This document shows, in pieces, positions 1 to 23,358 of a stretch of 23,358 nucleotides of DNA. The translations under genes were made by a program, and so were the position numbers. The stretch is taken from sequence record NZ_AP018531.1; one strand, given 5' to 3'. The stretch is from a plasmid. How positions within the stretch are numbered: the stretch's first letter is position 1; the number at the start of each line of letters is the position of its first letter. The notes under the pieces were generated by a model. That model worked only from the letters and a program-made list of their open reading frames with translations. It was not told the DNA's origin and did no database searches.

Positions 1-84
1 AAATGGTGGTTCTATGCGATTGCCAGTGCAAATGTAATCGTTGCGTACTTTGCATTTCAGGCAATGAGCGTGACTCTGCCATAA
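1..84 (+). CDS. tctB: C-terminal 27 codons plus stop of a TctB-family small permease, partial at the window edge. It is likely the 3' end of the tctB that begins at 22984 if the molecule is circular.
   Basis: Frame 1 is open from base 1 to TAA at 82-84. It translates to KWWFYAIASANVIVAYFAFQAMSVTLP, a hydrophobic terminal helix. An AGGAGG RBS and the tctA start follow 16 nt downstream, which is operon-style spacing. Confidence 0.5.
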   Translation, partial: KWWFYAIASANVIVAYFAFQAMSVTLP

Positions 85-100
85 GAAGGAGGAAGCGCAT

Positions 101-1606
101 ATGTTAGACAACTTGATGACCGGTTTGGCGCTGATGGCCTCGGTAGAGAGCTTCATTGCAATTTTAATCGGTCTGCTGGCAGGTATCATTATCGGTGCCA
201 TTCCGGGTTTGACTGCGGATATCGCGATCATCCTGTGCCTGCCGATTACATACAGTATGGAACCGATCCCGGCGATGCTTCTGCTGCTTGGCTTGTATTG
301 CGGCGGCACATACGGCGGCTCCATTACTGCAATTTTGATCAATACACCGGGTACGCCCTCGAGCGCAGCGACTGTGCTGGATGGTTATCCACTGACGCAG
401 CAGGGCAAGCCGCTGAAGGCTCTGACGATGGCGCTGTATGCCTCGTTTTTCGGTGGCCTGTTCAGTGCGCTGGTATTGCTGTTTGCTGCACCGAGCATTG
501 CACGTTTCACACAGATGTTTGGCCCTCCGGAGTATTTCTGCATCGCAGTGTTTGGATTGTCTATTATTGCAAGCATCTCGAACGGCAATATCATCAAGGG
601 TCTGCTCGGCGGCCTGATCGGTATTTTCATTGCACTGCTGGGACAGGATTCGGTCAGCGGTACGCTTCGGTTTACCTTTGGTATCCGTCGACTGGGCGCC
701 GGTATCCCGCTGATCGTTACGCTGGTCGGTCTGTTCGCAATTGCCGAATTGCTCAGCCGCTCGGATTATAATCCGCGTACAGATGCAACGCGTAAGCAGC
801 ATTTGAAGCTGGACCATGAGAAGCTGTCATGGGCAGAGATCAAGCGCTGCCTCAAAACAATGACGATTTCTTCGGTGATTGGTACGATTGTGGGTGCTAT
901 CCCGGGTACAGGCGGCGGCATTGCAGCTTTTATCAGCTACGATCAGGCGAAAAAGACCTCCAAATACCGTGATCATTTCGGTCACGGCGAGATCGAAGGC
1001 GTTTCCGCAACCGAGTCTGCCAATAATGCAACGACCGGTTCTACATTGATTCCGCTTACAACACTGGGCGTGCCCGGTGACGGTTGTACGGCAATTCTTC
1101 TGGGTGCATTTATGCTGCAAGGCATGGTGCCCGGTCCCTCCATGTTCAAGGAGCACAGCGATGTTCTATACGGCATTATGATCGGTCTTGTCATTGTCAA
1201 TATCCTGATGCTGATTATCGGTCGTGTGTTTACCCCGCTGTATGTCAATATCACACGCATTCCTTATGAGCTGATGAGCGCAATCATCATTGTTTACTGC
1301 ATTACCGGTGTCTATTCGAGCGAAGCCAGCACATTCCATGTACTTCTGGCGGTCATCATCGGCGCATTTTCGTTCCTGCTGCGCAAGCTTGGATTCGGTG
1401 TTGTACCGATCATCCTCGGCGTAGTTCTTGGTGATCTGGTGGAAACGAATTTCCGCAACTCGATGGTAATGTCCGGCAATTCTCTGTCCATCTTCGTAAC
1501 ACGGCCGTTCAGCCTGTTGTTCCTTGCGCTGGCTGTGCTTTCGATTGGAATGTTCTTCTACAAGGCAGCAAAGGACAGAAAAAAGCAAAAAACAGAGTTA
1601 AATTAA
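101..1606 (+). CDS. tctA: Tripartite tricarboxylate transporter large permease TctA (501 aa)
   Basis: Duplicated G-x-I-P-G motifs (IIIGAIPGLTADIAIIL and IVGAIPGTGGGIAAFISYD) typical of the TctA family. Polytopic hydrophobic profile. RBS AAGGAGGAAG sits 6 nt upstream of the ATG. Confidence 0.9.
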   Translation: MLDNLMTGLALMASVESFIAILIGLLAGIIIGAIPGLTADIAIILCLPITYSMEPIPAMLLLLGLYCGGTYGGSITAILINTPGTPSSAATVLDGYPLTQQGKPLKALTMALYASFFGGLFSALVLLFAAPSIARFTQMFGPPEYFCIAVFGLSIIASISNGNIIKGLLGGLIGIFIALLGQDSVSGTLRFTFGIRRLGAGIPLIVTLVGLFAIAELLSRSDYNPRTDATRKQHLKLDHEKLSWAEIKRCLKTMTISSVIGTIVGAIPGTGGGIAAFISYDQAKKTSKYRDHFGHGEIEGVSATESANNATTGSTLIPLTTLGVPGDGCTAILLGAFMLQGMVPGPSMFKEHSDVLYGIMIGLVIVNILMLIIGRVFTPLYVNITRIPYELMSAIIIVYCITGVYSSEASTFHVLLAVIIGAFSFLLRKLGFGVVPIILGVVLGDLVETNFRNSMVMSGNSLSIFVTRPFSLLFLALAVLSIGMFFYKAAKDRKKQKTELN

Positions 1607-1619
1607 AAAGGAGTTTCAG

Positions 1620-2897
1620 ATGAAGTATTATACTGAGCCGAGCCGGGAGATCCCGGTTGCGGCAGAAACGGAAGTCCTTGTTGTAGGTGGCGGCCCCGCA
1701 GGTTTCGGCGCCGCCCTGCACGCAGCACGCATGGGACGAAAAACGATGCTGATCGAGCAATACGGCGCGGTCGGCGGTGTGGCAACCACGGGCATTATGA
1801 GTCATTGGACCGGCAGACAGGACGGCGGCTGCTTTGAAGAGCTGCGCGCAAAGGCACGCGACTGTGAAGCGGAGCAGGTCATCAATCCGGAAAAACTGCG
1901 TATTTTGATGCTGGATATGCTGATGGAGGCCGGCGTTAATGTACAGCTGTACACAGGCTTCAGCGATGTCATTATGGATGGAAACCGCGTTGCGGGTGTA
2001 ATCACAGAGAGCAAATCCGGCCGGGAAGCGATCCTGAGCAAAATGGTGATCGATTCGACCGGCGACGGCGACGTGGCCGCACGTGCGGGCGTTCCGTTTG
2101 AAAAGGGACGTTCGACGGACGGCGGTATGCAGCCGATGACGATCATGTTCAAGGTTGCCGGCGTAGATATGGATCGCGCCATGTTCTTCTGGGGCTTTGA
2201 GGATACGGTCCAGCTGCCGGAAGGCGATCTGCAAACACTCGGTCGTCAGGAATTACCCTCTCCGGCAGGTCATATCCTGCTGTATCCTTCGTCGCTCCCC
2301 GGCGTTGTCACAGTCAACATGAGCAATATGACCGATGTGGACGGCACAAATGCAAGAGATCTGAATCGTGCTGAATACGTATGCAGAAAGCAGCTTCCCG
2401 AGATTATTGCATTTCTGCGCCGCCATGTGCCGGGATATGAAGGCTGTTATCTGATCGACAGTGCCGATGTGATCGGTGTGCGTGAAACCCGCCGGTTTGA
2501 GGCGAATTATCAGCTGAATGAGCAGGATATTGCGCAGGCTCGTACCTTTGAAGACTGGGTAGTTACCAAGTCGAATTTCTTCTTTGATCTGCACAATGTA
2601 GAAGGCGCCGGACTGGATGCCAATGGTGAATACAAGGCGTTCAAGCAGCCGAAGCCGTATACGATCCCGCTGCGCTGCTTTGTACCAAAGACGGTGGAGG
2701 GTATTCTGCTGAACGGACGCAATATTTCGGGTACGCATAAGGCGCACTCCAGCTATCGTGTTATGCCGATTGTAATGAATATGGGGCATGCTATGGGTAT
2801 TGTTGCCGCGATGTGTGTTGCACAGAACAAAAAGCCGTTGGAATTAGACATTCACGAAGTGCAGGATGAGCTGCGCAGAACGAATGTAGAACCGTAA
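1620..2897 (+). CDS. FAD-dependent oxidoreductase (Rossmann dinucleotide-binding N-terminus, PF12831-like), 425 aa
   Basis: N-terminal VLVVGGGPAGFGAALHAARMGRKTMLIEQYGAVGG dinucleotide-binding motif (GxGxxG ... E). RBS AAAGGAG sits 7 nt upstream. The gene abuts tctA by 13 nt, consistent with co-transcription. Confidence 0.8.
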   Translation: MKYYTEPSREIPVAAETEVLVVGGGPAGFGAALHAARMGRKTMLIEQYGAVGGVATTGIMSHWTGRQDGGCFEELRAKARDCEAEQVINPEKLRILMLDMLMEAGVNVQLYTGFSDVIMDGNRVAGVITESKSGREAILSKMVIDSTGDGDVAARAGVPFEKGRSTDGGMQPMTIMFKVAGVDMDRAMFFWGFEDTVQLPEGDLQTLGRQELPSPAGHILLYPSSLPGVVTVNMSNMTDVDGTNARDLNRAEYVCRKQLPEIIAFLRRHVPGYEGCYLIDSADVIGVRETRRFEANYQLNEQDIAQARTFEDWVVTKSNFFFDLHNVEGAGLDANGEYKAFKQPKPYTIPLRCFVPKTVEGILLNGRNISGTHKAHSSYRVMPIVMNMGHAMGIVAAMCVAQNKKPLELDIHEVQDELRRTNVEP

Positions 2898-2925
2898 ACT
2901 CAGGGAAGGAGATACAGTTAATATT

Positions 2926-3720
2926 ATGCTGAAACGAATGCCCCGCACGATTGCAGCAGAGCAGTCGCTGAAAAGCGGACTGTTCAAGCTGAGAGATATT
3001 GCCGCCTGTGCTTATGGCAATGGAAAGTGGATTCAATACCGGGATGCCGCAGGCACCTGTAAGCTTACGATGTCCATGGGAGAGATCGTAAAAAACGCCA
3101 GTGTGGAAGATGTTGAAGTGTCAAAGGCGCTTGCAGTGCTGTCGACAGGTACTCTGCCGGAGAACGGCGTAAAAACCATGGTGATTCTGCTGGTATCTCT
3201 GTTGGAAAAAGCGGAGAACCTCGGCTGCACGGAAGCGGATGTGAACGCAGTTTATGCGCTTCTGGAATATGCGGCAGAATATCTGCCAGCTATCGCGAAA
3301 GAGAATAACGGTGAGCTGCTCGGCAGCGTGCTGCCGTACATGACACTGATTAAGCCATTGAACAAACGGGCGCGTGAACTGGGCAATGAACGTGCAGCAG
3401 CAACGATGGAATATGCCCTGACAACGCTGCTCCTGACGTTTACCGAAGCCAACGGTGCAAATGGATACGGTGTATATGAACGCATGAAAGCACTGGCGCC
3501 CAATCAGTTTTTCAGCCTGAATCAGGTTGGCATTGAGAGGTCAATTTCCGTGGATAGTCCTTATACTGACATCTGGACGATGGGATTTGATCCCATCGAC
3601 GGAACGATTAAGGATTGTCGCGACATGGCATATCGCGATAAAGAGGAGGACGTACGAAACGTATTACTCGCGGTGAAGAATTCCCTGCAGGTTATTTGGA
3701 ATATTGTCGCAAGCCTGTGA
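2926..3720 (+). CDS. Hypothetical protein, 264 aa, no domain I can recognise. Last gene of the tct/oxidoreductase operon.
   Basis: The long ORF has coding-like composition. GGGAAGGAGA RBS lies upstream. A terminator follows at 3876-3920. Confidence 0.6.
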   Translation: MLKRMPRTIAAEQSLKSGLFKLRDIAACAYGNGKWIQYRDAAGTCKLTMSMGEIVKNASVEDVEVSKALAVLSTGTLPENGVKTMVILLVSLLEKAENLGCTEADVNAVYALLEYAAEYLPAIAKENNGELLGSVLPYMTLIKPLNKRARELGNERAAATMEYALTTLLLTFTEANGANGYGVYERMKALAPNQFFSLNQVGIERSISVDSPYTDIWTMGFDPIDGTIKDCRDMAYRDKEEDVRNVLLAVKNSLQVIWNIVASL

Positions 3721-3875
3721 TACGTGAATACACTGTCTGAGACAGCAGGTATGAAACCGCTCCAGCGATCAGCGTGTATTTACCCAATCTTCATGACCGG
3801 ATAAACAAATATCCGTCTCCTCCTGTTTGTTTTTCAGATCTCAGTTGTTGAAAATCATATCACCCTACTTTACCC

Positions 3876-3920
3876 AAAAGGAGCTTCCACGCACGGCGAT
3901 GGAGGCTCCTTTATTTTTCC
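3876..3920 (+). terminator. Rho-independent terminator after the tct/oxidoreductase operon
   Basis: Stem AAGGAGCTTCCA / TGGAGGCTCCTT (one mismatch), about 10-nt loop, then TTATTTTT. Confidence 0.5.
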
Positions 3921-3936
3921 GGCGCCCCGAACTGAC

Positions 3937-4045
3937 GCCGCCGCTTTCTCTCCCGGATGAGCGTAGACTTGCTGATGCCGGTCAGCTTAACAACCTGCGC
4001 GTAAGAATGGTCCTCAAGCAGAGCCATTGCATGGTTAAGCTGCAA
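3937..4045 (-). pseudogene. 3' remnant (about 36 codons, HTH tail) of a serine recombinase gene. It is a near-identical direct copy of the 3' end of the intact gene at 19289-19397.
   Basis: Visible alignment cgccgctttctctcccggatgagcgt(a/g)gacttgctgatgccggtcag... with only a few substitutions over about 108 bp. Similarity stops abruptly at 4046. No N-terminal catalytic region is present. Confidence 0.65.
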
Positions 4046-4190
4046 GATCGGCAGCGGTATCTTTTCCGCCATCATCATCGCCATGCTCGGCGCAGCTATT
4101 GTGCTGCCGCTCTATCGTCTGGATAGGATGTATCCGCCGCTCACAGCAGATTTGCAGGAGCAGGAGAAACACCGCCCTCTTTCGGATTGA
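4005..4190 (+). pseudogene. Stranded C-terminal tail of an unknown membrane protein (no start codon)
   Basis: The frame from 4005 to TGA at 4188-4190 encodes ...[47 protein letters not shown] with no upstream in-frame start. It is fused directly to the recombinase remnant. Confidence 0.3.
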
Positions 4191-4249
4191 ATCCATCCGG
4201 TTGCCGCAGCGCAAAACCGCTGACAGCCCTGCTTATGATTGGAGAACAA

Positions 4250-4306
4250 CCTAAAACAATGAAACGCCATCCGGCAGCGGATAACAAATCCGAGCCGGAT
4301 GGCGTT
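4250..4306 (-). terminator. Hairpin terminator downstream of the dehydrogenase remnant (minus-strand sense)
   Basis: Perfect 12-bp stem AACGCCATCCGG / CCGGATGGCGTT (4263-4274 and 4295-4306). A T-run follows on the minus strand (tcattgtttt). Confidence 0.4.
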
Positions 4307-4342
4307 ATTTGCTACTTTACAAAATCGATGGAGCCGTCATCG

Positions 4343-4561
4343 TTATTCCATCCACGGGTCGATGACGACCTTCATGCTTTCGCGGGTCATGCTGGCCTTC
4401 ACGGCCTGCTCTGCCTGCGGGAAGTGATGGCTGAACAGACGCTCCCACGGGAAGGTATCCTTGTGGCGCAGCATCCTTTCCATCACGGTTTTGTATTTAT
4501 TGTGCGTGTGATTCGTCATGCCGACAATACGCAGCTTGCACGGATTGAGATAAACGGCCAC
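4343..4561 (-). pseudogene. C-terminal fragment (about 70 aa) of a zinc-dependent alcohol dehydrogenase (MDR) family gene
   Basis: Translation ...LISHHFP..AVKASMTRESMKVVIDPWME matches the MDR C-terminus. The last about 30 codons are an inverted near-copy of 20310-20398. No N-terminal or Rossmann part is present. Confidence 0.55.
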
Positions 4562-4640
4562 GGTATACTCTCACTTTTATCGCCTGCATTGTCGGTAAAT
4601 CATCTGTATATCCTGTATTTCATAACAGAATCCAAGTGTA

Positions 4641-4676
4641 AAGTCACAAAGTTACAAATTCGTAACTTTGTGACTT
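4641..4676. repeat. Perfect 15-bp inverted repeat with 6-nt spacer (AAGTCACAAAGTTAC aaattc GTAACTTTGTGACTT)
   Basis: Read directly from the sequence. It lies 24 bp beyond the 3' end of the parA-parG operon, followed by TTTTTAACTTT. Confidence 0.7.
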
Positions 4677-4699
4677 TTTAACTTTAGTATTTCCGGCAG

Positions 4700-4939
4700 T
4701 TACGCAAAAAACTGATCGAGTGCCTGCCGTACCAGCTCGGACATATCGCAGTCGCGGTGGAAGGCTGCCGCCTTGAGCTGCTTATGCTGCTCCGGGCGCA
4801 GACGCACGGTCACCTGCACGGTGGAGGCTTTCTTCTTCTCCGCAGTCGGTGCGGCAGCTGTTTCCTGTGCCGGCTGCGGTTCCTCGTCCTTGCGGCCGAT
4901 CATATTCTTGAACATTTCCTCTGCACTGAGTCTTGCCAT
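4700..4939 (-). CDS. Small ribbon-helix-helix (CopG/ParG-like) partition partner or transcriptional repressor, 79 aa
   Basis: 79 aa, charged, with a C-terminal ELVRQALDQFF RHH-like motif. Start overlaps the parA stop. GGAGAAGGAGAGGG RBS. Typical small second gene of a type Ib par operon. Confidence 0.55.
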   Translation of the reverse strand: MARLSAEEMFKNMIGRKDEEPQPAQETAAAPTAEKKKASTVQVTVRLRPEQHKQLKAAAFHRDCDMSELVRQALDQFFA

Positions 4940-5754
4940 TACTGTTCCCTCTCCTTCTCCACAAACTCTTTGACGAAATTCAGACAGTCATTCACAAAAT
5001 TCCGGCTGGCCTCGGAAACGCGCTCGCCCTTGGTCTGTGCCTTGCTCTCAATGTAGTCAAACACGTTCTCCTGTACAGCCTGCGCTTCCTTGATGATCAC
5101 GTTGCTGCGGATGGTCGTTCGGTAAACGTCCGCGCCCATGTAGTCCGCGATTTTTTCGGTCAGCTCCTGAATGGTCCTGGTGACACGGGTGCGCTCGGTG
5201 CGCGTGAGCAATACGCCGTCGATCCTGAGCGCCGGATTGGTGTATTTCTTCACCGACTTGTAAGTATCATACAGCTGGGTGATGCCGGATGCCGCAAAGG
5301 TCTCCGCCATGGTCGGGATGAGCAGATAGTCGGCAGCCGTCAGCGCGTTCACGGTCAGCAGGCCGAGCGACGGCGGACAGTCGATGAGAATGTAATCGTA
5401 TGCCTCGGCTACGCCGGTCTGCTCGTCGCGCAGCTTCTCGCGGAGCGTCATCTCTTTGCCGACGTTGTGCAGCTCCTGCTCAATGCCCGCAAGGATGGTA
5501 TTGGCCGGAATGATATCGCAGCTGGGCGTGTGCTGGATGGCATCCCGCGCCGAGACCGTTCCCTTCATGACCTCGTACATGGTCGCGCTGTCCTGATTCT
5601 CGGCAGCTACCGACATCGACAGGTTGCCCTGTGGGTCGCAGTCGATCGTCAGCACGCTGAAGCCCTGCTTTTTCAGACCGGCCGCCAGAATGCCGGTCGT
5701 TGTGGTTTTTGCAACGCCGCCTTTCTGGTTGGCCAGTGCAAATATCGCTGACAT
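4939..5754 (-). CDS. parA: ParA/Soj-family partition ATPase (start at MSAIFALANQKGGVAKTT)
   Basis: Deviant Walker A KGGVAKTTT and an IDCDPQ motif. The internal ATG at 5754 has an AAAGAGGTGGAG RBS. The upstream ATG at 5772 has no RBS. Confidence 0.9.
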   Translation of the reverse strand: MSAIFALANQKGGVAKTTTTGILAAGLKKQGFSVLTIDCDPQGNLSMSVAAENQDSATMYEVMKGTVSARDAIQHTPSCDIIPANTILAGIEQELHNVGKEMTLREKLRDEQTGVAEAYDYILIDCPPSLGLLTVNALTAADYLLIPTMAETFAASGITQLYDTYKSVKKYTNPALRIDGVLLTRTERTRVTRTIQELTEKIADYMGADVYRTTIRSNVIIKEAQAVQENVFDYIESKAQTKGERVSEASRNFVNDCLNFVKEFVEKEREQ

Positions 5755-5778
5755 GTTCTCCACCTCTTTCAACTTTGT

Positions 5779-5860
5779 AAAGTTATAACTGTTTAACGTT
5801 ACTCTTATTATATACCTGTGCAGTTATAACGTCAAGACTGTGTAACTTTATAACGTTATT
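5779..5860. repeat. Iteron/parS-like cluster of GTTATAAC(G) palindromic repeats between rep and parA
   Basis: Copies at about 5782, 5823 and 5848, plus AACGTTA half-sites. The same 9-12-mer (GTTATAACGTTA) recurs at 8337-8381. Confidence 0.6.
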
Positions 5861-6145
5861 TCTTTCTATTGGTTCAGAGATTCATTCAAACCGTGTATTT
5901 TCTGCTCTTTTCTCTCCTTTTCTGTCAGGAAGATTGAGTAGTGAAGTTTCAATAAAGAAGTTTTAATAGGTAAGGATTTTAGTATATCAGCCTGTTTTGC
6001 ATCTGCTCAAAAAGCATCTTGTCTTTCAGCATACTGCCTGTAAACAGAGTACCCTGTAAAATCAGGGTAATGGTATGGCAGACAAAGAAAAATGACGGTC
6101 TTTCTGCCGTCATCGGTGTTTGGGGATGGAAATATGATTTTCCGA

Positions 6146-6179
6146 GCACGACCAAAAGCCATGAGGTCAATCATGGCTT
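6146..6179 (-). terminator. Intrinsic terminator after rep
   Basis: Perfect 9-bp stem AAGCCATGA / TCATGGCTT, loop ggtcaa. On the minus strand it is followed by TTTTGGTCG. A second hairpin (GACGGTCTTTCTGCCGTC) with a minus-strand T-run lies at about 6095-6125. Confidence 0.5.
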
Positions 6180-6185
6180 AAAAGG

Positions 6186-7376
6186 TTATTCGGTTTCCTG
6201 CGAATGGCGTTTTGCTTTTACGCGCTTGAGCCACTCCAGTTCCCAGTCGGCCAGCGGCTGCTCGGATGTGCCGGTGCTGACCGGCTCGGCCTGCGAAGGC
6301 TGCAGCAGCTTCTGATGGTAGGTATACAGGGAAGTCTGTAAGTATGCAACCGGGTTTTCAATGCGGCCGAAGTCGATCGTGACGCTGTTCAGAAAGCGTT
6401 CCATGCTTTCCTGAGAAATACGGCGGGAGACCTGCTCGCGGCTGTCCTGCGGGACCGCAGCGCCCTTGATGAACAGCTTGTCTGCGTACTTGATGTTGCA
6501 GACTGCCGTTACGACCGTTCCGGTCAGCTCGCTGCCGAACTGACGGCGGAGCGCGTCGGCGTTGATCTGCTGCTCGATCTGCCTGCGCAGCCTGCGGCGG
6601 ACGGCACGCGGCTTGTCCTTTTTGTTAACACACACGTTTTTACGGATGCGGGAAACCTGCGTTTTGATCTTCGCAAGGAAGCCGTCGATCGTGGCTACGG
6701 TGGAGACAGAGCCGTCAACGTGGTAGTTGGTCAGGTACGGCGTTTCCAGATCGGGTGTTTCGCAGAGCTTATATTCGTAGGTCCAGTGATTCTCCTGACC
6801 GGAAGGGAAACGGTGCTGCTTGAGCAGACCGGAAATCTTGAAGCGCTTCCAGAGCGTCGAGAAATGTTTCACTTTCTCCATGCAGAACGCGCGGATTCCC
6901 TCGGGACGGAGAACGAAGTCGGGAATCTTCATCAGATGGCTGACGAGGGCGAACAGTCCCTTGCTGGCAAGGGAAATGGTCTTGTCGCGCAGGACCGAGG
7001 TGGAAATGTTGGTGTAGTCGCGCTGTGCACCGGAAATGCAGGCAACATCACCGTTCGGGCGGTCAATGGACGGGGAATAGACGTAGTCCACCGGCTCGGA
7101 CGGGTGCTGCATCAGGTTATAGACATGACAGAACGCACCATTTTCCGACTGGGAGAAATAGTGCTGCAGGTATCCCTTTTGCTTGAGCTCCTTCCACGCC
7201 GCATTCAGCAGGTAGGCGCTGTCCGAGCAGGCATAGCCGAGACGGCGCTTGCTGAGCGCGAAATCCGGCAGGCCGACAAAAGACTTGATGACGGCAAACA
7301 GACCCTTGGCCTCGAGAGAAAGCGTTCTGTCGCGCAGAACTTCGTTATAGATTGTCGTGTAGCCGGCTGCGGACAT
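6186..7376 (-). CDS. Putative plasmid replication initiator with two tandem about 85-aa winged-helix-like domains plus a basic/coiled C-terminal region (396 aa)
   Basis: Internal duplication: Y-T-x-I-x-x-x-V-L-R-D-(R/K)-T-(L/I)-S-L-x-(A/S)-K-G-L-F-A-(V/L)... appears twice (residues about 7-80 and about 120-195). This resembles RepA_N or phage-replisome-organiser N-domains. RBS GGAAAGGAGGGAAAG. Sits immediately upstream of iterons and parA on the same strand. Confidence 0.55.
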   Translation of the reverse strand: MSAAGYTTIYNEVLRDRTLSLEAKGLFAVIKSFVGLPDFALSKRRLGYACSDSAYLLNAAWKELKQKGYLQHYFSQSENGAFCHVYNLMQHPSEPVDYVYSPSIDRPNGDVACISGAQRDYTNISTSVLRDKTISLASKGLFALVSHLMKIPDFVLRPEGIRAFCMEKVKHFSTLWKRFKISGLLKQHRFPSGQENHWTYEYKLCETPDLETPYLTNYHVDGSVSTVATIDGFLAKIKTQVSRIRKNVCVNKKDKPRAVRRRLRRQIEQQINADALRRQFGSELTGTVVTAVCNIKYADKLFIKGAAVPQDSREQVSRRISQESMERFLNSVTIDFGRIENPVAYLQTSLYTYHQKLLQPSQAEPVSTGTSEQPLADWELEWLKRVKAKRHSQETE

Positions 7377-7406
7377 TGCTTTCCCTCCTTTCCGATGGTC
7401 GATTTT

Positions 7407-7452
7407 TGCAGAAGAAACAAAAAATCGTCTGATGCTCTCACACCAGACGATT
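7407..7452 (-). terminator. Attenuator-like intrinsic terminator inside the rep leader, about 45 nt upstream of the rep start
   Basis: On the minus-strand RNA: stem AAUCGUCUG / CAGACGAUU (9 bp, 12-nt loop) followed by UUUUUUGUUUCUUCUG, then GGAAAGGAGGG and AUG. Confidence 0.45.
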
Positions 7453-7563
7453 GAAAAACCATGTCTAAATTCGTATCAAAAATCGAAGATTCGTAATGTT
7501 GCACAAGTAAAATGTGCCGTGTTAAGCAGAAAAATTGATTTTTGTCGAAAAACGCGCGTCTTA

Positions 7564-7592
7564 TTGACATAACCGCTTGTTGAATGTATAAT
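7564..7592 (+). promoter_or_regulatory. Consensus sigma-70/SigA promoter (TTGACA - 17 nt - TATAAT, with TG immediately upstream of the -10)
   Basis: TTGACA at 7564-7569 and TATAAT at 7587-7592, read directly from the sequence. Confidence 0.65.
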
Positions 7593-7598
7593 GATTAT

Positions 7599-7740
7599 AC
7601 AGTAAGCGGTATGCGCCATTTGGCGCGTTACTGGTCTCAGGTGAGTGAGATCTTACCGCCCGCTGGTGTTGGAAGCACCAAGTGGCGGATACCGTTTATA
7701 AAAGAGCTGATGCTTGCAGGCATTGGCTCTTTTGTTTTTC
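7599..7740 (+). ncRNA. Candidate about 140-nt small RNA (possible rep counter-transcript) from the consensus promoter to an intrinsic terminator
   Basis: No RBS-preceded ORF. Internal hairpins GCGCCAtttGGCGC and CCGCCcgctggtg...caccaagtGGCGG. 3' terminator stem AAAGAGCUGAUGC / GCAUUGGCUCUUU (13 bp including two G-U pairs) followed by UGUUUUUCC at 7701-7740. Confidence 0.35.
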
Positions 7741-7855
7741 CTGTAATTAAGAATACCATGGAAAATAAGGAATGTCAATCTTAATCAGGTGAAGTTGAAA
7801 AATACTCGGAAGAGTTGGTTTTTTTTTAGAATGAATCCGGGTTTTCCGGATATAC

Positions 7856-7884
7856 TTGCAATGCCGCCTGATATGCGGTATAAT
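7856..7884 (+). promoter_or_regulatory. Second near-consensus promoter (TTGCAA - 17 nt - TATAAT)
   Basis: TTGCAA at 7856-7861 and TATAAT at 7879-7884. A strong terminator lies about 40 nt downstream, so the transcript would be about 70 nt. Confidence 0.5.
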
Positions 7885-7923
7885 ATCAGTAAACGAATGA
7901 TGAGATTGCTCACTGAGCACACG

Positions 7924-7968
7924 AAAAGCCCCGGAGGTCACGACTCCGGGGCTTTTCTATTCTGTTTT
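7924..7968 (+). terminator. Strong rho-independent terminator
   Basis: Perfect 13-bp stem AAAAGCCCCGGAG / CTCCGGGGCTTTT, loop gtcacga, followed by TTTTCTATTCTGTTTT. Confidence 0.75.
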
Positions 7969-8325
7969 GGAGCAGGTGGCTTAGACCTGAGGCTGGCTAC
8001 CAGTTACATCTTGCCGTCCAGCCATTTGCAAATGCAGTATGCTGCTACGCTTGCCAGAACGGAGATTAAAAACGATGAGATAACGCTCACTAAGTCCCCA
8101 CTTTTGCTAACTGTATAGGGGAGCCTGTACCGTATAACATGGAGGTCGGATTGCAGCAAGGAAAGCCGGATTTTGAACTTCTCAGACTAAAAATTACTGC
8201 CTGGGATATATTCGCGGCGCTTGATCCATGCCGCGCAAACGGTCTCTTTATTATCTGCGGCTGCTCACAGCCGACCGGCATTTCCTCGATCAGCCGCCTT
8301 GATGGGTCGATATGCAGGACTTTTT

Positions 8326-8382
8326 TGTTATGTAAAGTTATAACGTTAAAAAGCTATGACGTTATAACGCTATAACGTTAGA
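8326..8382. repeat. Second cluster of GTTATAACG iteron/parS-like repeats
   Basis: aaGTTATAACGTTAaaaag ... gacGTTATAACGctATAACGTTAg. Shares the 12-mer with the cluster at 5779-5860. Confidence 0.6.
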
Positions 8383-8416
8383 TTGCGATGTATTTCTATT
8401 TTGGCATATATTATAC

Positions 8417-8452
8417 TTGACGATTCTAAATGTATTCTTATACATTGAATTA
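8417..8452 (+). promoter_or_regulatory. Possible promoter with overlapping GT-N-AC inverted repeat (AATGTATtcttATACATT), candidate GntR operator upstream of the disrupted gntR
   Basis: TTGACG -35-like hexamer, then the 7-bp-arm inverted repeat. FadR/GntR-type operators commonly have GT...AC symmetry. Confidence 0.3.
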
Positions 8453-8469
8453 AGCAAAGAAGTAGTAGA

Positions 8470-8614
8470 ATGGCTTTACAGGCACTCAAGAAAAGGGAGT
8501 CTTTTTCGGATAAAGCCTATCATATGCTGCGCGAAGCGATTCTGACCGGAGAACTTAAGCCGGGCGAACAGCTTACCGAAGAAGCGCTTTCCGCACAGCT
8601 TGGCATCAGCCGCA
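8470..8614 (+). pseudogene. N-terminal about 48 codons (HTH) of a GntR-family regulator, truncated by an IS fragment
   Basis: AYHMLREAILTGELKPGEQLTEEALSAQLGISRT is a canonical GntR wHTH. The reading frame degenerates right after ISRT (about 8614). No effector domain follows. Confidence 0.6.
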
Positions 8615-8946
8615 CACAGTCTATCGAGCATTTCCCATTTGCGCTGTTCTTCACTTTTTCGATGGCCCTGTCCCGCGACAAACGAGATGTTTTCTTTGCT
8701 TGCCTTCAGGTATTCCTGCAGATCCTTCAGCTTGTGCAGTCCGGTGGCTTTTTCCACCCTCTCCTGTACTGCCTGCAACTGCTTTTCCCCTTCCAGAAGC
8801 CACATAAAGTCTATTCGATACCGGCACGATTCTTCCGGCTTCCGGCTGGAATAGATCCCACATTGATATCCGTACACCATTACCTTGAACAGCACTCGTG
8901 GATCGACCTTCGATTTCCGTCCTTTCGGCGAATAGGCCCGATACAT
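8615..8946 (-). mobile_element. Truncated IS transposase N-terminal fragment (DUF772-type, IS1182/IS5-like)
   Basis: MYRAYSPKGRKSKVDPRVLFKVMVYGYQCGIYSSRKPEESCRYRIDFMWLL matches the N-domain pattern GRP..dP..mfK.l.ygY..gIySSRK.E......i.FmWL. There is no DDE catalytic region. The ORF only continues as antisense of gntR. Confidence 0.5.
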
Positions 8947-9059
8947 AAATCTGTTCTGTGCCGCAGAAAATAGGACTGCACCGATTGCGCGGTCAAAGCT
9001 GATATGCTACAATGATATTACTAAAAAACGTGCACGGCACAAAAAATAGGAGTGATCGC

Positions 9060-10313
9060 ATGGAGATCCAGCGAGAGGCATATCTGAACCAACTGATCGA
9101 GCGCAGGGACAACGGCATGATCAAGATTGTCACCGGCATACGGCGCTGCGGAAAATCCTATCTGCTGTTCACCATATTCAAGCGGTATCTGCTTGAAAGC
9201 GGCGTTCCGGAGGATCATATTATCGAGATCGCTTTGGACGGCATCGAGAACGAGGAGCTGCGCGACCCCAAGGTATGCTTCCGCTATATTACGGATGCCA
9301 TGCGCGGCGACGGGCCGTATTATCTTCTGCTCGATGAAGTGCAGTTCATGCCCCGGTTTGAGGAAGTTCTGAACAGCTTGCTGCGCATGAGCAATATCGA
9401 CGTCTATGTGACCGGCAGCAACTCCAAGTTCCTTTCCAGCGACATCGTGACCGAATTTCGCGGCCGCGGTGACGAGATACGCATTCATCCGCTGTCGTTT
9501 GCAGAGTTCTATTCGGTCTGGGACGGCGACTTTGACGATGCCTGGGACGAATATATGCTCTACGGCGGTCTGCCGCAGATCGTAAATTTTCAGAACGAAC
9601 GCCAGAAGGCAGACTATCTGAAAAACATTTTTGCTAACGTCTATCTGAAGGATGTAATCGAGCGCAACCGCATTCAGAACGATGCGGAGATCAACATTCT
9701 GGTTGACGTTCTGGCATCTGCGATCGGCGCGCCGACCAACCCGTCTAAAATCGCGAACACCTTTGCAAGCGAGCGCCAGATGAGCTACACCAACAAGACC
9801 ATTTCACAGCACATTGATTTTCTGGCAGATGCTTTTCTGATCGAGAAGGCGCAGCGCTATGACATCAAAGGGCGCAAGTATATCGGTGCCAATCTCAAAT
9901 ATTACTTCACCGACCTCGGTTTGCGCAACGCCCGGCTGAATTTCCGGCAGCAAGAGCCGACTCATATCATGGAGAACATCGTATATAATGAGCTGTGCAT
10001 TCGCGGTTATCATGTCGATGTGGGCATCGTTGAGGCGTTCGGCAAGGACAGCAGCGGCAAGCGCCTGCGCAAGCAGCTCGAAGTCGATTTCGTCGTCAAT
10101 CAGGCGAGTCAGCGATATTATATCCAGGTCGCCTACGATCTCACCTCGGAGGAGAAGCAGGCGCAGGAATTCAACTCGCTCCGCCATATCCCGGACTCGT
10201 TCAAGAAAATCGTCATCGTAAACGGCGTCCGCAAACCGTGGCGCAACGATGAAGGCTTCGTTATCATGGGCATGAAGTATTTTCTCCTAAACGCAGACAG
10301 TCTGGAGTTTTAA
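9060..10313 (+). CDS. AAA-family ATPase (AAA_14-like N-domain, DUF4143-like C-domain), 417 aa from MEIQREAYL
   Basis: Walker A GIRRCGKSY, Walker B LLLDEVQ. The C-terminal half has the DUF4143 architecture. AGGAG RBS sits 7 nt upstream of the ATG at 9060. The earlier ATG at 9012 lacks an RBS. Confidence 0.8.
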   Translation: MEIQREAYLNQLIERRDNGMIKIVTGIRRCGKSYLLFTIFKRYLLESGVPEDHIIEIALDGIENEELRDPKVCFRYITDAMRGDGPYYLLLDEVQFMPRFEEVLNSLLRMSNIDVYVTGSNSKFLSSDIVTEFRGRGDEIRIHPLSFAEFYSVWDGDFDDAWDEYMLYGGLPQIVNFQNERQKADYLKNIFANVYLKDVIERNRIQNDAEINILVDVLASAIGAPTNPSKIANTFASERQMSYTNKTISQHIDFLADAFLIEKAQRYDIKGRKYIGANLKYYFTDLGLRNARLNFRQQEPTHIMENIVYNELCIRGYHVDVGIVEAFGKDSSGKRLRKQLEVDFVVNQASQRYYIQVAYDLTSEEKQAQEFNSLRHIPDSFKKIVIVNGVRKPWRNDEGFVIMGMKYFLLNADSLEF

Positions 10314-10668
10314 GGCAATACCGCATAATTGAAAATGAGCGATGCTGCCAAGGCGGACAAGCAAGCCGGACTGTCGTGTTTCTATCTGCGGAAGCTTACC
10401 AAAATGGTAGAGGCGCCGCTGTTTTTTATGTGTATTTTACGTTTTTATGTTCCGGTCGATCTGTTCGTATCGCTCTGCGGCAACGATCCTGCTGTGGTAA
10501 AGGTCAGCGGCGACACCATCAGATTCCGAATCCGCTGACCGTCCATAACTCCCTTGCAGAGCTTGCAAAGGCAGTCGGATTTGACATCAAAGCGCCGACC
10601 GTGCCCGCAGAGCAGGGAATCAGTGAGACAGAGGTCGCGGCGGTAGTCAGCAGCGCCTTATAAAAGAT

Positions 10669-10760
10669 TGAAGAGTGGTGATTTTCTCCACTCTTTCTCT
10701 TTTGCGGGTATACAGAAAAAGAGTGGAAAGCGCTTCACTCTCCACTCTTAAATCTTCACT
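10669..10760. terminator. Pair of hairpins in the convergent gap between the ATPase and iolI (bidirectional terminators)
   Basis: AGAGTGGtgattttctCCACTCT followed by TTCTCTTTTG. Also AAAAAGAGTGgaaagcgcttCACTCTccactctt. Confidence 0.4.
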
Positions 10761-10768
10761 CTGTGAAA

Positions 10769-11641
10769 TCAGTCCGCCCAGTACTTTGCAACATGTGCCT
10801 TGGTAACCTCAGCGGCCTTCTTGATATTCTCCTCGTTGGACAGCTTGTAGTAGTCCGGACGGAACACCTCCATGGTGCAAACGTCGCCTTCAAAGCCGAT
10901 TTTCTTGAGGGTATCTGCGTAACGCTTGTGGTCGAGGCAGTCGCCCGGCTCGCCCGGCCACAGACGCTTCTCGTCGTTGTTGTAAGCAGCGCCGCACGGC
11001 ATATTCTCCATGCCGTTCAGGTGCCATACGAAAATCTTCTTGCCGTCAGCCTTCTCGAGAGCAGCCCACTCGGAAGCCATTGCATGGAAGTGGTACTGGT
11101 CGAGGGTGATGCCGACGAGCGGATGATCTACCTCAGTAACGATGTCGTAAGCGTACTCGAAGCGGTTGATGGACATGGTCGGTGCGCCGCAGAACTCGAT
11201 GGACAGCTTGATGCCGTGCGGCTCAACCTTCTTTACCATCTCCTTGAGAACAGCAACAGCATCAGCCTTGATCTCGTCAACGGTAGCCGGAACGGTCAGA
11301 TCCATGGACGGAACGACAACGATCATCTTGCAGCCCAGCTTGTTGCAGTCTGCGATGATCTGGTCGAGCTTTGCCATAACGGCGTCCTTTTCCTCCTGGG
11401 TCTGCTTCATGTTGAAGAAGATCAGAGCGTTGTAGGACAGCATCTTCAGGTGATGCTTCGGATCAGCAAACCATGCGCCGAGATCGTCGATGGTGTACTT
11501 GCCGGCAGCGATCTCGCGGTCGAGGCACTCGGACTGGATGTCGATGTAGTCAAAGCCGTACTTCTCGCACAGGTCGAGGTCTTCAAGTACGGAGTGGTTT
11601 TCGCAGAAACGGTTGCAGCCTTCGTTAAAACCGATTTTCAT
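10769..11641 (-). CDS. iolI: Inosose isomerase IolI (2-keto-myo-inositol isomerase; xylose-isomerase-like TIM barrel)
   Basis: Blocks align along the whole length with B. subtilis IolI from memory: MKIGFNE / MKLCFNE, LDLCEKYGFDYIDI / LELCEKHGYDYIEI, DQYHFHAMAS / DSFHFHAMGS, LEKADGKKIFVWH / LKQADGKKIFIYH, EVFRPDYYKLSNEE / ELFRPEYYKLTAEE. RBS AAAGGAG. Confidence 0.8.
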   Translation of the reverse strand: MKIGFNEGCNRFCENHSVLEDLDLCEKYGFDYIDIQSECLDREIAAGKYTIDDLGAWFADPKHHLKMLSYNALIFFNMKQTQEEKDAVMAKLDQIIADCNKLGCKMIVVVPSMDLTVPATVDEIKADAVAVLKEMVKKVEPHGIKLSIEFCGAPTMSINRFEYAYDIVTEVDHPLVGITLDQYHFHAMASEWAALEKADGKKIFVWHLNGMENMPCGAAYNNDEKRLWPGEPGDCLDHKRYADTLKKIGFEGDVCTMEVFRPDYYKLSNEENIKKAAEVTKAHVAKYWAD

Positions 11642-11779
11642 AGCAGTAACTCCTTTTAACGTATCAATTTCGCGTTGTAAAACGCGGTATAGTGGTTAAG
11701 GTGATATGCAAGGGCAGTAAAGCAGGAAGCTCTGCCACCCTTGCGAGTGAGTAGCAATGAATAGAAAATATGAGGTGGA

Positions 11780-12796
11780 TTACTTCTTGTAGAAGTCCGG
11801 GGTGCCGCCGGTAACAACCTTCTCCGGCACACCGGAGGTCTGGGACTTAACCAGAGCGTCAGCGGTGATGGAAGCAACGTAGCCGTCCCAAGCAGAGGAG
11901 CCGCCGGTCTCACCCTTGAGTGCGTGGTCAACCCAGTCCTGAATCTCTACATCGTAAGAATCGATGAAGCGCAGGATCCAGTTGTCCTCGATCTTGGTGG
12001 AAACCTCGTTAGCGTAGCGAACGGTCGGGAAGGACGGGCACGGCAGGTTTACAACGCCGTTCTCACATACAACCTCGCAGTTGATGTCGTAGCCGAAGCC
12101 GCAGTTTACGTTAACCTCGAGCATGTTGATGATGCCGCCCTTGGTCTTCATGATCATGATCTGCGGGTCCTTCAGCGCGTTCTTAACCTTGCTGTTGGTC
12201 TTCGGCATGATGCACTGAACCTCGTCCCACTCGTCGTTTACCAGCCACGGCAGAACGTCGATCTCGTGGATTGCGGTATCGGTAACAGCCATTGCGGTGG
12301 TGTAGTCATCGGCAACGCCGTCTGCACGGTGGGTGCACTTGATCACCATCGGGGCACCGAACTTGCCGGAGTCGATCAGCTCCTTGACCTGACGGTAGCC
12401 GCGGTCGTAACGGCGCATGAAGCCAACCTGTACGAGGTGCTTGCCGCCTGCCATCTCGGCCTCAACGATCTCCTTGCCGTCAGCAGCGGTGTTAGCCAGC
12501 GGCTTCTCGGAGAATACCGGCTTGCCGGCCTTGATCGCTGCCAGAACCGGACCCTTGTGGAACTGACCCGGGGTGGTAACTACAACAGCGTTTACGTCCG
12601 GATCGTTGATTGCTTCGTTGAAATCGGTGTAAACCTTGGTGCCGGCGCCGGCGATCTCAGCGCCCTTCTTTGCACCTTCTTCAAATACGTCGCATACAGC
12701 AACGATGCGTGCATTGCGGATGCGGTTCTGGATACGCTCGATGTGCTCACGGCCGATCATGCCGCAGCCGATCAGTGCAATGTTCAGATTTTCCAT
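11780..12796 (-). CDS. iolG: myo-Inositol 2-dehydrogenase IolG (Gfo/Idh/MocA family); start at MENLNIALIG
   Basis: Long collinear match to B. subtilis IolG from memory: LVQVGFMRRYDRGY, DDYTTAMAVTDTAIHEIDVLPWLVNDEW, LKDPQIMIMKTKGG, VNCGFGYDINCEVV, SYDVEIQDWVD, SAWDGYVASITADALVKSQTSG, PDFY. The ATG at 12796 has AAAGGA 9 nt upstream. The ATG at 12808 has none. Confidence 0.85.
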   Translation of the reverse strand: MENLNIALIGCGMIGREHIERIQNRIRNARIVAVCDVFEEGAKKGAEIAGAGTKVYTDFNEAINDPDVNAVVVTTPGQFHKGPVLAAIKAGKPVFSEKPLANTAADGKEIVEAEMAGGKHLVQVGFMRRYDRGYRQVKELIDSGKFGAPMVIKCTHRADGVADDYTTAMAVTDTAIHEIDVLPWLVNDEWDEVQCIMPKTNSKVKNALKDPQIMIMKTKGGIINMLEVNVNCGFGYDINCEVVCENGVVNLPCPSFPTVRYANEVSTKIEDNWILRFIDSYDVEIQDWVDHALKGETGGSSAWDGYVASITADALVKSQTSGVPEKVVTGGTPDFYKK

Positions 12797-12936
12797 GATA
12801 AAGCTCATCCTTTCAAAATATGCCGCTGTACGGCAGAGTTCAAGTCTAATGGATTATGTGCGAGTATTTCGGGAGCCGCAGCATTGCTGCGACCCCTGAA
12901 AACTCGGAAAGAGAAGAGAGATTGTGTGTGTCTGTT

Positions 12937-13920
12937 TTACGCGCGCTTTGCGTTCTTGCGCATGTCGAGTACAACCGAACCGACAATGATAACGCCCTTG
13001 ACAATGTTGGTCATGTTATCGTCTACCTTCAGCATAACCAGACCGTTATTGATAACGCCAAGGATCAGGATACCTGCCAGAACACCGGATACGCGGCAGA
13101 TACCGCCGGTGTGGGAGGTGCCGCCTACGGTAGCCGCAGCGATAGCGTCTAGCTCGTAGTTCAGGCCGGAGTTGGCCGGGTCAGCCGAACCTGCACGGCC
13201 TGCCAGCAGCATACCTGCAACAGCCGCACAAACCGAGCACCATACATAAACCATGATGAGGTTCTTTTCTACATTGATGCCAGCAACGCGGGCAGCCTGA
13301 TCGTTGCCGCCGATGGCATACACGTTTTTGCCGAAGCGGGTCTGCGTCAGCAGGAAGGCCGAGATCGCAAACATAACGAAGAATACCAGAATGATGACCG
13401 GAACCGAGCCGATTTTAGCAGAGCCAAGGAAACGGAACTCCGAGGACAGGGTGGAAACCGGGCGGCTGGTGTACATTTTTGCGCTTGCGCGGCAGATCAG
13501 CTGTGCGCCGAGCGTTGCGATGAAGGGCGGAATCTTGGTGTACGCGATGATCGCACCGTAAATAGCGCCGATGCCTGCGCCGATTGCCAGACCGATCAGA
13601 ATAACCAGCGGTGCGGGCAGGGTGCCCAGACCGGGGAATACTGCGTTGGCATAATCTGCCGGCTGAACCAGAGATGCCGTGATGCAGGCAACCAGGCCGG
13701 CCGATGCGCCGATCGTCAGGTCGATACCCTTGGACAGGATCGCGAACATAACGCCGAAGGCCAGAATACCCTTGACGGCCTCACCGGAGAGCAGCGTCAG
13801 CAGGTTGTTTACGGTGAAGAAACTGGGCTGTGCAACACCCATGATAATGACCATAGCGATCAGTACCAGCCAGATCGAGTTCTGCGACAGGAATTTTTTC
13901 TTGTCAAACGTCTTTTGCAT
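12937..13920 (-). CDS. ABC sugar transporter permease (CUT2/RbsC-like, BPD_transp_2)
   Basis: 327 aa, about 9-10 hydrophobic segments, typical monosaccharide ABC permease pattern. 18 nt downstream of the ATPase gene. Confidence 0.85.
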   Translation of the reverse strand: MQKTFDKKKFLSQNSIWLVLIAMVIIMGVAQPSFFTVNNLLTLLSGEAVKGILAFGVMFAILSKGIDLTIGASAGLVACITASLVQPADYANAVFPGLGTLPAPLVILIGLAIGAGIGAIYGAIIAYTKIPPFIATLGAQLICRASAKMYTSRPVSTLSSEFRFLGSAKIGSVPVIILVFFVMFAISAFLLTQTRFGKNVYAIGGNDQAARVAGINVEKNLIMVYVWCSVCAAVAGMLLAGRAGSADPANSGLNYELDAIAAATVGGTSHTGGICRVSGVLAGILILGVINNGLVMLKVDDNMTNIVKGVIIVGSVVLDMRKNAKRA

Positions 13921-13938
13921 ACCATTTACCCTTCTTTC

Positions 13939-15450
13939 TTATTGCTCATCAGCAGCGGGCTGGTAAGGAACCTCGCTGGTAGCGTATTTCAGGATCAGCT
14001 CGGACGAGAAATCCTTGCGATCTACGATTGCGGTCATCGTGCCTTCATGCATGACCACGATGCGGTCGGACATACCCATAACTTCGGGCAGCTCGCTCGA
14101 GATCATGATGATCGCCTTGCCTTCGCCGGCCAGCTTGGTGATCAGCGAGTGGATTTCGGCCTTGGCGCCTACGTCGATACCGCGGGTCGGCTCGTCTACG
14201 ATCAGGATGTCCGGATCGGTCAGCAGCCAGCGGCCTACCAGAACCTTCTGCTGATTACCGCCGGAAAGGTTCTTGATGGGGGTGTCGATCGTCGGTGTTT
14301 TGGTATTGAGCTTACGCACATACTCGTCGGTATCCTCGCGCATCTTCTTGTGATTGAGCGGGAAACCGTAGTTTTTCAGGCTGGCAAGCACGGTATTGTC
14401 CTTGATGCTCAGCATACCGACAATGCCGTTGCCGCGTCGGTCCTCGGTCAGCAGGGCGATCTTGTGGGCGATGGCGTGCTCGGGGGACTTGATGTGCAGC
14501 TCCTCGCCGTCCTTATAGACCTTGCCGCCGGTGATATGGCGCATACCGAAAATAGCCTCTGCCGTTTCGGTACGGCCTGCGCCGACCAGACCGGCCATGC
14601 CCAGAATTTCACCGCGGTGCAGCTCGAACGATACGTTCTTTACCGCATGACCGGCGGAAAGGTTCTCGACCTTCAGAATGGTATCTCCGATCGGGCAATC
14701 CACCTTGGGGAACATATTGGAAACCTCACGGCCTACCATAAGCTGAATCAGTTTATCTACGTTCAGGTTTTCCGCGCGGTCGCTGGCGATGTACTCGCCG
14801 TCGCGATATACGGTGATATCATCCGAAATGCGGAAAATTTCATCCATTTTATGCGAAATATAAATGATTGCTACGTTCTTCTTTTTCAGTTCTTCGATGA
14901 TGCGGAACAGATGCTCAACCTCGGTTTCGGTCAGGGAGGAGGTCGGCTCGTCCATGATTACGATCTTGCTGTCATACGAAACCGCCTTTGCGATTTCAAC
15001 CATCTGCATTTTTGCAACCGTCAGGTTGCCCATCTTTTCATCCGGATCAACATCCAGATTCAGGCGCTGGAACAGTTCGATGCTGTCCTGACGCATTTTC
15101 TTGTGATCAATGATCAGGCCCTTGCGCGGTGCGCGGCCCAGCCAGAGGTTTTCGCTGACACTGCGTTCCGGAACCGGCGATAATTCCTGATGGATCATTG
15201 AAATGCCGGAGTTCAGCGCTTCCAATGTGGTTTTGAAATGGATTTCCTTGCCGTCAAAAACGATCTTGCCCGATGTGGGCGGATGGATGCCGATCAGGCA
15301 TTTCATCAAAGTTGATTTACCTGCGCCGTTTTCTCCCATCAGGGTATGTACGGTACCGGGGCGCACCTTGAGCTGTACGCCTTTCAACGCACGCACGCCG
15401 GGGAAATCCTTGACGATATCGGTCATCTCCAGGATATACTCTTGACTCAC
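13939..15450 (-). CDS. Sugar ABC transporter ATP-binding protein, duplicated ABC domains (CUT2, RbsA/MglA-like). GTG start.
   Basis: Walker A GENGAGKST in domain 1 and a second LSGG signature (NLSGGNQQKV) in domain 2, plus Walker B IIMDEPT / LIVDEPT. Confidence 0.9.
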   Translation of the reverse strand: MSQEYILEMTDIVKDFPGVRALKGVQLKVRPGTVHTLMGENGAGKSTLMKCLIGIHPPTSGKIVFDGKEIHFKTTLEALNSGISMIHQELSPVPERSVSENLWLGRAPRKGLIIDHKKMRQDSIELFQRLNLDVDPDEKMGNLTVAKMQMVEIAKAVSYDSKIVIMDEPTSSLTETEVEHLFRIIEELKKKNVAIIYISHKMDEIFRISDDITVYRDGEYIASDRAENLNVDKLIQLMVGREVSNMFPKVDCPIGDTILKVENLSAGHAVKNVSFELHRGEILGMAGLVGAGRTETAEAIFGMRHITGGKVYKDGEELHIKSPEHAIAHKIALLTEDRRGNGIVGMLSIKDNTVLASLKNYGFPLNHKKMREDTDEYVRKLNTKTPTIDTPIKNLSGGNQQKVLVGRWLLTDPDILIVDEPTRGIDVGAKAEIHSLITKLAGEGKAIIMISSELPEVMGMSDRIVVMHEGTMTAIVDRKDFSSELILKYATSEVPYQPAADEQ

Positions 15451-15484
15451 TGCTTTTCACCCCAATATCTCTGCGTTTTTTTAG

Positions 15485-15510
15485 GAAGGGGACATGTGGA
15501 AATGTCCCCT
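15485..15510. other. Intra-operon stem-loop between the binding-protein and ATPase genes
   Basis: Perfect 10-bp stem AAGGGGACAT / ATGTCCCCTT, loop gtggaa. There is no U-tract on the coding (minus) strand, so it is probably an mRNA stabiliser or partial attenuator rather than a terminator. Confidence 0.4.
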
Positions 15511-15532
15511 TCGCAACATTCAGTGTCGGAAT

Positions 15533-16537
15533 TTAGTCGTAATCTGCTACGTTGTCGATGGTAACCGGCTCGAACGGTACCCAGATGATGAACTCGTTCT
15601 CGTCGTCTACTTCATAGCCGGTGCCCTCTGCGATCGGCTTGCCGTCGATCAGGTTTGCAGCTGCCTGCAGGGAAGCGCGGCCCTGACCCTCTGCGTTCTG
15701 GAATACGGTCATAGCGAGGGTGCCGTCCTTGATAGCCTGACGGCCGTCAGCGGTTGCGTCGATGCCGACGATCGGAACGGACTTCGGGTCCAGACCCTGC
15801 TGCTGCATTGCTTCGACTGCGCCGAGTGCCATTGCATCGTTGTTGGAGATGATGCAGTCGTACTTGGTGGTCTTGAGCAGCGGAGAGATCATGTCCATTG
15901 CGGTTGCACGGTCATAATCGGCTGCCAGCGGAGCAGCGGCTGCGGTTGCCTTGATGCCGTTGTCCTCCAGTGCCTTGAGCACGGATGCGGTACGGTTGGT
16001 GGTGGAGGTCTGACCGAGGATGCCGTTGAGCATCAGGTAGGAGATATCGGTCTTGCCCTGATCCTTAAAGAACTTTGCGAGGAACTCGCCCTGGAATGCG
16101 CCGGAGGTCATTTCGTCGGAGCCGACGTAAACAGCCTTCTCATTCAGTACGGAGGGATCGCCCGGGAAACGGTTTACGAATACGACCGGAACATCGCCTG
16201 CGGCCTCGATACACTGTGCAGCGGTCTCGGGGTCTACCATGTTGATGATGATGGCATCTTCACCTGCGGTAACCGAGGATTCGATGTACTGGATCATCTT
16301 GCTGGTGTCACTGTTGGCATCCTGGGTGGTCAGGTTGATGCCGGTGTCCTTTGCAGCGGCCTGAGCGGCTGCCTCCATTTCGCTGAGCCACTCATCGCGC
16401 TGGCTCATGATCAGCGTTACCTTGTGGCCGCTGCCGCCGTCTGCGCTGCCGCCCTGCTGTGCGCCACCGCCACAGCCTGCCAGCATGGATGCCATCATTG
16501 CCGATGCAATCAATCCTGCGAAAAGTCTTTTTTTCAT
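15533..16537 (-). CDS. Sugar ABC transporter substrate-binding lipoprotein (RbsB-like periplasmic binding protein fold)
   Basis: Signal peptide with lipobox LAGCGG, then a Peripla_BP-like sequence. First gene of the transporter operon. RBS GAGG. Confidence 0.85.
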   Translation of the reverse strand: MKKRLFAGLIASAMMASMLAGCGGGAQQGGSADGGSGHKVTLIMSQRDEWLSEMEAAAQAAAKDTGINLTTQDANSDTSKMIQYIESSVTAGEDAIIINMVDPETAAQCIEAAGDVPVVFVNRFPGDPSVLNEKAVYVGSDEMTSGAFQGEFLAKFFKDQGKTDISYLMLNGILGQTSTTNRTASVLKALEDNGIKATAAAAPLAADYDRATAMDMISPLLKTTKYDCIISNNDAMALGAVEAMQQQGLDPKSVPIVGIDATADGRQAIKDGTLAMTVFQNAEGQGRASLQAAANLIDGKPIAEGTGYEVDDENEFIIWVPFEPVTIDNVADYD

Positions 16538-16715
16538 TTGCTTTTACCTCATCTTTCTCAACTTTTTTCTTAGCCGTACACGTTCACATTTTTGAAAAAT
16601 GCGATTTACGCTTGCCTTGATTTAGTTTTACACTCTTTTTCGATGTGCGTCAACCGGATTTTTGAATTTTCACCAAATCACACAGACGAATCTTGCGAAA
16701 ACTGGTGATTCTGTC

Positions 16716-16730
16716 TGCACAAAATTGTGA
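16716..16730. promoter_or_regulatory. Operator-like near-palindrome TGCACAAAATTGTGA upstream of the ABC transporter operon
   Basis: One centre mismatch from perfect symmetry. Nearly identical to the site at 16974-16988. Confidence 0.35.
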
Positions 16731-16973
16731 TTTTATAAGCTTTGCACGACAGAGCGGGGGAATCGCTTATGCAAAACTACCCGCCTCAGATGCAGGATCT
16801 GGCTGTTGGTTCAATCTCATAACAACTCGGTATTCGTTTCGGATTTCTCGTGTTTTGCTCGTTTTACGGCGTTTACAGCAGACACATTGTATGAAAATAT
16901 GAACAAAACACGGAAGGTCCGGAAAAGAGTGCATTTTTGCGTGCACGGCTCGAATGAGCAGAATCCGTACACG

Positions 16974-16988
16974 TGCACAATATTGTGA
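16974..16988. promoter_or_regulatory. Operator-like palindrome TGCACAATATTGTGA (12-bp core CACAATATTGTG is perfect) upstream of the LacI-family gene
   Basis: Read directly. About 100 bp upstream of the lacI-family start, in the 550-bp divergent intergenic region. Confidence 0.4.
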
Positions 16989-17088
16989 ATACTGCTTTAT
17001 TCACTTTAGATATAGACTTATTATGGGTATTATGTTATGCTTTAACTATAAAAACGGGAAAAGCCCGTTCTGACAGAGGTGATATCAT

Positions 17089-18135
17089 ATGGCAATTACC
17101 CTGAATCAAATTGCCGAGATTTGCGGTGTGTCCCGCGGTACAGTCGATCGGGCACTTCATAATAAAGGAAATGTTCGCCCTGCGGTGGCGGAGCGGATCA
17201 AGGCGGTAGCCAACGAATATGGCTACACCCCCAACCGTGCCGGACTGGCACTGTCCCGCACATCGCATCCGATTCGCATCGGCGTGATCATGATTTCGGT
17301 GCAGACTCCGTTCATGCAGATCGTTCTGGATGCCGCCCGGCGCGAAACCCGCCGTCTGGCTGCGTTCAGCGTGGAGGTCATCTTCCGGCTGTCGCCCTCG
17401 CTCGATCCGGTCGAACAGGTCTCGATGATCGAGAATCTGGTCGAGCAGCATCATATCAGTGCGCTGGCGATCACGCCGCTCGACTGTCTGCTGGTCGAAA
17501 CCAAAATCAACGAGCTGATCGACCAACGCGGAATACCGGTCGTTACGTTTAACACCGATCTGCCCAACAGCCGTCGGCTGTGCTATGTCGGGCAGGAAAA
17601 CATTTCTTCCGGCCGTACGGTGGCCGAGCTGATGCGTCTGGTGACGCGGGAGAGTGGCACGGTGGCTACGATCATTACGCCCTGTATGTATCACAGTGCG
17701 TACCGCGAACGTCTGAAGGGCTTTAAGGAGGAGCTGCTTACCCCTGACTCGCCGCTTCAGCTGCAGGAGGTCACGCTGCCGAACGATGACAGCAATGTGG
17801 TTTACGAGCATACGCTCCGTCTGCTGCAGGAGACTCCCGAGCTGACCGGTATCTACGCGATCACGCCGGGTTATGCGGGCGCATGCAGCGCGCTGGTCGA
17901 TTCCGGCCGCGCACGGGGGGTGCACCTGATCATGCACGATGAGATCCCCGCCAACCTGTACGAGCTTCGGCGCGGTGTTGCGGATTTTGTCATCGGGCAG
18001 GATGCGGTGCAGCAGGGCGCACTGCCGCTGTCCCTGCTGGCCGATTACATTCAACTCAAACAGCAGCCGCCGAAGGAGTTTTACCATACCGATATTCGGG
18101 TGCTGCTGCGGCACAATATCGAAAATTTGCTTTGA
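17089..18135 (+). CDS. LacI-family transcriptional regulator
   Basis: N-terminal HTH ITLNQIAEICGVSRGTVDRALHNKGNVRPAVAERIKAVANEYGYTPNRAG, then a periplasmic-binding-protein-like effector domain. RBS GAGGTG. Confidence 0.85.
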   Translation: MAITLNQIAEICGVSRGTVDRALHNKGNVRPAVAERIKAVANEYGYTPNRAGLALSRTSHPIRIGVIMISVQTPFMQIVLDAARRETRRLAAFSVEVIFRLSPSLDPVEQVSMIENLVEQHHISALAITPLDCLLVETKINELIDQRGIPVVTFNTDLPNSRRLCYVGQENISSGRTVAELMRLVTRESGTVATIITPCMYHSAYRERLKGFKEELLTPDSPLQLQEVTLPNDDSNVVYEHTLRLLQETPELTGIYAITPGYAGACSALVDSGRARGVHLIMHDEIPANLYELRRGVADFVIGQDAVQQGALPLSLLADYIQLKQQPPKEFYHTDIRVLLRHNIENLL

Positions 18136-18153
18136 TCCGGGTCAGGAGGTATT

Positions 18154-18945
18154 ATGTCTGTTCCGCTTCCGGCATTTCGCCGTGTCAGACTAACACAGCA
18201 ATGTGTGATTCATCCGCAGGATAAGGGCGGCAACTATCTGCCTTGCGCCTCGGAGGATTGGGTGCTGTTTGTTTCGCTTGCTGCGGACGGGGAGAAGATC
18301 ATTCTGCGGACCGAGCACCTCTGTCTGCCGATCAAACCCGGCGGCGCGCTGCTGCTGCCGCCGAATGTCTGTCACGAGCTGCCGTTCGTACAGGCACCCT
18401 GTCTGATGCTGGGCTTTTCCGCCGCGAATGACGGACAGGCGGTGTTTGAGTTTCCGCAGTTACAGGGAACACCGGCATGGATGTTTCTGCTGCTGCTCTA
18501 CTCGGAACAGACCACGGCTACCGCCCGGACACCGCTTCTGGAGGCGCTGCTGATGCAGATGGCGCCTATGGCGCATGGCTTCGAGCTGTGTGCGCCGGAT
18601 GCCGCATTCTCGCTTGCAACCGAGGTATTGCAGCATTTGAACCTGTGCTTTGCCGAGGAGCTTTCGCTGACCGAGCTGACCAATCGGTTTCACGTTTCGA
18701 CCAGCCACATAATCCATATGTTCAAGGCGCAGTTCGGCCTGCCGCCCATTCAGTATATGGTGCGCCGCCGGATCGGGGAAGCGCAGCATCTGCTCCGCAC
18801 AACGGAGGACAGTGCGGGCGATATTGCCGGTCAGGTCGGCATGATCAACCGCAATTACTTTTACCGGATGTTCAAGCGTCTAGTGGGGGTATCGCCGGTT
18901 CGATACCGCGAGGTCATTGGCGAACGCCCGGATATGCTGGCTTGA
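18154..18945 (+). CDS. AraC-family transcriptional regulator (cupin-like N-domain plus C-terminal AraC HTH)
   Basis: C-terminal ...IAGQVGMINRNYFYRMFKRLVGVSPVRYRE AraC signature. RBS CAGGAGGT. Starts 18 nt after the lacI-family stop. Confidence 0.85.
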   Translation: MSVPLPAFRRVRLTQQCVIHPQDKGGNYLPCASEDWVLFVSLAADGEKIILRTEHLCLPIKPGGALLLPPNVCHELPFVQAPCLMLGFSAANDGQAVFEFPQLQGTPAWMFLLLLYSEQTTATARTPLLEALLMQMAPMAHGFELCAPDAAFSLATEVLQHLNLCFAEELSLTELTNRFHVSTSHIIHMFKAQFGLPPIQYMVRRRIGEAQHLLRTTEDSAGDIAGQVGMINRNYFYRMFKRLVGVSPVRYREVIGERPDMLA

Positions 18946-19196
18946 GAAAACGGCTTTACGGGATCGAGCAGGACCCGATGGAAATCTGGTCTACGCAGTA
19001 CGCTGCCATGCTGGAGGCGCTCGCAGCCGCGGATGTCCGTTAAATACTTGGGTCTACGTCAAGCGTTTCGGTATCCTGGCAAATTTTATCTGGTTCATTA
19101 CTGTTACCTGCACAAGACACAACCCCTGGTTTCCGGTTCTGATCCGGTTTCCGTGGTCTAAATAATCAAGACGGCGGAAACCTCTGCATCATACGC

Positions 19197-19240
19197 AAAA
19201 CAACCGAGCGACTGCATTTTCAGCCGCTCGGTTGTTTTGT
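19197..19240. terminator. Bidirectional intrinsic terminator in the convergent gap (araC-family gene versus resolvase)
   Basis: Perfect 14-bp stem AAAACAACCGAGCG / CGCTCGGTTGTTTT. The A/T runs are part of both arms, so it works on either strand. Confidence 0.65.
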
Positions 19241-19288
19241 CTGCGTTGCTCCGCACAGATATCTTATTGTATATAGCGCCGTGCGGCA

Positions 19289-19861
19289 TCACGCCTGCCG
19301 CCGCTTTCTCTCCCGGATGAGCGTGGACTTGCTGATGCCGGTCAGTTTGACGACCTGCGCGTAGGAATGGTCCTCAAGCAGAGCCATTGCATGGTCAAGC
19401 TGCTCGGTGTCGAACTTGGGCGGGCGGCCCTCACGGAAATTCGGGTCGGTGGCGCGCGCGACCGCCTTGCCCTCCTGCGTGCGCTGCACGATCATGTCGC
19501 GCTCGAACTGCGCAAACGACAGCAGCACGTTGCGCAGCAGCGTGTTGACCGAGTCGTTGGACAGGATGCCGAGGTTCAATACGTTGATGGTGATGCCCTC
19601 GTCGATCATGTCGGTGATCATGCCGGACGCCTGCGACACGGACCGCGCCAGCCGGTCGAGCCGTGTCACGATCAGCACATCGCCGCGCCGCAGCTGCGCC
19701 CGCAGCCTGTCCCATTCCGGTCGGTCCATCTTGGTGCCGGTGAACGTGTCCGTGTAGATTTTTTCCGCGCCCGCCGCCGTCAGCGCCGCCTGCTGCGCGT
19801 CCAGACTGTTGCCGTCGCGCGCCTGCGTTTTGGTGGATACTCTCGCGTAGCCGAATATCAT
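19289..19861 (-). CDS. Serine recombinase / resolvase (about 190 aa) with C-terminal HTH
   Basis: N-terminus MIFGYARVSTKTQ (catalytic Ser), then the typical resolvase core and C-terminal HTH ([18 protein letters not shown]). GGAGG RBS 6 nt upstream of the ATG at 19861. The 401-aa ORF in the track is an artefactual 5' extension. Confidence 0.9.
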   Translation of the reverse strand: MIFGYARVSTKTQARDGNSLDAQQAALTAAGAEKIYTDTFTGTKMDRPEWDRLRAQLRRGDVLIVTRLDRLARSVSQASGMITDMIDEGITINVLNLGILSNDSVNTLLRNVLLSFAQFERDMIVQRTQEGKAVARATDPNFREGRPPKFDTEQLDHAMALLEDHSYAQVVKLTGISKSTLIRERKRRQA

Positions 19862-19985
19862 GCCAATCCCTCCGTTTTCACGGTTTTGACACCGCGAGTT
19901 TTGAATATAGGTTTTGATACCTCTATTATAATTTATGACGCTGAGTTTTGCAACCGGTGGCGAAACTTGAAGGTTTTGGATACCA
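19862..19985. promoter_or_regulatory. res-like region: at least six GTTTTG(A) motifs, including three GGTTTTGAYACC copies, immediately upstream of the resolvase
   Basis: ccGTTTTCacGGTTTTGACACCgcgaGTTTTGAATATaGGTTTTGATACC...aGTTTTGCAACC...aaGGTTTTGGATACC, read directly. Resolvase res sites lie 5' of the resolvase gene and have multiple subsites. Confidence 0.4.
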
Positions 19986-20398
19986 AGGCGAAGTTCCACT
20001 ATGGTCATAACCGCTCCACCACCGAGGGCAAGCAGCTTTACGGCGGCTTCTCTCAGTATATGTATATTGAGCCGGGCGCACGTCTTTACAAGATCCCGGA
20101 CGGTCTGCCCAATGATATGGCCTGCTTTACCGAGGTCATGTGCGTAGCGTACACGCCGGAAAAGGCGCGTGCGGTCAGCAGCTTTGATCTGGAGGGCGTC
20201 AACCTCGGTGACACGGTTGTCATACAGGGCTGCGGCGCGGAAATCGTGGTGGAGTGTGTCGGCCGTCCCGAGGTATTCCCGGAGGGTCTTAAGTATCTCC
20301 GCAAGGCCGGTATGTATCTGGAGCAGGCAGAAGATGCCGTGAAGGCCGGTATGACCCGCGAAAGCATGAAGGTCGTTATTGACCCATGGATGGAGTAA
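19963..20398 (+). pseudogene. Internally deleted and N-terminally truncated zinc alcohol dehydrogenase (MDR) gene
   Basis: GGFSQYMYIEPGARLYKIPDGLPNDMACFTEVMCVAY (catalytic-domain motif), then ..VVIQGCGA jumps straight to EIVVECVG, so most of the Rossmann domain is missing. Ends ...AVKAGMTRESMKVVIDPWME like the remnant at 4343. Confidence 0.5.
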
Positions 20399-20527
20399 GC
20401 AGCACGTTTCCGTCCCTCTTGTAAAACTGCCGTGCGGCTGAAAAAAACGGGGGGCACGGGGATTCCACCCGTCAAGCTGGATTTGCACCAGCAAATCCGT
20501 TGCTTGTCAGACTATACCACACCTTTT

Positions 20528-20585
20528 CTTCTCAATAAACAAAACCCGGAGCACAGACTGAAAAAGCAGTCTGTGCTTCGGGTTT
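20528..20585 (-). terminator. Long hairpin (about 19-bp stem) terminator, orientation ambiguous (better U-tract on the minus strand)
   Basis: AAACCCGGAGCACAGACTG aaaaag CAGTCTGTGCTTCGGGTTT. The minus strand reads TTTTGTTTATTG after the stem. Confidence 0.45.
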
Positions 20586-20796
20586 ATTGGGCAGCGGCAG
20601 GTGTGGAGATCAGTTGATTTTTGCTGCCGTAAGGGAAAAGTGCTCCTGAAGCTCGAACAGGGTCCGATCGGGTTTCAGTAAGAGCAAGAGTACTAAAAAC
20701 AGCTATAAGAATTTGGATAATACTAACGAAATAATTGCAAATTTTCGTTTGGCTATTGTGTTTATTTTGCAAATATGCTATATATAAGACAAGCAA

Positions 20797-20812
20797 TTCA
20801 TACGTATGCAAA
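20797..20812. promoter_or_regulatory. LacI-type operator candidate tTCATACGTATGCAaa (one mismatch from the ideal 14-bp palindrome TGCATACGTATGCA), overlapping the second lacI-family gene start region
   Basis: Read directly. The same 13-mer ATACGTATGCAAA recurs at 21890-21904 upstream of tctC. Confidence 0.45.
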
Positions 20813-20825
20813 GAGGTGAAAACAG

Positions 20826-21869
20826 TTGAAAACGATTACTTCCGTCGAACTTGCTAAATTAGCTGGTGTGTCGCAATCAACGGTTTCCCGTTGCCTGAAT
20901 GACAGTCCGCTGGTTTCAGAAGAAACCAAGGCAAGAGTCAAAAAGCTGGCGGAAGAATACTCCTTTCAGTTTAACACTAACGCACGGGGGTTAAAAACCA
21001 ACCGCACCGGTGTGATCGGATATGTATTCTCAGAGGATTTTACCGGCTTTGCAAACCATTATATTCAAAGTGACATTTACTATCGCATACGTATGCAGCT
21101 CGTAAAGGAAGGGCTGGATCTGGTGCCGGTGTTCGATGAAGGGAAATACGGTGAGTTTTTTTCCATCGAAAAGAGTATCAGCAATCGACGGTTTGATGCC
21201 CTGATCTTTAACCGACCGCAGGTGGGTGAGCGAGTCAAAAGCCTACTGCATGAAACAAAAATTCCATTTATCTATATTTACGATACGAATGAATCACTGA
21301 ATGAGTCGTATATGATCGCACCGAGCCATTCACAGATTGGCGGTCTGGTCGGCAAGGCGTTTTGCGAAGCTGGCTATACACGATTTGTGGAAATTATCGG
21401 ACCGCAGGATCGAATCGACGTTATACATAAACATGAAGCTTTTGCACGTGTTTTGCATCAGCATGGGCATAAGCTGCCAGATACGCACATTCTGCATGCA
21501 GATTACAACCTTAAGCAGGCTACGCAGCAGGTTTTGGAGCATATTGAACTGTTCCAGCCGGGTACAGCGTGTTTTGCGCAGAACGATATGATGGCATTAG
21601 GCGCTCTGGAAGCACTGCGCGAGCAGGGCATTCAGGTGCCGGATGATGTGGCTTTGATTGGTTCGGATAATATCCCGATGGGCAGCTGGTTTACGCCGCA
21701 TTTAACCACTGTGGCAGTAGATTATGACAGGATTATCAATTTAACAGTAGAATGGGTCATGGCAATGGCATCGAACAAACTGCCGGACAAACTGCCGGAT
21801 ACCTACCGGTATATACTGGACAGCAAATTGATCATCCGAGATACATTCTGTCCCTCAGCAGGAGAATAA
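20826..21869 (+). CDS. LacI-family transcriptional regulator (TTG start)
   Basis: HTH ITSVELAKLAGVSQSTVSRCLNDSPLVSEETKARVKKLAEEYSFQFNTNARGL, then a sugar-binding-like domain. AAGAGGTG RBS 7 nt before the TTG. Confidence 0.8.
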   Translation: MKTITSVELAKLAGVSQSTVSRCLNDSPLVSEETKARVKKLAEEYSFQFNTNARGLKTNRTGVIGYVFSEDFTGFANHYIQSDIYYRIRMQLVKEGLDLVPVFDEGKYGEFFSIEKSISNRRFDALIFNRPQVGERVKSLLHETKIPFIYIYDTNESLNESYMIAPSHSQIGGLVGKAFCEAGYTRFVEIIGPQDRIDVIHKHEAFARVLHQHGHKLPDTHILHADYNLKQATQQVLEHIELFQPGTACFAQNDMMALGALEALREQGIQVPDDVALIGSDNIPMGSWFTPHLTTVAVDYDRIINLTVEWVMAMASNKLPDKLPDTYRYILDSKLIIRDTFCPSAGE

Positions 21870-21882
21870 TTCTTTTATTCTC
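21862..21882. other. Perfect 9-bp-stem hairpin spanning the second lacI-family stop codon (GGAGAATAA ttctt TTATTCTCC)
   Basis: Read directly. No flanking U-tract. A second copy of the ATACGTATGCAAA motif lies immediately downstream. Confidence 0.4.
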
Positions 21883-21889
21883 CGCAATT

Positions 21890-21904
21890 GAATACGTATG
21901 CAAA
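21890..21904. promoter_or_regulatory. Second copy of the ATACGTATGCAAA operator-like motif, about 45 bp upstream of tctC
   Basis: gAATACGTATGCAaa shares a 13-mer with 20797-20812. Confidence 0.4.
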
Positions 21905-21948
21905 CGCGGAAAAGCGTTTCAATTATAAAAAGAAAGAAGGAAAAGCAA

Positions 21949-22944
21949 ATGAAAGGAAAAAAATTGATGGCTATGCTGATGGCAGGTTCCATGCTGCTGG
22001 CAGGTCTGACGGGCTGCGGCGGTTCCACTGCAAAGGGCGGCGGTGCTGCGGCAAGTGCGGATGATTACCCGAATGGTCCGGTAACAGTCATTTGTCCGTG
22101 GGGTGTCGGCGGCGGTGCCGATGTCATTGCCCGCAAGATTTCGGAGGTGGCCAAGAATTATTTTGATCAGCCGATCATTGTAGAAAATCACACAGGCGCT
22201 TCCGGCACCATCGGCATGATGGATGCCATGGATGCGGATGCGGACGGTTATACTATGGTCGTCGCCAACGGTCCGTTATTTTCGTTGACTCCGAAGTACA
22301 TCGATGTATCCTATGATCTTTCTGATTTCACTATGCTGCGCGGTATGCGTCAGGTTTCGCTGATGATCCTCACTAATCCGCAGAAATCCAGCATCAAGAC
22401 GTTTGATGATCTGATTAACTACGGCAAAACGCATAAGATCACGTATGCAACTTCCTCCGGCCCGGGCGGTGATCAGTACGTTGTTTCTTCTGCAATGTTC
22501 AAGTCGCTTGGTATCGAAGCGGAGCCGGTCGTTATGGGCAGCGAGGCAGAATCGATCAATGCAGTGGTTTCCGGTCAGGTAGACTGCGGTCTGGGTACGC
22601 CTCCGGCATACTACTCGCATCAGGAAGAGGGTACGATCCAGGCGGTCGCAACTTTCTATCCGGAAACGGTTCAGACTCCGTACGGTGAAGTAAAGTCCAT
22701 CAAGGACTGGGATGTTGATGTTGAATTTGCCGGCATGGACTGTCTGGCTGTTCGCTCGGACGTTCCGCAGGAGATCGTAGACAAACTGAATGCAATGCTC
22801 GATGACGTATATGCCGATTCCAAGTTCACCGGTTTTATGGACGAGATGGGTTATCCGCTGTGGGATGCCAAGGGTGACGAAGTGACGAAGTTTATCGAGG
22901 ATCAGATGGACAGCATGGACAAATACGTGGAGATGCTCCAGTAA
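21949..22944 (+). CDS. tctC: Tripartite tricarboxylate transporter substrate-binding lipoprotein (TctC / Bug family)
   Basis: Start at MKGKKLMAMLMAG with a GAAGG RBS 8 nt upstream. Lipobox LTGCGG. The mature region matches TctC-family patterns (ICPWGVGGGADVIARKI..., HTGASGTIG). Confidence 0.85.
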   Translation: MKGKKLMAMLMAGSMLLAGLTGCGGSTAKGGGAAASADDYPNGPVTVICPWGVGGGADVIARKISEVAKNYFDQPIIVENHTGASGTIGMMDAMDADADGYTMVVANGPLFSLTPKYIDVSYDLSDFTMLRGMRQVSLMILTNPQKSSIKTFDDLINYGKTHKITYATSSGPGGDQYVVSSAMFKSLGIEAEPVVMGSEAESINAVVSGQVDCGLGTPPAYYSHQEEGTIQAVATFYPETVQTPYGEVKSIKDWDVDVEFAGMDCLAVRSDVPQEIVDKLNAMLDDVYADSKFTGFMDEMGYPLWDAKGDEVTKFIEDQMDSMDKYVEMLQ

Positions 22945-22983
22945 CAGGCTGGTCTGTTTAATCTGGTGTGAGAGGTGACAAGA

Positions 22984-23358
22984 TTGAAAGTAAAGCTAAA
23001 TTCGAATATGATAACAGGCGTTCTGTTTCTGATCGTTTCTGTTGCCCTGCATATTCTGATACCATCGCAGATCCGGACGTTTGAAACCAGCGCAGTGACT
23101 GCTGCAACAGTTCCGACGCTTCTGATCCGCGGCATGATACTTTGCAGCGTGATCCTGCTGGTGCAGGGTATCCTGTCCAAGGAAAAGACCGAATACACGA
23201 TTTCAGGAGCCATTTTCACTAAAGAAAATCTGCTGCGGCTGAAACCGGTAATCTATATTGCCATGCTGATCGCATACGCGCTGCTGCTTCCGCATATTGG
23301 ATTTATCATTTCCTCGCTGCTGCTTGCCAATGGCATTCTGCTGTATTTCGGTACGAGA
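22984..23358 (+). CDS. tctB: TctB-family small permease, N-terminal 125 codons, open to the window end
   Basis: TTG start with AGGTG RBS 6 nt upstream. About three hydrophobic helices. The frame runs exactly to the last base of the window and continues in frame into bases 1-84. Confidence 0.7.
   Translation, partial: MKVKLNSNMITGVLFLIVSVALHILIPSQIRTFETSAVTAATVPTLLIRGMILCSVILLVQGILSKEKTEYTISGAIFTKENLLRLKPVIYIAMLIAYALLLPHIGFIISSLLLANGILLYFGTR

Follow-up and report, generated by a model that had tools for sequence, protein, structure and literature searches.

Positions 3930–4700 of a circular gut plasmid of 23,358 bp are, in our reading, a non-coding recombination scar, where exchange across a direct repeat would toggle an 8-kb arc and where inverted gene ends would have fused two plasmid copies. 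We estimate the probability of this reading at roughly 0.8. The proposed scar separates the par/rep backbone from the 8-kb cargo arc (resolvase–res–MDR-B–LacI–tctCBA–FAD oxidoreductase–264-aa protein), and none of the three dead gene ends within it appears to function as a gene.

A complete circular plasmid with two internal repeats

The window, by which we mean the whole stretch of 23,358 bp that was analysed, is a complete circular plasmid, with contigs of 23.3–27.9 kb running seamlessly across its ends (1/23358). The host is Agathobaculum/Butyricicoccus, and the plasmid was found in Agathobaculum butyriciproducens MAGs and in Butyricicoccus sp. GAM44. More than 1000 gut-metagenome contigs carry it, and the exact Rep, MDR-A, and remnant ORFs were each found on at least 1000 contigs. 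A Rep search of genome contigs returned four loci only; in a contig of Agathobaculum hominis M2, Rep is 79% identical and the gene-remnant region is absent. A megablast of the whole window against PLSDB gave no match, and the plasmid therefore has no annotated reference plasmid. A search of the literature on Agathobaculum plasmids yielded no description of it.

The tct cargo module occupies 20826–23358 on the plus strand (a LacI-family regulator, TctC, and the start of TctB) and crosses the circle origin into 1–3720, also on the plus strand (TctA, an FAD_oxidored protein, and a 264-aa protein without a known family). No transposase family was found among the ORFs of the window that were scanned. 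When the module was examined as a composite transposon or IS-bounded unit, no flanking IS was present and the sole internal repeats were the two gene-end remnants. A glycerol-kinase-like peptide that had been read at 18948–19043 had no Pfam support.

Self-blastn of the window returned exactly two internal repeats, one direct and one inverted, so that both repeats noticed by eye in the sequence-only reading were recovered. The direct repeat joins 3937–4043 with 19297–19403 (107 bp, 6 mismatches, no gaps, 94.4% identity, E = 2.5e-42); the earlier pairing of 3937–4045 with 19289–19397 was real, but its second copy had been placed 6–8 bp off. The inverted repeat joins 4316–4418 with 20425–20323 (103 bp, 19 mismatches, 81.6%, E = 3e-22), and here the earlier limits of 4343–4430 and 20310–20398 described a real and diverged match that in fact passes the stop codons by 27 bp and ends at 4418/20323. 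The direct repeats cut the circle into two arcs, one of 15,360 bp with rep/par/iol and one of 7,998 bp with resolvase–res–tct, the latter made up of the resolvase, res, MDR-B, and both parts of the tct module. A spacing of 15 kb, as first described, is thus correct for one arc, but the other measures only 8.0 kb. As had been proposed, the repeats lie at the borders of the tct module.

Three dead gene ends at the border of the cargo arc

Region 3930–4561 consists of three pseudogene ends, from a resolvase, an MFS_2/GPH sugar transporter, and an MDR dehydrogenase. The first, DR1 (3937–4043, minus strand), is a 3' end remnant of a serine resolvase that covers the HTH domain, i.e., the last ~36 codons of 189. 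Its intact counterpart is a small serine resolvase of 189 aa at 19292–19861 on the minus strand, with Pfam Resolvase (PF00239) at residues 2–137 (E = 3.8e-35) and HTH_7 (PF02796) at residues 145–181 (E = 1.1e-5); its 3' end at 19297–19403 is DR2, and the exact protein is present in 504 blocks of the collection. DR1 encodes the same residues as the intact gene with one substitution and a different tail. Its reading frame runs on to a stop at 3911–3913, and the tail at 3918–3936 is homologous to the natural 3' end of a 196-aa resolvase from another plasmid family (P0146; 78.6% over 126 bp). Because DR1 entirely lacks the N-terminal catalytic domain, the remnant itself is not a functional small serine resolvase.

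Upstream of the intact resolvase, a putative res region at 19862–19983 contains repeated GTTTTGA-type motifs. Within it, an imperfect palindrome at 19944–19967 (AGTTTTGCAACC GG TGGCGAAACT) is likely the crossover subsite; motifs and palindrome alike are conserved in another plasmid family. The resolvase and res block (19299–19966) is shared with an unrelated plasmid family at 90.9% identity, and the homology stops at this palindrome. Sixteen bp past the palindrome, where the homology breaks, begins MDR-B (19984–20398, plus strand), a second dehydrogenase pseudogene that is 5'-truncated just past res and carries the inverted-repeat arm IRb (20323–20425). Alignment with less-degraded relatives showed that the copy at 19961–20398 lacks two internal blocks of ~65 and ~64 columns, which bears out the internal deletion noticed earlier at 19963–20398. 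Its ADH_zinc_N match is sub-threshold (E = 5.3e-4, 20.4 bits vs a cutoff of 31.8), and relatives of the pseudogene carry ADH_N (P0080) or ADH_zinc_N (P0095, E = 4e-23). The 241-aa forms P0078 and P0080 keep the ADH_N part and occur in relatives without a resolvase at this spot; likewise, MDR-B is longer in a 42-kb relative, where no resolvase occupies the corresponding position.

MDR-A (4343–4561, minus strand) is a decaying 3' remnant of 72 codons, probably from a zinc-type medium-chain dehydrogenase (L-iditol/sorbitol dehydrogenase-like), and the arm IRa (4316–4418) comprises its last 76 bp and 27 bp downstream. It has no Pfam match of its own and aligns to the C-terminus of the ADH_zinc_N proteins P0093 and P0095, over no more than the final ~70 of ~365 columns. 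Neither dehydrogenase turned up as an intact full-length copy, and the "full" gene was assembled from overlapping fragments. P0070, which combines a 5' part of MDR-B with an MDR-A-like 3' end, was considered as a reciprocal inverted-repeat recombinant and rejected as such; it is an allele or conversion variant, because on its contigs it occupies the usual place of copy B, upstream of LacI. L026 (43.5 kb), where a more distant MDR is split and the surroundings are unrelated, was uninformative.

Between the two remnants, the stranded membrane-protein tail of the sequence-only reading is present at 4044–4189 on the plus strand as 48 codons that encode a last TM helix and a cytoplasmic tail. The tail alone has no family match, and we assign it to MFS_2/GPH-type sugar transporters solely through a longer form of the remnant on a 967-bp relative contig (L028), which matches MFS_2 (PF13347) at E = 2.7e-7 (29.9 bits vs a cutoff of 27; profile positions 317–383 of 427). 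A word-indexed search for the parent of this tail returned four short remnants only, and among 1.84 billion representatives searched exhaustively with HMMER there was no convincing parent gene of full length. L029, a long-read assembly full of errors, was unusable. The joint between the resolvase and transporter remnants, at 4043/4044–4046, shows microhomology of at most 2 nt.

A GC-rich hairpin can be read at 4262–4305 (AACGCCATCCGGC...GCCGGATGGCGTT), between the convergent transporter and dehydrogenase remnants, and a scan found terminator-like matches there at 4265–4286 (minus strand) and 4288–4300 (plus strand). It was probably the original bidirectional terminator common to the two genes. 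A perfect palindrome with 16-bp arms (AAAGTCACAAAGTTAC-6-GTAACTTTGTGACTTT, followed by TT.A.TTT) lies at 4640–4677, between MDR-A and the par operon; it is terminator-like on the plus strand and falls inside a local divergence hot spot at 4400–4800. We rejected it as a repeated centromere motif, with no repeats above chance elsewhere on the plasmid.

The start of MDR-B beyond res and the resolvase/transporter joint suggest that the element was assembled by site-specific or illegitimate recombination. Among several histories that fit, the likeliest is that a resolvase-mediated fusion of two res-carrying replicons was later "frozen" by a deletion, which would have removed the 5' part of the second resolvase together with its res and run into the transporter gene. 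The arrangement resembles resolvase/res cointegrates (Tn3-family elements, plasmid multimer resolution, and "frozen" cointegrates) in having a small serine resolvase with a putative res upstream, resolvase sequences in direct repeat on both sides of an inserted segment, and homology between unrelated plasmids that breaks at the res palindrome. In contrast to those systems, only one res-like region is left here and the second resolvase copy is a 107-bp coding 3' end, so present-day exchange would be homologous rather than resolvase-catalysed. A transposase and terminal inverted repeats are likewise absent here.

Natural recombinants across the direct repeat

RecA-dependent deletion and duplication between short direct repeats are known in plasmids, and backbone and compound plasmid variants ("plasmid systems") have been described in gut metagenomes. 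DR1 and the 3' end of the live resolvase are direct repeats of each other (107 bp, 94%), and the homologous recombination machinery of the host would therefore repeatedly cross over between them. One product would be a replicating circle of 15,360 bp that has lost tct, the resolvase, and res; the other would be a tct circle of 7,998 bp or, if the exchange is unequal, a tandemly repeated arc. The reverse reaction could put the arc back, and such splitting and re-insertion would make the cargo module a presence/absence polymorphism in the plasmid population.

Both reciprocal products of the direct-repeat exchange are present in public metagenomes. The K junction has the order rep–parA–RHH–MDR-A–hybrid remnant–AraC–iol and defines a tct-less plasmid. 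Its hybrid ORF (P0173) occurs on 21 metagenome contigs, and among the K loci examined (L042–L049), L042 comes from a contig of 15,358 bp, against a predicted circle of 15,360 bp. The T junction has the order MDR-B–res–resolvase with the remnant's tail–264 aa–FAD and represents the closed tct arc. It was found on 11 contigs (loci examined: L036–L041 and L054), and the predicted hybrid protein is exactly P0167, which is on 10 contigs of the collection. The T contig L054, of 7,903 bp, runs 403→4043|19404→23358→318, that is, through the whole 7,998-bp arc minus 84 bp. The T junction is compatible with a multimer and a tandem duplication as well as with a free circle.

In recombinants with window-like flanks (99–100% identity), the crossovers fell in 4005–4035 (31 bp identical) or in 3937–3964 (28 bp identical), which are the two longest identical stretches of the direct repeat, and both reciprocal products were found for each interval. 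L039 shows a third crossover pattern, and K junctions are present in different iol-arc backgrounds (91–99% identity). A fixed single crossover position, as expected of an att- or res-type site at the direct repeat, was not seen, with at least two intervals used among the recombinants with window-like flanks. Crossing over in the two longest identical stretches points to recurrent homologous, not site-specific, recombination, and we infer a reversible, RecA-type mechanism. All recombinant junctions come from short-read metagenome assemblies, many of low coverage (2–3×), and single contigs could be chimeric; against this stand the 21 K and 11 T contigs from different studies and assemblers and the recovery of both full-length products at the predicted size.

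The deletion isoforms foreseen in the sequence-only reading are thus found in public metagenome assemblies, with crossovers in the 31-bp and 28-bp identical stretches. Its expectation that the repeats could mediate deletion by homologous recombination agrees with the two reciprocal junctions, but the rep/par/iol arc, which it had taken as the segment at risk, is kept and the 8.0-kb tct/resolvase arc is lost; because the plasmid is circular, the viable product is the one that keeps rep/par/iol.

The outcome parallels RecA-dependent repeat deletion, in which two ~100-bp direct repeats yield a replicating deletion derivative and a non-replicating circle with crossovers in the longest identical stretches. 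It departs from the known cases in that the repeat derives from a second, dead resolvase gene, of which it is the 3' end, rather than from an IS or a designed duplication, and in that the deletion also takes the only intact resolvase and res of the plasmid. As in the gut "plasmid systems", the backbone is constant and a cargo module varies in presence. A closed cargo circle with one repeat copy, able to re-enter a replicon with the same repeat, would also recall IS26-type translocatable units, but there is no transposase here, the exchange points vary as in homologous recombination, and a free circle is one possible form behind the junction contigs.

Direction of the exchange and nature of the cargo arc

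The ~50-fold excess of the 23.4-kb form and the occurrence of recombinants in several sublineages led us to favour deletion from the 23.4-kb form. Since deletion and insertion leave identical junctions, the 15.4-kb tct-less plasmid could instead be ancestral, with the 23.4-kb plasmid as a compound form that arose when a tct circle was inserted once by homologous recombination, and with the K contigs as surviving ancestors; those with divergent iol arcs (91–99% identity) could then be old lineages. We consider this history unlikely. The two K crossover classes on window-like backgrounds require at least two events, and the 42-kb relative and all diverged sublineages already have the remnant together with the tct arc. 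In addition, K forms make up ~2% of assemblies and lack the resolvase and res, with their presumed function in multimer resolution.

It is distinctly unlikely that the 8-kb arc is instead a discrete mobile unit, a circle with its own resolvase that would actively leave and enter plasmids at remnants of resolvase ends or res, either site-specifically or by targeted recombination, with the scar as its attachment site and not passive junk. In its favour, a resolvase of the full 196 aa is regained at the closed T junction, with a C-terminal tail like the natural tails of related resolvases, and the almost complete T contig of 7.9 kb was assembled with nothing from the K arc. The samples with T junctions also differ from those listed for the K junctions, and unrelated plasmids share the resolvase and res block. 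However, crossovers in at least two intervals of the repeat, each of long perfect identity, are a homologous rather than site-specific signature. Small resolvases act at res, for which the plasmid has a single candidate region, and no gene for replication or transfer can be recognised on the T arc. The resolvase 5' part of the T contigs is also 99–100% identical to the window copy, which marks them as recent offshoots of the 23.4-kb form rather than an independent element lineage. A broader form of the idea, that the resolvase–res–tct arc is a self-contained circularising cargo unit shuttling between Butyricicoccaceae plasmids with the remnants as landing pads, is a highly speculative one to which we give little credence; if true, the "junk" would be a functional docking site, and the resolvase and res block a common currency for module exchange among otherwise unrelated plasmids.

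Decay of the remnants

MDR-A shows a pN of 0.05–0.064 and a pN/pS of 0.36–1.36, compared with 0.005–0.008 and 0.05–0.12 for parA, an approximately tenfold difference in pN. Between lineages it varies by a 6-bp indel, a 1-nt frameshift (in the fused lineage described below), and stop-loss and short forms. MDR-A is a pseudogene evolving without constraint. Relaxed constraint is less evident for the resolvase remnant, with a pN/pS between 0.0 and 0.9. These rates, indels, and frameshifts, and the longer homologues of the three truncated gene ends, support the earlier interpretation of the region as footprints of recombination. It is very unlikely that the remnants are kept for a function, be it as small proteins from the 55–57-codon HTH ORF or the 72-codon dehydrogenase ORF or in par-operon termination or as a centromere: although both ORFs are intact on more than 1000 contigs, a 72–74-aa ORF is called in lineages down to 74% identity, and the hairpin and palindrome are conserved, the tenfold pN, the pN/pS of 0.4–1.4, and the disrupted variants of MDR-A speak against it, as do the lack of an evident Shine-Dalgarno sequence upstream of the HTH ORF and the single occurrence of the palindrome at 4640–4677, while the low pN/pS of the resolvase remnant vs one lineage (0.15) is to be expected if its segments are exchanged with the live resolvase by the documented recombination.

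Fusion of plasmid copies through the inverted repeat

In contigs from three samples (L016, L017, and L018), the order parA–RHH–MDR-A 5'|MDR-B 3'–LacI–tct was found, with the inverted repeat as the junction. On L016, from a contig of 64.9 kb, two par backbones lie in inverted orientation to each other with 94.8% identity across 2351 bp, and one of them is without the 5' half of rep. A simple flip of the tct arc via the inverted repeat was considered for L016 and L017 and rejected: at the other end of the arc the native MDR-A/par junction is retained, and these contigs are therefore head-to-head fusions of two backbones. The 103-bp inverted dehydrogenase ends would thus have joined two diverged plasmid copies head to head at least once, and, because the junctions of L017 and L018 are identical, the fusion may have been a single event.

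Implications for gut plasmid populations

The region consists of ordinary recombination scars whose natural isoforms are now documented, and because the mechanism is a textbook one, the value of the finding is documentary rather than conceptual. Among the elements assembled from a common gut genus of butyrate producers, this plasmid is one of the more frequent. In it, a 107-bp dead gene end suffices for the recurrent presence or absence of an 8-kb transporter/oxidoreductase module, and a 103-bp inverted remnant can fuse diverged plasmid copies. Both repeats offer a concrete and checkable example of how cargo turnover and plasmid fusion originate in gut plasmid populations. Entries of 15.4 kb, 23.4 kb, and larger fused forms in metagenomic plasmid catalogues are isoforms of one system, not separate plasmids.

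A circular plasmid with two internal repeats

In an exact-protein lookup, 504 blocks of the collection indexed the resolvase of the window, and the contigs bearing it reach a maximum of 20–50 kb, with many of 23.3–23.8 kb. Because TctA, TctB, TctC and LacI are contiguous in these contigs and alignments pass unbroken from position 1 to 23358, the window is a circular plasmid of 23,358 bp, read once round. The exact Rep-like protein (396 aa; 6186–7376, minus strand), which has PHROG replication-initiator matches, a 72-aa ORF and a 55-aa remnant ORF each occur on at least 1000 contigs, the named carriers being Agathobaculum butyriciproducens MAGs and Butyricicoccus sp. GAM44. PLSDB held no near match, and a literature search found no paper describing the plasmid.

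The par genes encode an RHH protein (4700–4939) and ParA (4939–5772), both on the minus strand. The inositol/sugar (iol) arc contains AP_endonuc_2, GFO_IDH_MocA, ABC transporter, LacI and AraC genes; GntR and AAA_14/DUF4143 genes are also present, as is an intact resolvase gene (19292–19861, minus strand). The tct module comprises LacI (20826–21869), TctC, TctB, TctA (101–1606), FAD_oxidored (1620–2897) and, at the end of the operon, a 264-aa protein (2926–3720) that has no Pfam, NCBIfam or PHROG family and is always accompanied by a PF12831 FAD-dependent oxidoreductase. Just past AraC, a short open frame (18948–19043; KRLYGIEQDPMEIWSTQYAAMLEALAAADVR*) without a Pfam match bears an unconfirmed resemblance, by eye, to a stranded sugar-kinase N-terminal piece.

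Self-blastn of the window returned exactly two internal repeats. The direct repeat pairs 3937–4043 with 19297–19403 (107 bp, 6 mismatches, no gaps, 94.4%, E 2.5e-42), and the inverted repeat pairs 4316–4418 with the reverse complement of 20323–20425 (103 bp, 19 mismatches, 81.6%, E 3e-22). Both had been claimed in a sequence-only reading and are borne out far beyond chance, with only the exact positions read there a few bases off. Across sublineages, the copies of the direct repeat are 84–94% identical and those of the inverted repeat 82–89%. IS or transposase flanks were sought by self-blastn and family scans of the ORFs, and none were found.

Anatomy of the scar

The scar at 3930–4700 assembles dead ends of three genes. 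A resolvase remnant (3937–4043, minus strand) encodes 36 residues of the HTH end and then its own tail, RQFGAPEK*, with the stop at 3911–3913. The 196-aa resolvase P0146 of another plasmid family has a natural tail homologous to this one (78.6% over 126 bp), so the remnant derives from a second, related resolvase gene rather than from a copy of the resident one. Adjoining it is a transporter tail of 48 codons (4044–4189, plus strand), a hydrophobic helix plus tail, for which searches returned only the same remnant in plasmid variants. The version in one contig, L028, reaches about 85 bp and more farther upstream, and with this extension its peptide matches Pfam MFS_2 (E 2.7e-7, profile positions 317–383 of 427); there, the remnant is preceded by the start of a divergent xylose-isomerase-like gene, with no resolvase end. 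The joint at 4043/4044–4046 has at most 2 nt in common and is thus illegitimate.

A GC-rich hairpin (4262–4305) separates the convergent remnants. Beyond it lies MDR-A (4343–4561, minus strand), a 72-codon medium-chain dehydrogenase end that aligns with the C-terminus of ADH_zinc_N proteins and is a decaying pseudogene. All 74 of its 74 database matches are fragments from the same plasmid family, mostly 64–77 aa. Between sublineages its pN is 0.05–0.064, against 0.005–0.008 for parA and 0–0.005 for the RHH gene, with a pN/pS of 0.36–1.36, and its variants include one 6-bp indel and one 1-nt frameshift. The resolvase remnant and MDR-A are present in all sublineages examined, including a 42-kb relative; the scar is old and fixed.

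The spacer to the par operon (4562–4699) contains, downstream of that operon, a perfect palindrome with 16-bp arms (4640–4677), terminator-like on the plus strand, whose register and spacer vary among sublineages. It could act as a terminator or insulator that blocks read-through arriving from the tct side, or the RHH partition protein could bind there. The region 4400–4800 is a local divergence hot spot (18–24 differences per 200 bp versus 0–8 in the flanks); the palindrome lies in this stretch, which is 3–10 times more diverged than the flanks.

The resolvase block and MDR-B

Upstream of the intact resolvase, a putative res combines repeated motifs of the GTTTTGA type with an imperfect palindrome at 19944–19967 (AGTTTTGCAACC-GG-TGGCGAAACT). 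The segment 19299–19966 is 90.9% identical to the resolvase block of an unrelated plasmid family (L030–L035, carrying a 3096-aa protein and sugar-acid genes), and the homology stops at the palindrome. Exchange at a res crossover site would be expected to produce such a break, and the palindrome is a candidate crossover subsite. The second dehydrogenase pseudogene, MDR-B (19984–20398, plus strand), starts about 16 bp farther on. One close relative and a 42.3-kb relative plasmid, the latter with no resolvase at this position, carry 241-aa versions retaining the ADH_N part. Relative to P0087, P0093 and P0095, these versions and the window copy have the same two stretches deleted internally, about 65 and 64 codons long; the internal deletions therefore came first and the 5' truncation later, upon arrival of the resolvase/res block.

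Reciprocal recombination between the direct repeats

The direct repeats divide the circle into two arcs, one of 15,360 bp with the transporter tail, MDR-A, par, rep, iol and AraC, and one of 7,998 bp with the resolvase, res, MDR-B and tct. The two hybrid ORFs expected from a crossover between the repeats were constructed, and an exact-sequence lookup found each of them. The hybrid of the recombinant that keeps the rep/par/iol arc (K junction; P0173, MMMAEK...RERKRRQA) is on 21 contigs, ordered rep-parA-RHH-MDR-A-hybrid-AraC-LacI-iol, one of which is 15,358 bp, one turn of the predicted circle. The reciprocal hybrid (T junction; P0167), a full resolvase with a 10-residue tail, is on 10 contigs, ordered MDR-B-res-resolvase-264 aa-FAD. 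A pattern scan of a second collection gave a 7,903-bp contig running 403->4043|19404->23358->318, the whole tct arc closed on itself minus 84 bp. The T junction may represent a free circle, a tandem duplication or a multimer. Deletion through these repeats had been anticipated and is borne out, with one correction: the plasmid being circular, the surviving product keeps rep/par/iol and lacks the tct/resolvase arc.

Crossovers were placed by the six mismatches that tell the repeat copies apart. K junctions with window-like flanks (99–100% identity) fall into two classes, at 3937–3964 (L042/43/47) and 4005–4035 (L044/45/46/48/49), and T junctions into reciprocal classes (L041 versus L036/37/38/40), with L039 showing a third pattern. 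These intervals, 28 and 31 bp, are the two longest runs over which the repeat copies match perfectly, and the iol arcs bearing K junctions differ by up to 9%. A single fixed crossover site, tested across K and T junctions, was not found. The crossovers follow the pattern of recurrent homologous recombination rather than that of a site-specific reaction. The view of the repeats as recombination footprints is supported.

The odd contig L045 (1–763) runs through resolvase codons 1 to ~157 (window 19949–19390), then 4129–3937, the antisense of the transporter tail plus repeat, and continues from 19403. It may be a further recombinant or else an assembly chimera that combines the K and parental forms.

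Fusion and possible conversion at the inverted repeat

P0064 (67 aa) was traced to three contigs from three samples, in which the 5' part of MDR-A is joined within the shared 3' segment to the 3' end of MDR-B, followed by LacI-tct. On the far side of the tct arc the native MDR-A/par junction is retained, so these contigs contain a pair of par backbones, arranged head to head around one tct arc. In L016 (64.9-kb contig ERZ13690576 opera_contig_49), the inverted par backbones (7414–10220 and 17600–19945) are 94.8% identical over 2351 bp, and the left one lacks window 6685–8155, the 5' half of rep and its upstream region. L016 is two diverged plasmid copies fused via the inverted repeat, with one replicon inactivated, as if the left-copy loss followed fusion; a second junction between the copies was not seen. 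The fusion may be a single event, because the L017 and L018 junctions are identical. Some lineages carry, upstream of LacI, an MDR-B copy whose 3' end is of the MDR-A type (QAEQAVKASM...; P0070, L023 2020–2253), which suggests gene conversion between the inverted-repeat arms.

Among L003, L005, L009, L010 and L042, the iol/sugar arc (9300–19290) is 88–94% identical and the par/tct arc (1–6500) 97–100% identical; the plasmid population is thus a mosaic, its arcs differing in history. The variants of 27.9 kb and 24.7 kb (L001 19472–20573, L002 19614–20573) have a Flavodoxin_2/DUF6472/hexapeptide-acetyltransferase block in place of the AAA_14/DUF4143 gene beside the AP_endonuc_2 gene, a further cargo-swap point.

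Origin and meaning of the scar

We tentatively favor, at a probability of roughly 0.4, an origin in which resolvase action would have fused two res-bearing replicons and a subsequent deletion of the 5' part of the second resolvase and its res would have made the fusion permanent. This origin fits because resolvase sequences flank the tct arc in direct orientation, the copies are only 94% identical with different natural 3' contexts, just one res survives, and the transporter-gene joint is illegitimate. Alternatively, a tct circle may have inserted homologously into a backbone already bearing a remnant. It is improbable, given the variable crossover points, that the 8-kb arc shuttles actively and uses the scar as its docking site; if true, this would raise the interest of the finding.

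The building blocks here are standard ones, namely a small serine resolvase and its res, remnants of pseudogenes, and homologous deletion and fusion mediated by repeats, and the feature type is well known. What is new is that both reciprocal isoforms and the fused form are documented in a very prevalent gut plasmid.

What the first reader, a model, noticed from the sequence alone, without database searches (positions are those of the whole stretch)
7377..7790. rep leader resembles antisense-RNA-controlled attenuation systems: consensus divergent promoter, about 140-nt terminated RNA, and an intrinsic terminator just before the rep RBS
A textbook TTGACA-17-TATAAT promoter (7564-7592) fires away from rep. 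It produces an RNA of about 140 nt with no credible ORF, ending at a 13-bp-stem terminator (7701-7740). Between it and rep, the rep-sense strand carries a perfect 9-bp hairpin plus UUUUUUGUUUCUUCUG (7407-7452), about 45 nt before the rep RBS. That is a premature terminator in the leader. A plausible rep-sense promoter (TTGACA at 7774-7779, extended -10 TGgTATTCT at 7750-7758) would make the rep leader pass through the complement of the small RNA. This gives the countertranscript-driven attenuation layout known from pIP501/pAMbeta1 RNAIII and pT181. The placement of the rep promoter is my inference and is the weak link.
Basis: partly seen in the sequence, partly recalled or inferred. Interest (0 to 1): 0.6.

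Follow-up and report, generated by a model that had tools for sequence, protein, structure and literature searches.

The report
Antisense RNA controlling plasmid rep gene
Upstream of a plasmid replication gene from a human-gut Clostridia bacterium lies a conserved, highly structured small antisense RNA gene and a conserved terminator hairpin, the classic layout for plasmid copy-number control, here in a plasmid family and an RNA that have not been described.

Summary
The + strand promoter TTGACA-17-TATAAT (7564-7592) is invariant in 62 of 62 distinct related leaders. The RNA it makes (about 7599-7742) has no Rfam match. It folds as a closing stem, three hairpins and a terminator, supported by 7 compensatory pairs. 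Its variation sits almost entirely in hairpin loops.

All 62 leaders keep TTGAC(A/T)-17-TGnTATTCT, although the spacer and upstream DNA differ in more than 10 versions. The leader hairpin plus U-run (7452..7407) is a real RNA structure, with 5 of 13 pairs compensated.

The gene is probably a replication initiator: it matches PHROG initiator families, sits next to parA, and belongs to Agathobaculum-type gut plasmids.

I could not show the switch. Equilibrium folding forms the terminator whether or not the target is blocked, and no pre-emptor stands out above chance. This is therefore a cis-antisense rep control cassette, most likely attenuation of the pT181/pIP501 type. It is not homologous to those systems, and the last mechanistic step is inferred. 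Verdict: a new member of a known kind, of moderate interest.

The parts
7750..7778 (-). rep-sense promoter (P_rep): -35 TTGACA at 7778..7773, 17-nt spacer, extended -10 TGgTATTCT at 7758..7750. The predicted start is about 7744-7742.
   Evidence: Found by the consensus scan. TTGAC(A/T)-17-TGnTATTCT is kept in all 62 distinct leaders, while the spacer and upstream DNA occur in more than 10 unrelated versions. Sequence conservation of the cassette begins at this promoter.
7564..7592 (+). Antisense-RNA promoter (P_sRNA): TTGACA-17-TATAAT. It is convergent with P_rep.
   Evidence: 12/12 consensus match. Both hexamers and the spacing are invariant in 62/62 distinct leaders.
7599..7742 (+). Antisense small RNA of about 144 nt, fully complementary to the 5' end of the rep leader. 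P1 pairs 7602-7612 with 7689-7699. H1 pairs 7613-7617 with 7622-7626. H2 pairs 7633-7639 with 7646-7652 (loop 7640-7645). H3 pairs 7656-7660 with 7684-7688 and 7663-7668 with 7676-7682 (loop 7669-7675). The terminator pairs 7700-7714 with 7719-7733, followed by a U-run.
   Evidence: z = -7.3. The four-way-junction fold is 98% paired, with 5-7 compensatory pairs and 0/500 shuffles reaching that number. The window's MFE long hairpin fits worse. A covariance model gives one hit in the window, 170.6 bits. There is no Rfam family and no tRNA.
7640..7645 (+). Hypervariable H2 loop (GGTGAG in the window). Candidate kissing-loop and specificity determinant.
   Evidence: 16 different loop sequences occur among 64 cassettes that share identical H2 stems. 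Column entropy peaks here.
7669..7675 (+). Hypervariable H3 loop (TTGGAAG in the window). Second candidate kissing loop.
   Evidence: 9 apex variants among 64 cassettes, giving 28 H2/H3 combinations. Entropy peak.
7453..7563 (-). Leader spacer between the antisense-RNA gene and the attenuator. It is conserved but partly dispensable.
   Evidence: About 77 nt are absent in the L003b/L090 and L091 cassettes, which keep both the sRNA and the attenuator.
7407..7452 (-). Leader attenuator: a 13-bp hairpin (7452..7423, loop GAGA) followed by UUUUUUGUUUCUUCUG. It lies about 17 nt upstream of the rep SD.
   Evidence: Found by the terminator scan. 5 of 13 pairs show compensatory double changes and 99% of cells are paired across 8 variants. 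G.U/U.G pairs on the rep-sense strand mark it as an RNA structure of the rep transcript.
7377..7392 (-). rep ribosome-binding region: SD AGGAGG at 7389..7384, ATG at 7376..7374.
   Evidence: Read from the sequence. Conserved in all loci, including L070, which lacks the rest of the leader.
6186..7376 (-). rep: 396-aa putative replication initiator from an uncharacterised family.
   Evidence: No Pfam or NCBIfam family. Residues 4-93 match PHROG replication-initiation families 4707 (E = 1e-11) and 4221, and DnaD-like family 186. There are distant tblastn hits to Clostridium plasmid proteins. A ParA gene lies next to it at 5772..4939. 267 homologues are known, and the closest named genome is Agathobaculum hominis.

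Best explanation
This is the replication-control cassette of a plasmid from human-gut Clostridia (Agathobaculum type).

A weak but conserved promoter (7778..7750) transcribes rep through a leader of about 365 nt. A consensus promoter on the opposite strand (7564-7592) makes an RNA of about 144 nt that is perfectly complementary to the first 140 nt or so of that leader. This RNA folds into a closing stem that holds three hairpins, followed by its own terminator.

Its amount should follow plasmid copy number. It probably contacts the nascent rep leader first through the H2 and H3 loops, in kissing interactions. Pairing then lowers Rep synthesis, most probably by making RNA polymerase stop at the conserved intrinsic terminator (7452..7407) that sits just before the rep ribosome-binding site. 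That is countertranscript-driven attenuation, as in pT181 and pIP501. Convergent transcription from the strong antisense promoter may also interfere with the weak rep promoter.

The loops vary freely because any change alters sense and antisense together. New loop sequences would create new incompatibility specificities.

Shown here: the promoters, the RNA fold, the terminator hairpin, and their conservation and co-occurrence.

Inferred: that both RNAs are made, that they pair, and that pairing is coupled to termination.
For: - Both promoters: the consensus scan finds them. P_sRNA is invariant in 62/62 leaders. P_rep keeps its hexamers and 17-nt spacing in 62/62 despite more than 10 unrelated spacer and upstream sequences.
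- Conservation: the leader is 90-93% identical in nucleotides where Rep is only 78-80% identical in amino acids.
- sRNA fold: 98% of cells are paired, 7 pairs (10 cells) show double compensatory changes, and 0/500 shuffles reach this. Slid controls give about 40-48% paired.
- Strand assignment: six conserved G.U pairs would be C.A mismatches on the other strand. The fold is therefore selected in the + strand RNA, and its terminator works in one direction only.
- Loop variation: variation is confined to loops. There are 16 H2 loops, 9 H3 apexes and 28 combinations on invariant stems.
- Attenuator: 5 of 13 pairs are compensated, and a U-run follows in every variant.
- No other rep promoter: no other promoter-like site lies on the rep strand between the sRNA gene and rep, and only about 17 nt separate the U-run from the SD. 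rep mRNA must therefore cross this terminator.
- Co-occurrence: every cassette that has the sRNA has the attenuator, including the second, divergent cassette in L003/L090 and the one in L091.
- Precedents: pT181 stem-loop IV, and pIP501 RNAIII (136 nt, 329-nt leader) (PMC5703833; PMC4981023). Transcriptional interference combined with attenuation is documented for RnaG (PMC2879508).
Against: - There are no expression data. Both transcripts are predictions.
- Equilibrium folding forms the terminator hairpin with probability about 1 whether the antisense target is free or blocked. This holds in the window, L002 and L061. No pre-emptor is evident.
- The best duplex partners of the terminator's 5' arm do lie inside the target region (-13 to -18 kcal/mol). 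By my own estimate these are at chance level, and local hairpins sequester those partners.
- One apparent covariation, between P1' and the terminator arm (window versus L003b), is contradicted by L091.
- The target and the terminator are 45-146 nt apart and the distance varies. This is looser than in pT181.
- Most sequences are closely related, so the covariation rests on a few divergent lineages (L003, L003b, L061, L085, L088, L091). Alignment A6 was also fitted to the model.
Confidence: 0.62

Rival explanations
1. The small RNA is a cis-antisense repressor of rep but does not act by switching the terminator. The hairpin would be a constitutive, leaky terminator or a stabiliser that sets a low basal level. 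The antisense RNA would act through transcriptional interference between the convergent promoters, RNase III cleavage and decay of the duplexed leader, or a long-range effect on translation as in pSK41.
For: The terminator is predicted to form with or without the target blocked. The target-to-terminator distance is variable and long. A strong consensus antisense promoter faces a weaker rep promoter, as in RnaG/icsA, where interference was measured (PMC2879508). pSK41 RNAI acts about 100 nt from the site it affects and does so at the level of translation (PMC5703833).
Against: Blocking the target produces no consistent change in predicted SD accessibility. A strong terminator conserved with compensatory changes immediately before the RBS in every sRNA-bearing cassette is what an attenuation system needs. 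Kinetic, co-transcriptional switches are often invisible to equilibrium folding.
Confidence: 0.25
2. The + strand RNA has a different primary job, and its overlap with the rep leader is incidental. It could be a trans-acting regulator, a replication primer or origin-activating transcript, or an antitoxin.
For: The fold is unusually elaborate for a countertranscript: a four-way junction with an 11-bp closing stem. A type I toxin-antitoxin-like module lies next door. The plasmid's origin has not been located.
Against: The RNA always travels with rep and its attenuator, even when duplicated on small two-rep contigs and when upstream DNA is swapped. It terminates 140 nt from its start, right where the rep transcript begins. 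The neighbouring toxin module has its own convergent small RNA with a shared terminator. Loop hypervariability with invariant stems is the signature of sense/antisense kissing pairs.
Confidence: 0.08
3. The inverted repeats are DNA-level signals, such as an origin, a single-strand origin or protein-binding palindromes, and not RNA structures.
For: The region lies next to rep and is rich in palindromes.
Against: An invariant canonical promoter precedes the structures and a hairpin plus U-run ends them. Conserved G.U pairs and G.U-to-A-U or G-C changes are strand-specific. The Rep N-terminus resembles winged-helix or DnaD-like initiators, not rolling-circle HUH proteins. Stems covary while loops drift, which is not expected of protein-binding sites.
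Confidence: 0.04

Closest known systems
pIP501 / pAMbeta1 / pSM19035 (Inc18) RNAIII-repR attenuation
   Same: An antisense RNA of about 140 nt (RNAIII is 136 nt) is made from a promoter convergent with the rep promoter. It is complementary to a leader longer than 300 nt (329 nt in pIP501). It has several stem-loops, two of which are candidates for simultaneous loop-loop contact. An intrinsic terminator lies in the leader ahead of rep. The replicon is theta-type with a partition gene nearby (PMC4981023).
   Different: No CopR-like repressor gene sits upstream of the rep promoter; a type I toxin-antitoxin-like module is there instead. Rep has no PriCT_1/RepR similarity. The RNA shows no sequence or Rfam similarity. 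Its hairpins are enclosed by an 11-bp closing stem. No antisense-dependent alternative fold was found.
pT181 family RNAI/RNAII-repC countertranscript-driven attenuator
   Same: A terminator-like stem-loop lies immediately upstream of the rep start codon. The countertranscript target is further upstream in the untranslated leader. Related plasmids have diverged in specificity (PMC5703833).
   Different: pT181 is a rolling-circle plasmid with a Rep_trans protein. Its mechanism depends on a defined pre-emptor that pairs with the 5' arm of stem-loop IV. Here no pre-emptor stands out, and the terminator lies 45-146 nt beyond the region of overlap.
pSK41 (RepA_N) RNAI
   Same: The antisense RNA binds the rep leader about 100 nt upstream of the site where the effect is exerted, so it acts at a distance (PMC5703833).
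   Different: pSK41 sequesters the RBS and does not terminate transcription. Here the downstream element is a classical terminator with a U-run, and predicted SD accessibility does not respond to target blocking. RNAI is smaller (83 nt, two stem-loops).
RnaG / icsA of Shigella flexneri
   Same: A strong antisense promoter is convergent with a weaker sense promoter. Transcriptional interference and antisense-induced termination operate together, and the antisense RNA has three hairpins (PMC2879508).
   Different: That system controls a virulence gene, not a replicon, and in a Gram-negative host. Its terminator forms only after pairing, whereas here it is predicted to be stable on its own.

Membership tests
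Countertranscript-driven transcription attenuation of rep (mechanistic class: pT181, pIP501, pAMbeta1) | A small RNA gene on the strand opposite the rep leader, with its own promoter and terminator and complementary to the leader | tested here: met
   The promoter is 12/12 consensus and invariant in 62/62 leaders. A terminator hairpin plus U-run is present. The rep promoter upstream of it is conserved, so the overlap is about 140 nt.
Countertranscript-driven transcription attenuation of rep (mechanistic class: pT181, pIP501, pAMbeta1) | An intrinsic terminator in the leader, upstream of the rep RBS | tested here: met
   A 13-bp hairpin followed by UUUUUUGUUU lies about 17 nt before the SD. 5 of 13 pairs are compensated across lineages.
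Countertranscript-driven transcription attenuation of rep (mechanistic class: pT181, pIP501, pAMbeta1) | A mutually exclusive pre-emptor (antiterminator) that involves the antisense target and the 5' arm of the terminator | tested here: inconclusive
   Equilibrium folds show the terminator formed in both states. Truncated folds and duplex scans give candidate partners in H2' and H3', but at chance level and without consistent covariation.
Countertranscript-driven transcription attenuation of rep (mechanistic class: pT181, pIP501, pAMbeta1) | The antisense RNA increases premature termination and lowers copy number | not testable with these tools
   This needs in vitro transcription, Northern blots or RACE, and copy-number assays.
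Inc18 replicons (pIP501/pAMbeta1/pSM19035) | A RepR/RepE-type initiator (PriCT_1) and a CopR/CopF repressor gene upstream of the rep promoter | tested here: not met
   Rep has no Pfam or NCBIfam match. The DNA upstream of P_rep carries a toxin-antitoxin-like module and no small HTH gene.
Inc18 replicons (pIP501/pAMbeta1/pSM19035) | Sequence or structure homology of the antisense RNA to described plasmid countertranscripts | tested here: not met
   No Rfam family reaches its gathering score. The permissive scan of 7300-8500 returns no countertranscript family at E <= 10.
pT181 family (rolling-circle, Rep_trans) | A Rep_trans initiator | tested here: not met
   There is no Rep_trans hit. The N-terminus matches winged-helix or DnaD-like initiator PHROGs.
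Plasmid replication initiator (the gene labelled rep) | Similarity to known initiators, and a plasmid context | tested here: met
   The protein matches PHROG 4707 (E = 1e-11), 4221 (4e-8) and DnaD-like 186. ParA is adjacent. There are distant hits to Clostridium plasmid proteins. The support is moderate: origin binding is untested, and the AlphaFold model was too poor to use (pLDDT 51.8).

The most novel reading that the evidence does not exclude
The antisense RNA may work without a pre-emptor, at a variable distance of 45-146 nt from a terminator that is intrinsically competent. One possibility is that the structured 5' leader (the mirror image of the four-way junction) renders RNA polymerase terminator-resistant, like a put/EAR-type processive antitermination element. 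Antisense pairing would then dismantle that element. This would be a new coupling between a countertranscript and termination. In addition, the 28 or more H2/H3 loop combinations on invariant stems would form a natural library of orthogonal incompatibility specificities in an abundant family of human-gut plasmids.
Probability: 0.1. Interest if true: 0.65.

Novelty: new member of a known kind. Interest (0 to 1): 0.4.

Why it matters
Antisense-RNA copy-number control is textbook biology, but the known examples come from a handful of staphylococcal, streptococcal and enterobacterial plasmids. This cassette belongs to an uncharacterised Rep family that is very common in human-gut metagenomes, with protein clusters of thousands of members. 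Its RNA is in no RNA-family database.

It gives a ready-made annotation, as a covariance model, for the replication-control region of these plasmids. It also offers a natural series of loop variants for studying how incompatibility groups arise, and compact parts for building vectors with tunable copy number in hard-to-engineer gut Clostridia.

The absence of an obvious pre-emptor makes it a useful test of whether all such attenuators work as pT181 does.

Tried and rejected
1. The window's minimum-free-energy fold, a single long hairpin. Rejected because its inner helices are only 59-91% paired in relatives and use the hypervariable segments as stems. The four-way junction fits better.
2. Known RNA families and tRNA or tmRNA. 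Nothing was found.
3. A coding reading of ORF 7584-7784. Rejected because loop indels and insertions break the frame.
4. An equilibrium antiterminator. Folding with the target free or blocked gives the same terminator probability.
5. Truncated nascent-transcript folds and duplex scans for a pre-emptor. The candidates are H2' UCUCAC with GUGAGA, and H3' CGGGCGGU with the arm. By my own estimate both are at chance level. The second survives in all lineages only because the arm changes are pyrimidine transitions opposite G.
6. P1'-to-arm pairing that appeared to covary between the window and L003b. It is contradicted by L091 (sequences).
7. A translational switch. SD accessibility does not change.
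8. A brute-force scan of the whole leader for covarying column pairs. It was swamped by lineage-correlated changes and was unusable.
9. The distant Rep relative L004. It has a different upstream architecture and was uninformative.
10. A viral-contig scan. It returned nothing.
11. PDB profile search. Only noise.
12. An AlphaFold model of Rep. Mean pLDDT was 51.8, too poor for a fold search.
13. A search for another rep promoter inside the spacer. None is conserved.

Full report
**What is in the sequence.** The 396-aa ORF at 7376..6186 (minus strand) is preceded by a non-coding stretch of about 400 nt. The consensus scans find four elements there.

- A 12/12 promoter on the + strand (TTGACA-17-TATAAT, 7564-7592), pointing away from the ORF.
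- A + strand terminator at 7698-7735, followed by a T-run.
- A 10/12 promoter with a TG extension on the minus strand (TTGACA 7778..7773, TGgTATTCT 7758..7750).
- A minus-strand hairpin at 7452..7423, followed by TTTTTTGTTTCT. It ends about 17 nt before the SD AGGAGG (7389..7384).

The predicted 144-nt + strand RNA (7599-7742) folds at -71.5 kcal/mol, z = -7.3. It matches no Rfam family, even at E <= 10, and is not a tRNA or tmRNA.

**Is the gene a rep?** Pfam and NCBIfam give nothing. Residues 4-93 match PHROG families annotated as replication initiation proteins (4707 at E = 1e-11; 4221 at 4e-8) and DnaD-like loaders. Distant tblastn hits fall on Clostridium plasmid genes, and a ParA ATPase gene follows at 5772..4939. 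The protein has 267 relatives in the large protein database, mostly from human-gut metagenomes, and some clusters hold thousands of members. The closest named genome is Agathobaculum hominis. A PDB profile search returned noise. An AlphaFold model was too poor to use, with mean pLDDT 51.8. I accept the rep label with moderate confidence.

**Comparative data.** I collected 4 genome loci, 80 metagenome loci and 7 further loci found through divergent Rep proteins. The leader is 90-93% identical in nucleotides in loci whose Rep is only 78-80% identical in amino acids. The non-coding cassette is therefore under at least as much constraint as the protein. Conservation starts exactly at the minus-strand promoter.

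All 62 distinct leaders carry TTGAC(A/T), exactly 17 nt, then TGnTATTCT. The 17-nt spacer and the DNA upstream occur in more than ten unrelated versions. That is a phylogenetic footprint of a sigma-A promoter. No other promoter-like site exists on that strand between it and rep, and none is conserved in the short-spacer variants. The rep transcript therefore very probably starts at about 7743 and reads through the full complement of the small RNA.

**The small RNA.** Its promoter hexamers and spacing are invariant in 62/62 leaders. The window's MFE structure, one long hairpin, does not survive comparison: its inner helices are 59-91% paired and use hypervariable bases. A four-way junction does survive.

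- P1: 7602-7612 with 7689-7699.
- H1: 7613-7617 with 7622-7626.
- H2: 7633-7639 with 7646-7652.
- H3: 7656-7660 with 7684-7688, and 7663-7668 with 7676-7682.
- Terminator: 7700-7714 with 7719-7733.

On a MAFFT alignment of 30 sequences this fold is 98.1% paired with 5 compensated pairs. No shuffle out of 500 reaches that number of compensated pairs, and slid controls are 38-49% paired. A covariance model built on it finds one hit in the window (170.6 bits) and one per rep cassette elsewhere. With the divergent cassettes added there are 7 compensated pairs in 10 cells, including two in P1. That alignment was fitted to the model.

Six conserved G.U pairs would be C.A mismatches on the other strand. 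The fold is therefore selected in the + strand RNA. Three of these G.U pairs sit in its terminator, which would make the terminator work in one direction only and spare the rep transcript.

Variation is concentrated in four places: the H2 loop, the H3 loop, the terminator loop, and insertions of 27-100 nt at the H1 apex. Among 64 cassettes with identical H2 stems there are 16 H2 loops, 9 H3 apexes and 28 combinations. This pattern is typical of kissing loops in sense/antisense control RNAs. A change there alters both partners at once and can create a new specificity. YUNR motifs occur in many H2 target loops and in most H3 antisense loops. I regard this as weak evidence.

**The attenuator.** Eight variants of the leader hairpin exist. 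Five of 13 pairs show double compensatory changes, and 99% of cells are paired against 30-51% in slid controls. G.U and U.G pairs appear on the rep-sense strand, and five or more U residues follow in every variant. Only about 17 nt separate the U-run from the SD, and no promoter fits there. rep mRNA must therefore pass through this terminator. Every cassette with the small RNA has the attenuator. This includes a second, divergent cassette on the 4.3-4.4 kb contigs L003/L090 and the cassette in L091. The one locus without the small RNA (L070) also lacks the attenuator, and its rep follows directly behind another ORF. That locus may be a rearrangement or an assembly chimera.

**How it probably works, and what I could not show.** The anatomy matches antisense control of rep by transcription attenuation, as described for pT181 and pIP501. 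In pT181, stem-loop IV sits just upstream of repC and a pre-emptor pairs with its 5' arm when the countertranscript is absent (PMC5703833). In pIP501, RNAIII is 136 nt, the leader is 329 nt, and the promoters are convergent (PMC4981023).

The defining switch is missing from my analysis.

- Equilibrium partition-function folding forms the terminator with probability about 1 whether the target is free or constrained.
- Folding of transcripts truncated before the 3' arm, and duplex scans, place the best partners of the 5' arm inside the target region: the H3' 3' strand and H2', at -13 to -18 kcal/mol. By my own estimate complementarities of this size are expected by chance, and these partners are themselves locked in local hairpins.
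- One apparent covariation, between P1' and the arm, fails in L091.
- Predicted SD accessibility does not respond to target blocking either.
- The target-to-terminator spacing varies from about 45 to 146 nt, because about 77 nt of spacer are absent in two lineages.

A kinetic, co-transcriptional switch remains possible, and equilibrium folding would not see it. Alternatively the RNA may act by transcriptional interference, as measured for RnaG/icsA (PMC2879508), by duplex-directed decay, or at a distance as pSK41 RNAI does. I put about 0.85 on "cis-antisense repressor of rep" and about 0.6 on attenuation as the main effector.

**Comparison and novelty.** The cassette works like the Inc18 and pT181 systems but is not a member of either.

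- Rep has no PriCT_1 or Rep_trans similarity.
- No CopR-type gene lies upstream.
- The RNA has no relatives in Rfam.
- Its hairpins are enclosed by an 11-bp closing stem.

A literature search for Agathobaculum plasmids returned nothing relevant. I class it as a new member of a known kind. Its interest is moderate. It lies mainly in the abundance of this plasmid family in the human gut, the natural library of loop variants, and the lack of an obvious pre-emptor.

Noticed in passing
window 7856-8160: This looks like a par/Fst-type type I toxin-antitoxin module directly upstream of the rep promoter. A + strand promoter (TTGCAA-17-TATAAT, 7856-7884) would make an RNA of about 70 nt that ends at a perfect 14-bp bidirectional terminator (7923-7957). 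A convergent minus-strand transcript shares that terminator and encodes a small hydrophobic peptide ending ...VSVISSFLISVLASVAAYCICKWLDGKM (stop at 8004). There is a sub-threshold Rfam SpF66 hit at 7913-8131 (-), 37.6 bits, E = 4e-7, and a weak NCBIfam type I toxin hit. The 7852-7960 piece is about 75% identical to unannotated DNA on a C. perfringens plasmid and a Waltera intestinalis plasmid.
   Followed up: partly
window 5775-5870 and 8333-8380: Two clusters of TTATAACGTT-type repeats, direct and inverted, flank the rep/toxin module. One lies just upstream of parA (5772..4939) and the other upstream of a GntR-family regulator gene (8470-8973). They are candidates for a partition centromere or an operator.
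   Followed up: no
L003 1-4330 and L090: Contigs of 4.3-4.4 kb from independent samples carry two convergent rep genes: 402 aa at L003 611-1819 on the + strand, and 406 aa at 3906..2686 on the minus strand. Each is 63-64% identical to the window Rep. Each has its own promoter, small RNA and attenuator. The second cassette has a spacer shortened by about 77 nt and a fully re-paired attenuator stem.
   Followed up: partly
L070 2300-2520: One locus has an 80%-identical rep joined directly to an upstream 372-aa ORF, about 25 nt before the SD. It has no rep promoter, small RNA or attenuator. It may be a rearranged replicon or an assembly chimera.
   Followed up: partly
window 7622 (H1 apex); L015, L029, L033, L037, L043, L061, L003, L085, L091: Insertions of 27-30 nt, and about 100 nt in L091, sit at the apex of hairpin H1 of the small RNA in several lineages. 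They extend that hairpin and leave the rest of the fold intact.
   Followed up: partly
window 7407-7418 versus 7381-7390 (minus strand): The pyrimidine run after the attenuator (UUUCUUCU) can pair with the SD region (GGAGGGAA) in the consensus fold of the leader. This is a possible anti-SD, but the pairing is U/G-rich and generic. Blocking the antisense target did not change SD accessibility.
   Followed up: partly
window 7572-7610: ACCGCTT (in the spacer of the small-RNA promoter) and AAGCGGT (the 5' strand of P1) form an inverted repeat around the palindrome TGTATAATGATTATACA that contains the -10 box. In the rep leader this gives an alternative partner for the P1' strand. Its significance is unknown.
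   Followed up: no
window 1-4700 and 8470-23358: The surrounding genes are metabolic or accessory: a TctA transporter, an FAD-dependent oxidoreductase, a GntR regulator and an AAA_14/DUF4143 ATPase. Related contigs reach 95 kb. The replicon is therefore a large plasmid or chromid, not a small cryptic plasmid.
   Followed up: no

What the first reader, a model, noticed from the sequence alone, without database searches (positions are those of the whole stretch)
10769..18945. Truncated inositol module: iolG and iolI only, with a dedicated CUT2 ABC transporter and two divergent regulators, on a probable plasmid
IolG and IolI are recognisable block by block against the B. subtilis enzymes. None of the downstream myo-inositol catabolic genes (iolE/D/B/C/J/A) is present. 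The pair on its own is the known interconversion route between myo-inositol and D-chiro-inositol via 2-keto-myo-inositol and 1-keto-D-chiro-inositol. With its own binding-protein-dependent transporter and LacI-family plus AraC-family regulators, this looks like a portable feeder module. It would import an inositol isomer (for example D-chiro-inositol or pinitol-derived inositol) and convert it into the isomer a chromosomal iol pathway can use. The substrate assignment is inference.
Basis: partly seen in the sequence, partly recalled or inferred. Interest (0 to 1): 0.6.

Follow-up and report, generated by a model that had tools for sequence, protein, structure and literature searches.

The report
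Mobile inositol uptake cassette, gut Agathobaculum
A 23-kb plasmid-like circle from the common human gut butyrate producer Agathobaculum carries a portable 8-kb gene cassette that probably imports an inositol sugar-alcohol and performs the first two conversion steps; it matters because human variants in the gut inositol transporter SLC5A11 are known to shift the abundance of this same bacterium.

Summary
Window 10769-18945 holds, on the minus strand, one operon: lipoprotein binding protein, fused ATPase, permease (a CUT2 ABC importer), an IolG homologue (51% identical to B. subtilis IolG) and an IolI homologue (42%). LacI- and AraC-family genes are transcribed divergently. No iolB/C/D/E/H/J is in the window.

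The window closes into a 23,358-bp circle with Rep-like, ParA and RHH genes. The host is Agathobaculum butyriciproducens or a close relative.

New here:
- The cassette (10716-18972) is a discrete unit found in at least six genomic contexts.
- Its iolG-iolI are 98-99% identical to a chromosomal symporter-iolG-iolI locus of the host. So the element adds an importer and regulators, not new enzymes.
- Some scaffolds show the circle inserted between two iolG-iolI copies.
- The transporter genes come in two alleles that differ at three predicted ligand-contact residues.
- Transporter-iolG-(iolH)-iolI without downstream genes is the usual layout across Oscillospirales.

The feeder reading is partly supported. 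I could not establish a downstream pathway in the host. A replicated human GWAS links SLC5A11, the gut myo-/D-chiro-inositol transporter, to this species and names no bacterial genes. Known enzymology in a new mobile arrangement; moderate interest.

The parts
10716..18972 (.). The mobile cassette as a whole (8.26 kb): regulators, control region, ABC importer, iolG, iolI, terminator
   Evidence: Contiguous block at about 98% identity in L108, L111, L113 and L115, with unrelated DNA on both sides. The break at 18972 is the same in every context; the iolI-side break is at 10716, 10747 or 10611. No terminal repeats at the boundaries.
10719..10749 (-). Intrinsic-terminator-like hairpin ending the operon
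   Evidence: 14-bp stem followed by a T-rich tail (TTTTCTGT), 20 nt after the iolI stop codon; coincides with the cassette boundary.
10769..11641 (-). iolI homologue (inosose isomerase-like TIM barrel, 290 aa)
   Evidence: PF01261. B. subtilis IolI 1I60: E 2e-62, residues 1-288, 42% identity; next PDB match 36 bits. The residues aligned to E142, D174, H200 and E246 of 1I60 are kept (their role as metal ligands is from memory). The exact protein occurs in 6630 collection blocks.
11780..12808 (-). iolG homologue (NAD+-dependent myo-/D-chiro-inositol dehydrogenase-like, 342 aa; other assemblies aa)
   Evidence: PF01408 and PF02894. B. subtilis IolG 3MZ0: 351 bits, 51% identity. NF052679: 420 bits, below its 540 cut-off. 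K97, D172, H176, D35, GFMRRYD and Y235 kept; Y233F and N157A changed.
12937..13920 (-). ABC permease (CUT2 type)
   Evidence: PF02653. Best NCBIfam match MglC, 288 bits, below its 386 cut-off. Only 83% DNA identity to the other cassette allele.
13939..15450 (-). ABC ATPase with two fused nucleotide-binding domains
   Evidence: Two PF00005 stretches. Best match MglA, 652 bits, below its 828 cut-off. 82% DNA identity to the other allele.
15533..16537 (-). Lipoprotein substrate-binding protein (334 aa)
   Evidence: PF13407; lipobox LAGC. Nearest solved structure is E. coli MglB, 147 bits. Pocket residues D48, W50, N122, R123, Q176, S178, R182, Y208, N233, D260, Q280. 70% DNA and 69% protein identity to the other allele. 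The exact protein occurs in 2211 blocks.
16538..17088 (.). Divergent control region
   Evidence: Palindrome (a) TGCACAAWATTGTGA at 16716-16730 and 16974-16988. Second conserved element (b) CCGTACACGT(G/T)CAC at 16574-16587 and 16965-16978. Conserved promoter-like TTGACG (16653-16648), 17-nt spacer, TAAAAC (16630-16625) on the minus strand. All survive in A. desmolans and Agathobaculum sp. P7918, where the region is about 75% identical.
17089..18135 (+). LacI-family regulator (348 aa)
   Evidence: PF00356 plus PF13407. 96-97% DNA identity across cassette variants.
18154..18945 (+). AraC-family regulator (263 aa)
   Evidence: PF12833 and PF00165 at the C-terminus.
19289..19864 (-). Serine resolvase/invertase (about 191 aa) next to the cassette
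   Evidence: PF00239 starts at residue 213 of the 401-aa ORF. Homologues are called at 190-191 aa in other contigs and lie on either side of the cassette.
4700..7376 (-). Plasmid maintenance genes: Rep-like 6186-7376, ParA 4939-5772, RHH/Arc-like 4700-4939
   Evidence: Rep-like protein: 36% identity over residues 6-211 to DnaD-domain/Rep genes of Clostridium and Sarcina plasmids; PHROG 'replication initiation protein', E 1e-11. ParA: PF13614. RHH.
20826..23358 (+). Second cargo module, first part: LacI 20826-21869, TctC 21898-22944, TctB 22975-23358 (continues at 1-75)
1..3720 (+). Second cargo module, continued across the circle junction: end of TctB 1-75, TctA 101-1606, FAD-dependent oxidoreductase 1620-2897, unknown 264-aa protein 2926-3720

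Best explanation
The region is an 8.26-kb mobile 'entry' cassette for inositol isomers, carried on a 23.4-kb Rep/ParA element of Agathobaculum butyriciproducens or a very close relative.

Proposed mechanism:
1. A lipoprotein binding protein and a CUT2 ABC importer take up a cyclitol at low concentration.
2. IolG oxidises it with NAD+: myo-inositol to scyllo-inosose, and D-chiro-inositol to 1-keto-D-chiro-inositol.
3. IolI isomerises the chiro-ketone to scyllo-inosose.
4. A LacI-family and an AraC-family regulator, transcribed divergently, control the operon through two pairs of conserved sites around a conserved promoter.

IolI is not needed for myo-inositol, yet it is almost always paired with IolG in these loci. 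So the selected substrate probably includes D-chiro-inositol or a derivative.

The element does not bring new enzymes. It gives a host that already has symporter-iolG-iolI a second, binding-protein-dependent importer, its own regulation and a second gene dose. It can recombine with the chromosomal iolG-iolI.

Shown: gene identities, conserved residues, cassette boundaries, mobility, circle closure and conservation of the sites. Inferred: substrate, direction of flux, which regulator binds which site, and what happens to scyllo-inosose afterwards.
For: Enzyme identity:
- full-length identity of 51% (IolG) and 42% (IolI) to the B. subtilis enzymes, far above any other solved structure.
- catalytic triad, motif III, Asp35 and Tyr235 (marker of the myo/D-chiro class) are kept.
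- the B. subtilis route is documented.

Inositol context:
- IolG lies within two genes upstream of IolI in 68 of 74 species-level loci.
- in some relatives the same ABC-iolG-iolI unit heads clusters with IolH, IolD, an IolB-like protein and IolE (L081, L078, L074, L069).
- the window's binding-protein pocket type is the one found in those clusters, and it is invariant although the proteins are only 60-63% identical.
- in L097, whose cassette flank matches L001, the cassette lies next to a LacI<>IolE-ABC module.

Operon and regulation:
- a terminator-like hairpin follows iolI.
- the operators and the promoter are conserved.

Mobility and carrier:
- one cassette, many contexts.
- circle closure plus Rep-like, ParA and RHH genes.

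Host and ecology:
- the host is Agathobaculum.
- the allele that lowers ileal SLC5A11 expression and plasma myo-inositol raises A. butyriciproducens abundance.
- SMIT2 carries both myo- and D-chiro-inositol.
- Agathobaculum proteins were labelled from 13C-myo-inositol in hen gut cultures.
- Butyricicoccus was enriched in faecal phytate incubations that gave butyrate.
Against: - IolG misses both curated NCBIfam cut-offs (420 vs 540 bits; 199.5 vs 355 bits).
- IolG has Ala in place of Asn157, a residue I recall as substrate-contacting, and Phe in place of Tyr233.
- The binding protein is closest to the glucose/galactose binder MglB (147 bits). It is only distantly like chain 4IRX (55 bits), which I recall from memory to be the Caulobacter myo-inositol-binding protein.
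- No iolD/B/C/J was seen near any Agathobaculum locus, so the fate of scyllo-inosose in this host is unknown.
- The labelled Agathobaculum proteins and the GWAS signal could both arise from cross-feeding.
- No activity or binding was measured.
Confidence: 0.6

Rival explanations
1. The cassette works on a substrate that is not an inositol, such as a hexose, a glycoside or another polyol. An MglB-like importer would bring it in, the Gfo/Idh/MocA enzyme would oxidise a ring hydroxyl, and the TIM-barrel enzyme would isomerise or eliminate the keto product, as in the 3-keto-glycoside, levoglucosan or C-glycoside pathways.
For: - The importer's best named matches are MglA, MglB and MglC.
- The binding protein keeps the D14/N91/R158/N211/D236 scaffold of the glucose/galactose binder.
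- IolG is below the equivalog cut-offs and carries N157A.
- Some related loci use a glycoside-pentoside-hexuronide symporter instead.
- From memory, B. subtilis IolG also oxidises glucose.
Against: - Scores against levoglucosan dehydrogenase (68 bits), DgpA (78), glycoside 3-dehydrogenases (49-66) and 1,5-anhydrofructose reductase (69) are far below the 351 bits for B. subtilis IolG.
- IolI has no strong relative other than B. subtilis IolI.
- The same unit is embedded with IolD, IolE, IolH and an IolB-like protein in several relatives.
- Three MglB ligand contacts (H152, D154, N256) are replaced.
Confidence: 0.12
2. The pair works as a stand-alone epimerase, or as the start of a route not yet described. 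The host has no canonical iolD/B/C/J. Either the cell interconverts inositol isomers without breaking them down, or scyllo-inosose or 1-keto-D-chiro-inositol enters a non-canonical anaerobic route to butyrate, perhaps through the IolE and extra dehydrogenases seen in other accessory modules.
For: - Only 7 of 79 species-level loci have IolE or IolD within 10 kb.
- Agathobaculum loci show none, apart from accessory IolE modules with three further Gfo/Idh/MocA genes.
- A non-canonical end of the pathway has just been reported in the related Dysosmobacter.
- The hen stable-isotope study calls Agathobaculum an 'unexpected' labelled taxon.
Against: - Downstream genes need not be linked. In Anaerostipes an IolG/isomerase pair sits apart from the main cluster.
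- Whole genomes could not be scanned, so absence is not shown.
- Pure epimerisation yields no energy for a fermenter.
- Dysosmobacter still uses IolE, IolD, IolB and IolC.
Confidence: 0.2
3. The circle is not a free plasmid. It is a chromosomal island flanked by two direct iolG-iolI repeats, and assemblers collapse it into a circular contig.
For: - In the ten longest contigs that carry the exact Rep protein, the backbone is joined to the chromosomal symporter-iolG-iolI locus.
- One 78-kb scaffold (L098 plus L109) runs chromosome, copy 1, backbone, cassette, copy 2, chromosome. The copies lie 23.47 kb apart, which is one window length.
- The two copies share about 1.5 kb with no differences, longer than a short-read insert.
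Against: - Rep-like, ParA and RHH genes are intact and conserved.
- An independent 23,141-bp contig has the same circular order (L112).
- The same repeat makes the 'integrated' scaffolds just as uncertain.
- The two forms are not exclusive, since recombination between the repeats would interconvert them.
Confidence: 0.35

Closest known systems
B. subtilis iolG and iolI within iolABCDEFGHIJ (D-chiro-inositol entry route; Yoshida and co-workers, as summarised in PMC3176187)
   Same: Same two enzymes (51% and 42% identity), with the catalytic and specificity markers kept. In relatives the order transporter-G-(H)-I mirrors the iolF-G-H-I stretch of the Bacillus operon.
   Different: Here there is no iolA-E or iolJ in the unit and no iolH. 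The importer is a binding-protein-dependent ABC system, not an MFS carrier. From memory, B. subtilis IolR is a DeoR-type repressor, whereas here the regulators are LacI and AraC types. The unit is mobile.
Satellite IolG (AR1Y2_1057) plus inosose isomerase (AR1Y2_1058) of Anaerostipes rhamnosivorans (Bui et al. 2021, PMC8355322)
   Same: A gut Clostridia IolG/isomerase pair located apart from the main iol cluster. It is produced on myo-inositol and was read as the chiro-inositol entry.
   Different: Anaerostipes has a demonstrated full pathway to propionate. That paper's strain comparison attributes chiro-inositol conversion to a different IolG homologue (AR1Y2_0342), not to the 1057/1058 pair. 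The paper does not report a dedicated ABC importer, mobility or a plasmid. Sequences were not compared here.
Rhizopine catabolism (moc) locus on the Sinorhizobium symbiotic plasmid (from memory)
   Same: Plasmid-borne binding protein plus IolG-like dehydrogenase (MocA) plus TIM-barrel protein (MocC), feeding an inositol derivative into a chromosomal iol pathway.
   Different: Not homologous at family level. The rhizopine binding-protein model scores 28.8 bits against a cut-off of 420. Different phylum, different substrate (a methylated inosamine) and extra moc genes.
Peribacillus sp. R9-11 plasmid pB, complete iol operon (NZ_CP133765.1)
   Same: The only PLSDB plasmid with a clear IolI homologue (38.7%), annotated as 2-keto-myo-inositol isomerase.
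   Different: It carries the whole iolA-J pathway with MFS transporters, not a minimal entry cassette.
Dysosmobacter welbionis myo-inositol-to-butyrate pathway (Lee et al., Gut 2026, PMC13311982)
   Same: A gut butyrate producer of the family Oscillospiraceae that ferments inositol. It shows that inositol-to-butyrate fermentation occurs in gut butyrate producers of this group.
   Different: That pathway runs through IolG, E, D, B and C plus a recruited aldolase and is chromosomal. The paper does not mention IolI or chiro-inositol use.

Membership tests
IolG, myo-inositol 2-dehydrogenase / D-chiro-inositol 1-dehydrogenase (group i of Ramp et al. 2022) | Gfo/Idh/MocA fold with N-terminal Rossmann domain | tested here: met
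   PF01408, PF22725 and PF02894 all above their gathering scores.
IolG, myo-inositol 2-dehydrogenase / D-chiro-inositol 1-dehydrogenase (group i of Ramp et al. 2022) | Catalytic triad Lys97, Asp172, His176 (B. subtilis numbering) | tested here: met
   EKP, and D and H in TDTAIHEID, align without gaps to 3MZ0. The triad is defined in PMC9603128.
IolG, myo-inositol 2-dehydrogenase / D-chiro-inositol 1-dehydrogenase (group i of Ramp et al. 2022) | Motif III GF[M/N]RR[Y/F]D and motif V Y233-G-Y235, with Tyr235 as the myo/D-chiro marker; Asp35 for NAD+ | tested here: met
   GFMRRYD is present. Motif V reads FGY, so Tyr235 is kept and Tyr233 is Phe. Asp35 is kept. Asn157 is Ala; its role is from memory.
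IolG, myo-inositol 2-dehydrogenase / D-chiro-inositol 1-dehydrogenase (group i of Ramp et al. 2022) | Score above the curated equivalog cut-off | tested here: not met
   NF052679: 420 bits against 540. TIGR04380: 199.5 against 355. These are still by far the best-scoring families; the next scores 103 bits.
IolG, myo-inositol 2-dehydrogenase / D-chiro-inositol 1-dehydrogenase (group i of Ramp et al. 2022) | NAD+-dependent oxidation of myo- and D-chiro-inositol | not testable with these tools
   Needs an enzyme assay.
IolI, inosose isomerase | Xylose-isomerase-like TIM barrel with full-length similarity to B. subtilis IolI | tested here: met
   PF01261, 108.7 bits. 1I60: E 2e-62 over residues 1-288, 42% identity; next structure 36 bits. 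No IolI model appeared among the NCBIfam matches.
IolI, inosose isomerase | Metal-binding residues Glu142, Asp174, His200, Glu246 of 1I60/1I6N (list from memory) | tested here: met
   The aligned residues are E in SIEFCG, D in LDQYHFH, H in WHLNG and E in TMEVF.
IolI, inosose isomerase | Genetic linkage with iolG | tested here: met
   IolG lies within two genes upstream in 68 of 74 species-level loci that have upstream sequence.
IolI, inosose isomerase | [quoted passage not shown] | not testable with these tools
   Needs an enzyme assay.
CUT2 (carbohydrate uptake transporter 2) ABC importer | Peripla_BP_4 binding protein, one ATPase with two fused ABC domains, BPD_transp_2 permease | tested here: met
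   PF13407; two PF00005 stretches in 503 aa; PF02653.
Inositol-specific ABC importer (IbpA/IatABC type) | Binding protein orthologous to a solved myo-inositol binder | tested here: inconclusive
   Chain 4IRX scores only 55 bits; I recall it as the Caulobacter myo-inositol binding protein IbpA. The nearest match is MglB at 147 bits, with 3 of 11 ligand contacts non-conservatively replaced (H152Q, D154S, N256Q) and 3 more changed conservatively (F16W, K92R, W183Y). 4YO7 scores 118 bits; I recall it as inositol-bound, from memory only. Context supports inositol.
Complete iol catabolic operon | IolE, IolD, IolB, IolC and IolJ (and IolA) present | tested here: not met
   tblastn with Peribacillus IolB, C, D, E, H and J gives no hit in the window at E 1e-5 or below. 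No aldehyde-dehydrogenase, TPP-enzyme, PfkB, KduI or aldolase domain in any ORF of 80 aa or more that was scanned.
Plasmid | Closed circular map | tested here: met
   The TctB ORF spans the junction. The joined ends align without gaps at 99.3% to L009 and 98.8% to L005. An independent 23,141-bp contig has the same order. A repeat-collapsed island would give the same map.
Plasmid | Replication initiator and partition genes | tested here: met
   Rep-like protein: 36% identity over about half its length to Rep/DnaD-domain genes of clostridial plasmids, and a PHROG replication-initiation match. ParA and an RHH protein. No origin was identified.
Plasmid | Extrachromosomal existence | not testable with these tools
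   Short-read contigs cannot cross the 1.5-kb stretch with no differences. Integrated-looking scaffolds also exist.

The most novel reading that the evidence does not exclude
The transporter-iolG-iolI units of Agathobaculum butyriciproducens are the bacterial side of the replicated human SLC5A11 association. These units are the chromosomal symporter version and this mobile ABC version, whose binding-protein alleles are interchangeable. People who absorb less myo- and D-chiro-inositol in the ileum would feed this species. Strains carrying the high-affinity cassette would respond most. The two binding-protein alleles would select different cyclitols, for example free inositol versus D-chiro-inositol or pinitol-type compounds. 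Carbon would reach butyrate by a route lacking the canonical linked iolD/B/C/J genes. In some relatives a neighbouring corrinoid methyltransferase system would remove the methyl group from dietary methyl-inositols first.
Probability: 0.3. Interest if true: 0.75.

Novelty: new variant of a known kind. Interest (0 to 1): 0.45.

Why it matters
The enzymes and the chemistry are textbook. What is new is the packaging and where it sits:
- A minimal importer plus iolG plus iolI unit, detached from the rest of the pathway.
- It moves between backbones in a very common human gut butyrate producer.
- It recombines with a chromosomal twin.
- It comes with two importer alleles that differ in the predicted binding pocket.

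A genome-wide study of 16,017 people, replicated in 12,652, found that the allele lowering ileal expression of SLC5A11 raises this species (PMC12987725). SLC5A11 is the only apical intestinal carrier for myo- and D-chiro-inositol. That paper names no bacterial genes. These loci give a concrete, testable mechanism for one of the few replicated host-gene-to-gut-microbe links. They also provide gene-level markers, such as cassette presence and allele type, for re-analysing such cohorts.

It would also add a small, partly characterised catabolic plasmid for the Oscillospirales; searches of PLSDB and the paper library found none like it.

Tried and rejected
- Megablast of the cassette against PLSDB found nothing. 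Protein-level search found only two plasmids with an IolI homologue.
I got there through IolE cluster members instead.
- I searched IolD homologues hoping for an Agathobaculum-named hit. The top 120 are all at least 88% identical to the query and named Oscillibacter, Dorea or Lachnospiraceae. This says nothing about the host.
- I looked for terminal repeats or shared sequence at the two cassette boundaries and found none. The way the cassette moves is unresolved.
- Alternatives weighed and set aside on score: levoglucosan dehydrogenase (68 bits), DgpA C-glycoside oxidoreductase (78), glycoside and disaccharide 3-dehydrogenases (49-66), 1,5-anhydrofructose reductase (69), Thermotoga IolO epimerase for the TIM barrel (20), psicose epimerase (26), rhizopine binding protein (29).
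- The simple promoter scan was no better than shuffled sequence. The promoter I report rests on conservation.
- The pig culturomics paper and the Dysosmobacter paper do not mention Agathobaculum or IolI. Papers mentioning Agathobaculum with 'plasmid' do not describe this element.
- One Pfam call failed on a frameshifted ORF.

Full report
**What is in the window.** ORF listing and domain scans give a clear map. On the minus strand, from 16537 down to 10769, lie five genes:
- a binding protein with a lipoprotein signal (MKKRLFAGLIASAMMASMLAGC);
- a 503-aa ATPase with two ABC domains;
- a BPD_transp_2 permease;
- a Gfo/Idh/MocA dehydrogenase;
- a xylose-isomerase-like TIM-barrel protein.

Gaps between them are 82, 18, 128 and 138 nt. 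A 14-bp-stem terminator-like hairpin sits 20 nt after the last stop codon. A LacI-family gene (17089-18135) and an AraC-family gene (18154-18945) are transcribed divergently.

**Are the enzymes IolG and IolI?** Against all solved structures, the dehydrogenase matches B. subtilis inositol dehydrogenase best (3MZ0, 351 bits, residues 7-341, 172/335 = 51% identity). Next come a Salmonella homologue (310 bits) and the chains 4MIE/4MIO (276 bits), which I recall as the Lactobacillus casei myo-inositol enzyme. The next tier is at 113 bits or less; from memory it includes the L. casei scyllo-inositol dehydrogenase. DgpA and anhydrofructose reductase score 70-78 bits.

Lys97, Asp172 and His176 are kept. 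So are motif III (GFMRRYD), Asp35 (NAD+) and Tyr235. Ramp et al. use Tyr235 to separate myo/D-chiro enzymes from scyllo enzymes. Differences are Tyr233Phe and Asn157Ala. The curated NCBIfam cut-offs are not reached (420/540 and 199.5/355), so strict 'equivalog' membership fails although the family is unambiguous.

The TIM-barrel protein has one strong relative among solved structures, B. subtilis IolI (E 2e-62, full length, 42% identity). Everything else is at 36 bits or less. The four residues I recall as metal ligands are kept. The refutation test in the finding, clustering with non-inositol relatives, is therefore not met.

**Is it truncated?** I used the proteins of a complete iol operon on Peribacillus plasmid pB as tblastn queries. 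The window is hit only by IolG (52%) and IolI (39%). There is nothing for IolB, C, D, E, F, H or J.

**Carrier and host.** The window's ends join. A 152-aa TctB ORF runs through the junction, and the joined ends align without gaps at 99.3% and 98.8% to two independent contigs. The backbone has three maintenance genes:
- a 396-aa protein 36% identical over half its length to Rep/DnaD-domain genes of Clostridium and Sarcina plasmids, with a PHROG replication-initiator match;
- ParA;
- an Arc-like RHH protein.

A second cargo module (LacI, TctCBA, an FAD-dependent oxidoreductase and an unknown 264-aa protein) fills the rest.

A scan of one genome per species puts the IolI protein at 98-99% identity in Agathobaculum butyriciproducens DSM 100391 and an Agathobaculum MAG. 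It is 80-95% identical across Agathobaculum, Butyricicoccus, Oscillibacter and Intestinibacillus, and also in Paenibacillus oralis, Sinanaerobacter and Anaerotalea.

**The cassette is a discrete mobile unit.**
- The block 10716-18972 recurs at about 98% identity next to type III CRISPR and PemK genes, next to SLH-domain proteins, next to topoisomerase/Fic/HipA genes, next to phage integrases, and on the Rep/ParA backbone.
- The break at 18972 is the same everywhere.
- A 190-aa serine resolvase gene lies beside the cassette, on either side depending on context.
- There are no terminal repeats.

**The chromosome has the same enzymes.** In long contigs, including one of 769 kb, and in the type strain, LacI<>symporter (SSF family)-iolG-iolI lies among housekeeping genes. 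The window's iolG-iolI are 98-99% identical in DNA to that copy. So the element contributes an importer, regulators and dosage, not a new activity.

In the ten longest contigs with the exact Rep protein, the backbone is joined to this chromosomal locus. One 78-kb scaffold reads:
1. chromosome, symporter-iolG-iolI;
2. backbone;
3. AraC-LacI<>ABC-iolG-iolI;
4. chromosome.

The two copies lie 23.47 kb apart. That is what single-crossover (Campbell-type) insertion through the shared genes would give. The copies share about 1.5 kb with no differences, so short reads cannot distinguish insertion from a free circle plus chromosome. Both the 'plasmid' and the 'island' reading remain open.

**Two importer alleles.** Between cassette variants, identity differs sharply by segment:

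| Segment | DNA identity |
|---|---|
| iolI, iolG, control region, LacI, AraC | 95-99% |
| permease | 83% |
| ATPase | 82% |
| binding protein | 70% |

I mapped the eleven ligand contacts of E. coli glucose/galactose-binding protein; the residue list is from memory and the alignment is. This gives two pocket types:
- D-W-N-R-Q-S-R-Y-N-D-Q in the window, A. desmolans and eight other loci. It is invariant although those proteins are only 60-63% identical.
- D-F-N-R-L-H-R-Y-N-D-Q in the other allele, in Agathobaculum sp. P7918 and in Butyricicoccus pullicaecorum.

The first type is the one found in loci that also carry IolD, an IolB-like protein and IolE. That the two types bind different cyclitols is inference.

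**Regulation.** Aligning this region with loci that are about 75% identical shows islands of conservation:
- both palindromes;
- a second repeated element, CCGTACACGT(G/T)CAC, at 16574-16587 and 16965-16978;
- a TTGACG-17-TAAAAC promoter for the operon.

Which protein binds which element is not known. Symporter-type loci lack the palindrome.

**Wider pattern.** I called genes with a codon-usage model trained on the window's genes and clustered the proteins of 91 loci.
- IolG lies within two genes upstream of IolI in 68 of 74 species-level loci.
- The gene in front is a sodium:solute symporter (36 loci), an ABC system (11, plus divergent cases) or a glycoside-type symporter (6).
- A third TIM-barrel gene in 34-36 loci is the IolH orthologue (39-43% identical to Peribacillus IolH).
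- Only 7 of 79 loci have IolE or IolD within 10 kb.

So transporter-G-(H)-I standing alone is the rule here. It equals the iolF-G-H-I stretch of the Bacillus operon. A similar satellite pair is reported in Anaerostipes.

**What happens next in the host.** This is unknown. Accessory modules with IolE exist at about 97% protein identity to each other:
- LacI<>IolE-ABC, next to the cassette in L097, whose cassette flank matches L001;
- AraC<>symporter-dehydrogenase-IolE-dehydrogenase-dehydrogenase;
- a resolvase/toxin-antitoxin context.

I saw no IolD, IolB-like gene or IolC near any Agathobaculum locus and could not scan whole genomes (one search was uninformative). The related Dysosmobacter ferments myo-inositol to butyrate with IolG, E, D, B and C plus a recruited aldolase.

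**Ecology.**
- A Swedish-Norwegian GWAS found that the allele lowering ileal SLC5A11 expression and plasma myo-inositol raises A. butyriciproducens and its family. The association replicated, and the paper names no bacterial genes.
- SMIT2, the SLC5A11 product, is the only apical intestinal inositol carrier. It takes myo- and D-chiro-inositol with similar Km.
- Agathobaculum proteins were labelled from 13C-myo-inositol in hen gut cultures.
- Butyricicoccus rose in phytate incubations that yielded butyrate.

These fit an inositol-using lifestyle but do not prove direct use.

**Verdict.** The functional assignment is well supported by homology and context. The 'feeder into a chromosomal pathway' idea needs changing: it is an extra importer plus a duplicate of the host's own entry enzymes, with the downstream route unknown. 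The chemistry is known; the mobile minimal cassette with exchangeable importer alleles, and its link to a human genetic signal, are new. Interest is moderate.

Noticed in passing
window 22975-23358 joined to 1-75: A TctB gene is split by the window's ends, so the 23,358 bases form a closed circle. The joined ends match two independent contigs without gaps.
   Followed up: yes
L098 and L109 (same 78-kb scaffold, ERZ28617814 scaffold_356); also L099-L107, L114: The whole circle appears inserted between two iolG-iolI copies in the chromosome, 23.47 kb apart, as after a single crossover. The copies share about 1.5 kb with no differences, so short-read assemblies cannot prove it.
   Followed up: partly
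window 12937-16537 versus L001 5094-8705: Inside an otherwise 95-99% identical cassette, the three transporter genes are only 70-83% identical in DNA. The two binding-protein alleles differ at three predicted ligand contacts: W50/Q176/S178 versus F/L/H.
   Followed up: partly
L031 52-2622 and 10927-14719; L029 1166-9260; L081 18627-20648: In two Agathobaculum species and an Anaerovoracaceae MAG, genes of a corrinoid methyltransferase system lie next to iolG-iolI. Between them the three loci carry a B12-binding protein, a RACo activase, a URO-D-family methyltransferase, DUF1638, an unknown 430-490-aa protein and a PocR/AraC regulator. This may mean demethylation of methyl-inositols such as pinitol.
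   Followed up: partly
36 loci, e.g. L036 7596-8516, L081 10939-11859: A 306-aa TIM-barrel gene between or after iolG and iolI is the orthologue of B. subtilis-type IolH (39-43% to Peribacillus IolH). From memory, its function is unknown. It is absent from the window.
   Followed up: partly
window 20826-23358 and 1-3720: Second cargo module: LacI, TctC, TctB, TctA, a PF12831 FAD-dependent oxidoreductase and an unknown 264-aa protein with no family match. TctABC genes also lie near iolG-iolI in Oscillibacter loci (with a PdxA-like gene and a nickel-pincer isomerase) and in L022.
   Followed up: no
Also a conserved TTGACG-17-TAAAAC promoter at 16653-16625 on the minus strand.
   Followed up: partly
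L091 7151-12953; L095 7857-11981; L097 4428-10872: Other accessory inositol modules in the same gene pool: AraC<>symporter-dehydrogenase(376 aa)-IolE-two IolG-like dehydrogenases; and LacI<>IolE-ABC importer-TIM barrel, next to the cassette in L097 (its cassette flank matches L001).
   Followed up: partly
window 19289-20494: The 401-aa ORF is over-extended. The resolvase domain starts at residue 213, and most homologues elsewhere are 190-191 aa, though some contigs aa.
   Followed up: partly
window 8470-10313: A short GntR-family gene and an AAA_14/DUF4143 ATPase lie between Rep and the cassette. Some relatives have a DUF772 transposase fragment there instead of the GntR gene.
   Followed up: no
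L074 2207-3238: Sinanaerobacter has a gene resembling Thermotoga-type scyllo-inosose 3-dehydrogenase IolM (201 bits, below its 450-bit cut-off and below the 221 bits it scores against L-threonine 3-dehydrogenase) beside IolE and IolG. This hints at mixed pathway types.
   Followed up: no
L015-L090: IolI is unusually conserved: 80-95% protein identity across several families of Clostridia and in Paenibacillus oralis. This suggests horizontal spread.
   Followed up: no
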